Origin: Hemiscyllium ocellatum
Lineage: Eukaryota
Reading direction: 5' to 3'
Length of the DNA: 64,000 nucleotides
Assembly (NCBI RefSeq): GCF_020745735.1
Contig: NC_083409.1
Span: 9,723,534 to 9,787,533 of the forward strand
Part shown: positions 1 to 64,000 of the stretch, in pieces
Numbering within the stretch: the stretch's first letter is position 1
Layout: every line of letters begins with the position of its first letter
Program-made: the position numbers and the translations under genes
The notes under the pieces: generated by a model
Told to the model about the DNA's origin: nothing
The model's database searches: none
The model's input: the letters and a program-made list of their open reading frames with translations, nothing else

Positions 1-382
1 TTTTTCAATAGACGTGTTAAATTAACTCCATCCATTCTGTAGGACCTATTCCACAGTCGACAAACAGATAACCATCAATGTTTCTCATATTTTGCAACCA
101 CTTCCTGAAGCACTCCTGAAAATAGTTTATTTGGCCCTGCTGATTTAAGACATTCTAATTTTCCCAGAACCATTTTCCTCCAACAACTGACTTCCTTCAG
201 CTCCTTCCTCTGATAAAACCCCAAGTTCACCAACATGTCTGAGATTTATTTGAGAATTCATTTGTGCAGAAAGATCCAGAATATGTTTATCTGTCATCTC
301 TTTGTTCCAACTATAACATTATAACACTTGTGTGGAACTTCCTTGAATATAATCTGGACATCCATATAAACAACTCATTAGT

Positions 383-689
383 GGGTGGCACGGTGGCACA
401 GTGGTTAGCACTGCTGCCTCACAGCGCCAGGGACCTGGGTTCAATTCCTGCCTCAGGTGACTGTGTGGAGTTTGCACGTTCTCCCCGTGTCTGCGTGGGT
501 TTCCTCCGGGTGCTCCGGTTTCCTCCCACAGTCACAAAGATGTGCGGGTCAGGTGAATTGGCCATGCTAAATTGCCCAAGTGTTAAGTAAGGGGAAAATG
601 TAGGGGTGTGGGTGGCGCTTCGGTGGGTCGGTGTGGACATGTTGGGCCGAAGGGCCTGTTTCCACACTGTAAGTAATCTAATCTAATCT
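383..689 (+). mobile_element. HE1-type (V-SINE) tRNA-derived SINE
   Basis: A/B-box head GGTGGCACAGTGGTTAGC...GGTTCAATTCC, V-domain GTGTGGAGTTTGCACGTTCTCCCCGTGTCTGCGTGGGTTTCC and (TAATC)n tail. Confidence 0.9.
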
Positions 690-1164
690 TCCCTTATCTC
701 ACACATTAGTGACCTCGTTAAAACATGTAACCAGATAGTTAAAGAGGTCTGACCCTTTTAAATCCATGCTGACTTACTCTGATCTGTTCATAATTGTCAG
801 ACATTCTGTCTCTAAAATCAGATTCAATTACTTCCCAACAATAGACATTCAACGGCATGTCTGCAGATGCTGGAAACCAGATTCTGGATTACTGGTGCTA
901 GAAGAGCACAGTAGTTCAGGCAGCATCCGAGGAGCAGCGAAACCAACGTTTTGGGCAAAAGCCCTTCATCAAGATTAAAGGCAGTGAGCCTGAAGCGTGT
1001 AGAGATAAGCTAGAGGAGGGTAGGAGTGGGGAGAAAGTAGCATAGAGTACAAGAAAATGTGGCTGTGGTAGCGAGTTTGTTTCACGACATGGTTGAAGAG
1101 CTTCTCTCTCCAAGAATCTCAGGGAGTTCCTCTCCCACTGCAACTCCCAGGCCATTTCCTCTGC

Positions 1165-4100
1165 CCTGAAGCTGTACCAGCCTCTACCACTTCCTCTGGC
1201 AGCCCATTCCACACTCGCACCATCCTGTGTGTGAAAAAGTTGCTCCTCAAGTCTCTTTTATATCTTTCCCCTCTTACCCTAAACCCATGCCCTCTGTTGC
1301 TGGACTCCACCACCCCAGGGAAAAGACTTGGTCTCTTTGCCCTTTCCATGCCCCTCATGATTTTGTAAACCTCTGTAAGGTCAGTCCTCAGCAGGGACCT
1401 CTGTAAGGTCACCCCTCACTCCAGGGAAAATATCCCCAGCCTAATTAACCTCTCCCTGTAGCTTAAATCCCCCAAACCTGGTAACATTCAGGTAAATCTT
1501 TACTGAACCCTTTCAAGTTTCACAACATCCTTCTGATAGGAAGGAGACCAGAATTGAACACAATACTCCAAAAGTGGTTTAGGAGACCTCCCAATACCTA
1601 TACTCAATACTCTAACCAATAAAGGAAAGCATACCAAATGTCTTCTTCATTATCTACCTACCTACGACTCTATTTTCAAGGAGCTATGAACATACACTCC
1701 AAAGTCTCTTTGTTCAGCAACACTCCCGAGAACCTCACCATTAAGTGTATAAGTCCTGCTAAGATTTGCTTTCCTAACTGCAGCACCTTGCATTTATCTA
1801 AATTAAACTCCATCTGCCATTCCTTAGCCCATTGGCCCATCGGATCAAGATCCTGTTGTAATCTGAGGTAACCTTCTTCGCTGTCCACTACACCTCCAAT
1901 TTTGGTGTCATTTGCAAACTTACTAACTCTACCTCCTAGGTTCATATCCCAATCATTTATGGAAATGACAGAAAGTAGTTGCCCCAGCACAAATCCTTAT
2001 GACACTCCACTGGTCACAGGCCTCCAGTCTGAAAAACAACCCTCCACCACCACCCTCTGTCTTCTACCTTTGAGCCAGTTCTGTATCCAAATGGCTAGTT
2101 TTAACTGTATTCCATGAGATCTAACCTTGCTAACCAATCTTCCATGGGGAACCTTGTCGAATGCCATACTGAAGTCCATACAGATCCTAACGCTCTGCCC
2201 TCATCAATTCTTCCTGTTACTTCTTCAAAAAACTCAATCAAGTTTGTGAGACATCATTTCCCATGCACAAAACCATGCTGAGTATCCCCAATCAGTCTTT
2301 GCCTTTCCAAATATATGGACAATCTGTCCCTCAGGATTCCTTTCAATAACTTCCTCACAATCGACGTCTGGCTGACTGGTCTACAGTTCCCTGGCTTGTC
2401 CTTACCACCTTTCTTAAATAGTGGCACCAATTAGTGAACCTCCAGTCTTCTGGCACATCATCTGTGACTATTGAGGATACAAATATCACAATAAGAGGAC
2501 CAGCAATCACTTCCCTTGCTTCTCACAGTGTTCTAGGGTACACCTAATTATGTCCTGGGGATTTATCCACTTTTATGCATTTCAAGACATCTAGCACCTC
2601 CTCGTCTGTAATATGAACATTTTTCAAGATATCACCATCTATTTCCCTACATTCTATATCTTCAATATCCTTCTCCACAGTTAAAGTGAAGCAAAATACT
2701 CATTTGGTATCTGCCCCATCTCCTGCGGCTCCACACAAAGGTCGCCTTGCTGATCTTTGAGGGGCCCTATTCTCTCCTTAGTTACCCTCTTGTCCTTAAT
2801 GTATTCATAAAACCCCTCTGGATTCTCCTTAACCCTATTTGCCAAAGCTATCTCATGTTGTTGCCCTCCTGATTTCCCTCTTAAGTGTACTCCTACTGCT
2901 TTTGTATACCTCTAAGGATTCACTCAATCTATCCTGTCTGTACCTTACTATGCTTCATTCTTTTTCTTAACCAAACTCTCAACTTCTCTCATCATCCAAT
3001 ATTCCCTACACCTACCAGCCTTTCCTTTCACCGTAACTAGAATATACTATCTCAGGACTCAAATTATCTCATTTCTGAAGGCTTCCTATTTTCCAGCTGT
3101 CCCTTTACCTGTGAGCAACTGCCCCCAATCAGCTTTTCAGAGTTCTTGTCTGATACCAGCAACATTGGCCTTCCTCCAATTTAGAACTTCAACTTCTGGA
3201 TCTGGTCGATCCTTTTCCATCACTATTTTAAAATGAATAGAATTATGGTCTCTGACCAAAAGTGCTCCTCCACTGACACCTCAGTCACCTGCCCTGCCTT
3301 ATTTCCAAGAGTAGGTCGAGCTTTGCACCTTCTCTAGTAGGTACATCCACATACTGAATCAGAAAATTGTCTTGTGTGCACTTAGCAAATTCCTCTCCAT
3401 CTAAACCCTTAACACTATGGCAGTCCCAGTCTATGTTTGGAAAGTTAAAATCCCCTACTATAACCTCCCCATTATTCTACTGATAACTGAAATCTCCTTA
3501 CAAATTTGTTTCTCAATTTCCCACTGACTACTGGAGGGGGGCTATAATATACTCCTAACAAGGTGATCATCCCCTTCTTTTTTCTCAGTTCCATCAAAAT
3601 ACCTTCCCTGGATGTATTTCTGGGAATATCCTCCCTAAGTACAGCTGTCATGCTATCCCTTATCAAAAATGCCACACACCCTCCTCTTGTGCCTCCCTTT
3701 CTGTCCTTCTGTAGCATTTGTATCCCAGAACATTAAACGGCCAGTCCTGTCCAACCCTGAGCCATGTTTCCGTAATTGCTTTGATATCCCAGTCCCATGT
3801 TCCTAAGCACGCCATAAGTTCATCTTCTTTCCCTGTTAGGCCTCTTGCACTGAAATAAATTTATTTTAATTTATCAGTCCTACCTTGTTCTCTGCTTTGT
3901 CCCTGCCTGCCTTGACTGTTTGACTTGACTTTGTTCTCAACTGTAGCAACCTCAGGTTGAAATCTTTCCTCACTATCTCCCTGGGTCCCACCCGCACACT
4001 TTACTAGTTTAAATCCTCCTGAGCAGCTCTAGCAAATCTCCCTGCCAGTATATTAGTCCCCTTCCAATTTAGTGGCAATCCGTCCTTCTTGTACAGGTCA

Positions 4101-4700
4101 CTTCTACCTCAAAACAGCTTCCAAAGATCCAAAAATGTGAATCCTTCTCCCATACACCAGCTCCTCAGCCATGCATTCATCTGCTCTATCCTCATATTCC
4201 TGCCCTCACTAGCTCATAGCACCAGGAATACTTCAGGTATTACTACACTTGAGGACCTCGTTTTTAAATTCCTGCCTAAATCCTTGTCATCCCCCTTCAG
4301 AATCTCAACCTTTTCCCTTCCTATGTCGTTGGTTCCGAAGTGTACAATGACCTCCTGCTGGTCCCTCTCCACCTTAACATTCTGCACCCTCCCTGAGACA
4401 TCCTAATCCTGGCACCAAGGAAGCAACACACCATTCTGATTTTTCACTGCTGGCCACAGAAATGTCTGTCTGTACCTCGGGAGAGAGAGTCCCCTAACAC
4501 AGTCGATCGTTTGGAACCCGACGTACCTCCCATTACATTAGAGCCAGTGTCAATACCAGAAACTTGGCTGCTCATGCTAAGTACCCCTGAGTTTCCATCA
4601 CACCCTACATTTTCCAAAACAGCATACTTGTTTGAAATGTGAATAGCCACAGAAGACTCCTGCACTACTTGCCTACCTCTCTTGCCTTTCCTGGAGTTAT
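1165..4700 (-). mobile_element. Decayed long CR1-clade LINE (ORF1 esterase remnant, endonuclease, RT)
   Basis: Fragmentary peptides DFSMAFDKVPHGRLV, KFANDTKIGGVVDSEEGYLRLQQDLD, RSNFFTHRMVRVWNGLP, GGCVAFLIRD and VLGDSLSRGTDRHFCG, broken by many stops and frameshifts. Confidence 0.9.
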
Positions 4701-5794
4701 GGTAAGAGCCCATGGGATCCAAGGCATTTTGGCAAATTGAATCCAAATATGAGGCAAAGAGTGATGGTGGAGGGTTGTCTTTGTGATTGGAAGCCTGTGA
4801 CCAGTGGTGTAAGACAGGGACTGGGGCTGGGACACTTGCTGTTTATAATGTACATTAACAAATTGACTGTGATTAGAAAGTTTTCAGAGGCCACATAAAT
4901 TGGTGGTGTTATTGATATTGATTTGATTTTTATTGTGGTTTATTGTCACGTGTACTCGAGTGCAAAAGTATTGGAGTACAGTGAAAAATATGTAACGTCA
5001 CCTCACAAGGCGCCATCTTAGGTACAAGGACCTCAGTACAGAATCGTAAGAACAAGGTAGAAAGAAAGAATAAAGTTCAAAGTTACACGTTGCAGATCTT
5101 TTTAGTTTTAAGTAGAAAATGAAGAAATAAAGGTGAAAGTTCAAGTATTAGAGCCTTTCTTAACAACTTAGCTACCATGGGATCATACTTTAAGTCATCA
5201 TCTCAAGACCGGAAGTCCGCGCTGAGGCCTTTCCGGATGGAGAGACCACCATATACAGAAAGGACCGCTATGTGGGCTGAGAGACAACCACGCTGGGCCA
5301 CTCAGAAATCGCTACACTCAGCTGAGTGACCATCACGCTGGGCTGACAGTCTAGCATGCTGGGCTGAGAGGCCACCACATCAAACTGAGAGGCCATCATA
5401 TTGGACCAAGAGTCTGCCTCGTTGGGCTGGAAGGTATCCCTGAAGAAGGGCTCATGCCCGAAACGTCGACTCTCCTGCCCCTTGGATGCTGTCTGACCTG
5501 CTGCGCTTTTCCAGCAACACATTTTTCAGCTCTGGAATGTATCCCTGCCAGGCCAGGACACTGCCACACCAAGCAAAGAGGCCACATCATTAGCTCTGCA
5601 CTGTGTCAGTGGCCCGGTGACTGAGGCTGGGAGTCCGAGCCCGGGAGAAAAAATAAGGGAGAAGGACAAAAGAAAAACACAAAAGAAAAGGAGAAGTGAA
5701 GTGGAATAGAAAGAAGAAAAGGAAACAGACGGAGCAGATGAACTCGTTCTGAAGTATCCTACTCTGCTGCCATCTTGGATTACCGGGTCTCAGG

Positions 5795-8575
5795 CTACAG
5801 TCTGATATTGGTCAGCTGGTAAATTGTGCAGAGCAATGGCAGATGTAATTTAATCCTGATACCTCTGAGGTGATCCAACTTGAGAGGTCTAATAATGGAA
5901 GGATATACACAATGAAAGGCATGTGCCTTGAGTGTCCTTATGCATGAATCACAGAGGGTTGGTCGACAGGTACAACAAGCAATTAGGAAGGCAAATGGAA
6001 TTTTGTCCTTCATTGCTAAAGGGATTGAGTTTAAAAAGCGGGAAGGTTATGTTGCAGCTGTACAGGGTGCTGGTGAGGCCACACCTGGAGTGCTGCATGC
6101 AGTAATGGTCTCCTTACTTGGAAAAGGCAATACTGACACTAGAGGGGTGCAGAGAAAGTTCACCAGGCTGATTCTGGGGTGGAAGCGGAGGCTTATGAAA
6201 GGCGACTGCGTAGACTGGGATATATTCATGAGAACTCAGAAGAATGAGGGGGACCTTATAGAAACAAATAAAATTATAAAGAGAATAGATAAGACAGAAG
6301 TAGAGAGGATGTTCTCACTGGCAGGTGAAACTAAAACAAGAGGGTTTAACCTCAAAATCAGGGGGAGCAGATTTAGGACTGAATTGAGAAGGAACTTCTT
6401 CACCCAGAGGGTCATAAATCTATGAAATTCCTTGCTCAATGAAGAAATTGATGCTATTTCAGTAAATGTTTTAAAGCTAAGAGATTTTTTTTAACAATAA
6501 AAGAATTAAGAGATACAGTGAGAGCAAATGCCAGGTCTTGCACTTTAGAAAAAAAATACAGGCATGGACAATTTTCTAAACGGTGAGAAAATTCATAAAG
6601 CCAAAGTACAAAGTGATCTGGGAATGCTGGTCCTGGATTCTCTAAAGGTTAACTTGCAGGTTGAATCCGTGGTTAAGAAAGCAAATGTAATGTTGTCATT
6701 TATCTCAAGAGCTGAAAAATGTGTTGCTGGCAAAGCGCAGCAGGAATGAAGAAGGGCTTATGCCCAAAACTTCAATTCTCCTGCTCCTTGGATGCTGCCT
6801 GACCTGCTGCGCTTTTCCAGCAACACATTTTTCAGCTCTGATCTCCAGCATCTGCAGTCCTCACTTTCTCCGAATTTATCTCAAGAGGGTTGGAATGTAA
6901 AATGAGATGTGCTACTGAGTCTTTATAAAGCCTCTGGTAAGGCCCCATTCAGTCCAGTTTTGGGCCCCACACCTCAGGAAGGACATATTGACACTGGATC
7001 GTGTCCAGTGGAGATTCACACGGATGATCCTTGGAATGGTAAGCCTAATATATGATGAACAGCTGAGGATCCTGGGATTGTATTCATTCGACTTTCGAAG
7101 GGGAGATTTAATAAAAACTTACAGGATAATGCATGGCTTTGAAATGTTGGATGCTGGGAAATTGTTTCCATTTGGTGGGGGTACTAGGACCCGTGGGCAC
7201 AGCCTTAGAGTTAGAGGGGGTCAGTTTAAAACAGAACTGAGGAGACATTTCTTAAGCTAGAGAGTGATGGGCCTTTGGAATTTATTGCCAGAGAGCGCAC
7301 TGGCGGCTGAAATATTAAATGTCTTCAAGGCAGAGATTGATAAATTCTTAATCTTGGAATGAATTAAGGGCTACAGGGAGAGTGTGGGTAACTGTCCTTC
7401 AATGCCCAACACCCATGATTGAATGGCGGAGTGGACTAGATGGACCAAATGGCCTTACTTCCACTCCTTTGTCTTATGGTCTTATGTGGAGCTGAGTCCA
7501 TGAAAAGATCAGCCATGATCTTATTGAATGGCAGAGCAGGGTTGAAGGGCCAGATGGCCAACTCCTGCTCCTAGTTCTTATGTTCTGATGTTCCTTGGGA
7601 GTACTGAGGAACAAAGGGACTTTGGTGTACAAGTCCATCAATCCCGGAAGGTATCAGCACAGCTAGACAGGGTGGTGAAGAAGGCATATGGGATGCTTGC
7701 CATCATTAGAGAAAATAATACCGGCATGGACAATTTTGTAAACGGTGAGAAAATTCATAACGTCAAAGTACAAAGTGATCTAGGAATGCTAGTCCCGGAT
7801 TCTCTAAAGGTTAACTTGCAAGTTGAATCTGTGGTTAAGAATGCAAATGTAGTGTTGTCATTTATCTCAAGAGCTGAAAAAGAGCCATTCCTGAAGAAGG
7901 GCTTATGCCCGAATCGTCGAATTTCCTGTTCCTTGGATGCTGCCTGACCTGCTGCGCTTTTCCAGCAACACATTTTCAGCTGCTTGCCATCATGAGCCAG
8001 GGTGTAGAATATAGGAAGTAGAAATTCTTGTTGTTACCTGACAGAGCACTGGTTAGGTCATGTCTGGAATACTGTGCACAGTTCTGGTCGTGACACTGTT
8101 GGAAGAACATGATTGAACTGGAGAGGATGCAGAGGAGATTAACCAGAATGTTCCCGGGGATGGAAAGTGGTCGTTATGAGGAGAGATTGGATAGACTGGG
8201 TTTGTTTTCTCTGGGGGAAATCTGATTGAGGTATACACAAATATGAAAGGCATAGACAAAGTAAATTGTGAGAATCTTTTCCCCATGTCAGACATGTCTA
8301 TGACCAGAGGGAATAAGCTTACCGTGTAAAAAACTAGTTTAGAGAGGTTTTGAGGACTTTTTTCCCCTAGAGGGTGGTAGAAATATGGAATGTGCAGCTT
8401 GAGAAGGTGGTGGAGACAGCTCCTCTCACAACATTTAAGAAACATCCAGACGAGCACATAAAATGCCAGGGCTTGGAAGGCCATGGACCAAGTGCAGGTA
8501 AATGGAGTTTGGTGATTACTGATTGGCATCGACATGTGGACAAACAGAAGGGCCTGTTTGTTTGCTGTATGACTC
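5795..8575 (+). mobile_element. Cluster of CR1 3'-end fragments (mostly + strand) with nested insertions
   Basis: Repeated RT C-terminal peptides (KANGILSFI, RNFFTQRVINLW, TRGHSL). Confidence 0.85.
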
Positions 8576-8587
8576 TATGACAATGTA

Positions 8588-11560
8588 GAGATGGATGTGG
8601 AAGCATTTTTCATGTTATTTCAGAAGATAGCAACACAAGTGAGGTGGGAAAAACAGGTTGGACTTTGCCCATGCAAAAATGAAAATGGAAAGCACAAGAG
8701 GTTTCTACATCCCTGTCAGAGGAATGTTCTCGGGATCACAAGGAGTTGGCCCCAGAAACATACAGACAGATGTTTCAGAACTGACACAAACAGCCTGGAC
8801 AAACTTCTACTGAGTTTAAGAGAGTTCAACAAAATAATGTTGACAGGTGGATAAGAGCATTAACAGCTGAGAATACTTACAATGCTCTCAGAGAAGATAT
8901 CATTTGAGAAGAATTTAAAACTTCCTTCCCTTCTAGAATCAGAATTCATGTAGATGACCAAAGGGGAGCGACAGTAAGACAAGCAGCTAGAATGGCTAAT
9001 GATTATAGACTTTGTTAAAACCAAAACCCTGCAGATGCTGGAATCCAAAGTAGATAAACAGGAGGCTGGAAGAGCACAACAAGCCAAGCAGCATCAGGAG
9101 GTGGAGAAGTCACCTGATGGGAGACCGATCCAGGAACCTTTTTCCCATCAGGCCCAGAAATGGGAGAAAAATAAAAATTGGGAGAGTCTAAGGAAGGTAG
9201 ATAGCCAGGGGAGAGAATGGACAGGAGGGAACAGCCCGAGAACTCCTCCTCAGATTAAGAAGGAAATTGCTGAGGGTGGAAGTGATGATCAGAAGCTGAA
9301 ATGTTTCTCTTGGAATAAGGTGGGCCATGTATGTTTGGAATGTTGGAAGTTGAGGTAAACCCATGGGATTTATGTGAGTTAGTAAAATGAGTCAGAGAAG
9401 GGAACACAGACAGATAATCCCACGGAGCAGGTTGTAGCTGTCACTATAACAAAAAGGCCAAAGGTGAATTCTGTCATTAGTAAAGGAAGTTGTCAGGTAG
9501 GTGAGAGGTGGACAGGACTTTTATCAAAAGGAATGGTGACTCCATTTTCTTCAGCTAAACCCAGAACCAAACTGAGAGATACAGGAGCAACACAGTCCCT
9601 TTTACTGGAGAAAGAATTGATATTCCCTCCAGAGAGCTCGATGGGAGCTAAGGTATTAATCAATGGGATTGGTGGAGAATATATTCCACTTCCATTGTAT
9701 ACAGTACAGCTGGAATGTGATTTGTTATCAGGAGAAGTAATTGTTGGAATGGGAAAACATTCCCTGTTGAGGGAGTCGATTTCCTTCTGGAGAATGGTTT
9801 GTCCGGACTAAAGGCAGTATCTTCCCCGATAATTACAGAATGTCCAAAGGAGGGCCAAGAAACAGAACAATGACAGGAACAGGTTCCTGGTCTCTCTCCT
9901 TCGTGTGAGGTAACCAGGGCAATGGTTAAACAAAATCCATCAATAAGGGTTGATGTGACACCACAGCAAGTGAAAGGATCGCTGAAACGTTCTGAAAGGG
10001 TGAAGATAATCCAGGTGGAGTGGTTAGTATGATGTCACTAATTACAGCAGATCCAAAAAGCAGATCCTGAATGAAATAAATGAGCACAGTCAGCTCATAC
10101 TGAGGTCGAGGCTGGAGGAGTTTCAGAGTGTTATTGTGTTCAGAATAGAGCGCTGATGAGGAAGTGGAGACCCCCTCATGGACCCCCAGATGAAGAATGG
10201 TCGGTTAGACATTGGCTAGTGGTCCCACCCAGCTATCATAAGGACATTGTAGAAGGGGCACGTGAGACTCCCATGGCAGGTCACATGGGGATTTGGAAAA
10301 CACAGGCATCCAGAAACAGGTATTTTACTGAGCCACAATTGGATAAAGATGTGGTGCAGTTTTATAAAACGTGTCTTACTTGTCAAGTTGTAGGTAAATC
10401 TCAATACAAAACCAGCATCCTTAATTCCTCTCCCAGTTTTTGAGGAACCATCCTATCATGTACAGGTGTGTCAAGTAGTGAGTATAATAGAGGAGGGGAT
10501 CAGAAAATGTTTGAGATCAAAAAAGACCTGGACACTTCCCAAAGGAAACTTCCTGTTATTAGATGAACAAATTCAGAGATATTTGAGACTTCAGGCACTG
10601 CATTTTTGAATCTGGAGAAAGATCAACAGGTAGATTTAGTGAGGCTGCTCAGACAATACAAAGATGTTTGTATGAGGAGTTGTTGAGGACTTTGATTCTG
10701 TACTTGATGGAGTTTAGAAAGATGAGAGGGAATGTCATTGAAACTTACAGAATACAGGTTGGCCTGGATAGAGTGGACATGGAGGAGATGTTTCTAATAA
10801 TAGCAGAGTTGGAGACCTGAGGGCACAGCCTCAGAGTGAAGAGACGGTCTTTCGAACTGAGTTGAGAAGGAATTTCTTCATCCAGGGTGTCATTAATCTG
10901 TGGAACTGCAGAGGGACTTGGAGGCCAATTCATTGAGTGTATTTAAGAAAGAGATAGATTGGCTCTTGATTGGTCAAGGGATCAAGATTTACAGGGAAAA
11001 GGGAAGAGATTGGGGCTGAGAAACATTATCAACTGTAAATGACCAGACATGATGGGCCATATGGCCCAATTCTGCTCCTTTATCTTGTGGACTTGTATTG
11101 ATACACTTAGATCTACCACATGAATAAAATACAACATGAATTTGGTAATTCAGACAAAATAAAACAAAAACCAACTGAAACCGGCAATGGAACAGAGGGC
11201 TTCCATGTTGGAGAATCAGCTGATTGAACCATATCAGAGTAATTGGAGTTCTCCTGTAGTATTGGCTCCTGAACCAAACTGTTCAATTTAATTCTGTGTA
11301 GACTCGAGGAATGTGAGTCTCGTCACAAAACCAGATTCATTCCCTATTTCCATCTGAGAAGGTTGCATAGAGAGGGTTTGTAGTATATCATTCTTGTATA
11401 AAATTGATTTGTTAAAAGGATGTTGACAAGAACTCACTGATAACTAGAACTAAGCGAGTTTCTGTATTTATCACACCTAATGGATTATACCCAATGGCAA
11501 GTTTTGCTGTGTGGACTTAACAACTCTCCAGGCACATTTGAATGATTATTGTGAAAGTGA
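8588..11560 (+). mobile_element. Gypsy LTR-retrotransposon internal remnant, Gmr1-like domain order (gag-PR-IN-RT)
   Basis: Gag-like DVEAFFMLFQKIA, degenerate knuckle CFSWNKVGH..C, protease LRDTGATQSL and integrase zinc finger AGHMG...CLTCQ. RT follows at ~11205-11545 (LIEPYQSNWSSPVVL, FCVD, KIDLLKG, FITPNGLY). A CR1 fragment interrupts at ~10680-11095. No LTRs were identified. Confidence 0.8.
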
Positions 11561-11956
11561 ACAAGGTCACACTCCCCCACATTACACTCCATCTGCCCAA
11601 TATTTCTTCAAAGCCCAGCTGTATCTAATATTCAGCAGGATGGACCTTCAATGCGAAAGAGCCATTTGTAACTAGAATAATGACACATCTCTGAGAATCA
11701 CATTAATAATTGTTTTTATTGAAGCTTTCATTAGTTCTGTGTTGATTGACACAATGCTCTGGTTTGGGCTTTGCTGTCTGTACAAACCATCTGTAATGTC
11801 TTTGCTGCAATGGTTCACATTTACATCATCAAACTCACACTCCAAATATCCCGTCATTATTCTCCATGGGATTCACTGGAATTGGGTCAGATCGAACTCC
11901 CAGCAGCTGAAATGGAGGGAGCGATACGGCTTACAGAGCAAGAGATGGAGCACAGG

Positions 11957-11961
<5 letters not shown>

Positions 11962-11988
<27 letters not shown>
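11962..11988 (+). repeat. (AG)n microsatellite
   Basis: Perfect AG run within a purine-rich patch (11930-12110). Confidence 0.9.
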
Positions 11989-11993
<5 letters not shown>

Positions 11994-12169
11994 CACTAAA
12001 AGAGAGGGGGACAGAGCTTGGACAGAGAAAGAGGGATGGAACTCAGAGTGAGTTCTATGCAGCTGAGTTAGAGAGGGGTGGGAAGAGAGAGTGGGAGAGA
12101 TAGATGGAGTCAAGGAGTTGTATATCAAAGATAAATTATACTCTGTTAAAGATTGCACTGGATGAATGC

Positions 12170-15100
12170 TGACTGTCTGACTCTATAAACACTACCTACA
12201 AAGCTGCCTAACTTTGTGTCATTAGCAAACTAGAGTATCTGACTTTCTATGCCATTATCCAAGGCATTAATAAATAATGTAAATAATTGAGGTGTGTGCA
12301 CACATTCCTATTGGACACCACTGGTCACATCCTGCCAATTTCAGCATTTATCCATGATCCCTATTTTCTGTCACCTGTCACTCAACCAATTTCGGTATGG
12401 CAGTATTTTAGCCTCAATTCTGTGGATTTCTAACTGAGTTGACAGTTTCTTACATGGGATTTTATCAAATGCCTTCTGGAAGTCCCTATAAACAACATCC
12501 ATTGACATTACTGTGTCCAGTAATTTTGTTTCCTCTTCAAAAATGTTCAATGAGGTTTTTCACCATGACCAACTTGTCATGAATCCATGCTGACTCTCCC
12601 TGATTAACTGACCATTTTCAAGGTCTTCAGTTACCCCTATCCTTGATTATAGACTATAACAATTTCCACACCACAAACGTTGGCTTGGTGACCTGTAATT
12701 CCCTGGCTTTTCTCTAACATCCTTGTTAAATGTGAAATGAAATTTGCAATTTTCCAATTCAGAGGTACGACTCCTGAATCCAGGTAACTCTGAAAGATTA
12801 TAGTCAGAGTGTCTGCAATGTGGTCTATGACTACTTTATCACCCTCAGGTCCTGAGGATTTGTTTCTCGTTCGTTCCATTATTTTCCTTATTACACATGG
12901 TATATTGACATTAACTTTATTCATGTGACACAGTGGTTAGCACTGCTGCCTCACAGCACCAGAGTCACAGGGTCAATTCCAGCCTTGGGCAACTGCCTGT
13001 GGGGAGTTTGCACATTGTCTGCACGGATTTCCTCCTACTATCCAAAGATGTGCAGGTCAGGTGAATTGGCCATACTAAATTGCCCATAGTGTCAGGTGCA
13101 TTAGTCAGAGGGAAAATGGGTCTGGGTGGGTTACACTTCGGAGGGTCGGTGTGGACTGGTTGGGCCAAAAGGCATGTTTGCACACTGCAGGGAATCTAAT
13201 CAGTCCCTGACACAGATCCTCTGTTAATTCCTTTGGGACTTCAGGCAAGTCCTCTTCCTTTTCTGCTGCAAATCTTGAGGTAAAGTATTTATTTAACATG
13301 GCTGTCATTTCCCCATTGTCACTAACAGTATCCCTCATTTTCAATCTTTAACAACCAGCTTTGCTCCTGACCTCCCAGCTTCCCTGTTATGGAACTGTAA
13401 CATTTCTCCTCATTTATTTTGTTATCCCTTACATGTTTCCTTTCAGAATCCCTTCTGGTCGCTCTTAGAAGCTGATATGTGGCTCTTTTGTATCCTTCCC
13501 ATTCAGCAGAATCTGTCCTTATTTTTTGCTTTTCTGTAAGCCTTCTTTAAACATTTTATTCTTTCCCTTATCTCTTTAATTGACCATTGTTGTTTGTTCG
13601 CTTTTCCCTCTCAGGTATAAACTGGCTTTGTTTTGTGTTGAATGTTCCTTTAAATATTCCCCACTGTTCTTCAGTTGTTTTACCCATGAGCAGATTTTCC
13701 CAGTTTACTGTGGACAGTCTCTGTCGCATCTCGTTAAAGTCGGCCTTAACGTAATCTCAAATTCTAGCAGCTGATTCATGCTTTTTACTTTCAAATGCGA
13801 CACTGAACTCGATCATGTTATGGTCACTATTTGATTAATGTTCATGCACAAGTAGTTACGAACTAAATCTGGCTCATTATTCATTACTAATTCCAATATT
13901 GCTTGTCCCCTTGTTGTATCCAGGACCTATTGCTGTTGGAAACTATTCTGGACACACAGCAGCAATTCACTACCTTTCTGACAGAGGGCTTGTTTGTCTC
14001 CCAATCTAATTTAAAGTTAAACTTCACCATTAATAATACACTGGCTTTGCTGCACGCTTGTCTAATTTCTGTATATATACAATTCAGCACCCCATATCCA
14101 TCCTGTGAACCTTCTAACCCGATAGATATCGTTCCCAATCTGAATGATTCTGCAACTATGGCTCAGTAATTGATCCGATACCACAATCTTAAATTTGAAT
14201 TTGTGCCTGCAGATTATTGTATTTATTCCTTACGCTCCGTGCATTCGGATATAGAACTCTTATTTGGTCCATTCACTGGAATCTGTTCCTCAGCACTGAT
14301 GCTGTATTCACCTCTTTCTTATTTCTCTCCATCTGTCTAATCAATATCCTTCTGATAGCTTTCCTGATATTGTCCAAATAGGGCCTTTTGCCGATTTTTG
14401 TTGATGTTGTTGGTCCCAACACAGACAACAACAACTGGATCCTCAACCACCCCCACCCCTCCACACCCCCAGGTCTGTTATAATTAAAAGCCGGCTCAAG
14501 ATGCCCTTACCTTGAAACCAGGCAGGAAACACACCATGTGGGGCTCTCAATCCTGCTCACAAAGGATGCTATCAGTTCCCCTCATTATCAATACCTCTCT
14601 TTTCTTTGTGCTCCCCCAATCTGAGTGGTCTCCTGGACCATGGTGCAGTGGTTTCCTTCGTTCATTCATAGGAAATGGACATCTCTGGCCAAGCCAGCAA
14701 TGACTGTCCGTAGGAGTCATCGAATTATAGAATCCATACCGTGTGAAACAGGCCATTCAGACCAATGAGTCCACACCAACATTCTGAAGAGCATCCCACC
14801 CAGACTTGTCTCCCTACCTTATCCCTGTAAATCTGCTTATCCCATGGCTAATGCACCTCACCTTCACATCCCTACATTTTCCCCAGTTTAGACATTATAA
14901 TTTCTGCTCTATCTTTATCTTTTTATATAATGACTTTGAAACTTACAGAGTTATGGTCACTATCACCAAAATCCTCAAACGACATTTGCCCATTCTCCGG
15001 ACAATCCTTTTCCTCATTGACACAGGGAGCATGTACCTCATTCCTGTTGGACAAGGAGCTGAGGCACCTGTAAGGCTAAATCCAGGCTGCATCGGCCTGT

Positions 15101-15400
15101 TCACTTTTGGTCACACCCTCCTGTCCCTGACCACTGGCCATAATTTGAAGTATTTAACCTACAAGGTGTGACTGTCTCCCCAAACACAGTGTCCAGGTAA
15201 CTCTCCCCCTCCCTGATGTGTCGCAGTGTTTGAAGCTCAGATTCCAGCTCATCAACTCTGAGCTGGAGTGCCTTGAGCAACCAACACTTGCTGTAGATGT
15301 GGTCACTCTGAGCTACAATGGGCTCCACCAGCTTCCCCATCGTACAATTACTACACATCGCCCGGCCCTGTATGTGGAAATTATTTGAGGAGATTTTAAT
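12170..15400 (-). mobile_element. Fragmented CR1 LINE including ORF1 remnant
   Basis: RT fragments at 12170-12880. ORF1 zinc finger/coiled coil MCSNC...CSKC-like ALQLRVDELESEL at 15101-15358 and an esterase remnant near 14560. Confidence 0.8.
12926..13202 (+). mobile_element. HE1-type SINE
   Basis: Same head, V-domain and AATCT tail as 383-689, more diverged. Confidence 0.85.
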
Positions 15401-17422
15401 TTATATTTTAAAATTTGCTGCTGGTCTTTAGTTTTTAATCTGTAAAATATTTCCGTCCAGGAGACAGAGAATGTGCCAGCACAGGAGGAGGCTGTTCAGC
15501 CCCTCGTGTCAGTGCTAGCTGTTTACGAGCCTCAATCACAATGAACATCTCCATTGAATGTCTGTTGTCAGGAAGTGATTGAGTCTGTTTTTAGAGACAG
15601 AGTAACGGACAAATATGAACTGGTCCGAGAGAATCAGCATGGATTGACAAAGGTTCAGACATCTTTAACTAACCGGGTTACACTTTGTTCGGCGCTCACT
15701 AGTGTGGGATATAAGGGAATGTCGATGGCTATTGTCTATAGGGAATTCCAAAAGATATTTAAGAATGTTCCACAAAAGAAACATTGATTCAGATCTTACA
15801 CTCCACAACCATCTGATGAAGGAGCAGTGCTCCAAACGCTGATGCTTCCCAACAAACCTGTTGCATTAGAACCTGGTGTTCTGTGATTTTTAACATTTAC
15901 ACGACAGTCCAACACCGGCATCTCCAAATCATGGAATTGGATGGAATTTGAGAAATGCATTTACCTTGGGTAGGAATGAGTCTGTCTAGGAGACAGAGAG
16001 GAAGGATAATGTGCGTGTGTTCCAATGAGCCAGATGTGAGTAGTGGTATTCCCAGGGATCTGTGCTGGGACCACAGCTTTTCACGATATTTCTCAGTGAC
16101 TTGGATGAAGAAACAGAGAGCCATATATCCAAGATTATTGATCACACTGAGTGAGGCAGCTTGGAGGAGGTCACAGAGATAGGGAGGGTGGAAGAACAGG
16201 GAGCAGATTGAGAACAAGGATGGGAATTTGAAAATCGAGGTGTTGCTGGACTAGGAGCTGATGTCAGTCAGCTAGGATTGTGTCGGTTATGGTGGGGTGG
16301 GGAGGCATGGACAGGAGTATGGGGTGGACTTGGTGTGAGTTTGAACACAGACAGCAGAGTTTGGAATGAGTTGATGTTTACGGAAGTCAGTGGCTGTGAT
16401 GTGGGCCTGGATAACATTGGAATGGTCTCAAAAACATGGTTGAGATTTTCAGTGGCTGATAATTATGATGTGGAGGATTTGGGCCTCAAATCAGCCCCAA
16501 AGATGAGGCCAAACTTGTAAAGAGTCTGGTAGAGCAGCAGACAGTGCTCAGGGAGAGGGATGGAGTTTGTACCGGGAGCTGAAGAGGATGGCTTTGATCT
16601 TCCCAATATGTTTCCCAGTGAGCCTGGCTCCTCAGTCCTGACTGCTCTTAGCTGCTGTGATTGTCACTGATTGGACACTTATTATTAGAGATTTTGACCA
16701 CAGCAGAAAGCCCCAGTGTAAAAAATAACTGCAAAGACTGTCAGAGCACAAGGTTGAAACTTCACCAAGAGAGGAAGTGAAAGAAGGAGCTCGGAGCAGT
16801 TGGGTGTTTGTTACTGAGACGGGAGAAAACTGAACCGTCTGCACTCCCTGGAATCTGACAGCACAGGAGGAGGCCATTCAGCCCATCATGCCTTTGAATG
16901 ACCCAGTTAATCCCACTGCTCCCCTCTCTCTCCCCGTAACCCAGCAAATCTTTCCTTTACCGCTCAATCTCCAATTCTCTCTTATCGACCTCATGTCCAC
17001 AGAGTGAGACTGCCCTTAACCTGGGCTTCAAATTAGCATCTCATTCATTCATTGGGAGACAAACTGCCTGGGCTGGGAAATGGAGCTCAGGATCCTGAAC
17101 ATTCCCTCTCCCCTCCTGAGGAACACTTCATTTGGTTTTGCATATTCACTTGTGGGAAGTGGGCTTCACCGGCTGGGCCAACATTTTTTACCCTGTCCCT
17201 AGTTGCCCTGGAGTAGGTGGTGGGAAGCTGCCATCTTGAATTGTTATCGTCCACAAGCTGTAAGATGACCCACAATGCCAGCATTTTAACCCAGCAAGGC
17301 TGAGGGATCAGCGACATATTTCCAAGTCAGGATGCTAAGCTTTTTCGAGGGGAACTTGCAGCTCAGTGTTCCCATGTATCTGCTGCTCTTGTTCTAAATG
17401 GAAGTGAACGTGGGTTGGAAGG

Positions 17423-17618
17423 GAAACCAAAAGAACTGCAGATGCTGTCAATCCGAGACAAAAATAGAAAGTGCTGGAAAAGCTCAGCAGGTCTGGCAGC
17501 ATCTGTGAAGAGAAATCAGAGTTAATATTTCATGCTCAACCAGAAATGTCAATTCTGATTTCTCTCCAAGATGCTGCCAGACCTGCTGAGCTTTTCCTGC
17601 AATTTTTATTTTTGTCCA
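17423..17618. mobile_element. Related palindromic element
   Basis: Inverted arms AAAAGCTCAGCAGGTCTGGCAGCATCT / AGATGCTGCCAGACCTGCTGAGCTTTT. Flanked by TGGGTT(T)GGAAGG on both sides. Confidence 0.75.
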
Positions 17619-17949
17619 TGGGTTTGGAAGGTGCTACCTGAAGATCGGTGATGAATTTCTGCAGTGCATCTTATCGATAATACACACTGCTGCTATGGAG
17701 CGTCAGTGACGGTGAGTTTGGATGTTTTGAGAATGTGATGCCAATCAAGGAGTTTGCTTTGCTCTGGATGGTATCAAGTTTTTTGAGTGGATAAGAAAGA
17801 CATAGGATACAATAGACATAGATAGGAAAGATTTCAAGGGATATGTGTGAAATGCAGGCAAATAAGATGAGTTCACTTCAGAAAACCTGGTCAGCGTGTA
17901 GAAGTTTGGCTTAAGGGTTTGTTTCTGTGCTGCATGACTCTGTGACACT

Positions 17950-19270
17950 ATCAATCTATGAATGTTGTTGGAGCTGCACCTGTCCAGGCAAGTGGGGAGT
18001 ATTTGCTCACACTCCTGACTTGGTTGACAGGCTTTGGGGGGATCAGGAGGTGAGTTACTGGATGCAGTATTCGTAGCCTCTAACTTGCTCTTGTAACCAC
18101 TGTGTTTCTTTGGTGAATCGAGTTGTGTTTCTGGTCAATGGCACCTCAAGAATGTTCATAGTGGGGATTCAGTGATGGTAATAGCATTGATTATCAAGGG
18201 GCTATGTTTAGATTGTCTCTTATTGGTGATGGTGATTGGCTGGCATTTGCATGGCACCAATGGGAAATGTCACTTCTCAGACAAAACCTGGATATTGTCC
18301 AGATATTGTTGCATTTGCACGTGGACTGCGTCAGTATCTGAGGAGTTGGGAAGAGTGCTGAGCATTGTGCAATATGAGTTTGCCTTGAGTTGCAATATCT
18401 GTTTGGAGTCTGTCCTATTTAGTACGGTGATAGTACCACACAACACAATGGAGGGGATTCTCAATGTGAAGGTCAGACTTTGTTTCCACAAGGACTGTGT
18501 GATGGTCACTCTTACCAATACTGTCAAGGACAGATGCATCTACAGCCACAAGATTGGTGAGGATGGGGTCAAGCATCTTTTTCCATCTTTTGGTTCCAGC
18601 TGCAGAGCCAGTCCCTCAGCTACATCCATGAGGAACCAACCAGCTCGATCAGTAATGCTGCTGCCGAGCCACTCTCAGTGGTAGACATTGAAACCCCCCA
18701 TCCAGTGTACACTCTCTGCTGTCATCACCCTCAGTGCTTCCTCCAAATGTTGTTCAACATCCAGGAGAGACTGATTCATCAGCCCAGGGAGCAAGATATC
18801 TTGTAATCACCAGGAGGTTTCCTCGCCCATGTTTAACCTGGTGTCATGAGTCTTTATAGGGTCCAGACCCAACTTTGAGACTTCCCAGGGTAACTCCCTT
18901 CTGGCTGCAGACCACTGTGTCATCAGCTCTGCTGGGTCTGCCTTTCTGGTGGGACAGGACACATGTAGGGACAGTGATGGTGGTGTCTGGGACATTGTCT
19001 GTAAGGTGTGGTTCTGTGAGTATGGCTGTGTCAGGCTGTTGCTTGAGTCATCTGTGAGACAGCTCTCCTGAATTTGGCACTAGCTCCCAGATGTCAATAA
19101 GGAGGATGGAGCAGGGTAGACAGGGCTGTTTCTGTCATTGTCTTTTCGGTGTCTAGATCGATGCCTGTGGTCCGTCCGGTCTCATTTCTTTGTTGAAACA
19201 TTGTCATAATTGATACAACTGAGAGCCTTGCTCGGCCATTTCAGAGGGCACTAGAGAGTCAACCACATTG
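17950..19270 (-). mobile_element. CR1/L2-like LINE fragment; related copies at ~46640-47300 (+), ~48690-48810, ~61960-62045 and ~63340-63830 (-)
   Basis: Endonuclease-like WVGDFNVH in the related copy at ~48700, RT-like FDGVWHQG at ~46750 and QQYLDNIQ. Direct DNA similarity 18841-19270 vs 63340-63760. Confidence 0.7.
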
Positions 19271-20099
19271 CTAGAGGACAGTGCCGTGTACCCCGGCAGT
19301 ACATTCCGACCGCCCCCACTTCCCCATTCTGTATATGGAAGGCGGAAGCCTGCCAGCAGGATATTCACCCGCAGGAGCTATCACAGCCCGTGCGCAATTC
19401 TGTCCCCACATTAAATCCACACAAATCTTGAATTCACATAGCAACTTCAATGTCCAAACATTCCAAGAATGTTCACAAAATTGCAGTAAGAGGGATGGGG
19501 GAGAGGGTGGAGGAACATAAGAACTAGGAGCAGGAGCAGGCAATTCAGCCCCTCGAGCCCGCTCCACCATTTAATACAATCATGGCTGATCCCATCTCAG
19601 ACTCAACTCCACTTTCCTGCCCACTCTCCATCATCCTTTAACCCATTACCCATTAAATATCTGTCCATCTCCTCCTTGGTGTGAGACAGGGAAGGGACCA
19701 CTCCATTTCAGAAAAGACTGACCATGGAAGGGGAAGGAGAGGGGAAAGGATTGGAACATGTTGTGAATGGACAGGATGGGTCAGTGGGTCAGAGCCTCTC
19801 CTGTCTCCCCTCCAACTCGCGCTGATGATCTGAGGATCTCCTCTCTCTGCTAGGCCTTCATGGAATGAGCTTTGTGTCCAAATCAGTCCCCAGTGAGAAT
19901 AGGCCAACAGCACAGAACTGCACAGAACTGCCCTTCATTTGACCAGAATCTGTCCATCTTCCTGAGAGAGGCCAAACCCGGTCAACGTGGAAATAGGGCC
20001 TTACTCCAGAAGAAGACAGGGGTCAAGGGTTAACATCCATTAGTGGGGCAGAGTAGAGGGAGATTTATCCTGCATTCAACTGTCACCACCCAGGACACT

Positions 20100-20820
20100 G
20101 TCAGAAAGAGAGAGCAGTGAGGCAGAGAGAGAGAGAGATGGAGGGAAAAATAGTGTGTGTGTGTGTGTGTGTGTGAGTGAGAGAGAGAGAGAAAGAAAGA
20201 AAGTGAAAGAGAGAGAGAGATAGAGGGACGAGCATCTGATATGGTGTAAGATATGTGAGGGAACCGAGAGAGGTAGATGGAGGTAAAAATGGTGAGGTTG
20301 AGGGATAGAGAGAGAAACAAGATGTGAGACAGTGTGACTGAGAGGGATGGAGAGAGACAAAGAGACAAGGGGAGAGAGAGAGAGAGTGAGAGACAGGATG
20401 GGTGTGAGACTAAGCATGAAGAGAGTTGAAAGGGAGGGTAGGGTTGAGTGTGAGAGAGAGAGATGAGTATGGGTAGATTTATAATGACAGAGAGAGACGG
20501 AGAGAGAATGTAAATTGGGAAGTAGAGAGGGAAGGAGAGAGAAAGAGGGAGGAATAGAGAGTGACAGATAACAATTGGAGGCTTTTATTGAAGTGAGAGA
20601 GGGAACGAGTAACAGAGACAGTGAGAGATGGAGAAACAGATGATAAGATGGAGTGAGAAAGCATCAGTGAGTTGGAGAGAGTGGCTATGAGACAGAGTGT
20701 GTGTGTATGTGTGAGAGAGAGGGAGAGAGAGAGAGAACATGAAAGAGATTAACAGTGGAAGAGAGAGATAGAGGTAGAGAGAAAGAAATGGCAGATGTGA
20801 GTCAGAGAGAGAGGGACAGG
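20100..20820 (+). repeat. Purine-rich (GA)n/(GT)n low-complexity tract
   Basis: Interrupted GA and GT dinucleotide runs over ~700 nt. This tract generates the spurious Ser/Leu ORFs on the minus strand. Confidence 0.95.
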
Positions 20821-21855
20821 TCCTGGTCACCACACTCTGGGAAGAATGTGATTGTACCTGAGAGGGTACAGGGGAGATTTCCCAGGATGCTGCCTGAATG
20901 TGAGCTTTGAGCAGTGAAGGCTTAAAAGGGACCTGATAGAGAGAGATAAGATTATTCAGGACAGTGATAGGGTGGGTAGGATGGCACTTTTTACATGAGT
21001 AAAGGACTTAATAACCTGGTACAGAGATTGAAGGTAACACAGACATGGACACGTAGAAACTTGGAGCAGCAGTAGGCCATTCGGCCCTTTGAGTCTGCTC
21101 TGTCATTCAGTATGATCATGGCTGTATCAATTTTTGAATGTCATCATTTCTTCGAGGGTCGGTGTGGGCTTGTCGGGCCAAATGGCCTGTTTCCACACTG
21201 TAGGCATTCTATGATCTATGGCTGATCCTCTCTCTCAAAGCCATATTCCTGCCTTCTCCCCATTCTCTTCAAGCTGTTAAAATGTAAAACAATTATCTCT
21301 CTCTTTTTCTTGAATATATTCAGTTCCTTGTCCTCCACAGCCTTCAGTGGTAGAGAATTCCACAGGTTGACCACCCTCTGAGTGAAGAAATATTTCCTCA
21401 TCTCAGTCCTAAATGGTCTACCCCGTACCTCCCTTAAACTGTGTTCCCTGGTTCCAGACTCCCCAACCAGGGGAAACCTCCTCCCTGCCCAGCCCTGTTA
21501 CAATTTTATATCTTTCAATCAGATCCCCTCTTATCGTTCTGAACACGAGTGAGTCCATGGCCAGGCGAGTTCGAGAGTTGGAGAGTGAGAGGAGAGTTGA
21601 GAAGAAATGCTCTCACCCAGAGGGTGGTGGGAGTCTGGAACTCACTGCCTGAAAGGCTGGTTGAGTCAGAAAATCTCGTGACATTGGAGCAGTGTTTAGA
21701 TATTCCCTTGTGTTGTTGTAACCTCCAGGGTAACGGGCCAAGAGCTGGAGGATGGGATTAGTGTCATCAGATCTTTGTTTACCAGCACAGACACAATGGG
21801 CCAAATGGCCTCATTCAGTGCTATTCACATCAATGCCTCTGAGACAGAGAGAGAG

Positions 21856-21954
21856 AAGAGGAAGTGTGAGGGGCTGACGTGGCTCTCTCTGCCTGATGCC
21901 ATTTACATACTGAGGAACACCCAGTGAGACTCTCACAGGCTGCAGCTTTATAAA
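21856..21954 (+). promoter_or_regulatory. Ig light-chain V promoter: ETS/PU.1-like site, CRE/UPRE-like site, variant octamer, TATA box
   Basis: AAGAGGAAGTG 21856-21866, TGACGTGG 21875-21882, ATTTACAT 21901-21908 (one mismatch to octamer ATTTGCAT) and TATAAA 21949-21954, all 60-160 nt upstream of the leader ATG. The octamer-then-TATA layout is the known IgL promoter arrangement. Factor assignments are motif-based only. Confidence 0.75.
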
Positions 21955-22014
21955 GCAGAGCCCAGTGAAGGGAGAGTTTATCAGGAACCAGGCACAGGGA
22001 CAGGAGCACACACC

Positions 22015-22063
22015 ATGATTTCACACATCCAGTTAATTTGGCCCCTGGCATTCTGTGTTGCAG
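22015..22063 (+). CDS. IGKV: Ig kappa-type light chain, leader exon (MISHIQLIWPLAFCVA-G)
   Basis: CACCATG Kozak context, 16 codons plus 1 nt encoding a hydrophobic signal peptide, then phase-1 donor G|GTACAA. A 186-nt intron follows, ending at acceptor CCCCTCAG| (22249). Confidence 0.9.
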
Positions 22064-22249
22064 GTACAAATCTCTCTCCTTCCACCTTGAATCTTTAGCT
22101 GCTCTCCATTTCACTCCAATTCCACTGACTTGTGATTGAAGGGAAAATGCTGAAACCAGAGGAATGCTCAGTGTCTCCAACAATCTCTCATTTGACAGGC
22201 TCTTTCTGTGACAGTTCTGACTGCATTGTGTTTCTCTCTGACCCCTCAG

Positions 22250-22579
22250 GTATCAGTGGGGACATCAGCATGACCCAGTCTCCCCCGGTGCTGTCAGTGG
22301 GACTGGGCCAGACCACAACCATCAGCTGTAAGGCCAGTCAAAGCATTAGCATCAACCTTGCTTGGTACCAGCAGCGAGAAGGTCAGAAACCCTCTCTCCT
22401 GATCTACAATGCAGCAACTCGATTCACAGGAGTCTCCGATCGATTCACCGGCAGTGGATCAGGGACCAGTTTCACCCTGAAAATCAGCAACATTCAGAAT
22501 GAGGATGTCGCTGACTATTACTGTCAGCAGTATTACCGCTACCCTTTTACGTTCGGCAAAGGAACCAAGCTCAGACTGA
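22250..22579 (+). CDS. IGKV: Ig kappa-type light chain, pre-joined V-J exon ([12 protein letters not shown]...C...WYQQ...[22 protein letters not shown])
   Basis: Both V-domain Cys, WYQQ, the DxADYYC motif and the J motif FGKG are in one open frame. There is no RSS or intervening DNA between V and J. The exon ends at a perfect phase-1 donor CTG A|GTAAGT. The 330-nt length preserves phase with the leader and C exons. Confidence 0.95.
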
Positions 22580-22944
22580 GTAAGTAAACCTCAATCCTCT
22601 GTTATTAACCCTGTCAATACTGAAACATGGTAAAATACAGTTACTGATTTGTTGAAGGTGTTAGTGGGGAGCTGCAGTGAATGAAATGGTTGATTGAGGA
22701 GCACTGTGTCTAACAGGGTGTCCAGCTGTATTTCTTTACTTTCATGCCCTCTTTAAAAAAAACAAGATATAAGTCAGTCAGTTTTACTCACTGTGTGGAG
22801 GAGCTCTGTCCATTTGCAGCCTGTGGTCCCATTCCTGCAGCATGGAGTGAAATCAGTGAGTAGCCTCCTGCCAGTCTCAGTGTGACAGACCCGAGTTTGA
22901 TGTGAGCTCTTGCTCCCTGTCCCAGTCTCTGATCTCAATGACCT

Positions 22945-22977
<33 letters not shown>
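22945..22977 (+). repeat. (CAG)11 microsatellite in the J-C intron
   Basis: Eleven uninterrupted CAG units. Confidence 0.95.
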
Positions 22978-22979
<2 letters not shown>

Positions 22980-24575
22980 CAGTGAGACACCGAGCTCCCA
23001 CCTCCCCCAGCTTTAACTCTGCTCAATCACACAATCGCAGAACTGTTACAGTACAAAAAGAGGCCATTCCGTCCATCCTGTCTGGACTAGCTCTCCGATT
23101 GAGTAATTCACTGAGTGTCATTCTCCTGCCTTCTCCCTGCCACCCTGCACATTGTTCCTTTTCAACTAACATTCTCATTCCCTTCGGAATGTTTTAATTG
23201 AAGCTGCCTCCACCACACTCTCAGGCAGTGCATTCCACACCTTAACCACCCACTGGCTGAAAATGTTATTCCCCATCTCACTTTTGTTACTTTTCCAATT
23301 ACTTTCAATCTGTGGCCTCTCGGTCTCAATCCTTTCACAAGTGGAATCATTTTCTCCCTATTCTCTGTTCCAGGCCTCTCCTGATTTTGAATTTCTGGAA
23401 CAATTCTCCTCGCTGCCTTCTCCAAAAACTTGGAGGTGCCGATGTTGGACTGGGGTGGACAAAGTTAAAAATCACACAACACCAGGAAGCTAGTGCTTCC
23501 ACATTAACCTGTTGGACTATAACCTGAAGTTGTGTGATCTGTAACTTTCTCCAAAGAAGACAGTCCCAAATTCTCCAATCTATCTTCATAACCGATATTC
23601 CTCATCCCTGGAATGATCTTTGTGCATATGTTTGCCAGCTCCACAAAACATTCACCTCTTTCCTGCATTATTCACATTATTTATGTCCCTCATGATTTTA
23701 TAAACCTCTATAAGGTCACTCCTCAACCTCCGGCACTTCAGGGTAAAAGATCTCAGCTTTTCCAGCCTCTAATGGTCACGGAGTCATACAGCGTGGAAAC
23801 AGGTCTTTCAGTCTAACGTCTCCATGCTAACTAGATATCCAAAACTGACCTCATCCCATTTGCCAGCATTTAGCCCACATTCCTCTAAACACTTCCTATT
23901 CATGTACCCATCCAAACATCTTTTAAATGCTATAATTGTATCCGTCTCCAGGACTTTTTCTGACAGCTCGATCAATGCACTCACCACCCTCTGTGTGACA
24001 AGTTACCCCTCAGGTCCCTTTTGGATCTTTTGCCTCTCATCTTAAACCTATACCCTCGAGTTTTGGATTCCCTTTCCCATGGCAAAGACCTGGGATGTAC
24101 ACCCTGTCCATGCCCGTCATGATTTTATAAACATCTATAAGGCCACCCCTCCGATCCTGCAGGAAAAATAACCCGTCTATTGAGCCTCTTCTGACAGCTC
24201 AAAGCCTCCAGTTCCAGGCAACATCCATGTAAATCTTTTCTGCAGAATTTTAAGTTTAACAGCATCCTTCCTATCACAGGATGATCAGAATTGTTCACAT
24301 TATTCCCAAATTTCCTGTACAGCTGCAAATGATGTCCCAACTCTGATACTTAGTGCAGTGACCAATAAAGGGAGTTAACCTTCATCTCCCTGTGACTGCA
24401 TTGTCAAGGAATAATGCCCCTACCCCTGCCCCTGCACCTGCCACTGCACCCCGAGGTCACTTTGTTGAGCAACACTCCACAGGGCCCCACCATTAACAGT
24501 ATAACTCCTGCCCTGGTTTGACTTGCCAAAATGCAACATCTCACATTTATCTAAATTGAACTCCATTTGTCACAC

Positions 24576-24787
24576 GTTTAGATCAGAGCGGTGCTGGAAA
24601 AGCGCAGCAGGTCAGGCAACATCCGAGGAGCAGGAAAATCGACGTTTCGGGCAAAAGTCCTTCATCAGGATTCCTCTCATCGAAACGTCGATTTTTCTGC
24701 TCCTCGGATGCTGCCTGACATGCTGTGCTTTTCCAGCACCACTCTGATCTAAAGTCTGGTTTCCAGCATCTGCAGTCCGCACTTTTG
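24576..24787. mobile_element. Palindromic Penelope-end element with TSD (family members at ~855-975, 5443-5531, 6712-6873, 7871-7980, 58247-58418)
   Basis: Inverted arms TGCTGGAAAAGCGCAGCAGGTCAGGCA.../...TGCCTGACATGCTGTGCTTTTCCAGCA. TSD TCCATTTG(T/C)CACAC at 24562-24575 and 24788-24801. Confidence 0.85.
24637..24672 (-). ncRNA. Minimal hammerhead motif in a palindromic element
   Basis: The minus strand reads AAUC-CUGAUGA-A-GGAC(UUUU)GCCC-GAAACGUC-GAUU. The core is intact with one stem II mismatch. Confidence 0.55.
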
Positions 24788-27399
24788 TCCATTTGCCACA
24801 CCTCTGCCCATTTCCCCAAATGATCAAGGTCCCACTGTACTCTCAGATAAGCTTCTTCATTATCCACTGTACCACCAATTTTGATGTCATTTAACAAACT
24901 TGCCATAATTCCTATATTCACATCCAAATCATTTATTTAAATGATGAAAAGCCGTGGACCCAGCACCAATCCTTGTGGCACACAGCTGACATCTGATCTC
25001 CAGTCTGAAATGCAACCCCGTACCACCATTCTGTCTCCTATCTTGAAGTCATTTTTTTTACCCAAATGGCTAGCTCCCCCTGGATCCCATGTGGTCTAAC
25101 CTTACTAATCAGTCTACCATGTGGAGCCTTGTCAAATGCTTTGCTGAAGTCCATAGTGTCTACTGTTCTGCCTACATCAATCTTCTCTTCAAACAACCTC
25201 AATCATGTTAGTGAGACACGATTACCATGCACAAAACTGCATTGATTGTCCAAATGCATGTAAATCCTGTCCCTCAGAATTCACTCCAATAACTTACCCA
25301 GCAATGACATCAGGTTCACTGGTTTATAGTTCACTGGCTTTTCCTTACAACCTTTCTTCAATAATGGCTAACATTAGCCAACCTCTCTGGTTCTTCAGAA
25401 CCTCACTCATGGCTGTCAGTCAGAAACATACATCAGCAAGGGATCCAGCAATCTCTTTCCTCGCTTTCCACAATGTCCTGGGATACACCTGATCAGGTCC
25501 TGGAGATTTATCTACGGTCTTGCACTTTAACTCATCTTCTTCTGTAATGTGGACTTGTGTCAAGACATTACTATTTACTTCCCAAGTTCCCAAATTTCCA
25601 TGTCTTTCTCCATGATAAATACTGACCTGGAATATTCATTTAAGACCTAAACCATTTCCTGTGGATCCACCCAGAGGTACATTGTTCATCTTCATGGGGC
25701 CCTATTCTCTCTCTAGTTACTCTTTTGTCCTTTTCTTATTTACCATAATTCTACCACTTTTGCCCTTGAGTAAGTTCAGGAATTGTTTGCCCTCCTTCAA
25801 ATGTATCTCGACTATACCTGGTCCACATCCTCTACTATTCTTTTCAGGATTTTCCTGCCAACCTTTGATCCCACTTTATTCAGATCCGATACATCCATAT
25901 CCTACAGAAGCTGGCATTTTCCCCAGTGAAGATGTTTGACCCTGAAAAGGCCTTTGTTCTTTTCTACCGTCACCCTCAACTTTGTGATACAATGATCACT
26001 CTTCCTTAAGTGTCCTCTCACTGACACTTGATCCACTTGGTCCTCCTCATTCCCAAGATCCAGATCTAGCAGAGCCTCCTTTCTCATTGGACTGGAAACA
26101 TGCAGCTGGAGAAAATTCACATGAACACACTCTCACGACTCTGGCCCCTCTGTCCTTCACACTGCTACTACCCCAGTCTATATTCAGAAATTAAAGAAAT
26201 GCCCCCCAACCCCATTTATAATGACTATTATATTTGCAGGTCTCTGTAAATTCCTTACAAATGTATTCCTCTAAATCCTTCCCACTGGGTGGTGACTTAT
26301 TGACTGCACTGATGATTCTGTGGACCTTGGTGTTTCTCTCTGATAGTCCCTCCTGGCTTCCACAGCCCTGCCAAGTTAGTTTAAACCCTCTCCAACAGCA
26401 TGAGTAGACCACCTCAAAGGAATTCAGTGCCAGCTCTGTTCAGGTCTATCCAGGTCCCATCTCCCCCAGACGCAGTCCCAATGTCACAAGAATCTAAAAC
26501 CCTCCCTCCTGGATTCTCTTTCCAGCCCCACAGACACTTGTGTTATCCTCCTGTTCTTCTTCTCACTTGCCTGGGGCACTGGGAGTAATCTGAAGATTCC
26601 TACTTTTGAGTTCCTGATGTTAATTCCCTTCTGAGCTCCCTAAATTCTGACTGCAGGACTACATCGCTTTTCTCCCTCTGTCACTGGGACCGATGTTGCC
26701 TGTTCCCCCCTCCCCTCAGGGTGCTCTGCAGTCGCTCAGTGACATCCTTGACCCTGGCACCAGGTAGACAACACACCATCCTGGATTCCCATCTGCAGCT
26801 GCAGAAACACCTATCGACTGCCCTCACTCTCCAATCTCCTCTCACTATCACTCTTCCAGTCTTCCTTATACCACCCCCCTCCCCAATACAGCTGAGCCAC
26901 CAGTGGTGCCATGGGTTTGGCTCTGGCTGAACTCCCCAGATGAACCATCATTTTCTTCAGGATTCCAAACTGAATCCTGTTTGGAGAGTGGGATACATTC
27001 AGGGGATTCCTGTACTAGCTGCCTGGTCCTTTTGGACTGTCTGCTGCTCCCCCATTCCCTCTCTCCCTGCATACTCTGAAGCTGCAGAGTGACCACATCT
27101 AGAAACGTGCTCTTCACGGAGCTCTCAGCCTCACGGATGTTTCGCACTGACACCAGCTGCTGCTCAAGCTCCGAAACCCAGAGCTTCAACTGCTGTCACT
27201 GACCACACTTCCTGCACTCTTGGTATTCCAGGAACTGGGAAGCATTCTGAAATTCCCACATGGATGCACACTCTCTCCACTCTTTGGTTATCTCTTGGCA
27301 AAGTTCTGATGACAAACAGCTACAGCAGGTCTCACAGTCCAGTGGGTTCAGTGTTCCAGGGTTTTGGGAAAACTGTCCAGAAGACTTTAAGAAATAGGA

Positions 27400-30300
27400 G
27401 CAGAAATCAGCCATTCAGCCCATTGAATCTGCTCTGCCATTTGATCTTGGCAGATATGTTCCTCACCCCATTCTTCTGCCTACTCCACAGGAACGTTCGA
27501 TCTCCTTAATAATCACAAACCTATCTATCTCTGTCTTAAATTCACTTCGTGACTTGGCCTCCACTGCCCTCTGTAGCAATGAGTTCCACAGATTCACCAC
27601 CCTCTGGCTGAAGAAAGTCTTCCTCATCTCAGCTCGAAAGGTTGGCCCTTCATTCTGAGGCTGTGCCTTGGTTACTGAGTCTCTCCTGTTTTTGGAAACA
27701 TCTTCACCATATCCACTCTACCCAGGCCTATCAGTATTCTGTAAATTTCAATTAGGTCCCTCCTCATCCTTCTAAACTCCAGTGAGTACAGACCCAGAGT
27801 CCTCAACCACGCCTCATATGACAAGCCCTTCATCCCCAGGATCATTCTTGTAAACCCCTCCAATGCCAGCACATTGTTTCTTAGAATATGGGTCCCAAAT
27901 CTGCTCACAATATTCCAAAGTCAGTCTGACCAGAGCCTTACACAGCCTCAGCAGTACATCTCTGCTCTTGTATTCTGGCCCCATTGAAATGGATGCTAAC
28001 ATTTCATTTGCCTTCCCAAGCACAAACTGGACCTGCCTGTTAACCTGAAGGGAAACCTGAATAAGGTTTGTGCTTTAGATTTCCAAAGGCTTTCCTTATT
28101 TTGCAAACAGTCTTTGCATCTCTTCTTCCTCCCAAAGTACACACCCTCACACTGTTACACATTGTATTCTATCTGCCACGTCTTTGCCCACTCTCCAAGC
28201 CTATCTAGGAAATTTTACAGCCTTCTCACTTCCTCAACACTACCTGTCCCTCCACCTATCTCATGTCACCTGCAAACTTAGCAACAATGTCTTCACTTCC
28301 TTCATCCAGATTGTTAATGTATAACGTGAATAGTTATGGTCCTAACATTGACACCTGCAGAACTCTACTCGTCACCAGCGGCCATTGTTCCTCAGGCTCT
28401 GCTTTATGCCAACCTGCCAGTCCTCAATCCATGCCCTACATTGCCCCTAATACTGTGGGCTCTTATCTTATGTTAAATGCCTTGTGGAAATCCAAATAGA
28501 TTACTTCCTCGGACTCTCCTTTGTCTGACTGGCTCATTGCCTCCTCAAAGAATTCTAACAGATTTGCCAGGCATGACGTTTCCTTGATGAAGCCATTGCA
28601 CTTCCAATCCTCTGCAATTTCATCCTTAAATTGAAGTCTAAAACCTTACCAACAACTGAGTCCTGGCTAACTGGCTGATAATGTCCCATCTTCTACCTCC
28701 CTCCATTCTTAAACAGGGGTGGTATGTGAGCCATTTTCCTGTCCCTTGCCCCCACCAAATCCGTCCTCATCTCACCTGCACACCGTGACTCCATTGATTA
28801 CTGAAACATCATCACCAATGCCTCCACAATCTCCTCAGTGATCTCCTTCAGAACACACTGGTGTAGTTCATCCAGTCTGGGTGAGTTATCCACATTCAGA
28901 CCTTCCAGCTTCCCCAGTACCTCCTCCTTAGTGATGGCCACTACACGCCCCTCCGACCCCTGACAGTCTTGAAGTACTGGTACACTGCATGTGTATTCCA
29001 TGATGCAGACTGATTTTAAATAAATATTCAAATCTTCTGCTATTCCTTCATTTCCTCTTATTCTTTCTCCAGCCTCATTTTCCAGTGATCCATAGTCTAT
29101 TTTTGACTCCCTCTTCCTTTTTATACACCTGATAAAACTTCTGCAATCTTCTTTTATATTACTGGCTAGATAACTCCCACATTTCACCTTCTCCACCCTT
29201 AATGATTTTTCAGTTATCCCCTGCAGGTTTTTAAAGGCTTCCTAATCCTCGGGCTTCCCACTATTCTCCACCACATTGTGTGCTTTTTCTTTTGCTTTTA
29301 TGCTGTCCTTGATCTCCCTCATCAGCCATGGTTACATTGTCCTCCCCTTGGTATGTTTCTTCCTTTTTGGGATGAATTCCTGTTCTGCTTCCTGAATTAC
29401 CCCCAGAAGCCCTGCTGTTTGCTGCCCCACCATCTTACCTGCTCGGCTCCCTTTCCAACCAACTCTGGCCAGCTCCTTCCTCATGTCTTTCGAGTTACCT
29501 TTACTCAATTGAAATACTGTTCCATCTGATTGCAGCTTCTCTCTCAAACTACAGGGGGAATTCTATCATATTATGGTCACTTATCCACAGGGATACTTTC
29601 ACCTTAAACTAACTCATCATGTTTGCTTCAATACGCATCACTGAATCCAGACCTGCCTGTTCCATCATGGCTCAACCACAAGCTGCTCCAAAATCCATCT
29701 CGTCGACATTCCATGAAATCCTTTCCTTGAGATACACTACCCAGCCCACCTATCCATTGAAGTCTGCCCTGACCTTTTCTGTCTCCTGATTGATTTCCTT
29801 CCCCACACCCTGATTACTGCTTGGAGACCTGGACATAACTTGCATCAGATTCTTTATTTATTGCAGTTCCTCAGCTCTACCCACACAGATTCTACACCTT
29901 CTGACTCTACATCACTTCTTGCTATTGATTTAATTTCATTTCTCACTAACAAGGCAACTCTTCCCCCTCTGCCCATCTGCCTGTCCTTTTGATAGGATAT
30001 ATAACCTTGGGTATTTAGGTCCCAGCCCGGATCCCCTTACAGCCATGTCTCTGTGATACCCACAACATTGTACCTGCCAGTTTCAATCTGCACTACAAAC
30101 TCATTGTGTATACTGTGTGCATTTAAGTACAACACACTCAGTCCGACATTGACTGCCCTCCTTCTCATCATTGTCCCCTTATCTGCTGTGCTTTATGTTC
30201 GATTCCTGATCCTTTCTGTACTCTCTGTCCTTTTACATCTTCTAGAAACTTGAATAACCTTTCCTGAGCCCTCCTCCACTTTAACTGGTTTAAATTCCTT

Positions 30301-31480
30301 AGGAACTCAATTTACCTCAATTTGTGGCATCACTTTTACTCCCTTACTCGGAATGCTTTGTGCATTTAGATACAACCTCTTTAAATTTGTACTATTATTG
30401 ATTTTCCATGCACTTTCATGGTTCCTTCGATGTTCAAAACTTCCATCCCTTTCTTTTATTTTTTGGTAACAATCAATCCCATCACTAACCAGCAATCCTA
30501 CCTTCTCCTTTACCTTCCATTTTCTCATTTTCCATCCAACTGAACCAAATTCCTTTCTCTTTGGGTTGAGTTCAGGCCAATATCATTAAGCCAACATCAT
30601 TATTGCTCTTTGATCTCAGTGCTTCTAGTGGGATCTTGCTGTGTAGAAACTGGCTGCCACGTTACTGACATTGCAACAGTGACTGCTTGTCAAACAAAAA
30701 TGCCTGAAAATGTCTTTCAGAGAGCCTAAAATGTTAAGGGCTGGATTGAAATACAGTTAGAGTCAGAAGGATGGACAGCACAGAATCAGACCCTTTGGTC
30801 CAACTCGTCCATGCTGATCAGATATCCGAAATTAATCTAGTCCCATTTGCCAGCATTTGGCCCATATCCCTCTAAACTCTTCCTATTTACATACCCATGC
30901 CTTTTAAATGTTGTAATTGTACCAGCCTTCACCACCTCCTCTGGCAGCTCATTTCATACATTTAACACCCTCTGAATGAAAACGTTGTCCCTTAGGTCCC
31001 TTTTAAATCTTTCCCCTGTCACCGTCAGCCTATGCCCTCCAGTTCTGGACTCCCCTGCCCTGGAGAAAAGATCTTCTCTATTCACTCTATCTATGCCGCT
31101 CATGATTTTCTAAACCTTTATACGGTCACCCATCAACCTGCAATGATCCAGGGAAAACAGCCTCAGCCTATTCAGCCTCTCCTTTTCACAGTAACACTCC
31201 AACCTTGGCAACATCCTTGTAAATCTTTTCTCAAACATTTTAAGATTCACAACATTTTTCCTGTAGCAGGGAGACCAGAATTGCACACAGTATTCCAAAA
31301 GTGCCCTAACCAATGTCCTGTACAGCCGCAACAGCTCCCAACTCCAATAATCAATGCACTGACCAATAAAGGAGAGCAAACCAAATGACTTTGTCACTCC
31401 CCTACCTACCTGCAACTTCATCTTCAAGGAACTAATCTTCATTTTTTGGATGAACTGAGAGTCTTTCAGTTGTGTAAGAT
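27400..31480 (-). mobile_element. Further antisense CR1 LINE fragments in the J-C intron
   Basis: Peptides LEYCEQIW, DNSPRLDELH..VLKE and LEYCVQFWSPCYRK. Reverse-complement 3' UTRs at ~27400 and ~30760. Confidence 0.85.
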
Positions 31481-33971
31481 GCCATTCCATGGCACTGTTG
31501 GATGAAGAGAAGGCAGTTCCCCCTGGTGTCCCTGGTCAATATTTATCCCCCAGTCAAAATCACTCAGAATGTATTTCTCTGCTAATTATCACATGGTGTT
31601 TGGGATCTCGCTGTGCACAGTCTGCTGGAAAGATCCATTGGGACATGCTGAGCTGGGGGCAGGTGCTACATCAGTGCAAGTCTTTCTTTAAGGGTTGGAG
31701 TCTCCTGATCCGGATCCTCATCCATTGTCTACGCACTCTCACCTTCCGGGGTCATGAGGTCATTAGGAGCAGTGACCCTGTCTGACCCTAGGACACTGAG
31801 ATTCTTTGCAGCCTCACCCTTGACCTCAGCCCAATATTGTGCAGCAAGGTTTGAAATATAATCTAGAACCTTCTACACAGACACCCCAACGTGACTGTTT
31901 CCTGAAGTGTGTGGATCCGAGTCTGCTCCAATGTTCTCGGATAAAGTTCTCCTGATCTGTGGGTGATCGGAGGTTTGTTAAAGAGATATCACGCTCCATC
32001 CCACTTTCCAGCTCTTGCTCCATAGCTCTGGAGGTTTCGCTGTTTCAAGTGAATATCTAAGTGTTTTTTCAATGTGATGAAGGTTTCTGCCTCTCCCACC
32101 CTCTCAGACAGTGAGTCCCACATCCCACCAAGCTCTGGGTGAAAACAAATACCCTCAACTCCCCTCTAATCCTGCCCCCAACTGATTTCAATCTCTCCCC
32201 AGGGTTATTGCCCTCTGTGTTGGTGGAAATCAGTCCTTCCTACACACCCTATCCAAGCCCCTCATTATTTACACACCACCATCAAATCTCCCCTCAGCCT
32301 CCTGCGATCCAAAGAAAACATTCCCAGCCAATTCAACCATTCCTCAAAGCTCAAGGTCTCCATTCCAGATAAACTACTCCTCTGTCCTGGTCTCCTGTGG
32401 GATCACATCCTCCCTGTAATGTGGTGACCAGAACCGTACACTGTTCTCTCACTGTGCTCTAACTGGGGTTTTATACAGTTCCAGAAGAAACAAACTCCTT
32501 GCTTTCACAGTCAACCAAAAATGAGATAAGGGAGGTGATGGTCTAATGGTGTTATTGCTGAGCTGTTAATCCAGAGATCCAGGTAATGTTCTGGGGACCA
32601 GGGTTAGAATCCAGCAGATGGTGGCATTCAAATTCAATCGAAACAAAATCTGCAATTTAGAGAGTAATGATGACCACGAAACCATCGTTGATTGTTCGGA
32701 AAAAAAGTCATCTGATTCCCTAATGTCCTTTAGGGAAGGAAACTGCCATCCTTACCATGTGACCCCAGACACACAGCAATGTGGGTGACTCTAAACTGCC
32801 CTTTGGGTGATTCGGGATGGGCAATAAATGCTGCCGATCCAGCAATGCCCTCATTCCATCAAGGGAAAAGGAAAAACAGTTTCTCCCATGTGTCTTCTGA
32901 ACCACCTCACTGACCTGCATTAATCACCATGGCCACATCTTCCAGCTCCACACCCATCTGACTTCCAGCTTCAAACTGACGAGAGACATTCCTTCACTAT
33001 CTGAGAAACAGATAGAAACATCAAACACAGGAGCAGCAGTAGGCCATTCGGCCCTTCAGACCTGCTCCACCATTCAATATGTTCATGGCTGATCATCCAA
33101 CACAGTCCCCTGTTATGCTTTCTCCCCACATTCTTTGATCCCTTTAATCCTAAGAACTATATCTAATTCCTTCTTTAATACACATTGCATCTAATTCCCT
33201 TTTGCTGGAAAAATGGATGACAATTATTGAGTTGGATGCAATTGGCTGATGAGCCTTTTCGGTCTCTATGAATCTTTGACCCTATTATTATATATTATGA
33301 ATAACTGGGTACCAAGGACTGACCCCTGTGACACCCTAAGTTGTAATTATCTGCCATTCAGAAAAAGACTCCTTCTTTCTGTGCTGTCGGCCAACCAGTA
33401 CCCAATCCATGTCAGGACATGGTCCCAATCCTCTTGTTCATTTGGTCTAGATCTGGAAGTCCCACCTTTACTCTTTGTAGGAACAGATTCTGAATGATCT
33501 CTGACTCGTCCTTCGAGGGCTCCCACTGCCCTGACACTGATTTCCCATCATGTCACTGCTTCCAGTCCACTTTTACCAAAGCACCACACAGTTTAGTTAA
33601 ATGAAAACTTTTACACTTACTGCACTTCCATCCATACTCTCAATCTCACTGAGATTTGAGCACTGTCGCTGAAATGCTCCCACAGTGATAACCCTTCCAG
33701 TTGCTCACAGTCATTCCATAAACGATGGTCCAGAACTGTCCCTTCTCTTTTACCATCACCTTCTCAGGGGCAATTAGGGATGGGCAATAAATGCTGGCCC
33801 TGCCAGTGACTCTCACATTCCCAGGAAGCAATTTGAACAATGCCTGTTCATTTGTCAGGTTTATTCTGTATTGACGAAAAATATTCTAAAAGATTGTAAT
33901 GCCAGTGAATTTTGTGAAGGTTGAATTCCCTTTGAAAGACAGGGATTAAAATTGCTCCTCTTATCTTTCAG

Positions 33972-34300
33972 GCCGTGAAAACTCTCAGCCCAAGCTGACC
34001 CTGCTGTCCCCCTCCCCGGAGCAGGTCAATGCCAAGGGCACTGCCACCCTGGTGTGCCTTGCCAATCACTTCTATCCCGATGAGCTGGAGGTGCAGTGGA
34101 AGAAGGACGATGCAGTCATTTCGGACGGGGTTCAGACCAGCAACTACCTGCGAGCTTCGGACAGCACCTACAGTGTCAGCAGCCTGCTGACCCTCTCTGG
34201 GTCTGACTGGGAGTCCAACGCTCGCTTCTCCTGTGCCCTCACCCACGTGACCCTCCCCTCTCCCCTCAGCAAGAGCATCAGGAGATCAGAATGTGTGTAG
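33972..34300 (+). CDS. IGKC: Ig kappa-type light chain constant exon C1 (S-RENSQPKLTLL...VCLANHFYP...W...FSC...RSECV*)
   Basis: Acceptor TCTTTCAG|GC. The J-end A plus GC gives AGC (Ser) in frame. Ig C1-set Cys/Trp/Cys are present, and the terminal ECV carries the heavy-chain-linking Cys. The spliced CDS is 49+330+329 = 708 nt = 235 aa plus stop. It resembles shark type III/NS4 (kappa) C regions as I recall them. Confidence 0.95.
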
Positions 34301-34829
34301 AGTGTTTGAGACAGTCCACAGAGGAGACACAACTTTAAATAGAACAGGGCTGAGCTGGCAGGACAAAGGTCATTGTCAGCACTGAATTTCAACTCTCTTC
34401 CTTCTCAGGACTGCTCAGGGAACCTTCTGAGGTTTGGATGTTAAAGCAGGTCATTGTGACAGTGTCAAGAGAGCTTTATGCAATGTCAACCATCATGCTG
34501 TACCTTGTCCTGGGAGTGTTTGATGGGGACATGGTTGACTTGTGATGCCAAGTAAAATCTCTTGAAGTTGCTGAAGACTGTCAGCTGTACAAAACAATGT
34601 GGACCTCAGAATTCTCTGCTTCAGTAAACCAGATCTTCTTCCTGCTCAGCCACCAGTTCCAATTTAAGGTTTTGTCACTGTTTAAAGGGACAGGATTATC
34701 GTGTCATTGAGAAAATCTCCACAAGTGTTTTTCTCAAGCTCCAATGTGGCTGTGAATTTGAGCAGCTTCCTCTGTCTGGGCTGTTAATTGCAGTTGTTTT
34801 TTTTCTGTCAATGTAAATCTGGAAAAGGG

Positions 34830-34835
34830 AATAAA
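34830..34835 (+). terminator. Polyadenylation signal of the light-chain gene
   Basis: AATAAA about 530 nt after the stop, followed by a GT-rich tract. It is conserved at the homologous position in both other C copies (47865-47870 and 60960-60965, minus strand). Confidence 0.75.
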
Positions 34836-34889
34836 GATGAAGATTCAGTCTCTGTCTCTGTGTGCTTTGGAAATAGATGACCTCCCCCC

Positions 34890-35125
34890 CCGCACATCAG
34901 TTGATTGGCTGCATTTCAGCAGGTCGTTGTCAAGATTGGCTGGTTAGCCTGTCAATCAATTACAATCATCAATCATTATTCATTTTCAAATGATCCCTTT
35001 AATCAGGGATTTGTGTAGGTTACAAGATTCCAAAAAGAACAGAAACTGAAAGCTGTTAGGACTCAATAAATACAATCTGATGCATTCCCTCTTCACTTTG
35101 TTGGTCCAGGCCCAGCTGATGGGAT
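34890..35125. promoter_or_regulatory. Candidate 3' regulatory module downstream of C1
   Basis: E-box abutting ATTGG (34904), second ATTGG (34935), GAAACTGAAAG IRF-type motif 35042-35052 and CAGCTG 35113-35118. All are retained with the same spacing in the C3 copy. Function is inferred. Confidence 0.5.
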
Positions 35126-36454
35126 CGTACTGTGCAATCTCTGCTACATGTTGAGTAGCTGCTGAAACAATCTTCTGCCATTCACCAACGTTATCGGCCT
35201 TATGTGTCTCTCTGAGCATGAGTGTTTAACTTAATGTTGCCTGCAGGTCTCTGAGTGTGGGTGTGTTACTCAGTGAGACACACACAGACAGCACTGAGTA
35301 ACAACACCCACATTCGGAGACTCCTGCAGGCAGCATGGAGTGTGAGCATGTTACTCAGTGTGGCTCTCTCTCAGTGTGAGTGTGTTACTCTGTGCTGCCT
35401 GTCGGTGTCTCTCTGAGGTCTGTGTCTCCAAGCGATGGATTGAGAATGGGCTTTGTGCTGGGGATTGAAGATCAGGCTTTAATCTTCTCAAATCATGAAT
35501 GAAAAACAGTTCAGCTGATTCAGTCTGAGATGGCAGCTCATTCAGATGGCCAAAGTTTCAAATCACACATAGTCAAATGGGTTTATTTGGAAATAAAAGC
35601 ATTTGGAGCACTACTCCTTCATCAGGTAGCTGGAAGGATCGTTGGACACAGAATTTATGGTCAATTCAGATGGCAGCTGAGAAAGGTGGATACTGAGAGT
35701 GTATTCTCAGTAAGTGAGGAATTTCAGAGGCAGTGGGCACTGTGCTCCCAAATGTGTTGCTCAATTCCGAGGAGAATTTCCGAATCCAAGGTCAGAGCAG
35801 TCGTGGCTGCCTGCCCAGCAAATGCTGGCTCCCCATAGTCATATTTCAGTGTTTAATTAACCCAAAACAAGGTGCAGCAATATTACCTTCCAGGGAGGGG
35901 AGCTGTCTGAGGGAGGAAGGTTGAATGCTTGCAGCCCCAAGAGAGGTTGCGGTGGATTAATGACAGGTATGACCACCATGAAGGTGCCACTTTCTCTCCC
36001 CCTGTCCCACCTGTGATGACCCTCAGGTTAAAAGTGTGACTGCTCTGGGATGATGACCACATTCCTGGGTGATGGAGGGAAGGTCAACTGCTCCCAAAGG
36101 CAGCACAAGCTGGATCGAAGGTTAAACAAGAGTAAGCATGGGGAGATTGAGGGTGACAGAAGGAGGGGGTTGGTTGGCAGGTTGTTATTCAGAGTCAGGT
36201 ACCAGAGTATCAGTCCTTCTGACATGCCCCTTTCTATCTGTCAGCCGGGGCTCCCTGATTGGACAAAGGTAACTGTCCCTGTCAGGGAACTCATATTTTA
36301 TCAAAAAGAATAAAACATTTATTGAACAAGGAGCTCAAGAGTTAAACAACACTGGACAAAATAATGGTTTGAAAGGTTTCATTATGAACATTGCAAATGA
36401 GATTTGGTGAGGACCTTTTTCACTCAACGGTTGGTGGGAATCTGGAATGGACTG

Positions 36455-36965
36455 TCATAGAATCCCTACTGTGAGGAAACAGGTTATTTGGCCCAACAAG
36501 TCAAACGTGGAGTTTGCACGTTCTCCCCGTGTCTGCGTGGGTTTCCTCCGGGTGCTCCGGTTTCCTCCCACAGTCCAAAGATGTGCGGTCAGGTGAATTG
36601 GCCATGCTAAATTGCCCGTAGTGTTAGGTAAGGGGTAAATGTAGGGGTATGGGTGGGTTGCGCTTCGGCGGGTCGGTGTGGACTTATTGGGCCAAAGGGC
36701 CTGTTTCCACACTGTAAGTAATCTAAAGTCCACACTGATCCTTGGAAGTGTAACCAACCCAGGACCCAATCTCCTATCCTATTATCCTACTTTTCCCCTC
36801 CCTGATCATTATGGGTAATTTAGCATGGCCAATTCACCTAACCTGCTTGTCTTTAGATTGTCAGAGGAAACCAGAGTACCCAGAGGGAACCTACGCAGAC
36901 ATGGGAAGAATGTGCTAACTGCAGACAGACAGTTGCCTGAGGCTGGAATCAAACCCGGGTCCAAA
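36455..36965. mobile_element. Minus-strand HE1-type SINE with a 5'-truncated plus-strand HE1 (36507-36727) nested inside
   Basis: The reverse-complement SINE tail (36455-36505) and body (36730-36965) flank a young plus-strand copy. AAGTC lies on both sides of the insert. Confidence 0.75.
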
Positions 36966-36969
36966 CACT

Positions 36970-38995
36970 CAGAAAAGCCTTGACTTCACTCCAGCCTCTG
37001 CCTCCACTTCTGCCCATCCCACTCTGCAACCAAGACTGCAACTACATTTCCCAGGGTTACCCCTGAGTCCTACTGCCTACCTGCAGCCAGCCAGCACATT
37101 CGCTCTTCCTCCTCACCCATACACCCCCACAGTGCACCCTCTCCCTCCACTTCTCCCTCTTCACTTCATCCCCACCTTCCCACTCCCCCCTCCTCACTCC
37201 ACTACAAACCTCCGCCCCAATCTCCTTTCTCTCCCTCACCCATTCCCCCATGCTACATCACAACCACCCCTCGCCCACCACATGCCATCACCCTTTCTCC
37301 CCAAAAACTCCACCCCGAGCCTTGTTACATATTTACTATGCATCCCGACCACAAACATTCTGAGGCCAAAAGGTCCATTCTCATGGAAGGACTCACATTC
37401 ATTCCCCTGTGCCTCCACCTCAACAAATCCCACACCATCCAGGATGTGGAGCTCTTTTGCCACCTCTACCTCCGTATCTTCTTCTTTAACACAAACTCAC
37501 AACCTCCCTCTGAGGACCCCTACTCCTGCCTCCAATGTTCCTCCTCTGCTTGGTCACGACCCTGCTCCCCCTCACCCTCAATAACTTTTACTTTAACCCC
37601 TCCCATTTCCTTCAAATCCAGGGGGTGGCCATGGGCACCCAAATGGGTACCAGCTACTTCTGCCTCTTTATCGACAGTCCCTCTTCAGTATCTACACAGG
37701 CTCTGTTCCCCAACTCTTCCGCCATTACATCAATGACTGCATCAGTGCAGCATCCTGCACTCAGGCTGAACTGGAACAGTTCATTGACTTCACCCACAAC
37801 TTTCACACCATCTTCAAATTCCCTTGGTCCATCTTGGACACCTCCCTCCCCTTTCTTGACCTCTCCATTTCCAATTCTGGTGACAATCTTCGGACAGACA
37901 TTTACTACAAAGCCACAGATTTCCATATCTAACTGGACCACACCTCATCCCATTCAGTATCCTGCAAGAACTCCATCCCATTCTTCCAATTCCTCTGCCT
38001 CCTCCCCATCTGCTCTGATGAGGAGACCTTCCACTGATCATAGATGTCCACCTATTATGAACAACGTGCTTTTCCTCCTTCTGTCATCCAACACACTCCT
38101 CCCTTTCCCACTCCACTGCTCTTAATCCAGCCCCCTCCAAACACAATTAAAACAGAGTCCCCACTGTCCTCACCTATCAGCCCACCAATCTCCGTATCCA
38201 AAACATCATCCTTAAACACTTCTGCTAACTCCAACTAGACCACACCACCAAATACATCTTCCTCTCCCCACCACTGGATGCCTTCCATAAGGACCGTTCT
38301 CTTTGACAATTCTTGGTTTGCGTCACTCTCCCACCTACCCTCCCGAACCCCAGGTACCTTCCCTGCTACTCAAAACGATGCAAAGCCTACTGGTACCCTA
38401 ATCCCTCACCTCCATCCAGGGCCCCAAGCAGTCCTTTCAGGTGAGACAGAGGTTCACCTGCCTCTCCTCCAACCTAATTCACTGCACCAGGTGCTCCCAA
38501 TGTGGTCTTCTCTACATCGGGAAGACCAAACATAAAGTTAGGGAATGGTTCACCGAGCATCTTAGCTGGGCCCGGAGGGGCTGACTTTACCTCCCAGTCA
38601 CTATCTATTTTAATTCCCCTTCCCACTCCCTTTCTGAAATGACCATCCTTGGCCTCCTCCATTGGCACAACAAACCAAACTGCAAATTGGAGGAACAACA
38701 CCCCATATTACGCCTGGGCGGCTGACAGCCCAGAGGACTCAACATTGAGTTCTCCAATTTCATATAACCACCCTTCCCACTCCCCTGTCTCCCTTCCAAA
38801 TCTCTCTCCCTCCCTTCCACTCCTTCCTGCCAGCTACCACATTCATTCCTCCCATTGACCAACCAGGTCATAACTTCTACCTGTCATCACCAATCCCCAC
38901 TTCATCATCCCGTCCCTGCCACCCCCTTTATCTTAGCTCTCCCTACACCCAGCCCCCCCCACCCCCATTCCTGAAAAAGAGTTACACACCGAAAT
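36970..38995 (+). mobile_element. Decayed Penelope-like element (RT plus GIY-YIG)
   Basis: RT motif FLQIQGVAMGTQMG, frameshifted YINDC, LPFLDLSIS and GIY-YIG-like CSQCGLLYIG.TK. The 3' end carries a degenerate hammerhead core at ~38968-38998. Confidence 0.85.
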
Positions 38996-39003
38996 GTCAA
39001 CTA

Positions 39004-39627
39004 GGGTGGCACGGTGGCTCAGTGGTTAGCACTGCTGCCTCACAGCACCAGACACCTGGGTTCAATTCCTGCCAGTCTATGTGTAGTTTGCACATTCTCC
39101 CCGTATCTGCCTGGGTTTCCTCCGAGTGCTCCAGTTTCCTCCCATAATCCAAAAATGTGCAGGTCAGGTGAATAGGCTGTGCTAAACTGCCCACAGTGTT
39201 AGTCAGGGGTAAATATTGGGTAGAGGAATGGGTTTGGGTGGGTTGCTCTTTGGAGAGGTGGTGGAGACTTGTTGGGCTGAAGGGCCTGTTTCCACACTGT
39301 AGAGAAGGGGGCAGCATGGTGGCTCAGTGGTTAGCACTGCTGCCTCACAGCACCAGGGGCCCAGGTTTGATTCCAGCCTTGGATGTCTGTCTGCGTCGAG
39401 TTTGCACATTCTCCCTGTGTCTGCATGGGTTTTCTCCGGGTGCTCTGGTTTCCTCCCACAGTCCAAAGATGTGCAGATCAGGTGAATTGGCCATGATAAA
39501 TTGCCCATCGTGTTAGGTGCATTAGGCAGAAGGGAAATGGGTCTGTGTGGGTTACTGTTTGGGGTCAGTGTGGACTGGTTGGGCTGAAGGGCCTGTTTTC
39601 ATACTGTCGGGAATCTAATCTAATCTA
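39004..39627 (+). mobile_element. Two tandem HE1-type SINEs (39004-39303, 39307-39627)
   Basis: Two consecutive head-V-domain-tail units. Confidence 0.9.
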
Positions 39628-40494
39628 CTCCGCTGCCTGGCTTGCTGTGTTCCTCCAGCCTCCTGTCTATCTACATTGAATGGAAACAGCAGGAAAGGGC
39701 TGAACAATCAAGTATCAGGGACATTAACAAATGGGACATGAAACAGATAGATGCATTGAGGTGGTCATTCACAAAGAGAAAACCAAACTGGAAATGAAAC
39801 ATTCAGACACAGTGGACCGAATTTAATATCAGAAAATGTGAGACCATGCACTTTGTCAGAATAATCTAAAGGCCGACTAGTATTTAAATTGTGAGAGATT
39901 CCAAAAAGTGCAGTACAGAGTGATCTGGATGTTCTTGTGCATGGGACACTGAAAGTTAGTGCAGGTACAGCAAGGAATTGAGAAGGCAAATGGAATTTTC
40001 ACCTTTATTGCTGGGGGTTGGAATTTAAAAGTAGAGAAGTCTTGTTAAAACTGTGCAGTGTGTTAGTGAGCCTCCATTTGGATTATTGTGTGCAATTTTG
40101 GTCCCTGTATTTAAGAAAAGATGGACAGCCATTGGAGTCTCCCTCCTGCTCCTATTTCCCATGTCCTTGTGTGCTCCAGTGTCCTTCCCTCACAGCAGAG
40201 CTGGCTGGAGCCTGCCTGCAGTAACAGCCTCCAGTCTCTGGGTGGTGCTGCCAAAAGATCTGCCTGGCCCAAGCTGTCACAGTTCCCACGTTACAATAAT
40301 GTCAGAAGTATTCCATTGGCTGCAAAACATTTTCAAACATCTTACGTTCAAGGATGGTATAACAGAAAGATAATTCTCTCTCTTTTTATATTTTATCTCC
40401 ATGCCTTCCCACCTATTACCTAACAACATTCTACACTTGTGTCAAATCCAGAATAAATCATGAATCTCTGGGAGAGCTTAATCTATGACAACAC

Positions 40495-42660
40495 TGGGAT
40501 TAATGACCACATCCTCAGTGGGCTTTGTGGGTGAAGGTCAATAGCAGTCTCATTGTGACTTGATCTGAGTTGGTCTGAGTCAGTCAGTGTTATTGTTCTG
40601 GGTAGAGACAGTACTGACCAACTTCAGACCCTGTGATCTGCTTGAGACGAAGGGTTATCTGTGCAGGGCTTTCACACATGGCTCACTCACATAGTGAAGC
40701 AGGGATTCCCCATTTTGCAAGAGTAAATGGAACTAACAAACTGGGTGGGCATGACACCCCCACCCTGTCCCCTGAGAGTGGGGACAGGAACAGTAATGTT
40801 CTCAGAGAGAAAGGATGGTAAAAATGGTACCCCACAGAGAGAGAGAGGACAGGAAGCATGACACTCCCCAGAGACAGGCAAACAGTATCTGTCTGCTCCC
40901 CACTTTCGTGTTGTGACATATGTCGTTGGGAAATGGGTTTGGTTTATATTTTCTCAATTGTATTTAGGTTTGATGAGGTGATTTGGTAACAATGATTCCA
41001 ATTCCATATTTTGTGTGGCAGCCGATCTACTGAAGGTCATCCTTTCATTTGAAGGTTGCCCAGGTTTCTGTCCAGGCTGATGCAGTATGGTCTACAGTGC
41101 TGCTCCTATTGGGCTAAACCATCACACACGAGGGAATCTGACAGACACCTTCTCTTTGTGCTGGCAAAGGGAGAGATTTGTTTATACTGTAATTGCGGCC
41201 AAAGAAATTAGTTAGTGGATGTAATTCCAGCTGAATATAATGTTCTGATGTTCATGATGGGATTAATCACGACAGTTCCCACTTGCCTTTACACTGATGG
41301 TGGAACAGGAAGTCACCACGCAGTGATCTCCTGGCTCACACTGAGAAACAAAGTTGATGGTATAACTGCAGAGAGCAAGACAATGGCTTGGACTCACCGA
41401 ACAACCAGAGGCTTCAGCCAACAACTGGGTCACAGACAAATGGAGTGTGTAAACGCTCAGTATCTCAGGGAACAAACACAACTACTGAGTTACAAAACTG
41501 AACAGGACTTTTTATGAAAATTGGCATTCCAAAAATAAATTCCAAACACAATATGTGTAAAAATTGAGTGCAATCTCATTACAAAGACTACATCATTTTC
41601 ATTGAAAGCTGGACGATAATGAGATGAGAATTCAAACAACCACCCACTCCATCACACGGTGTTCTCATCATAACACATTTGCAAGCCTCTTAAAACATGG
41701 AAGGAGAGGGAAACATTGCAAACTATATTACCATGAGTGAGGATCCATTAAAAACTAGGATCATGATGTTAAATGCTCCCAGCCATAAACAACACTGATG
41801 CATTCACATCATTAGTTTGTTAAATGATGTTAAAAAGTCTGCCAACCACTTTCATGAAGAAGGAATATTTAAATCTCAAGAGGCATTGATGACTTTTTTT
41901 CAGGACTATAGCAAGGAAGCAGCAGCTGACATATGAACTCCAACAAACTAATGATAATAGGCACTGAATCCAGAGCAGGCCCCTGAGAGAGAGAGAAAAA
42001 TCAACAGCAGAGATCTGTCCAGTGCTGGGAGCATTTTAGACAAGACACCTTGTTGCCAGCAAGTTACTGCAGCTTGAAAGCTCCAGTAGGTTCAGAAAGA
42101 GAAAAAGGACATTGTGCAGATTGTTGAACAGGCCCCTACACCTGGGCCTGAGGCAGGAGCCCAAGCTCCAACACACTGGCCTCACTTCACACCAACCTTC
42201 ACACAGTGCGGGGTCATGAACTCCGGCCATCAATCCCTCGGGGACCGGGACGGAGTGAGGGAACAGGGACAATTGTAGAAGAGTCAATAAGGAGTAAAGC
42301 AAGATGGAGAGGGTGTGTTGGAAAGGGGTGAGAGGAGGAAATATACTTTGTGCCACTCAGTACAGACATCATCTACGTGTATCACAGAATGAACAAACAA
42401 AAGTCACATCAAAGTACTTTTCTTATCACAGGGGACATTTTCATTGTAGTGTGATAAGTACCCTACTTCTGAAGCTGTAGACTCTCTCTATGGGTCTCTC
42501 CAGATTGAGCCTGTTCGCTCCAAGCAAGGCCCCAGTTTATTTTTTACTGATCAGGGACAGTGAAGCAGCTGCCCTCTAGTGGCGAGAGAGAGCTTGCACG
42601 GCTGCTGAGGATTATGGGTAAAGTCCCCTTCCATTCGCGCCCACACAAACCAGCAGCCAC
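40495..42660 (+). repeat. Distal 3'-flank block of cluster 1, inverted homologue of ~55505-57105
   Basis: Matching sub-blocks: 40500-40740 vs 57105-56860, 41030-41180 vs 56545-56385, 42109-42372 vs 56070-55808, and 42500-42610 vs 55674-55562. Confidence 0.9.
42566..42583 (-). promoter_or_regulatory. CTCF consensus motif (reverse orientation)
   Basis: The minus strand reads GCCACTAGAGGGCAGCTG. The core CCACTAGAGGGCAG fully matches CCASYAGRKGGCRS. Confidence 0.65.
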
Positions 42661-45439
42661 TTCAGCTGCTTTATTGAAAACCACAAGCTTTAAGGCGCTG
42701 TTCTTTCAACGGTGGAACTGGACACACGATCAAACGAGTTAGGGACAAATGAAGGAGATTCATCCTCTTCAGCCTGCTCCCCATGGCTGACCTGATTATT
42801 CACCTTCTTACCTTACTCTGACAGATTTTTGAGAAGCAATGACTGTCTACTTCTTCACTACAAGCATTCAGAGGTTTCAATTTCAATTCCAAAGACCTAT
42901 GACCTTTGCAAGAAATCAAAACCCTGCTCATCTAGGTCTTAAATGAGGGAACTTATTTTAGTTTTATATTCTCCCTGAAAAGGAAGCATTCTTTTCACAT
43001 CCACGCTGTATTCTATGCTCTTGTTGATATGACATCTGCTTTAATCAGCTGCTCTCCCATGAGAACAGCTGCCCATCCTGCCACCTTCAATGACTGATGC
43101 ACAGAAACATCCAGGTCCTACTGCCCCTACACCCACCCATACTTGTACCCTTTAGTTTGTTTTGTCTCTTCACGTTTTTCTTCCAAAATGAATCAGTGAT
43201 ATCTCTTTGTATTACATTCCATCTGCGACCATTTGTTCATTCCATTACCTATACCCTTTTTGAAGTTTGACACTATCTTTTTCATGATTCGTAGTAGATC
43301 CATCAGCAAATTTTGAAACCATGCCTTGTGCACTCAGATTTAAATATTTTAAGTAATTTTTAGAATGAACTATTTTATAAACTATTTTAAATCAAGCTTC
43401 AAATTTATTGCCCATCTCTAGTTGCTTGGACTGAGTTCTGAGCCAGATCATGGGGCCGTTAAGAATGAATCGCGTCACTGTGTGGGACTGGAGTCACAGA
43501 CCGGGTGATGGCTGGGTTCCCTTGTCCAAACTACATTCATGAACATGACATTGAGTTTCATTGTTTTTTTGTTCAGATTCTAGCGCCTTCCTTCCCAGAT
43601 ATTACATGGCTCACCACCACCCTCTCCAGGACAATTAGGGAAGTGCAACAAATAGCCGCCACTTTTGTGTCCGCCCATCCCAGGAGAAATCAAAATAAAT
43701 GAGATACACTTCAAATGATCAAACTGATGAGGCTTCAACTCATCTCTTTGAAAAAACTGGAGGCTTTCCCAGAAATAAGCCATGACATGGGTGACCCTGG
43801 TTTGTCAGACTGAAAGGTGGAGTGTCCTTCGGATTGACACTGGGATCAGACACAAAACGAATTACACTCAAAGACCGAACACACGGCTATCAAAGCGGGT
43901 CACCAAACTGCAAAGAGCAGCAATTTATCTGGAAGAACTCAATAGGCATCAGTGATTATCAGAGCATTCGGCAAGCAAGTGTCAGATATTGTTGAACACA
44001 CCAGAAACACAGTCACACAGAAAGAGAAGCTATTGGGATAGAGCAGGGAAACGGGAAAAACTGAATTTCTCCACTGAGAGCTGGAAGGAGTTTTCTCGGT
44101 TGTAACTCCTCTGAGAATGATAAAGATTGAAGGGCCGTTTATATTATAGACAACACTGCAGCGCGCAAGAAAGGATGTCGAGTAGCAGATCTCCTTTAAA
44201 TTGGAAACAATATCAGAAATAAAGGTCAATGTGATTTTGGATTAAATATTCAGAGTGAGGAGATGGAGGGGAGAGTGACCATGGCAGCTGTCCTGAAGAA
44301 CGGTTAGGTCATGGCTAGAATGGTGCACAGTTAGGGGCTGCTTTGAGGGACAATACATAATGGGTCATGGTCAGGGGATCTAGGGTCACAAGAGATGTGC
44401 AGGCTAGCAAATGGAAAATGCCATGGAAAATGCAGGATTACGGGAATAGGGTGGGGGAGGTGTGGGTCCGGGTGGGATGGCCTTCAAAGGGTCGGTATAA
44501 GCTTGCTGGGCTGTGTGGCCTGCTTCCACTCTGTAGGAATTCCTCAATTCTGTGATTCTATGAAGGCCAGAACAGGATCTCGACAGTGGAGGGAGGGTAT
44601 TCTGATGTTCAAAAATTCTTCAACAAATAAACACAGTAAATATAGATTTAATATCAGTGCAGACAAACTGAAAGGCAAAATGACATTTTCTCCCATCACA
44701 TACCAGGTACAGAAAAGAGATCAGGAAAACCATTTTGATGCAGTTATTGGAATTGAATGATGAATGATGATAAACAGAGTACTCCATTCAAAAAAAAGAC
44801 AGAATTACTTTTTAGAATTTCACCAGGCCTGAAGCAAAAGAGGAAATCAGGATCAAAGAGTCATATGAGAATATAGTACTTGGGTGAGATAAAACCCTTT
44901 CTGTGAAAACATTTCATTTTGCCTTGCTTTCTCTCCATGGATGCTACCTGACCCGCTGGGATCTCCATTCTTTTGCTGCGCTATTTCTTACAAATTGTCT
45001 TGTTGTGTGCAAGACAAAAGCTTTAACAAAATGTCTCTTTTTTTTAGCAACACTTGACTTTGGATCAGTTTGGAGAGAAAGCAGGGCCATGGAATCATCT
45101 TTCCCTGCAGGGAGGGAGGGAGTGTGTGTAGAATCTCCCATGGGCAGGGTTCTCCTGGCTGCCACCACATCAGGAAGGCTGGAGCTTGATGATCGAGCTG
45201 AATGGACAGGGCTCACTCTCACAGTCCTCAGGGCCATGGAGCCTCTTGTGACGGGAGCATCTGCTTGGTGTCAGGGCAGACAATGACATTGCAGTGGGAT
45301 TAGAAATGGGACAACTCGACAATGGATGCTGCACAATGGCTGCACTGACTCTTCCTCTCTGACTGATCCCTCCCCACACACAGGAGGAGTTGCATTAGGA
45401 ACCTGTTCTAAAGGGCTACAGCCCACTGCAGCACTCCCG

Positions 45440-46150
45440 ACCTGCAAAGAGAAGAACACTTCTACAAAGACTTTTGCCAAGAACAGATATTCCCGCAACT
45501 TCATCCACAGATGCATAACAGAAAAACAACGCAATGGGGACATGCCATGAGCTAACTCACTAGCCACACTACCTTATATAAAAACATCACAGTACTCCAA
45601 CCACTCAAACGGCCCAGAAACTGACAGCCACGCTCTGACAACCCACGAGAACAAAAGGCCCAATACCTACCGTGTGAAAGACAGATGTAATTTACAAGAA
45701 TCCATGCAACGTTTGCACTAACTACCTCGAACAAACAGCCAGACAACTAGCCATCCGCATCCATGAACACCAACGAGCCACTAAACCCCATGAGCAGCTG
45801 TCCCGAGTAGCTATACACACAGATGACAAGGACCACAAATTCGACTGGGCCAACACTATGATCATAGGACAAGCTCAACAGAGGACAGCCAGAGAATTTC
45901 TAGAAGCATGACACTTATCCATGGGCTCCATCAATAAGCACATTGACCTAGACCCAGTATACCGACCACTGCAACGAACATCAGGAACCAATAACCGGAA
46001 ACAGCAGGAATCGAACCAAATAAATTCCAGAAGACACAGCACAACAGCACTTCACAGGAAGCACCAAAGCTCTGAAGATGTCACCGAGACAGGGGACAAA
46101 ATGTTTACAAATCAACTTCCCAGCTCGGTGGGCGTACCCACAACTACAGC
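45440..46150 (+). mobile_element. Penelope-like 3' remnant of a second family
   Basis: KNRYSRNFIHRCI and HKFDWANTMIIGQAQQRTAREFLEA (GIY-YIG C-terminus). Hammerhead-like CTGAAGA-T-GTCACC/GGGGAC-aAAA at 46072-46105. Confidence 0.75.
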
Positions 46151-47820
46151 AAGGGGGGTGGGGGGTGGGTGTGGGGGGTGTGGGTGGTGGTTCCTGTCCT
46201 ACAGTGCTCTCCCAAACCTTACCTGCCATCTTCACAGTCAGATCTTCATGCCCCTTACTACACATGGAATTGGACTGCCTGGTCCTGAGTCTTATAACAT
46301 CCTTCTGGGACAAAGTCTCCAGGTATCTCTGCACCTCCCTGATGTGTCACCAATACTTTCAACTCAGCCTCCAGTCGAAACACCCAGTGTGGGAGTTGTT
46401 GTAGATTTATGCATTCACTACAGATGTATTTAACCTGAGTCATTTTAACTCAATAAAGAAATGTTGATCCCATTTACAAATGAAAGATATCCATTCCTCT
46501 GTTAAACCAGTAATTGTCTTCAGTATCTGAATTAAAGTTTTAGTGCTTTCCATTTATTGACCCTCCCGAATTGGGGTGTCCCGAAGCAGTACAAGACGAC
46601 ATGAGGATACAGATGGGCTGGGAGGGTCCGATGGGCTGATCAGTAACAAGTGGAATTCATTCAGATAAATGTGAGTCAGTGGACTGAGCTCCCCCTGACC
46701 ATGTGAGTGAGGTGAGGGCAGAGTGACAGCACTTGACACCAAGGCCTCTTTGATGGTGTGTGGCATCAAGGAGCCCGAGCAATGCAGCAGCTTTTCACCT
46801 GCTATTCCAGGGAAGGGATCAACATCAGGATCCCTCCGAGCAACTCCTGGGAATTCTGTCATCCCAAAGGGACACGTCCTCCTCCTCAGTTCCCACAAAC
46901 AGCAGCAAGTCAGCCACACACTGTCCAAACTGTTTGGGGGAGCTGACCTGAACTCTCACAGCCCTGTGCCATGCTCTGCTGGAAGATGGAGGGACTATTG
47001 GGGAGTCCTCGGCACAGGCAGCTCCATCAATATTGTTGGTCTTTAAACGTGAAGGTGAACTTGTCCTGGTCCTCAGCCCTCCCTGCCCCGATATGGACTA
47101 GAACATGTTCAAAATGACCAACTGTGGAATGACCCACTGCCAGTCCGACAGCAATGAGCCAATCTGCTCTGAACACTCCCTGAGTGAGCTCACTCCATTA
47201 TGTTCAGATACACTGCCATTGAGTGCCCAGGGAGCCCACCCTTACACTCTCTGGTTTTGATAGCCCTCCCATCACAGAATCCCCCCGTGAACCCCTTCAG
47301 TTCGTTCACCACCGGAGGGGGCTGGTCTCAGTGGTTTTGATGGACGCATCTGTGGGTGAGATATAATGATATATAACTCAATATGTTCCCTATTCCCCAC
47401 CCACAGACGTATGGACACAGGCTCTTATCCATTCATCATACACTATCAGGCACAGGTATTCAGAATGGGTACTGCCCCTTCAGAGCACCCCCATGGTGGA
47501 TGGAGGGTTATGGAGAGAAAGGTTCCCTCCCCACTCCGGGTTTGGACCTTTCCCATCTACACTCTGAGTTCAGCTCACTCTCAACATGATTCTTCAATCT
47601 TTCTGAACTCCAACATACCTTCCTTCTTTCCTCCATTTATTGGGGATGATTTTCTCAGGGCCCTGCATTCCTGCTGAAAGTGCCCTTCTGTCCCTAACTG
47701 TAGTATTGCCCTCCTGCTCCCGGGACCCCATTGCCCCCTCTATTCTCCCCCTCGTGTTCCGTGCCTTGAGGGTGGAGGGTTTCAATTCACACACCTTTTC
47801 CCTGAGGCTTCAGCTCGGGC

Positions 47821-48616
47821 CATTTCCAAAGCACACACGAGACAGAGACTGAATCTTCTTCATCTTTATTCCCTTTTCCAGATTGACATTGACAGAAAAC
47901 AGTCAGCAATTAACAGCCCAGACAGAGGAAGCTGCTCAAATTCACAGCCACAATGGAGCTTGAGGAAAACACTTGTGGAGATTTTCTCAATAACCTGAGA
48001 ATCCTGTCCCTTTAAACAGTGACAAAACCTTATATTGGAACTGGTGGCTGAGCAGGAAGGAGATCTGGTTTACTGAAGCAGAGACTTCTGAGGTTCACAT
48101 TGTTTTTATACAGCTCACAGTTTTCAATCTTTGAAAGGTTATGCTTGTTATTACAAGTTAACACTGTCCCCAACAAACAGTCTCCTGGACAGGGACAGAA
48201 TAGGGTCAGATACAGAGTAAAGCTCTTTCCGTACTGTTCCCACCAAAGACACCCAGGACAGGGACAGGATAAGAAACAGAATAAAGCTGTCTCCACACTG
48301 TCCTCGTCAAACACTCCCAGGACAGGGACAGCACTGGTTGGGAACAGAGTGAAGCTCTCTCTATAGTGTCACAGTAACCTGCCTTAACCCCTGAACCTCA
48401 GAGTCTCCCAGAGGCCAGTCTCAAGAAGGAAGAGAGTTGAAATTCAGTGCTGACAATGACCTTTGTCCTGCCAGCTCAGCCCTGTTCTATTTAAAGTTGT
48501 GTCTCCTCTGTGGACTGTCTCAAACACATTACACACATTCTGATCTCCTGATGCTCTTGCGAGGGGAGAGGAGAAGGTCACATGGGTGGGGGCACAGGAG
48601 AAATGAGTGTTGGACT
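47821..48616 (-). pseudogene. Truncated kappa C pseudogene C2 (last ~29 codons plus 3' UTR)
   Basis: 48616-48529 aligns to the C1 3' end (...SIRRSECV*) with 8 substitutions and a 1-nt deletion. The acceptor and first ~80 codons are missing, with intron-derived sequence joined directly to the remnant. The 3' UTR and AATAAA are homologous out to ~47821. Confidence 0.9.
48160..48375 (-). repeat. Three units of a ~64-68-bp repeat inside the C2 3' UTR (single unit in the C1 and C3 UTRs)
   Basis: AAGCT anchors at 48220, 48284 and 48352. The minus-strand unit GAGCTTTACTCTGT...CTGTCCCTGTCCTGGGAGTGTTTGA.G.GGACAG matches C1 34470-34530. Confidence 0.8.
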
Positions 48617-48994
48617 GGCAAAAGTATCATTTTGAACATTTGTATCCAATACCCAACAAACCCGATGTTTTTTAAATTCCCTTTTATTGTGGACATTGAA
48701 GTCCCCCACCCAGAGTACATTCTGTGCCCTCACCACCCTCAGAGCTTCCTCCAAGTGCTATTCAACATGGAGGAGAGATTGACTCATCAGCCGAGGGCGG
48801 ACAGAACATGGTCATCAGCCAGAGGTTTCACAGAATCAGAGAATCATACAGTGTAGGAGAGGTCCCTCATCTGATCATGTCTGTCCCACCAAGGCAAAAC
48901 TAAAGCTACTCTCCATCAGCTTTCCAGAACTGGGTCCAAAGAATTGAATGTTCGGATATTTCAGGTGCCCATCCAGGTATTTTCTAAAAGGTAT

Positions 48995-49480
48995 ATTTGT
49001 TAAATATTGACCAAGACACCATGGGGATCTGCTCTGCTCTTCTAATAGTGGCATGGCATCTTCTACTGCACCCTGAGAGGGCAGACATCAGAACATCCCA
49101 TCTGAAAGATAGTCTCTGAGCACTGAACCTCTGACAGTGTTGCGCTCCCTCAGTATTGACACACCAGCAGTGCAGCACTCCCTCAGCATGAACTATCTGA
49201 TAGTGCAGCACTCCCACGGTATTGACTTTCTGACAGTGCGGAATTCCCTCAGTACGAACCCTCTGACAGTGTGGCACTGTCTCATTACTGACCTTCTGAC
49301 AGTGCAGCACTCCCTCAGTACTGACCCATCATTAGGGCAACACTCCCTCAGTACTGACCCTCCAATAGTGTGGCACTCCCTCAGTACTGTCCTTCTGACG
49401 TGCTGCATTCCCTCAGTACTGACCCTCTGACAGTGCTGCACTCCCTCAGCGCTGCACTGCACTCTCAGCCTTGATAATTT
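48995..49480 (+). repeat. DeuSINE (SacSINE1-like) fragment with an internal 33-bp minisatellite of about 10 copies (49108-49460)
   Basis: Deu-domain-like TGCTCTTCT..ATAGTGGCATGGCATCTT...CTGAGAGGGCAGAC, followed by the unit CACTCCCTCAGTACTGACCCTCTGACAGTGCAG with anchors at 49143, 49176, 49209 ... 49439. The family name comes from my recollection of the consensus. Confidence 0.75.
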
Positions 49481-52059
49481 GCTTCAGTGATAGAATCACG
49501 TAATGATGGAATCTGAACAATGTTGAAGCAGGCCATTCACCCCAATGAGTTCACACCAATCCTCCGAAGAGCATCCCACCCAGATCCAAACCACTGCACT
49601 ATCCCTGCAACCTGCATTTCCCAATGGCTCATCCACCCAGTCTGCTACATTGTGAGTGTGAGGGGAGAGTGATCCCCACTGAGACCAGGCTGAAACCTCC
49701 CAGTCCAATGGCCTGCCTTGCTTCACCATCCCAGCCCACACTTGGAGGAATGAGACCACCTGGGGAGGCTCGAGATGTTTCCCAGCCAGAGATAGTGCCT
49801 TCAGGAGAGAGATGGTGAACAGATGATAGGGGCAGGGGGCAGTGGGGTCTGTGGTCTTGAGGTGGGGTGTAGGACACATTGAAGCAGGCGATGGCAGGTG
49901 CTGAACCCTTTCCCCAGAAAGAGTTTGTAAGTTGATGGGTGAAAGTAGTGGGGGGGGGGGGCACTAGAGTAATCTTTTGTTGCTGCTGAAACTCTTGCTG
50001 CCTGCTCAGTCACGTCTGAGAGACACACAGACACATCAGACACACAGGAGGCAGCTTTCTGTGGATGTTCTCCTGGGCCAGGCCTCATCAATCATGGAGC
50101 TATGGTCAGTAACAGTGTAAGCTGTGTGGCCCTGAAAGCCTGAGTCTGCAACTCAGCTCGGAAGGACGTCAGCTCATTCATCAAAACTGGTTCTGTCCCT
50201 CTGCAGCCTAGCCGGTCTGCCTGTGCCTTTTCACCACTCCCAGGTTTTCCCTTGTGTTACAGCTCATTCTCCTGAGGGACAGCTGTACTAAGGCCCAGTG
50301 GAGTGGACTCGATGGGCCGAATGGCCTTACTTCCACTCCTCTGTCTTCTGACCTTGTCACTCTGTCAGATCCTCTGCAAGAAACTCATGGCTAACCATCG
50401 CCCTCTCCAGGATAGTTAGGGAAGGACAATAAATAGCAGACACGTCAATGCTCTCCCCATCCCAGGAGGAATCAAAATAACTGATGGACAATTCAAACAA
50501 TCAAACTGATGGAAGGTGGTTAACTCAGTCCAGTGATTAAACTTCACCTGGTAATTCCTGCATTAAGTTCAAGATGAAACTATCCTGGTCTCTGCTGAAT
50601 TTAGATCAATTTTCATTGTTAACTTAATACATTTCCATCTTCATTCTTTCTCTGCAAACTGATCCTCATTTGAATGTTGCGAAAACAAAACATTTTGTTG
50701 AAGCTTTTTGTCTTGCATACATCAGGACAATTTACAAGAAATGCCACAGCAAAGGGAAACAATATTTAAACTGACGTGTTCATAGTGACAACACCTCAGC
50801 CTGTCAGCACTTTCCTCATATGCAATATCAATGCCATGTTTTTCTCCTTTGCTTGGTACTTTTACAATTATCCTGATGAAGGCAAAATGAAAAGCTGCTA
50901 AAAACCTGGCAATTTTCAGGCCAGTTCAATATTGTCAAATGACTATTTGATCCTAATTTGTTCTTTTGCTTCAGACCTGTTCAAATTCCAAGAAGTAATT
51001 CTGTCCCATTTTGAATGGAGGACCCAGTTTACCAGCACTCACTGAATTCCAATCTTTGCATCAAAATATTTTTCCTGATCTCCTTCCTGTACCTGGTGAA
51101 TGACCGGAGAATGTGTCATTTTGCCTTTCTATTTGTCAGTATTGACAGTAAATCTACATTTACTGTGTCGATTTCATAAAGAAGTTTTGTTATCAGAATA
51201 CCCTCCCTCCCCCCCTCGAGATCCTGTTCTGGTGTTTCCCTGTAACCTAGATCCCCTATCCCTGTCCCTGGACCATTCTGCAATGCCCCTCAATGAAGCT
51301 CCTAACTGTACACCATATCCCAGATGTGACCTAACCATTCTTCAGTACAGCTGTCCTGGCCACTCTCTCCTTACTCTCAATATTCATTCCAAAATCCCAC
51401 TGGCTTCACCCATTTCTTTTTTCTGATTTTTCTTTCCCAATTTTAAGTATTTATGTTGCCCAACATCCTTTCTTGCCCACTGCTGTACATTGTTTACAAT
51501 ATGAGCTGCATTTCATCCTTTAACGTTCTGAGTCATTACAACCAGGAAAGCTCTCAATAGAAAAATTCAATTAATCCCATTGCCCTGCTCTATCCCAACA
51601 GCTTTAGTGTATTTATGGTGCATTCAATGACATCTGACACTTGTCTGTCTTACCCTCTTACACCCACTAATGGCTTTCTCTTGAGTTCTTCCTGACAAAT
51701 TGCTGTTTATTGCAGTTTGGTGACACACTTTGGTAGCCGTTTGTTCGGTCTTTGAGTGTAACTCATTTTGTGCCTGATCCGTAGGGGACTCCACCTTGCA
51801 ATTTAAAAATGCAGGTTCACCCATGTCATGGCCGATGCTCTAGTCTTTCAAAGCAATGAGTTCAAGCCTCACCAGTTTAATCATTTATTTTCATTTCTCC
51901 TGGGACAGGGCAAGCTTTGATTTGTCTGCTATTTGTTGTCCTTCCCTAATTGTCCTGGAGAGGGCAGTGGTGAGCAATGTCAAATCTGGAACATAAAACA
52001 TTACAGCGCAGTACAGGCCCTTTAACCCTCTGTGTTGCACCGACCTGGGGAACTATTCT

Positions 52060-52424
52060 CTTCTTCTGCCTGGGAACCCTCCAACCACAAGGGATGAACT
52101 CAGATTTCTCCAGTTTCCTCATTTCCCCTCCCCCCACCTTGTCTCAGTCGATTCCCTCGAACTCAGCACCACCCTCCTAACCTGCAATCTTCTTCCTGAC
52201 CTCTCCGCCCCCACCCCACTCCGGCCTATCACCCTCACCTTGACCTCCTTCCACCTATCACATCTCCATCGCCCGTCCCCCAAGTCCCTCCTCCCTACCT
52301 TTTATCTTAGCCTGCCTGGCACACTCTCCTCATTCCTGATGAAGGGCTCTGGCCCGAAACGTCGAATTTCCTGTTCCTTGGATGCTGCCTAGCCTGCTGT
52401 GCTTTAACCAGCAACACATTTTCA
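52060..52424 (+). mobile_element. 5'-truncated Penelope 3' end with 10-nt target-site duplication
   Basis: Encodes the LGTLQPQGMNSDFSSF terminus. Flanked by GAACTATTCT at 52050-52059 and 52425-52434. Confidence 0.85.
52332..52367 (+). ncRNA. Minimal type I hammerhead ribozyme motif
   Basis: AUUC-CUGAUGA-A-GGGC(UCUG)GCCC-GAAA-CG-UC-GAAU. Stem I is 4 bp, stem II is 4 bp, and stem III is reduced to the palindrome ACGU. There is one extra A after the core. Activity is untested. Confidence 0.7.
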
Positions 52425-52429
52425 GAACT

Positions 52430-54580
52430 ATTCTGAAGCCCATCTATCCTACACTATTCCATTTTCATCCATATGTTTATCCCGTGACCATTTAATTGCC
52501 TTTAGTGTTGGCGAGTCTGCTACTGTTGCAGGCTGTGCATTCCATGCCCCTACTAGTCTCTGAGTAAAGAAACTACTTCTGACATCTCTCCTATATCTAT
52601 CACCCCTCAATTTAAACCTATGTCCTCTCAGCATCTGAGGAAAAAGGCTCTCATTGTCCACCCTATATAACCTTGTGATTATCTTAGTATATCGCAATTA
52701 AGACAACTCTCAACCTTCTTCTCTCTAACAAAAACAGCCACAAGTCCCCCATCCTTTCCTCATAACGCCTTCCCTCCATGCCAGGCAACATCCTAGTATA
52801 TTTCCTCTGAATTCTTAAATTCCCACATCCTTTTTTTAATGCGGTGACCACAACTGAATGAAATACTCCAATTGTGGCCACACCAGAGTTTTGTACAGCT
52901 GCAACATGATCTCATGGCTCCTAAATCCAATCTCTCTACCAATAAAAGTTAACCCACCATAAGCCTTCTTAACCACCCTATCAAACTGGATGGCAACTTT
53001 CAAGGATCTGTGTACATGGACACTGAGATCTCTCTGCTCATCTACACTACTAAGCACCTTACCATTAGCCCAGTGCTCTTTATTCCTATTGCTCCTTTCA
53101 AAGTGAATCACCTCACATTTTTCTGCATTAAACTCTGCATTTCCCACCTCTCAGCCCAGCTCTGCAGCTTATCCATGTCTCTGTGTAACCTGCAATATCC
53201 TTCAGCACTATCCACAACTCCACAAACCTCAGAGTCATCCGCAAATTTATTCACCCATCCTTCTATGCCCTCATTCAGGTAATTTATAAAAATGACAAAC
53301 AGCAGTGGTCCCAAAAGAAATGTTTGCGTTACACCACTAGTAACTAAACTCCAGGATGAACATTATCCATCAATAACCATGTTCTGTCTTCTTTCAGCTA
53401 GCCAACTTCTGATAAAACCGCTAAATCACCCTCAATCCCATGCCTCTGTATTTTGTGCAATAGTCTATCGTGGGGAACTTTATCCAATGCCTTACTGAAG
53501 TGCATATCCACCACATCAACCGCTTTACCCTCATGCACCTGTTTGGTCACCTTCTCAAAGAACCCAATAAGGTTTGTGAGACCCGATCTACCGTGTTGAC
53601 TATCCCTTTCTAGATGATTATAAATCCTATCTCTGCTAACCTTTTCCAACATTTTACCCACAACTGAAGTAAGGCTCACTGGTCTATAATTACCAGGGTT
53701 GTCTCTACTCCACTTCTTAAACAAGGGGACAACATTTGCTATCCTCCAGTCTTCTGGCACTATTCCTATAGACAATGACAACATAAAGATCAAAGGTAAG
53801 GTCTCTGTAACCTCCTGGCTTCCCAGAGAATCCCAGGATAAATCCCACCCAGCCCAGGGGACTTATCTATTTTCACACTTTCCAGAATTGCTAGTACCTC
53901 CTCCTTGTGAATGTCAATCCTGTCAGTCTAGTAGCCTGTATCCCAGTATTCTCCTTGACAACGTTGTCTTTTTCCAGTGTGAATACTGAAGAAAAATATT
54001 CATTAGCACTTCCCCATCTCTTTGCACTCCACGTACAACTTTCTACTACTCTCTTTGATTGGCCCTAATCTTTCTCCAGTCATTCTTTTATTCCTGATAT
54101 ACCTATACAAAGCTTTCGCATTATCCTTAATCCTATCCACCAACAACATCTCATGTCCCTTCCTGGCTTCCTAGCTCTCTCTTTTGGTCTTTCCTAGCTA
54201 ACTTGTAACTCTCAAGCACCCAAACTGAGCCTTCAGGTCTCATCCTCACATAACCTCCTTCTTCCTCTTGACAAAAGATTCAACTTCTTTAGTAAACCAC
54301 AGCTCCCTCGCTCGGCCACTTGCTTCCTGCTTGACAGGTGCATACTTATCAAAGACATGCAGTCGCTGTTCCTTGAATAAGGTCCACATTTCAGTTGTGC
54401 CCATCCCCTGCAGTTTCCTTCCCCGATCCTATTCATCCTAAATCTTGCCTAATCGTATCATAGTAGCCTGACTCCACCAATAACCTTTGCCCTGCAGTAT
54501 ATATCTATCTCTTTCCATTGGTCTGGTAAACAAAACCAAATTGTGGTCACTATCATCAAAGTGCTCACCTACCTCCAAAT
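52430..54580 (-). mobile_element. CR1 LINE ORF2 remnant
   Basis: GNYRPVSLTSVVGK, FSKALDKVPHDRLL, GPLLFVIFIN and KFADD peptides. Confidence 0.9.
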
Positions 54581-54979
54581 CTAATAACTGGCCAGTTTCA
54601 TTAACCAGCACCAAACCCAACGTGGCGTTCCCATTCTGGGAAGGAAGGTGCTGGGATGGGTACAAACAAAAACCATGAAACTCAATGTCATGTTCACAAA
54701 TGTTCTTTAGGCAAGGGATCCCAGTCATCACCCGGTCTGTGACCCCAGTCCCACAGTGACATGATTCATTCTTAACGGCCCTATGACCATCCTCAGTAAA
54801 GAACTCAGTCCGAGCAGCTGGAGATGGCAATAAACATGAGGCTTGTCAATTACATTAATGCCCCGAGAAGGAATAATGCAGCTCTTTGCTGTCTGCCTTT
54901 AAGCCTCGGGTCCACCACACTCTCGCTGTCATGGGTCTCTAATCCTCTCACATTAATTCATTAGATGATGGCAATATGT

Positions 54980-55202
54980 GGGCGGCACGGTGGCACAGTA
55001 TTCAATTCCCACCTCAGGCTACTCTCTGTGTGGAGTTTGCACATTCTCCCCGTGTCTGCGTGGGTTTCCTCCGGGTGCTCTGGTTTCCTCCCACAATCCA
55101 AAAATGTGCAGGTTAGGTGAATTGGCCATGCTAAATTGCCCATAGTGTTAGGCGTGGATTTGTTGGGCCGAAGGGCCTGTTTCCACACTGTAAGTAATCT
55201 AA
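54980..55202 (+). mobile_element. HE1-type SINE with internal deletions
   Basis: Head, V-domain and GTAAGTAATCT tail. Confidence 0.85.
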
Positions 55203-55504
55203 AAAAAATGCGTTGAGCTTTTACTTTGAACTGTCAGGTCTCTTTTCCCATGCCTCTCTCCTCCCACCTCCTTCCAAGCCTTTCACCATATGTTTCCTGT
55301 GACAGCCTTGCTGTGCAGAATGAAAGCTCTCTGTGTTCTCTGAGCCCTTGCTCTATCTTGTGTCTGTCTACTCTCCAATGTTCATTTACTCAGGAAGGTA
55401 AGTGTTACAGAATTAAGTGGGAATATGTTCCAGGTCAGCCATGGCCTGACTGACTGACTGGGGAACCAGGCCAAAACAACTGATAATTCATTCCCACTGG
55501 AATC

Positions 55505-57105
55505 CACCGGAATGGCTGCAGTTTCGTTCAGATGCTCAATGCCCGGGACTTGACGTGTGGTTCTCAGCAGCGGTACCAACACTCTATAGCCACTAGAGGG
55601 CAGCTGTTTCACTGACCCTGAACAGAACAAATGAACTGGGGTCCTGCTCGGGTCTAACCGGTTCAATCTGGAGAAATGAGGAGAGAGGGAGAGGGGGTGG
55701 GGGGGAAAGCTTCTGAACCAGGATATTTATCCCACCCCAATGAAATGTCCTCTGTGATTTGTTTGTCTTCAAAGTGTGTTTTTTTATTCATTCTCTGATA
55801 CACGGAGACAATGTCAGTACTGAGTGGGACAAAGTATATTTCCTCCTCCAACCCCTTTCCAACACACCCTCTCCATCTTGTTTTACTCCTTATTGCCTCT
55901 TCTACATTGTCCCTGTTCCCTCACTCCGCTCCGGTCCCTGAGGGATTGGTGGCCGGAGTTCATGACCCCGCACTGTGTGAAGGTTGGTGTGAAGTCAGGC
56001 CAGTGTGTTGGAGCTTGGGCTCCTGCCTCAGGCCCAGGTGTAGGGGCCTGTTCAACAATCTGCACAATGTTTTCGTTTTTCTTTCTGATCACAGACATTT
56101 TAATATTGCTTAACAAACTAATGATGGAAATATGTCAGTGCCGGGATTATTTAACATCTTGGTCCTAGTTGTTAATGGACCCTCACACGTGATAACACAG
56201 TTTTCAATGTTTCTCTCCCCTTACGTGTTACGAAGAGCTTTGCAAACATGTTTTGATGAGGACAGTGTGTCTTCAACACCATGTGACGGAGTGGGTGGGT
56301 TTATGAATTCTCATCCCACTACGTCCACTTTCAAGGAAAACTACCTCCACTGACCCATTTCTTTGGCCGCCATTTGCAGCAAAAGCAAATCTCTCCCTTT
56401 GCCAGCACAAAGAGAAGGTGCCTGTCAGATTCCCTCATGTGTGATGGTTTAGCCCAATAGGAGCATCACTGGTAGATCATGCTGTATCAGCCTGGACAGA
56501 AACCTGGGCAACCTCCAAATGAAAGGATGACCTTCAGTAGATCTACTGCCACATGAAATATGGAATTGGAATCCTTGTTCCCGAATCACCTCATCAAAGC
56601 CAAATACAACTGAGAAAATATAAACCAAACCAACTTCCCAAGGTCATTCATCAGAACATAACAAGAAATTGGTTAACAGACAGTTACTGTCTCCTTTCTC
56701 TGGAGAGTGTCACTGTAACTGTCCCCCCTCTCTCAGGGGAGTGTAGTTGTTCCTCTCCCCTCCCTCTTTGGGGCCATGCCATTTTGAGCATCCTTTCTGT
56801 CTGAGGATGTGACTGTTCCTGTCCCCCAACTCTCTCAGCGTCAGGGAGGGGCTTGACAGCAACCTGGTTTGTTAATTCCATTTACTTTCTTGTGAAATGG
56901 GTAATCCCTGCTTCACTATACTGACCCGTGTGTCAATACCCGGTACAGCTCACCCTCCATCTCAATCAGATCACAGGGTCTAAGGTTGGTCAGTACTGTC
57001 TGGCCCCAGAACAATAACACTGACTGACTGGAGACAACCCAGATCAAGTCCCAATAAGAGTGTTATTTACCTTCACACTCAAAGCCCACCGAGAAGGTGG
57101 TCATC
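55505..57105 (-). repeat. Distal 3'-flank block of the C3 cluster, inverted homologue of ~40495-42660
   Basis: Same alignments as above. The near-identical peptide strings in ORF-track entries 42036..42356 and 55811..56113 corroborate the match. Confidence 0.9.
55589..55606 (+). promoter_or_regulatory. CTCF consensus motif (forward orientation)
   Basis: GCCACTAGAGGGCAGCTG, 18/18 identical to the reverse complement of 42566-42583 while the flanks are visibly diverged. Confidence 0.65.
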
Positions 57106-59187
57106 AGTCTCTAATGTTGTCGCAGTGTAATGTTTCCCAGAGAAGGAGGAGTCAGTCTAAGGGAGGGATGTTGTGAGGAGACAGATGGGAAGGCATGGAG
57201 AGGAAACAAAAAGGAGAGAGAATTGTATTTCTGTTACACCATTCATGAGCTCATGATGTTCAATGCTGTTTACAGTCAATGGAATACTTCTGATGTGGAG
57301 ACAATGTTGTAATGTGGGGAATGCATCAGCCCATTTACTCTCAGCAGGCTCCCACAATAACAGCGAGCTATTGACCAGGACATTGGGGCTAGGATACGGA
57401 GCAGAGAATGGAAGAGGCTGGAAAATAAAACCCAAGCAGTCAGTAAGGCCTGAGTATTGGCTGGGTAGGAGGGAGATGGCAAAGCAAAGGGGCTTCTTAA
57501 AATTCATTCATGAGATGTGGGCATCACTGGTTTTGCTGGCATTTTATACCCATCTCTAGCTGCACTGTGAAGGTGGTGGTGCACTGCCTTCTTGAACTGC
57601 TGCAGTCCATGTACTGTAGAAAGACCCACAATGCTCTTTGGGAGGGATTTCCAGATTTTTTTTCCCAGTGACAGTGAAGGAATAATGATATATTTCCAAG
57701 TCAGGGCGGTGAGTGACCGGAAGGGGATGTTTCAGGGTGTGATGTCCTTATTTGTCTGTTGCCCCTATTCTTTGAGATGGAACTATTGGTGGGTTTGGAA
57801 GGTGCTATCTCAAGGAAGATTGGTGAGCTGGTGGTGATGGTACAGCTGGCTGAAAATGATCACCTCTCCACAGCCAGTGGTCACTCCCTTTCCTTTTATA
57901 TCAGTGAAACCTGTCAATAAATGACTTCTAGTCAGTAATAGCAACAATAACAATTTGTATTGATATAACATCTTTAATGTAGGAACCATCCAAAAGTTGG
58001 GCACATATAGTGTTTTTGCTGATGACCAAAAGAAGACAAAGAACTCGTTTGAAGAAGTGAGAGGGGTTTGTGGAGGAAATCCCCGTGCTGAGGGCCTGGG
58101 AGACTGAAGGCACAGCTGCCAGTCATGAGGTGGAAGGCCAGACTGGAGGGTTTGGGAGATGGGGGAGGGATTGAGGATAACCGAGTGGTCCATTATATCA
58201 CCTCCCCACCTGCTGCAGCAGGAGACTGGGGAGAGGAATTGGGAGGAGAAAGTGAGGTCTGCAGATGCTGGAGATCAGAGCTGAAAATGTGTTGCTGAAA
58301 AAGCGCAGCAGGTCAGGCAGCATCCAAGGAACAGGAGACTCGACATTTCGGGCATAAGCCCTTCCTCAGGAAGAAGGGCTTATGCCCGAAATGTCGAATC
58401 TCCTGTTACTTGGATACAGAGAGGAATCAGGAGGCTGGGCAAGGCACCACCCAGAGGCTGGAGGCTGCTACTGCAGGCAGTCTCCAAACCAGTTCTCTCT
58501 GAGGAAATGGCACTGGAGCACACAAGACCATGGGAAATAAGAGCAGGAGGAGGACTCCAATGCCAGACCATGCTTTCGTAAGTACAGGGACCAAAACTGC
58601 ACACAGTACTCCACGTGCAGACTCACGAACACCTTGTACAGTTATAACAAGGTTTCTCTACTTTAACATTCCAAGCCAAGCAATAAAGGCCTCAATTCCA
58701 TTCACCTTCTCAATGACTTGCTGCACCTGCACTAACTTTTTGTGTTTCTTGCAGAAAAACACCCAGATCCCTCTGCACTGCACTTTGCTAGAATCTCACA
58801 CCATTTAAATAATAATCTGTATTTTGATTATGCCTACTGAAGTGCATGACCTTCCACTTTCTGTCTTTAAACTCCACCTACTGTGTATTAGTGTCTCATT
58901 TCTAGTTTGGTCTTCTCTATGTGATTGTCCGTCTCTGTGTATCTGCCCGTACCATGTCCCATTCCCATTTGCTTACGGCCCAGAGACTTGGGTGTCCAGC
59001 CCTTTCCTGCTGGTTCCATTCAATATTGAACAGCTTCCTCGAGACAACGTAGCCCAGCATGTCATCCCCTCCTTCAACTGGGATTTTCCTTGCTGTCCAT
59101 TCCTTGGCACATTCAAGGCTCGGAGAGTTACTTCATGACTCGGTCCCAGACTCTGTGACAGGGGGAGGGGGTGGGAACAGAGGGAGA

Positions 59188-59500
59188 TCCAGGCTGCATG
59201 ACTGGGGAGTAAGGGGGAGACCCAGGGTCCAGGCTCCGTGACTGCGGAGTGAGGTGGAGACTCAGGCCCAGGGTCTGTGACTGGGGAGTGAGGAGGAGAC
59301 CCAAGGCCTAGGCTCCGTGACTGGGGAGTGAGGTGGAGACCCAGGGCCCAGGCTCCGTGACTGGGGAGTGAGGTGGAGACCCAGGGCCCAGGCTCCGTGA
59401 CTGGGGAGTGAGGTGGAGACCCAGGGCCCAGGCTCCGTGACTGGGGAGTGAGGGGGAGACCCAGGGCCCAGGCTCCGTGACTGGGGAGTGAGGTGGAGAC
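59188..59500 (+). repeat. 40-bp G-rich minisatellite, about 8 copies
   Basis: Unit CCAGGGCCCAGGCTCCGTGACTGGGGAGTGAGGTGGAGAC with anchors at 59200, 59240, 59279, 59319, 59359, 59399, 59439 and 59479. Confidence 0.95.
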
Positions 59501-60559
59501 TGCTAGATGATGGTGGGCTGTGAGAAACAAATGACAGTCGGCAACTGGAGGCCTTCACTGCTTTTCAAAATTAGTCCTAAGGCAAGTTTTCCACTCATCT
59601 CAGAGGGCTGGTGTTTTGACAGGGTTAATGGCTTCTCCAAAAGTCTGTCGTGTGAGAAAGCAGGATTCCCCTTCCTGTGTACGTCACAATGTTAAAGCAC
59701 AACACCATTCCCAAATCTCTGGCACAGTCCTTGAAACTACATCATTTTGGTTGGAAGCAGAGAGCACAGGCTGGTCATGCTGTGTACCCCATCAGAAAGG
59801 CCTGTGTGTGATCAGTTATACTGTATGGTATGCTCACAGACTGGGTGGCTAGGAGCTGGGCAATTGAATACAGCTCCATATCCTGAGCAAGATGTGCTCC
59901 CCCTCCCCTCCACCATCTCCAGCTGGCTGAGATTGGGAAAGAGGATCCGAGTGTCCGATTGTACTGTCCGCAAGCTTGTATGTCAGCCAAGTGGATCGAA
60001 CAGAATATGAATTCCCTGATTGGGGTGGATAATCTGATCCATTCAGGGAGATATGGCTGACAGAAATAAACAGAGCCACACATCAAATGACACCAGGTTA
60101 TAGTCCAACAGATTTTTTTTGAAATTCTTCACATGACTAAGGAGCAGCAACCTGATTTCAAATAAACTTGGTGAACTATAACCTGGTGTTGTGTGAATTC
60201 TGACTTGTCCACCGCAGTCCGACACCACATCAGAAAGAAACAGGAGTGTCAGACATCCTGTTTGCTCTGAGAGCTGCCTCTGAAGGAGCTGGGTCAGTGT
60301 CAAGGACCCTCCACATGACGGGCTACTGGCCTCTATGCAGTTGTTACAGTAACAGTGGGACCCACACTGACAGACACACACCTACAGACAGCATTGAATG
60401 ACAGTCACACCCACACTGACCAACATACCAACAGACAGTTTTGGGTAAATGTCACACCCATAAGGGGCATGTATGTCATGAGATCCTGACTGATGCTCTC
60501 TCTGAACTAAGACCTCACTCTGTTCAGTTTTGAGCTGTCGCTGTGAGGAACAGGGTCAG

Positions 60560-61930
60560 GTGGGAGAAGTGAACGTCACGACTGCAGCGTCCAGCATCTG
60601 TGACTGGCCTAAGTTCATTTCAGGTGTTACCCAGCAGCAGAGAGGGCACAGTGCGATCACACCAGCTGAGTCTGGACCAACAGTTTGAAGAGGGAATGTC
60701 TCAGACTGTAATGATTCAGCCCCAGCAGCTTTCAGTTTCTGTTTTGTTTGGAATCTAGTAAACTCAACAGATTCCCAAACAAAGGGATCACTTGGAAATG
60801 ATTGATGATTGGCTGTCAGTCCAAATTTCAGCCAATGTGTCATTCATTGACAGGTCAAGCAGCCAATCATGACAATCATTTGCTGACACTCTGCCAATCA
60901 CCTGAGGGGGCGGTGGGACATTTCCAAAGCACTCACAAGACAGAGACTGAATCTTCATGTTTATTCCCTTTCCCAAGTTGTCATCAACAGAAAAAACTGT
61001 AATAAACAGCCCAGACAGAGGAAGTTGTACACGTTCATAGTCACAATGGAGGCTGAGGAAAACACTTGCGGAGATTTTCTCAATAACATGAGAATCCTGT
61101 CCCTTTAAACAGTGACAAAACCTTAAATTGGAACTGGCGGCTGAGCAGGAAGGAGATCTGGTTTACTGAAACAGAGACTTCTGAGGTTCACATTGTTTTG
61201 TACAACTGACAGTCTTCAGCAACTTCAAATGATTTTACATGGCATCACATGTCATCCCTGTTCTCATCAAACACTCACTGGTCAAGGACAGCGACGTTTT
61301 GATTCAGATTAAAGCTCCTTCTCCACTGTCCCAATGAACTGGCGTGAGCCCTGAACCTCAGAAGTGTCTCTGAGCCAGTCCTGAGAAGAAAGAGAGTTGA
61401 AATTCAGTGCTGACAATGACCTTTGTCCTGCCAGCTCAGCCCTGTTCTATTTAAAGTTGTGTCTCCTCTGTGGACTGTCCCCAACACTCTGATGCTCTTG
61501 CTGAGGGGAGAGGGGAGGGTCACGTGGGTGAGGGCACAGGAGAAGTGAGCGTTGGCCTCCCAGTCAGACCCAGAGAGGGTCAGCAGGCTGCTGACACTGT
61601 AGGTGCTGTCCGCAGCTCGCAGGTAGTTGCTGGTCTGAACCCCATCTGAAATGACTGCACCGTCCTTCTTCCACTGCACCTCCAGCTCATCGGGATAGAA
61701 GTGATTGGCAAGGCACACCAGGGTGGCAGTGCCCTTGGCATTGACCTGCTCTGGGGAGGGGGGCAGCAGGGTCAGCCTGGGCTGTGAGTTCTCATGGCTG
61801 AAAGACAAGAGAAACAATTTTAGTCCCTGCCATTTGGCAGGATTTTCAACTCTCCAAACATTAACTAGTAGAACTAGTAGTTTGAACATTTGTATCCAAT
61901 ACAGAACAAACCGAACAAAAGAATGGCCGT
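60560..61930 (-). repeat. Inverted duplicate of ~33820-35200 (intron end, C exon, 3' UTR, downstream module)
   Basis: Colinear reverse-complement similarity seen by eye across the acceptor region, exon, UTR, polyA site and downstream motifs. Confidence 0.9.
61404..61797 (-). pseudogene. Probable kappa C pseudogene C3
   Basis: 61797-61489 aligns to C1 33973-34281 with 12 substitutions in 309 nt. The acceptor reads CAG|CCAT versus CAG|GCCGT in C1 (1 nt short). A 19-nt deletion removes RSECV* so the frame runs on to 61404. Any V/J would lie beyond the right edge of the window. Confidence 0.8.
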
Positions 61931-62049
61931 TTGTTAAAATTCCTTTTTGCTGGTGCAGTTTGAAGTCCCCCACCCAGTGTACACTCTGTGTTCAACGTGG
62001 CCGAGAGACTGATTCATCAGCCGAGGGAGAACAGTACATGGTAATCAGC

Positions 62050-63330
62050 GGGAGAATTCATAGTATCATACAGAATAGAAGAGGCCCTTCGCCCCATCAG
62101 GTCTATGTCACCAACGCAACACTAAATCAACACAACACCCACATTCCAGAAGTGGGCCCATAATCCTAAATGTTCAGTCATTTCAGGTGCTCATCCAAGT
62201 ACTTTGTGGAGGTTGTGAGGTTTCCCACCTCAACTCTCCTCCCAGGCATTCCCGACCCCCACCCTCTGTGAAAAAGCGTTTCCTCAAATCCCCTCTAAAG
62301 CTGCTGCCTTTCACATTGAATGTGAGCCAACTTGTTCTTGACCCTCCCAGTCAGGGGTACAGCTATTTACTATCACCCTGTCTATTCCCCTCATAACCTT
62401 TTCCCCCTCCATCAGGATCCCCCCCCCCCACTCCCCAAACCTTCTCTGCTCCAAAGAAAACAGCAGGAGCTTATTCATCCTCTTCACATCTGAAATGTTC
62501 CATCCCTGGGAACATTCTGGTGAATCTCCTCTGCATTCCCTCTAGTGTAATCACATCCCTCCTGCAGTGCGGAGACTACAACTGCACACAATGCTCCAGC
62601 TATGGCCTAACTACTGTTCTGCATTGCTCTAACATATCCTCCATGCTCTTTTAATCTGCACCTAAAATGATTAAGGCAAGTACCCCCCGATCGCCTTCAT
62701 AACTGCCCTGTTAGCATTTTACATCTTCAAAAGTGCATCACCTCACATTTATCTGGTTTAAATTCCATCTGCCTCAGATCTGCCCGTCTGACCAATCTGG
62801 TTATATCCTGCTGTAACTGAAAACCTTCTTCTTCACTGTCAACCATCCGACCAATCTTCACATCAAGCACAAACCCAGTTATCATCCACCTCCACATTCC
62901 CTTCGGCATTGTTCCTGTATATCACGAGCAATGTGGGACCCAACACTGATCCCTGTGATATCCCACTGCACCCTGGACCCAGTCACACAAACAGCCTTCT
63001 AGCATCACCTTCTGTCACCTGTCACAAAGCCAAGTTTGGATCCAACTTGCCAAGTTATCCTGGGTCCCATAGCCTTGTATATCTCCTTTATCAGTCTCCC
63101 AAGTACAACCTTGTCAAAGGCCTTACTGAAATTCATATAAACCTCCGGCACCTCCCTCATCCACACAACTGGTCACCTTCTCGACAAAATTCCAAAAGAT
63201 TTGTTGGGCATGGCCTCCCTCTGACAAAGCCGAGCTGACTACCCCAATATGGAGATTCATTCGACCTTCAGAATTTTCTCCAATTGTATCCCTACCGCTG
63301 ATGAGACACCCACTGGTTTCCTTGTCCATA
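62050..63330 (-). mobile_element. CR1 LINE 3' fragments
   Basis: KIGRMVDSEEEGFQLQQDI and MEFKPDKCEVMHF peptides. Confidence 0.8.
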
Positions 63331-64000
63331 TCTGGCCTGATGCCATGTGACTTCATCAGGCCTGGAGTCAATGTTGAGGATTTCCAGGGGTCACTCCCTC
63401 CTGGCTCTATATCACTGTGTCATCACCTCTGCTGAGTCTTTCCTGCTGGTGGGACAGGACCTACACAAGGGATGGTGAAGGTGGTGCCTGGGACACTGTT
63501 CGGTATAATTATGTGAATATGACTGTCAGGCTGTTGCTTGTCAGTCTAGTCTGTGAAACAGCTCTCCTGAATTTGACACTAGCCCGCAGATATTAGTAAG
63601 GAGGATGCAACAGGGTCGACAGGGCTGTGTTTGATGTTGTTTCCGGTGCCAAGTTCGAGGCCAGGTGGCCCATTAAGTTTCATTCGGTTTCTGAGACTTC
63701 CCAGCGATTGTTAGAATGGAGGGCCTTGCTCGGCCATTGCAGAAGGTGGTTAACAGTTAACCTCATTGCTGTGGGTCTGGAGTCACGTGTAGGCCAGACA
63801 AGGTAAGGACGGCAGATTTCCTTCCTGAAAGGACATCGGTCCTTCGCCTCAATATCGCTTTAACATAACCCTGATCACTCACAGATCAGAACTACTTTAT
63901 CCGAGAACATTGGAGCAGACTTGAATCAACGCACTTCAGGAAGGAGTCACGTTGGAAGAGCAACAAACAAGGATGGAGATGGAGACGTGGAGCTTCAAAT

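What the first reader, a model, noticed from the sequence alone, without database searches (positions are those of the whole stretch)
22015..34835. Complete, in-frame, pre-rearranged (germline-joined) kappa-type light-chain gene
Seen: V runs directly into J ([14 protein letters not shown], a 9-residue Tyr/Phe-rich CDR3) with no heptamer, spacer or nonamer. All four splice sites are canonical and in phase, giving a 235-aa protein with promoter and polyA signal. Known: sharks have cluster-type Ig loci, and some nurse shark NS4/kappa clusters are joined in the germline by RAG action in germ cells. Inference: this is such a fixed-specificity gene that could be expressed without recombination, although a somatic rearrangement captured from lymphocyte DNA in the assembly cannot be excluded from sequence alone.
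Basis: partly seen in the sequence, partly recalled or inferred. Interest (0 to 1): 0.78.

Follow-up and report, generated by a model that had tools for sequence, protein, structure and literature searches.

The report
Pre-joined shark kappa light-chain gene
This is an intact shark antibody light-chain (kappa) gene whose V and J pieces are already fused in the assembled genome. It is a clean example of a kind of gene described in nurse shark in 2000, and this scan has met the same kind many times in this genome.

Summary
The gene has a leader exon (22015-22063) and a 186-nt intron. The fused VJ exon is 22250-22579, with CDR3 QQYYRYPFT followed directly by FGKG. After an 11.4-kb intron comes the C exon (33972-34300), and AATAAA lies at 34830-34835. 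All splice sites are canonical and the product is 235 aa. The window holds no RSS above chance and only this one J.

Two split kappa clusters of Chiloscyllium punctatum (L002, L004) are colinear with the window on both sides of the join at 86-90% identity. The window lacks exactly their RSS-to-RSS interval, which is 507 bp in L002 (V-CACAGTG-12-ACAAAAACC ... GGTTTTTGT-23-CACTGTG-J). About 3 nt are trimmed from V and 1 from J, with no clear N region. Promoter elements and both introns are retained, which is the signature of RAG-type V-J joining.

Support is indirect. A divergent joined kappa cluster exists in another assembly (L001). Unchecked scan notes list many other joined kappa clusters in this genome, some out of frame.

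This matches the nurse-shark NS4 germline-joined genes of Lee et al. 2000. It is a new member of a known kind, and expression is untested.

The parts
21901..21908 (+). Octamer-like promoter motif ATTTACAT
   Evidence: It is invariant in the window and in three C. punctatum kappa clusters, L001, L002 and L004. Lee et al. 2000 report that joined and split NS4 genes share the same octamer.
21949..21954 (+). TATA box (TATAAA), inside the invariant block GCTGCAGCTTTATAAAGCAGAG, about 60 nt upstream of the ATG
   Evidence: Seen in the alignment and the sequence.
22015..22063 (+). Leader exon (MISHIQLIWPLAFCVA plus the first base of Gly)
   Evidence: The leader is identical to that of C. punctatum, Hemiscyllium and nurse-shark kappa chains.
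22064..22249 (+). Leader intron of 186 nt with GT..AG ends
   Evidence: It is 96-98% identical to the leader introns of the split clusters L002 and L004. It has the same length as in nurse-shark NS4.
22250..22579 (+). Fused V-J exon (330 nt). The V part runs to 22545 and the J part from 22546/22547.
   Evidence: A single tblastn HSP and a single open frame cover it.
22543..22551 (+). V-J coding joint: the V end CCT is directly followed by TTTACG of J. It lies within the 9-codon CDR3 (22525-22551).
   Evidence: Split relatives have CCTCGA|CACAGTG at the V end and CACTGTG|GCTTCCG or |GGACACG at the J start.
22580..33971 (+). J-C intron of 11.4 kb. Its first ~850 nt are conserved among paralogs. 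The rest is colinear with the long intron of C. punctatum locus L003 and holds dispersed repeats.
   Evidence: It contains no J, V, C or RSS.
33972..34300 (+). Constant-region exon (C1-set) ending ...RRSECV followed by TAG
   Evidence: It differs at 2 of 108 residues from C. punctatum kappa models.
34301..34835 (+). 3' UTR up to the poly(A) signal AATAAA (34830-34835)
   Evidence: Homology with the L001 cluster and with the two other C copies in the window stops at about this point.

Best explanation
This is a germline-joined kappa (NS4/type III) light-chain cluster of a shark close to the bamboo sharks (Hemiscylliidae).

An ordinary split cluster has the layout promoter, leader, V-RSS12, about 500 bp, RSS23-J, long intron, C. 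In this cluster, V-J recombination of the RAG type took place in the germ line. It removed the RSS-to-RSS interval and left a coding joint with a few trimmed bases and no clear N region.

The result is a normal-looking transcription unit. It has an octamer-like motif, a TATA box, a leader, a fused VJ exon, a C exon and a poly(A) signal. It can encode one fixed 235-aa kappa chain without any somatic recombination.

Shown: the structure, the intact reading frame, the exact RSS-bounded deletion relative to split relatives, and the retained promoter and introns.

Inferred: that the joining happened in germ cells rather than in a lymphocyte clone of the sequenced animal, that RAG did it, and that the gene is transcribed. 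By analogy with nurse shark, transcription would be mainly early in life.
For: Structure and open frame.

No RSS above chance, and a single J in the window.

Colinearity with split clusters:
- Window 19684-22545 matches L002 1-2867 at 88.5% and window 22547-22807 matches L002 3375-3638 at 89.1%. The window therefore lacks L002 2868-3374, which is 507 bp.
- L004 shows the same picture: window 21842-22529 and 22549-23422 match at 89.6% and 85.7%, with 704 bp between them in L004.
- The missing piece begins at the V heptamer and ends at the J heptamer: CACAGTG-12-ACAAAAACC ... GGTTTTTGT-23-CACTGTG.

Regulatory elements: the promoter block with ATTTACAT and the TATA box is invariant between this gene and split genes.

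Selection pattern: V framework dN/dS is about 0.35, CDR about 0.9-1.2 and C about 0.4-0.5 against paralogs. This is normal for a working Ig family.

Other joined genes: a different kappa-like cluster with contiguous VJ lies in an independent C. punctatum assembly (L001). RefSeq models P0063, P0064 and P0066 of that species also read V straight into J.

Agreement with Lee et al. 2000:
- 186-bp leader intron;
- about 500-bp V-J spacer in split genes;
- joined genes give a product of about 550 bp with their leader and J primers. The positions of those primers in this gene are 553 bp apart, by my count and the primer sequences;
- joints with little N region;
- about 10% of roughly 50 genes joined.

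Unchecked scan notes list many further joined kappa clusters on this chromosome, several of them out of frame.
Against: - Germline status rests on indirect arguments.
- No ortholog with the same CDR3 was found among database proteins. The best hit is 85% identical, and the exact VJ ORF is not in the collection.
- The true split progenitor is unknown, so the count of trimmed, P and N bases is approximate.
- Expression was not tested. In nurse-shark adults, joined NS4 message was barely detectable.
- Being in frame is expected for one random join in three, so it is not evidence of selection.
Confidence: 0.85

Rival explanations
1. The join is a somatic V-J rearrangement of one B-cell clone in the sequenced tissue that was taken into the assembly consensus. 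The inherited allele would then be split.
For: Sequence alone cannot tell a somatic coding joint from a germline one. No reads could be laid on the locus. No identical gene was found in another individual or species.
Against: - An assembly consensus follows the majority of reads. One clone rearranged at one cluster among very many would be a tiny minority. This is inference from how assemblers work, not a test.
- The joint shows no clear N region, whereas somatic NS4 joints often do (Lee et al. 2000).
- Contiguous VJ kappa genes recur in an independent assembly (L001).
- According to unchecked scan notes, they also recur at many clusters of this same assembly, out-of-frame and decayed ones included. 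Repeated capture of somatic clones would not produce that pattern.
Confidence: 0.07
2. The fusion came from a process other than RAG. It could be a chance deletion, or a patch of gene conversion from a reverse-transcribed, rearranged light-chain message.
For: No RSS or signal joint remains to prove RAG action. The joint carries no diagnostic P nucleotides that can be assigned without the progenitor.
Against: - Both deletion end points fall within about 3 nt of the two heptamer borders defined in L002 and L004. For a random ~500-bp deletion I estimate the chance of this at well below 1 in 1000.
- The leader intron and the J-C intron are retained, so a cDNA copy would have had to convert only a few dozen bases around the joint.
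Confidence: 0.04
3. This is a relic of an ancestral V exon that was never split.
For: It lacks any RSS.
Against: - Its nearest relatives are split genes with 86-98% identical flanks and introns.
- In the V tree it sits inside a group that mixes split and joined genes (weakly resolved).
- Lee et al. 2000 reached the same conclusion for NS4.
Confidence: 0.01

Closest known systems
Nurse shark (Ginglymostoma cirratum) germline-joined NS4/kappa genes R4, R7, R18, RE18, R6 and R19 (Lee, Fitch, Flajnik and Hsu, J Exp Med 2000, PMC2193156)
   Same: - Same isotype.
- Same layout: octamer, leader, 186-bp intron, fused VJ.
- The same roughly 500-bp V-J interval is missing relative to split sister genes.
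- The distance between the leader and J primer sites is about 550 bp.
- The joints have trimming and little or no N region.
- Joined and split genes are mixed in one family.
- The gene is in frame and has an intact promoter, like four of their six.
   Different: - The species lineage differs. The C region is 2/108 residues from C. punctatum models but 11/108 from the nurse-shark cDNA P0071 (my count).
- The CDR3 is different, so this is a separate joining event.
- A J-C intron of 11.4 kb is documented here.
- Germline origin and early-life expression were shown experimentally in nurse shark and were not tested here.
Chiloscyllium punctatum joined kappa-like cluster on BEZZ01000502.1 (locus L001, protein P0089)
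   Same: V and J are contiguous in genomic DNA, the promoter block is conserved, and the leader, VJ and C exon structure is the same.
   Different: It is a divergent paralog: V is 67.5% and C 78.7% identical. Its CDR3 is different and longer (MQDYSVPQTLS), and the gene is compact at 4.4 kb. It comes from an independent joining event and is not the ortholog.
Split kappa clusters of C. punctatum (L002/P0002 and L004/P0009)
   Same: The flanks, leader, leader intron and post-J intron are 86-98% identical, and the promoter is the same.
   Different: They keep V-RSS12, a spacer of 0.5-0.7 kb and RSS23-J. They need somatic recombination to be expressed.
Wholly germline-joined light-chain isotypes (lambda/NS3/type II in all cartilaginous fish studied), and the joined sigma-2 partner of neonatal IgM1gj (review PMC4279169)
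   Same: The VJ is fixed and encoded without recombination. The proposed role is in early life.
   Different: Those are other isotypes in which all or the dedicated genes are joined. Here a single member of a mostly split family is joined.

Membership tests
Cartilaginous-fish Ig kappa (NS4 / type III) light-chain cluster | Leader, V, J and C exon structure encoding a V-set domain and a C1-set domain with a C-terminal Cys | tested here: met
   The product is 235 aa and ends SECV.
Cartilaginous-fish Ig kappa (NS4 / type III) light-chain cluster | The nearest relatives are kappa/NS4 chains rather than lambda, sigma or sigma-2 | tested here: met
   85% identity to C. punctatum 'immunoglobulin kappa light chain-like', 80% to a nurse-shark light-chain cDNA (its old database name is 'Ig lambda-like chain') and 71-72% to Heterodontus kappa. 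Mouse and human light-chain variable domains, including chains labelled kappa, are about 60% identical. No tree against the other isotypes was made.
Cartilaginous-fish Ig kappa (NS4 / type III) light-chain cluster | Kappa-type RSS geometry: a 12-bp spacer at V and a 23-bp spacer at J | tested here: met
   It can only be tested on split sister genes. L002 has CACAGTG-12-ACAAAAACC at V and GGTTTTTGT-23-CACTGTG at J. The gene itself has no RSS.
Germline-joined Ig gene (sense of Lee et al. 2000) | V and J are contiguous in genomic DNA with the leader and J-C introns retained, so it is not a processed copy | tested here: met
Germline-joined Ig gene (sense of Lee et al. 2000) | The missing DNA equals the RSS-to-RSS interval of closely related split genes, and the joint is compatible with coding-end processing | tested here: met
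   507 bp are missing relative to L002, about 3 nt are trimmed from V and 1 from J, and there is no clear N region.
Germline-joined Ig gene (sense of Lee et al. 2000) | The joined form is inherited: it is present at full dosage in non-lymphoid DNA and in several individuals | not testable with these tools
Only indirect support exists (L001; scan notes).
Germline-joined Ig gene (sense of Lee et al. 2000) | It is transcribed without rearrangement, in nurse shark mostly in pups | not tested
   No RNA data could be reached. The exact VJ ORF is absent from the protein collection, which says little.

The most novel reading that the evidence does not exclude
This intact joined gene is not a neutral by-product. 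It would be a maintained, RAG-independent 'innate-like' kappa chain with a fixed QQYYRYPFT binding loop, used in the embryonic or neonatal repertoire. It would be one of dozens of joined clusters, showing that germ-line RAG activity is frequent and still ongoing in this shark lineage.
Probability: 0.12. Interest if true: 0.5.

Novelty: new member of a known kind. Interest (0 to 1): 0.2.

Why it matters
Germline-joined Ig genes show that RAG has reshaped inherited genomes, and they offer antigen receptors that need no recombination. This gene adds one clean, fully intact example with chromosome context:
- a long J-C intron;
- a tail-to-tail neighbour;
- a precise before/after comparison with split sister genes.

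It changes no concept. Its practical value is as a well-defined target for asking two questions. Are such genes expressed early in life in bamboo-type sharks? How many independent joining events does a large kappa array carry?

Tried and rejected

Fetching related DNA:
- DNA of the chromosome-level C. punctatum assembly could not be fetched for P0063, P0064 or P0066 (file or gene range too large). Their contiguous VJ therefore rests on the protein models only.

Searching for the same gene elsewhere:
- Exact look-up of the VJ ORF and the VJ exon product found nothing.
- The spliced 235-aa protein has no reference and was not typed in, so it was never used as a query. Instead the stop-free frame 22129-22581 was used with region 42-151 to reach full-length chains.

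Other analyses:
- The V-region tree is too weakly supported to count joining events. It only shows the gene nested among split and joined genes.
- The PDB search with the C exon did not separate kappa from other C1-set domains.
- Pfam on ten long ORFs of the window gave no credible hit; the one weak match is far below its cut-off. Rfam on the whole window gave nothing.
- Looking for the CDR3 in the scan's notes gave nothing.

Not determined and not touched:
- The species was not determined.
- N runs in L002 and L003 were left as they are.
Full report
**What is there.**
- The + strand carries a complete light-chain transcription unit.
- The promoter has an octamer-like ATTTACAT (21901-21908) and TATAAA (21949-21954).
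- The leader exon is 22015-22063 (MISHIQLIWPLAFCVA plus one base), followed by a 186-nt GT..AG intron.
- The VJ exon is 22250-22579.
- The J donor is CTGA|GTAAGT. It is followed by an 11.4-kb intron and the acceptor TTTCAG|GC.
- The C exon is 33972-34300, ending RRSECV-TAG. The 3' UTR runs to AATAAA at 34830-34835.
- The spliced reading frame is 235 codons plus a stop.
- Pfam finds V-set (8.9e-18) and C1-set (9.4e-22).
- Inside the VJ exon the frame reads [21 protein letters not shown] without interruption.

**No recombination signals.**
- The exact RSS consensus has no match in the window.
- With three mismatches there are one 12-spacer and two 23-spacer hits. This equals the chance expectation of about 0.9 each, and all are far from the gene.
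- The J motif occurs only once in 64 kb, inside this exon.

**What was lost, judged against split relatives.**
- Protein searches led to kappa genes of the brownbanded bamboo shark, Chiloscyllium punctatum, and to nurse shark, Hemiscyllium, Cetorhinus, Scyliorhinus and Heterodontus kappa chains.
- Many V models from the older C. punctatum assembly read straight into 'HSDT..YKNL', which is the translated heptamer and nonamer. Those genes are therefore split.
- I fetched four C. punctatum loci.
- L002 and L004 are split clusters.
- Window 19684-22545 matches L002 1-2867 (88.5%) and window 22547-22807 matches L002 3375-3638 (89.1%).
- Window 21842-22529 and 22549-23422 match L004 9829-10518 and 11223-12080.
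- The alignment and the motif scan show that the 507 bp absent from the window begin at the V heptamer and end at the J heptamer.
- In L002 the V side reads ...TACCCTCGA|CACAGTG-12-ACAAAAACC.
- In L002 the J side reads GGTTTTTGT-23-CACTGTG|GCTTCCGTTCGG....
- This is the kappa-type 12/23 arrangement.

**The joint.**
- The window reads ...TACCCT|TTTACGTTCGG.
- Measured against the coding ends of L002 and L004, V has lost about 3 nt and J about 1 nt. Nothing needs to be called N region.
- The true progenitor is unknown, so these counts are approximate.
- Both deletion end points lie within about 3 nt of the heptamer borders.
- Both introns are retained, which excludes a processed copy and makes a chance deletion very unlikely.

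**The gene looks usable.**
- The promoter block is invariant between this gene, the two split genes and the joined paralog L001.
- The leader intron is 96-98% identical to those of the split genes.
- Against paralogs, V framework dN/dS is about 0.35, CDR dN/dS about 0.9-1.2 and C dN/dS about 0.4-0.5. This is the usual Ig pattern, but it describes the family rather than this lineage alone.
- Cys23, Trp35, Cys88, FGXG, the two C-domain cysteines and the C-terminal Cys are all present.
- An in-frame joint is expected one time in three by chance, so it is not evidence of selection.

**The long intron is normal for this family.**
- Locus L003 of C. punctatum is colinear with window 22900-31474 over most of the intron.
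- RefSeq gene ranges for related models are 9-12 kb.
- The intron holds dispersed repeats that also occur elsewhere in the window and no further Ig element.

**Germline or somatic?**
- Four indirect arguments favour the germ line:
  1. A consensus assembly follows the majority of reads, and one lymphocyte clone rearranged at one cluster of a very large array would be a tiny minority. This is inference.
  2. The joint lacks the N stretches typical of somatic NS4 joints, as Lee et al. noted for their germline-joined genes.
  3. A different kappa-like cluster with contiguous VJ lies on a 1.65-Mb scaffold of an independent C. punctatum assembly (L001). Three RefSeq models of that species also read V directly into J, while others read through the RSS.
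  4. This scan's earlier notes list many more joined kappa clusters on the same chromosome piece and elsewhere in this genome, several out of frame or decayed, in an array of roughly 200 clusters. These notes are unchecked and I could not see the DNA. That pattern is not what occasional capture of a somatic clone would give.
- I put germline origin at about 0.9 and the whole best explanation at 0.85.

**Comparison with what is known.**
- Lee, Fitch, Flajnik and Hsu (2000, PMC2193156) described exactly this in nurse shark NS4, now called kappa (PMC4279169).
- They found about 50 genes, about 10% of them joined, arising from at least five independent events.
- Their genes have a 186-bp leader intron and a 502-524-bp V-J spacer in split genes.
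- Joined genes keep the same octamer.
- The joints show trimming and possibly P bases, with little TdT activity.
- Two of six joined genes are pseudogenes.
- Expression was detected in pups but hardly in adults.
- Their leader and J primers match this gene with one mismatch each and lie 553 bp apart here (my count and the primer sequences). That equals their ~550-bp product for joined genes.
- The present gene differs only in lineage and CDR3. The C region is 2/108 residues from C. punctatum models against 11/108 from the nurse-shark cDNA (my count).
- I found no paper that surveys joined kappa genes in bamboo-type sharks. That does not make this a new kind.

**Verdict.**
- It is a new member of a known kind and of low interest.
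- The scan has found the same thing repeatedly on other DNA of this genome.
- The species was not determined; the closest sequences are from Chiloscyllium and Hemiscyllium.

Noticed in passing
window 61488-61796 (-), deletion at about 61490: A second kappa C exon lies on the minus strand, 93% identical in protein to the first. It carries a 19-bp deletion that removes the last codons (RRSECV) and the stop. The C-terminal Cys is lost and the frame runs on for about 29 codons, so the constant region is probably defective. Its J and V lie beyond the window end.
   Followed up: partly
window 48532-48617 (-): An orphan 3' fragment of a kappa C exon with a 1-nt deletion, followed by a conserved 3' UTR. 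It lies close to the junction between the two inverted arms.
   Followed up: partly
window 33826-44880 versus 61945-50923: The two clusters lie tail to tail as arms of an inverted duplication of about 11 kb per arm, with the matching blocks at 70-83% identity. This agrees with the layout assumed in scan note s1-191610.
   Followed up: partly
window 22580-23420: The first ~850 nt of the J-C intron are conserved with all fetched paralogs: 86% with L004, 84% with L003 (over window 22900-23426 only), and 78% with L001 in an alignment that also spans the leader and VJ exons. This may be an intronic regulatory region. It holds a perfect (CAG)11.7 microsatellite at 22945-22979.
   Followed up: no
L004 about 11255-11262 (C. 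punctatum BEZZ01005289.1): The J segment of this split cluster has GG instead of GT at its splice donor (TTGAG|GAAGTA versus CTGA|GTAAGT here). The cluster may be unable to splice J to C.
   Followed up: no
L001 10232-10573 (C. punctatum BEZZ01000502.1): A divergent kappa-like cluster with V and J contiguous in the genome (CDR3 MQDYSVPQTLS). It is a compact 4.4-kb gene with an intact C exon, and it is an independent germline-joined gene in another assembly.
   Followed up: partly
proteins P0072, P0073, P0010, P0064 and P0066 (RefSeq and older gene models): Some automatic gene models of shark kappa clusters are artefacts. P0072 and P0073 translate through both RSSs. P0010 splices V directly to C. 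P0064 and P0066 start at an ATG inside the leader intron; the same in-frame ATG exists here at 22147.
   Followed up: no

Follow-up and report, generated by a model that had tools for sequence, protein, structure and literature searches.

Of the hundred or so near-identical antibody mini-genes of a shark, each B cell expresses one or a few, which raises the question of how neighbouring clusters stay independent of one another. Mammalian V(D)J recombination and enhancer reach are shaped by CTCF barriers. The mouse 3'Igh CBEs are clustered CTCF sites that lie a few kb past the constant region and face the locus, where they are thought to act both as loop anchors and as a boundary (PMC10293834). 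IGCR1 consists of two close divergent CBEs, whose blocking of RAG scanning was shown by deletion and inversion. The CTCF orientation code also holds in cartilaginous fish: divergent sites lie at insulation minima, and MA0139.1 motifs show an orientation bias at skate TAD boundaries (PMC10115646). The CTCF protein of sharks contains eleven zinc fingers (PMC7471279).

The window, a 64-kb stretch of Hemiscyllium ocellatum DNA, contains tail-to-tail kappa light-chain clusters with divergent CTCF-type sites between them, and these sites touch on the question of cluster independence. As with the mouse 3'Igh CBEs, each shark tail carries two CTCF-type sites of the same orientation that face their own C exon. 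The mouse locus, however, is a single 2.7-Mb translocon with ten sites and convergent VH partners, whereas in the shark a cluster of ~12 kb is followed by a single strong site and a weak one, with no visible convergent partner. The shark site is also found only in a subfamily of clusters, its function is predicted, and one of the two clusters needs no V(D)J recombination. Like IGCR1 and the divergent pairs at TAD boundaries (PMC10115646, PMC10293834), the shark pair would part two domains, but its sites are 13 kb apart and flank a dead C remnant. Like the SINE-borne CTCF sites of mammals, the shark sites multiplied passively with the DNA that carries them. The carrier here is a segmental duplication unit composed of an Ig cluster and a RabGAP gene fragment; unlike the SINE-borne sites, the strong site is not on a transposon, and only the weaker one lies in a small repeated module. 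In the limited literature collection that we searched, no paper connects CTCF to the Ig clusters of sharks. Should CTCF sites that are bound and oriented also prove to lie behind shark clusters, architectural control of antigen-receptor genes would extend to the base of the jawed vertebrates.

Divergent sites in an inverted duplication

The 18-mer GCCACTAGAGGGCAGCTG is present at 42566-42583 on the minus strand (site A) and, in identical form, at 55589-55606 on the plus strand (site A'). Both copies match the CTCF core expected of a vertebrate CTCF-binding element, agreeing with the consensus CCASYAGRKGGCRSY at 15 of 15 positions, and they are the only exact matches to it in the window. With up to three mismatches allowed, no further copy of GCCACTAGAGGGCAGCTG was found in the 64 kb (0.02 expected by chance), and there are no exact matches to CCASYAGRKGGCRSY in six other shark IgL loci (~175 kb). 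Each site scores 19.9 of 27.3 bits, the top CTCF matrix score in the window; the matrix only approximates JASPAR MA0139.1, and the bit scores depend on it. Sites of at least 17 bits are expected about 0.21 times per 64 kb, and the 175 kb of other IgL loci contain no motif that reaches even 14 bits. We do not treat the E-box (CAGCTG) that had been listed beside the core as an element in its own right, since the extended CTCF motif already includes it at its 3' end.

The block around site A (42450-42640, minus strand) is paralogous to 55535-55720 and forms the distal part of a longer matched block, 42092-42627 against 56088-55545. The flanks of the two sites have diverged, with identities of 48-88% per 50 columns: the 50 columns that contain motif A are 88% identical, and the adjoining columns 48-72%. 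Among the best-supported 40 of 821 paralogue differences, none falls inside motif A, and three occur at a distance of 36-39 nt from it. The exact-match search and the alignment thus bear out the initial annotation, which had reported an identical 18-nt CTCF core at these two positions between diverged flanks.

Both sites lie within one large inverted duplication. Its left arm (31886-45094, plus strand) contains the end of the J-C intron, C1 and the tail, and its right arm (50633-63955, minus strand) contains C3 and the tail, with collinear inverted matches running from 31886-45094 to 63955-50633. The coordinates of A and A' sum to 98172 and those of the neighbouring matched blocks to 98180, which places the two sites in register; they are therefore two copies of a single ancestral site rather than two independent sites. 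That the sites belong to the duplicated unit had been claimed before and stands. Homology runs at least 2.5 kb past motif A, which therefore does not sit right at the edge of the unit. The identity of the two 18-mers proves little by itself, because perfect runs of this length are common in the alignment of the arms: we counted 18 perfect runs of at least 18 nt in 3.8 kb of aligned tail, and about 5% of positions there could host an 18-mer within such a run. These counts rule out the identity as proof of selection.

Site A lies 8.3 kb beyond the C1 stop at 34300, and site A' lies ~5.9 kb beyond the end of the C3 exon, in agreement with the distances first annotated. The spacing between them is 13 kb. 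Their strands, minus for A and plus for A', confirm that the pair is divergent and that each site is oriented toward its own kappa cluster, A to cluster 1 and A' to cluster 3. The dead C2 remnant (47822-48616, minus strand) does fall between them, as described; it consists of the end of a C exon plus 3' region only, and it has neither a tail nor a CTCF motif of its own. A convergent 5' partner, which the initial annotation had suggested looking for, did not appear for site A: in the 22 kb covered upstream of cluster 1 there is no strong candidate, the best plus-strand motif scoring only 12.4 bits (at 8361); on the other side, the window ends short of the far flank of cluster 3.

A weaker CTCF-like motif, B (43615-43633, minus strand, 12.8 bits), is found ~1 kb further out than A, in the same orientation and within a low-copy repeated module. 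Its right-arm paralogue, B' (51951-51969, plus strand, 15.8 bits), has the orientation of A', and B and B' repeat the divergent pattern of the stronger pair. Their paralogy is based on block 43595-44376, which matches 51989-51260 in inverted orientation. An extra copy of the module, M (50396-50414, minus strand, 12.8 bits), is opposite in orientation to B' and is linked with it by the inverted pair 50386-50485 / 51880-51979. The window thus contains three occurrences of the module, which we aligned with one another, and a diverged kappa locus (L002) contains one more. At site B, the match to contigs from other loci is confined to 43605-43651.

The VJ exon of cluster 1 (22258-22587, plus strand) has V and J joined in the germline, in frame and without RSS, and no heptamer-spacer-nonamer was found anywhere in the window. 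By its translation, the C1 exon (33977-34300, plus strand) encodes an intact kappa-type constant domain, and it shares 98% identity with a kappa light chain of Chiloscyllium punctatum. In the C3 exon (61470-61798, minus strand), a 19-nt deletion removes RSECV and the stop. A link between the sites and RAG scanning, as drawn earlier, is weak here, with cluster 1 germline-joined and lacking RSS and C3 lacking its last codons and stop.

The right-hand site A' serves the cluster with the damaged C exon, which counts against the explanation that we prefer below. A 40-nt tandem array at 59189-59500 was considered as a CTCF array and rejected, since it holds no motif of at least 10 bits.

Enrichment at the motifs

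We compared depth in three runs from 2018, X9 and the two small runs X10 and X14. Their source, 'organism B', is a shark identical or closely related to that of the window, although another organism matches the window better. Depth was read from contigs, a crude measure: each contig has a single value, and paralogues of at least 80% likeness are added together. In the motif A bin (42458-42654), summed depth is 274 in X10 and 149 in X14 as against 8.2 in X9, an enrichment of 18-33 fold. The two bins at motif B have depths of 228-268 in X10 and 429-470 in X14 as against 12-16 in X9, so that bins 43443-43836 are up 17-37 fold. Over the 5.9 kb from 39700 to 45600, X9 stays flat, with values of about 0.1-18 once the transposon bins are set aside. 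In the three transposon bins all three runs agree, with ratios of 0.8-1.8, and at A there is no excess in the WGS run X5.

Enrichment is seen in the bins of A and B, in neighbouring bins, and in one more bin in X14. A and B are the only CTCF-like motifs of at least 10 bits in 39700-45600, and both coincide with the peaks; we estimate a probability of ~0.01-0.02 that two motifs would fall in 4 enriched bins of 30 by chance. An X14 contig of 758 nt with a depth of 58.7 starts at 42517, and a loose end in X10 at 42594 carries letters specific to the right-hand copy, A'.

X14 and X9 were made from a single sample, which would fit a ChIP library and its input. A run search limited to the library word 'ChIP' listed no run. 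PMC7471279 describes the mapping of CTCF binding in bamboo shark by Hara et al. 2018, and PMC9561540 confirms the bamboo-shark ChIP-seq of that study. From these papers, rather than from the run labels, we infer that X10 and X14 are the CTCF ChIP-seq of Hara et al. 2018. Given that such an experiment was made, CTCF binding at the enriched motifs is likely. Judged from these coded public runs, site A is most likely bound by CTCF in vivo, and so is the weaker site B.

Origin of the tail and distribution of the site among IgL loci

The cluster tail at 39675-41748 is 74-77% identical to positions 25856-27782 of the zebra shark locus (L003), which sit within an annotated RabGAP-TBC gene on the minus strand. 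In the Chiloscyllium punctatum draft (L001), two RabGAP exon remnants lie between C and the tail. Judging by these similarities, the tail that carries site A is a captured piece of an intron of the neighbouring, convergent RabGAP-TBC gene and is not Ig DNA in origin. With the tail captured in this way, site A may be a passenger on it, and given the non-Ig origin of its surroundings it probably arose in, or travelled with, the RabGAP intron.

Beside site A, a hyper-conserved block at 42109-42400 is 92-98% identical to its paralogue at 55779-56070, as against ~78% for the rest of the tail. Its bin has a WGS depth of 1730, or ~70 copy equivalents, and shows no enrichment in X10 or X14. ORFs in or beside this block, and those in the RabGAP-derived tail, have no Pfam family above cut-off, and there is no Rfam family match over 35-61 kb.

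Both L001 and L003 share the cluster and the tail with the window. Their 10-kb flanks end at window equivalents 40542 and 41748, 0.35-1.5 kb before the homologous position is reached, and these loci are uninformative on site A. Four loci are informative: L002, the diverged kappa locus; L004 and L006, which are lambda-like; and L005, a further isotype. None of them has a CTCF motif of at least 14 bits, or a match to the consensus, within 10 kb 3' of C. A site at a fixed 3' position and orientation is thus not a property of most of the clusters compared, and site A belongs to a subfamily of kappa clusters rather than being universal in shark IgL clusters. The initial annotation had proposed that each shark IgL cluster may carry its own 3' CTCF boundary. 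The four informative loci and the C2 remnant, all without the motif, contradict this; what survives of that reading is the presence of strong divergent CTCF-type sites in the duplicated unit, and the universal per-cluster boundary is lost.

A candidate barrier between the clusters

The divergent pair is probably a real CTCF boundary. Our preferred explanation, to which we assign a probability of roughly 55%, is that a single ancestral CTCF site of RabGAP origin, present twice by inverted duplication, is occupied and forms a barrier between the tail-to-tail clusters. By this explanation, the 3' tail of a kappa cluster with one CTCF site would have been copied as a large tail-to-tail inverted duplication. 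Once bound, a site oriented toward its own cluster would halt cohesin arriving from there. With two sites per side, the divergent pair would block loop extrusion constitutively, and each of the two tail-to-tail clusters would stay in a contact domain of its own. The barrier function is predicted from vertebrate CTCF biology.

The orientation of both sites toward their own clusters, the local identity peak of 88% at the motif, the additional site of like orientation in either tail (compare the clustered 3'Igh CBEs; PMC10293834) and the ChIP-like enrichment would also fit a site under selection as an integral component of the IgL cassette. Every cluster would then have a 3' CTCF boundary that limits the range of RAG scanning and of enhancers, and its autonomy would follow from this. 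We consider this unlikely, in view of the four loci (L002, L004, L005 and L006) with no site within 10 kb 3' of C, a cluster 1 that needs no RAG and a damaged C3, a tail taken from a RabGAP intron, the lack of a convergent 5' partner in the window, and a conservation of the site that does not clearly exceed that found elsewhere in the arms. Slightly less probable again is a chance motif, copied by the duplication and unbound, with the X10 and X14 signal arising from another assay, from library bias or from the collapse of paralogues in contigs. Such a motif would need only the single independent origin seen here, perfect 18-nt runs are frequent in the alignment, and the motif has no CpG and would decay slowly; moreover, the runs X9, X10 and X14 are coded, and contig depth is crude. 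Against chance stand the rarity of the motif (~0.2 expected per 64 kb at 17 bits or more, and none of at least 14 bits in the 175 kb of other IgL loci), the confinement of the enrichment to both CTCF-like motifs, neighbouring bins and one X14 bin while the transposon bins stay equal, and the estimated p of ~0.01-0.02 for both motifs lying in enriched bins.

Copy number bears on another source of the motif, a dispersed transposable element comparable to those that carry SINE-borne CTCF sites in mammals, in which case the sites behind the clusters would be insertions. SINE and LINE fragments are abundant in the region, and the site B module, with its three occurrences in the window and one in L002, shows some of the expected behaviour. 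Site A does not. In the WGS run X5, its bin has a depth of ~400 against ~24 for a single-copy contig, or ~16 copy equivalents, which equals the surrounding tail and is far under the transposon bins (depth 3500-5900, 150-250 copy equivalents). Neither the rest of the window nor the six other loci contain a copy besides A and A', and these two occupy collinear positions of one duplication. We therefore regard a transposon-borne site A as very improbable, and the common dispersed repeat that the initial annotation had named as a danger to its own proposal is not what the depth indicates.

Returning to the barrier formed from a duplicated RabGAP-derived site, the locus offers an example of a binding site spreading passively with a segmental duplication unit. 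A broader scheme, which we put forward as speculation and think improbable in full, is that a subfamily of kappa miniloci captured CTCF-bound 3' anchors from a RabGAP intron during amplification. Each cluster, or each head-to-head pair, would then be its own loop domain, with the anchors resembling a miniature 3'Igh CBE super-anchor, and this could underlie autonomous rearrangement, expression and exclusion. The question is directly testable, since both CTCF ChIP-seq and Hi-C data have been produced for the bamboo shark.

Paired CTCF motifs in the inverted duplication

The 18-nt sequence GCCACTAGAGGGCAGCTG occurs at 42566-42583 on the reverse strand (site A) and at 55589-55606 on the forward strand (site A'), and the whole 64-kb window holds no third copy even with three mismatches allowed (0.02 expected). 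Each copy matches the 15-nt CTCF consensus CCASYAGRKGGCRSY at every position; the consensus has no other exact match in the window, and a search of six further shark light-chain loci (about 175 kb in total) gave none. Scored with a CTCF count matrix that approximates JASPAR MA0139.1, both copies reach 19.9 of 27.3 bits, the top two scores of the window; the expectation under this approximate matrix is 0.21 sites of at least 17 bits per 64 kb. By convention, a CTCF motif on the forward strand points right and one on the reverse strand points left. Site A therefore faces C1, the kappa constant exon of cluster 1, and site A' faces C3, that of cluster 3; that is, the pair is divergent. The initial annotation had described an identical 18-nt pair in diverged flanks, each copy facing its own cluster, and the sequences, strands and flanking identities all bear this out. 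A looser core pattern (CCnnnAGrkGGyr) matches eight times in the 64-kb window, and six of these matches lie within 42570-55602, the 13 kb that separate the two clusters; the duplication accounts for part of this concentration.

The two motifs are copies of a single site. Collinear inverted matches run from 31886/63955 through 45094/50633, extending at least 2.5 kb beyond the left site, and the motifs lie in register inside a matched block (42092-42627 versus 56088-55545) that is 83% identical. Identity between the arms is very uneven: 88% in the 50 columns holding the motif, and 48-72% in the columns beside it. However, the 3.8 kb of aligned tail (the DNA 3' of the C exon in each arm) contains 18 perfect runs of at least 18 nt, and about 5% of aligned positions could hold an 18-mer entirely inside such a run, so that the identity of the motif within diverged flanks is real but, with two copies, weakly significant.

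A weaker CTCF-like motif, B, oriented as A, lies at 43615-43633 (reverse, 12.8 bits), and its paralogue B' at 51951-51969 (forward, 15.8 bits). Each tail thus carries two motifs of the same orientation, A and B in the left arm and A' and B' in the right. Site B sits in a small repeated module with three occurrences in the window, including an extra copy of the motif at 50396-50414 (reverse), and one, with a decayed motif, in a diverged Chiloscyllium punctatum kappa cluster (L002). Neither the 40-nt tandem array at 59189-59500 (right arm only; 7.8 copies, 91% matches) nor the 33/66/99-nt array at 49122-49449, near the C2 remnant, contains a CTCF-like motif.

The light-chain clusters and the source of their tails

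The window, from a hemiscylliid shark, carries kappa-type (shark type III) light-chain clusters. Their C1 exon (33977-34300, forward) is 98% identical to a C. punctatum kappa chain and 97% to one of Hemiscyllium ocellatum. V and J of cluster 1 are fused in frame in the germline (VJ exon 22258-22587), and no RSS was found anywhere in the window; germline-joined light-chain genes are a known class (PMC2193156). At the protein level C3 (about 61470-61798, reverse) shares 95% identity with C1. A 19-nt deletion (region 61470-61545, reverse) has taken its stop and the five codons before it (RSECV), and with them the terminal cysteine through which the chain is joined to the heavy chain. C2 (47822-48616, reverse) consists of a C-exon end and 3' region only; the 90 nt of 3' UTR past the C3 deletion are virtually identical among C1, C2 and C3.

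In the zebra shark locus L003, the kappa gene has V and J unjoined, with canonical 12- and 23-RSS, and an intact, convergent annotated RabGAP-TBC (RABGAP1-like) gene lies 2.5 kb behind it. The tail of the window at 39675-41748 aligns with L003 25856-27782 at 74-77% identity; this L003 stretch lies within the RabGAP-TBC gene, upstream of the last coiled-coil exons. In L001, a C. punctatum kappa cluster, two of those exons remain between the C exon and the same tail. By this homology, the tail of these kappa clusters is a captured piece of the convergent RabGAP-TBC gene, and the amplified unit consists of a kappa cluster together with the 3' portion of that gene. The CTCF site sits in a former RabGAP intron; the L001 and L003 flanks compared end 0.35-1.5 kb before the place homologous to it.

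The exon remnants lie at L001 35864-36233 and the RabGAP region at L003 20258-27784; the window clusters lack these exons. In the L003 relative of cluster 1 (10497-11004), about 500 bp separate V from J, which carry canonical 12-RSS and 23-RSS, and with window cluster 1 (fused, 22529-22546) this relative forms a clean unjoined/germline-joined pair of related clusters. Within the RabGAP-derived tail, the zebra shark has an open frame of 162 aa (L003 27056-27544, forward) whose window counterpart (41056-41535, forward) has 66% protein identity and is broken by one stop; the frame matches no Pfam family, and may be a decayed transposon or a small gene.

Copy number and probable occupancy in public runs

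Could the site A block be a common dispersed repeat? No further copy of site A was found in the window or the six other loci, where SINEs recur many times. We summed the depth per bin of contigs at least 80% alike from the WGS run X5: the motif A bin reached about 400, the rest of the tail 200-620 and a clean single-copy contig about 24, against 3500-5900 in transposon bins. The copy number of site A is thus some 10-20, equal to that of the surrounding tail, and the block is not a dispersed repeat. The non-coding block beside it (42109-42400; paralogue 55779-56070) is 92-98% identical between arms, compared with about 78% for the surrounding tail. In the WGS run it amounts to about 70 copy equivalents, far above the CTCF block, and it shows neither ChIP-like enrichment nor a Pfam match.

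Three small 2018 runs (X9, X10 and X14) of an organism coded B, possibly a sister species of the window's own, contain 35-42% of the words of 42092-42700; their contigs total only 39-64 million letters. Contigs were placed on 39700-45600 at 80% likeness and depth summed per bin, a crude measure with one figure per contig, summed over paralogues. In the motif A bin (42458-42654) X9 has 8.2, X10 274 and X14 149, ratios to X9 of 33 and 18. In the two motif B bins (43443-43836) the depths are 12-16, 228-268 and 429-470 (ratios 17-20 and 30-37), while in transposon bins (39897-40093, 44428-44624, 44822-45018) they are 125-216, 123-189 and 193-291 (ratios 0.8-1.8). Across all non-transposon bins, X9 reads roughly 0.1-18; X10 and X14 vary. 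This stretch has no CTCF-like motif of at least 10 bits besides A and B, and both are peaks in X10 and X14; X5 has no excess depth at motif A. Of the X14 contigs in this stretch, the longest (758 nt, depth 58.7) begins 49 nt before motif A, where the X9 contig has depth 6.7, and the 14 X10 and 10 X14 contigs over 42527 indicate that the enrichment extends to several paralogous copies.

X14 and X9 share one sample, as expected of ChIP and input. Two papers attribute to Hara et al. 2018 a description of the bamboo shark CTCF binding landscape (PMC7471279) and bamboo-shark ChIP-seq (PMC9561540). Run identities are coded, and a listing filtered by the library word 'ChIP' returned no run. Together with these papers, the ChIP-like enrichment makes it likely that the site is bound and that the CTCF ChIP libraries of Hara et al. 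are X10 and X14, with a probability of about two in three.

Passive spread or a cluster device

The initial annotation had proposed that each shark light-chain cluster may carry its own 3' CTCF boundary, as a mechanism for cluster autonomy. Several points speak against a selected, universal device of this kind. Within 10 kb 3' of C, no CTCF motif of at least 14 bits or consensus match occurs in L002, in a zebra shark lambda-like cluster (L004), in another C. punctatum isotype (L005) or in a whale shark lambda-like cluster (L006). Cluster 1 is already germline-joined, C3 is damaged, no strong convergent partner was found in the 22 kb of the window that precede cluster 1, and the tail has a RabGAP origin. 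On the best reading, this is a genuine and probably constitutive CTCF site, spread passively with the duplication unit. Given the motif orientation, a bound site would stall cohesin arriving from its own cluster, and the divergent pair would then keep the two tail-to-tail clusters apart. The arrangement is similar to the mouse 3'Igh CBEs, and the divergent pair to those of IGCR1 (PMC10293834); skate follows the CTCF orientation code (PMC10115646), with which the pair agrees. If clusters elsewhere lie head to head, a 3' site would find its convergent partner in the 3' site of the head-to-head neighbor, and the domain would be a pair of clusters, not a single one.

Our literature search found no paper connecting CTCF with shark Ig clusters, and the CTCF reading is directly testable with already existing data. 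Public databases list shark-like Ig light-chain fragments (P0001 and P0002) as proteins of Aeromonas veronii and Salmonella enterica; contamination of these bacterial assemblies, from the host or the sample, is the probable cause.
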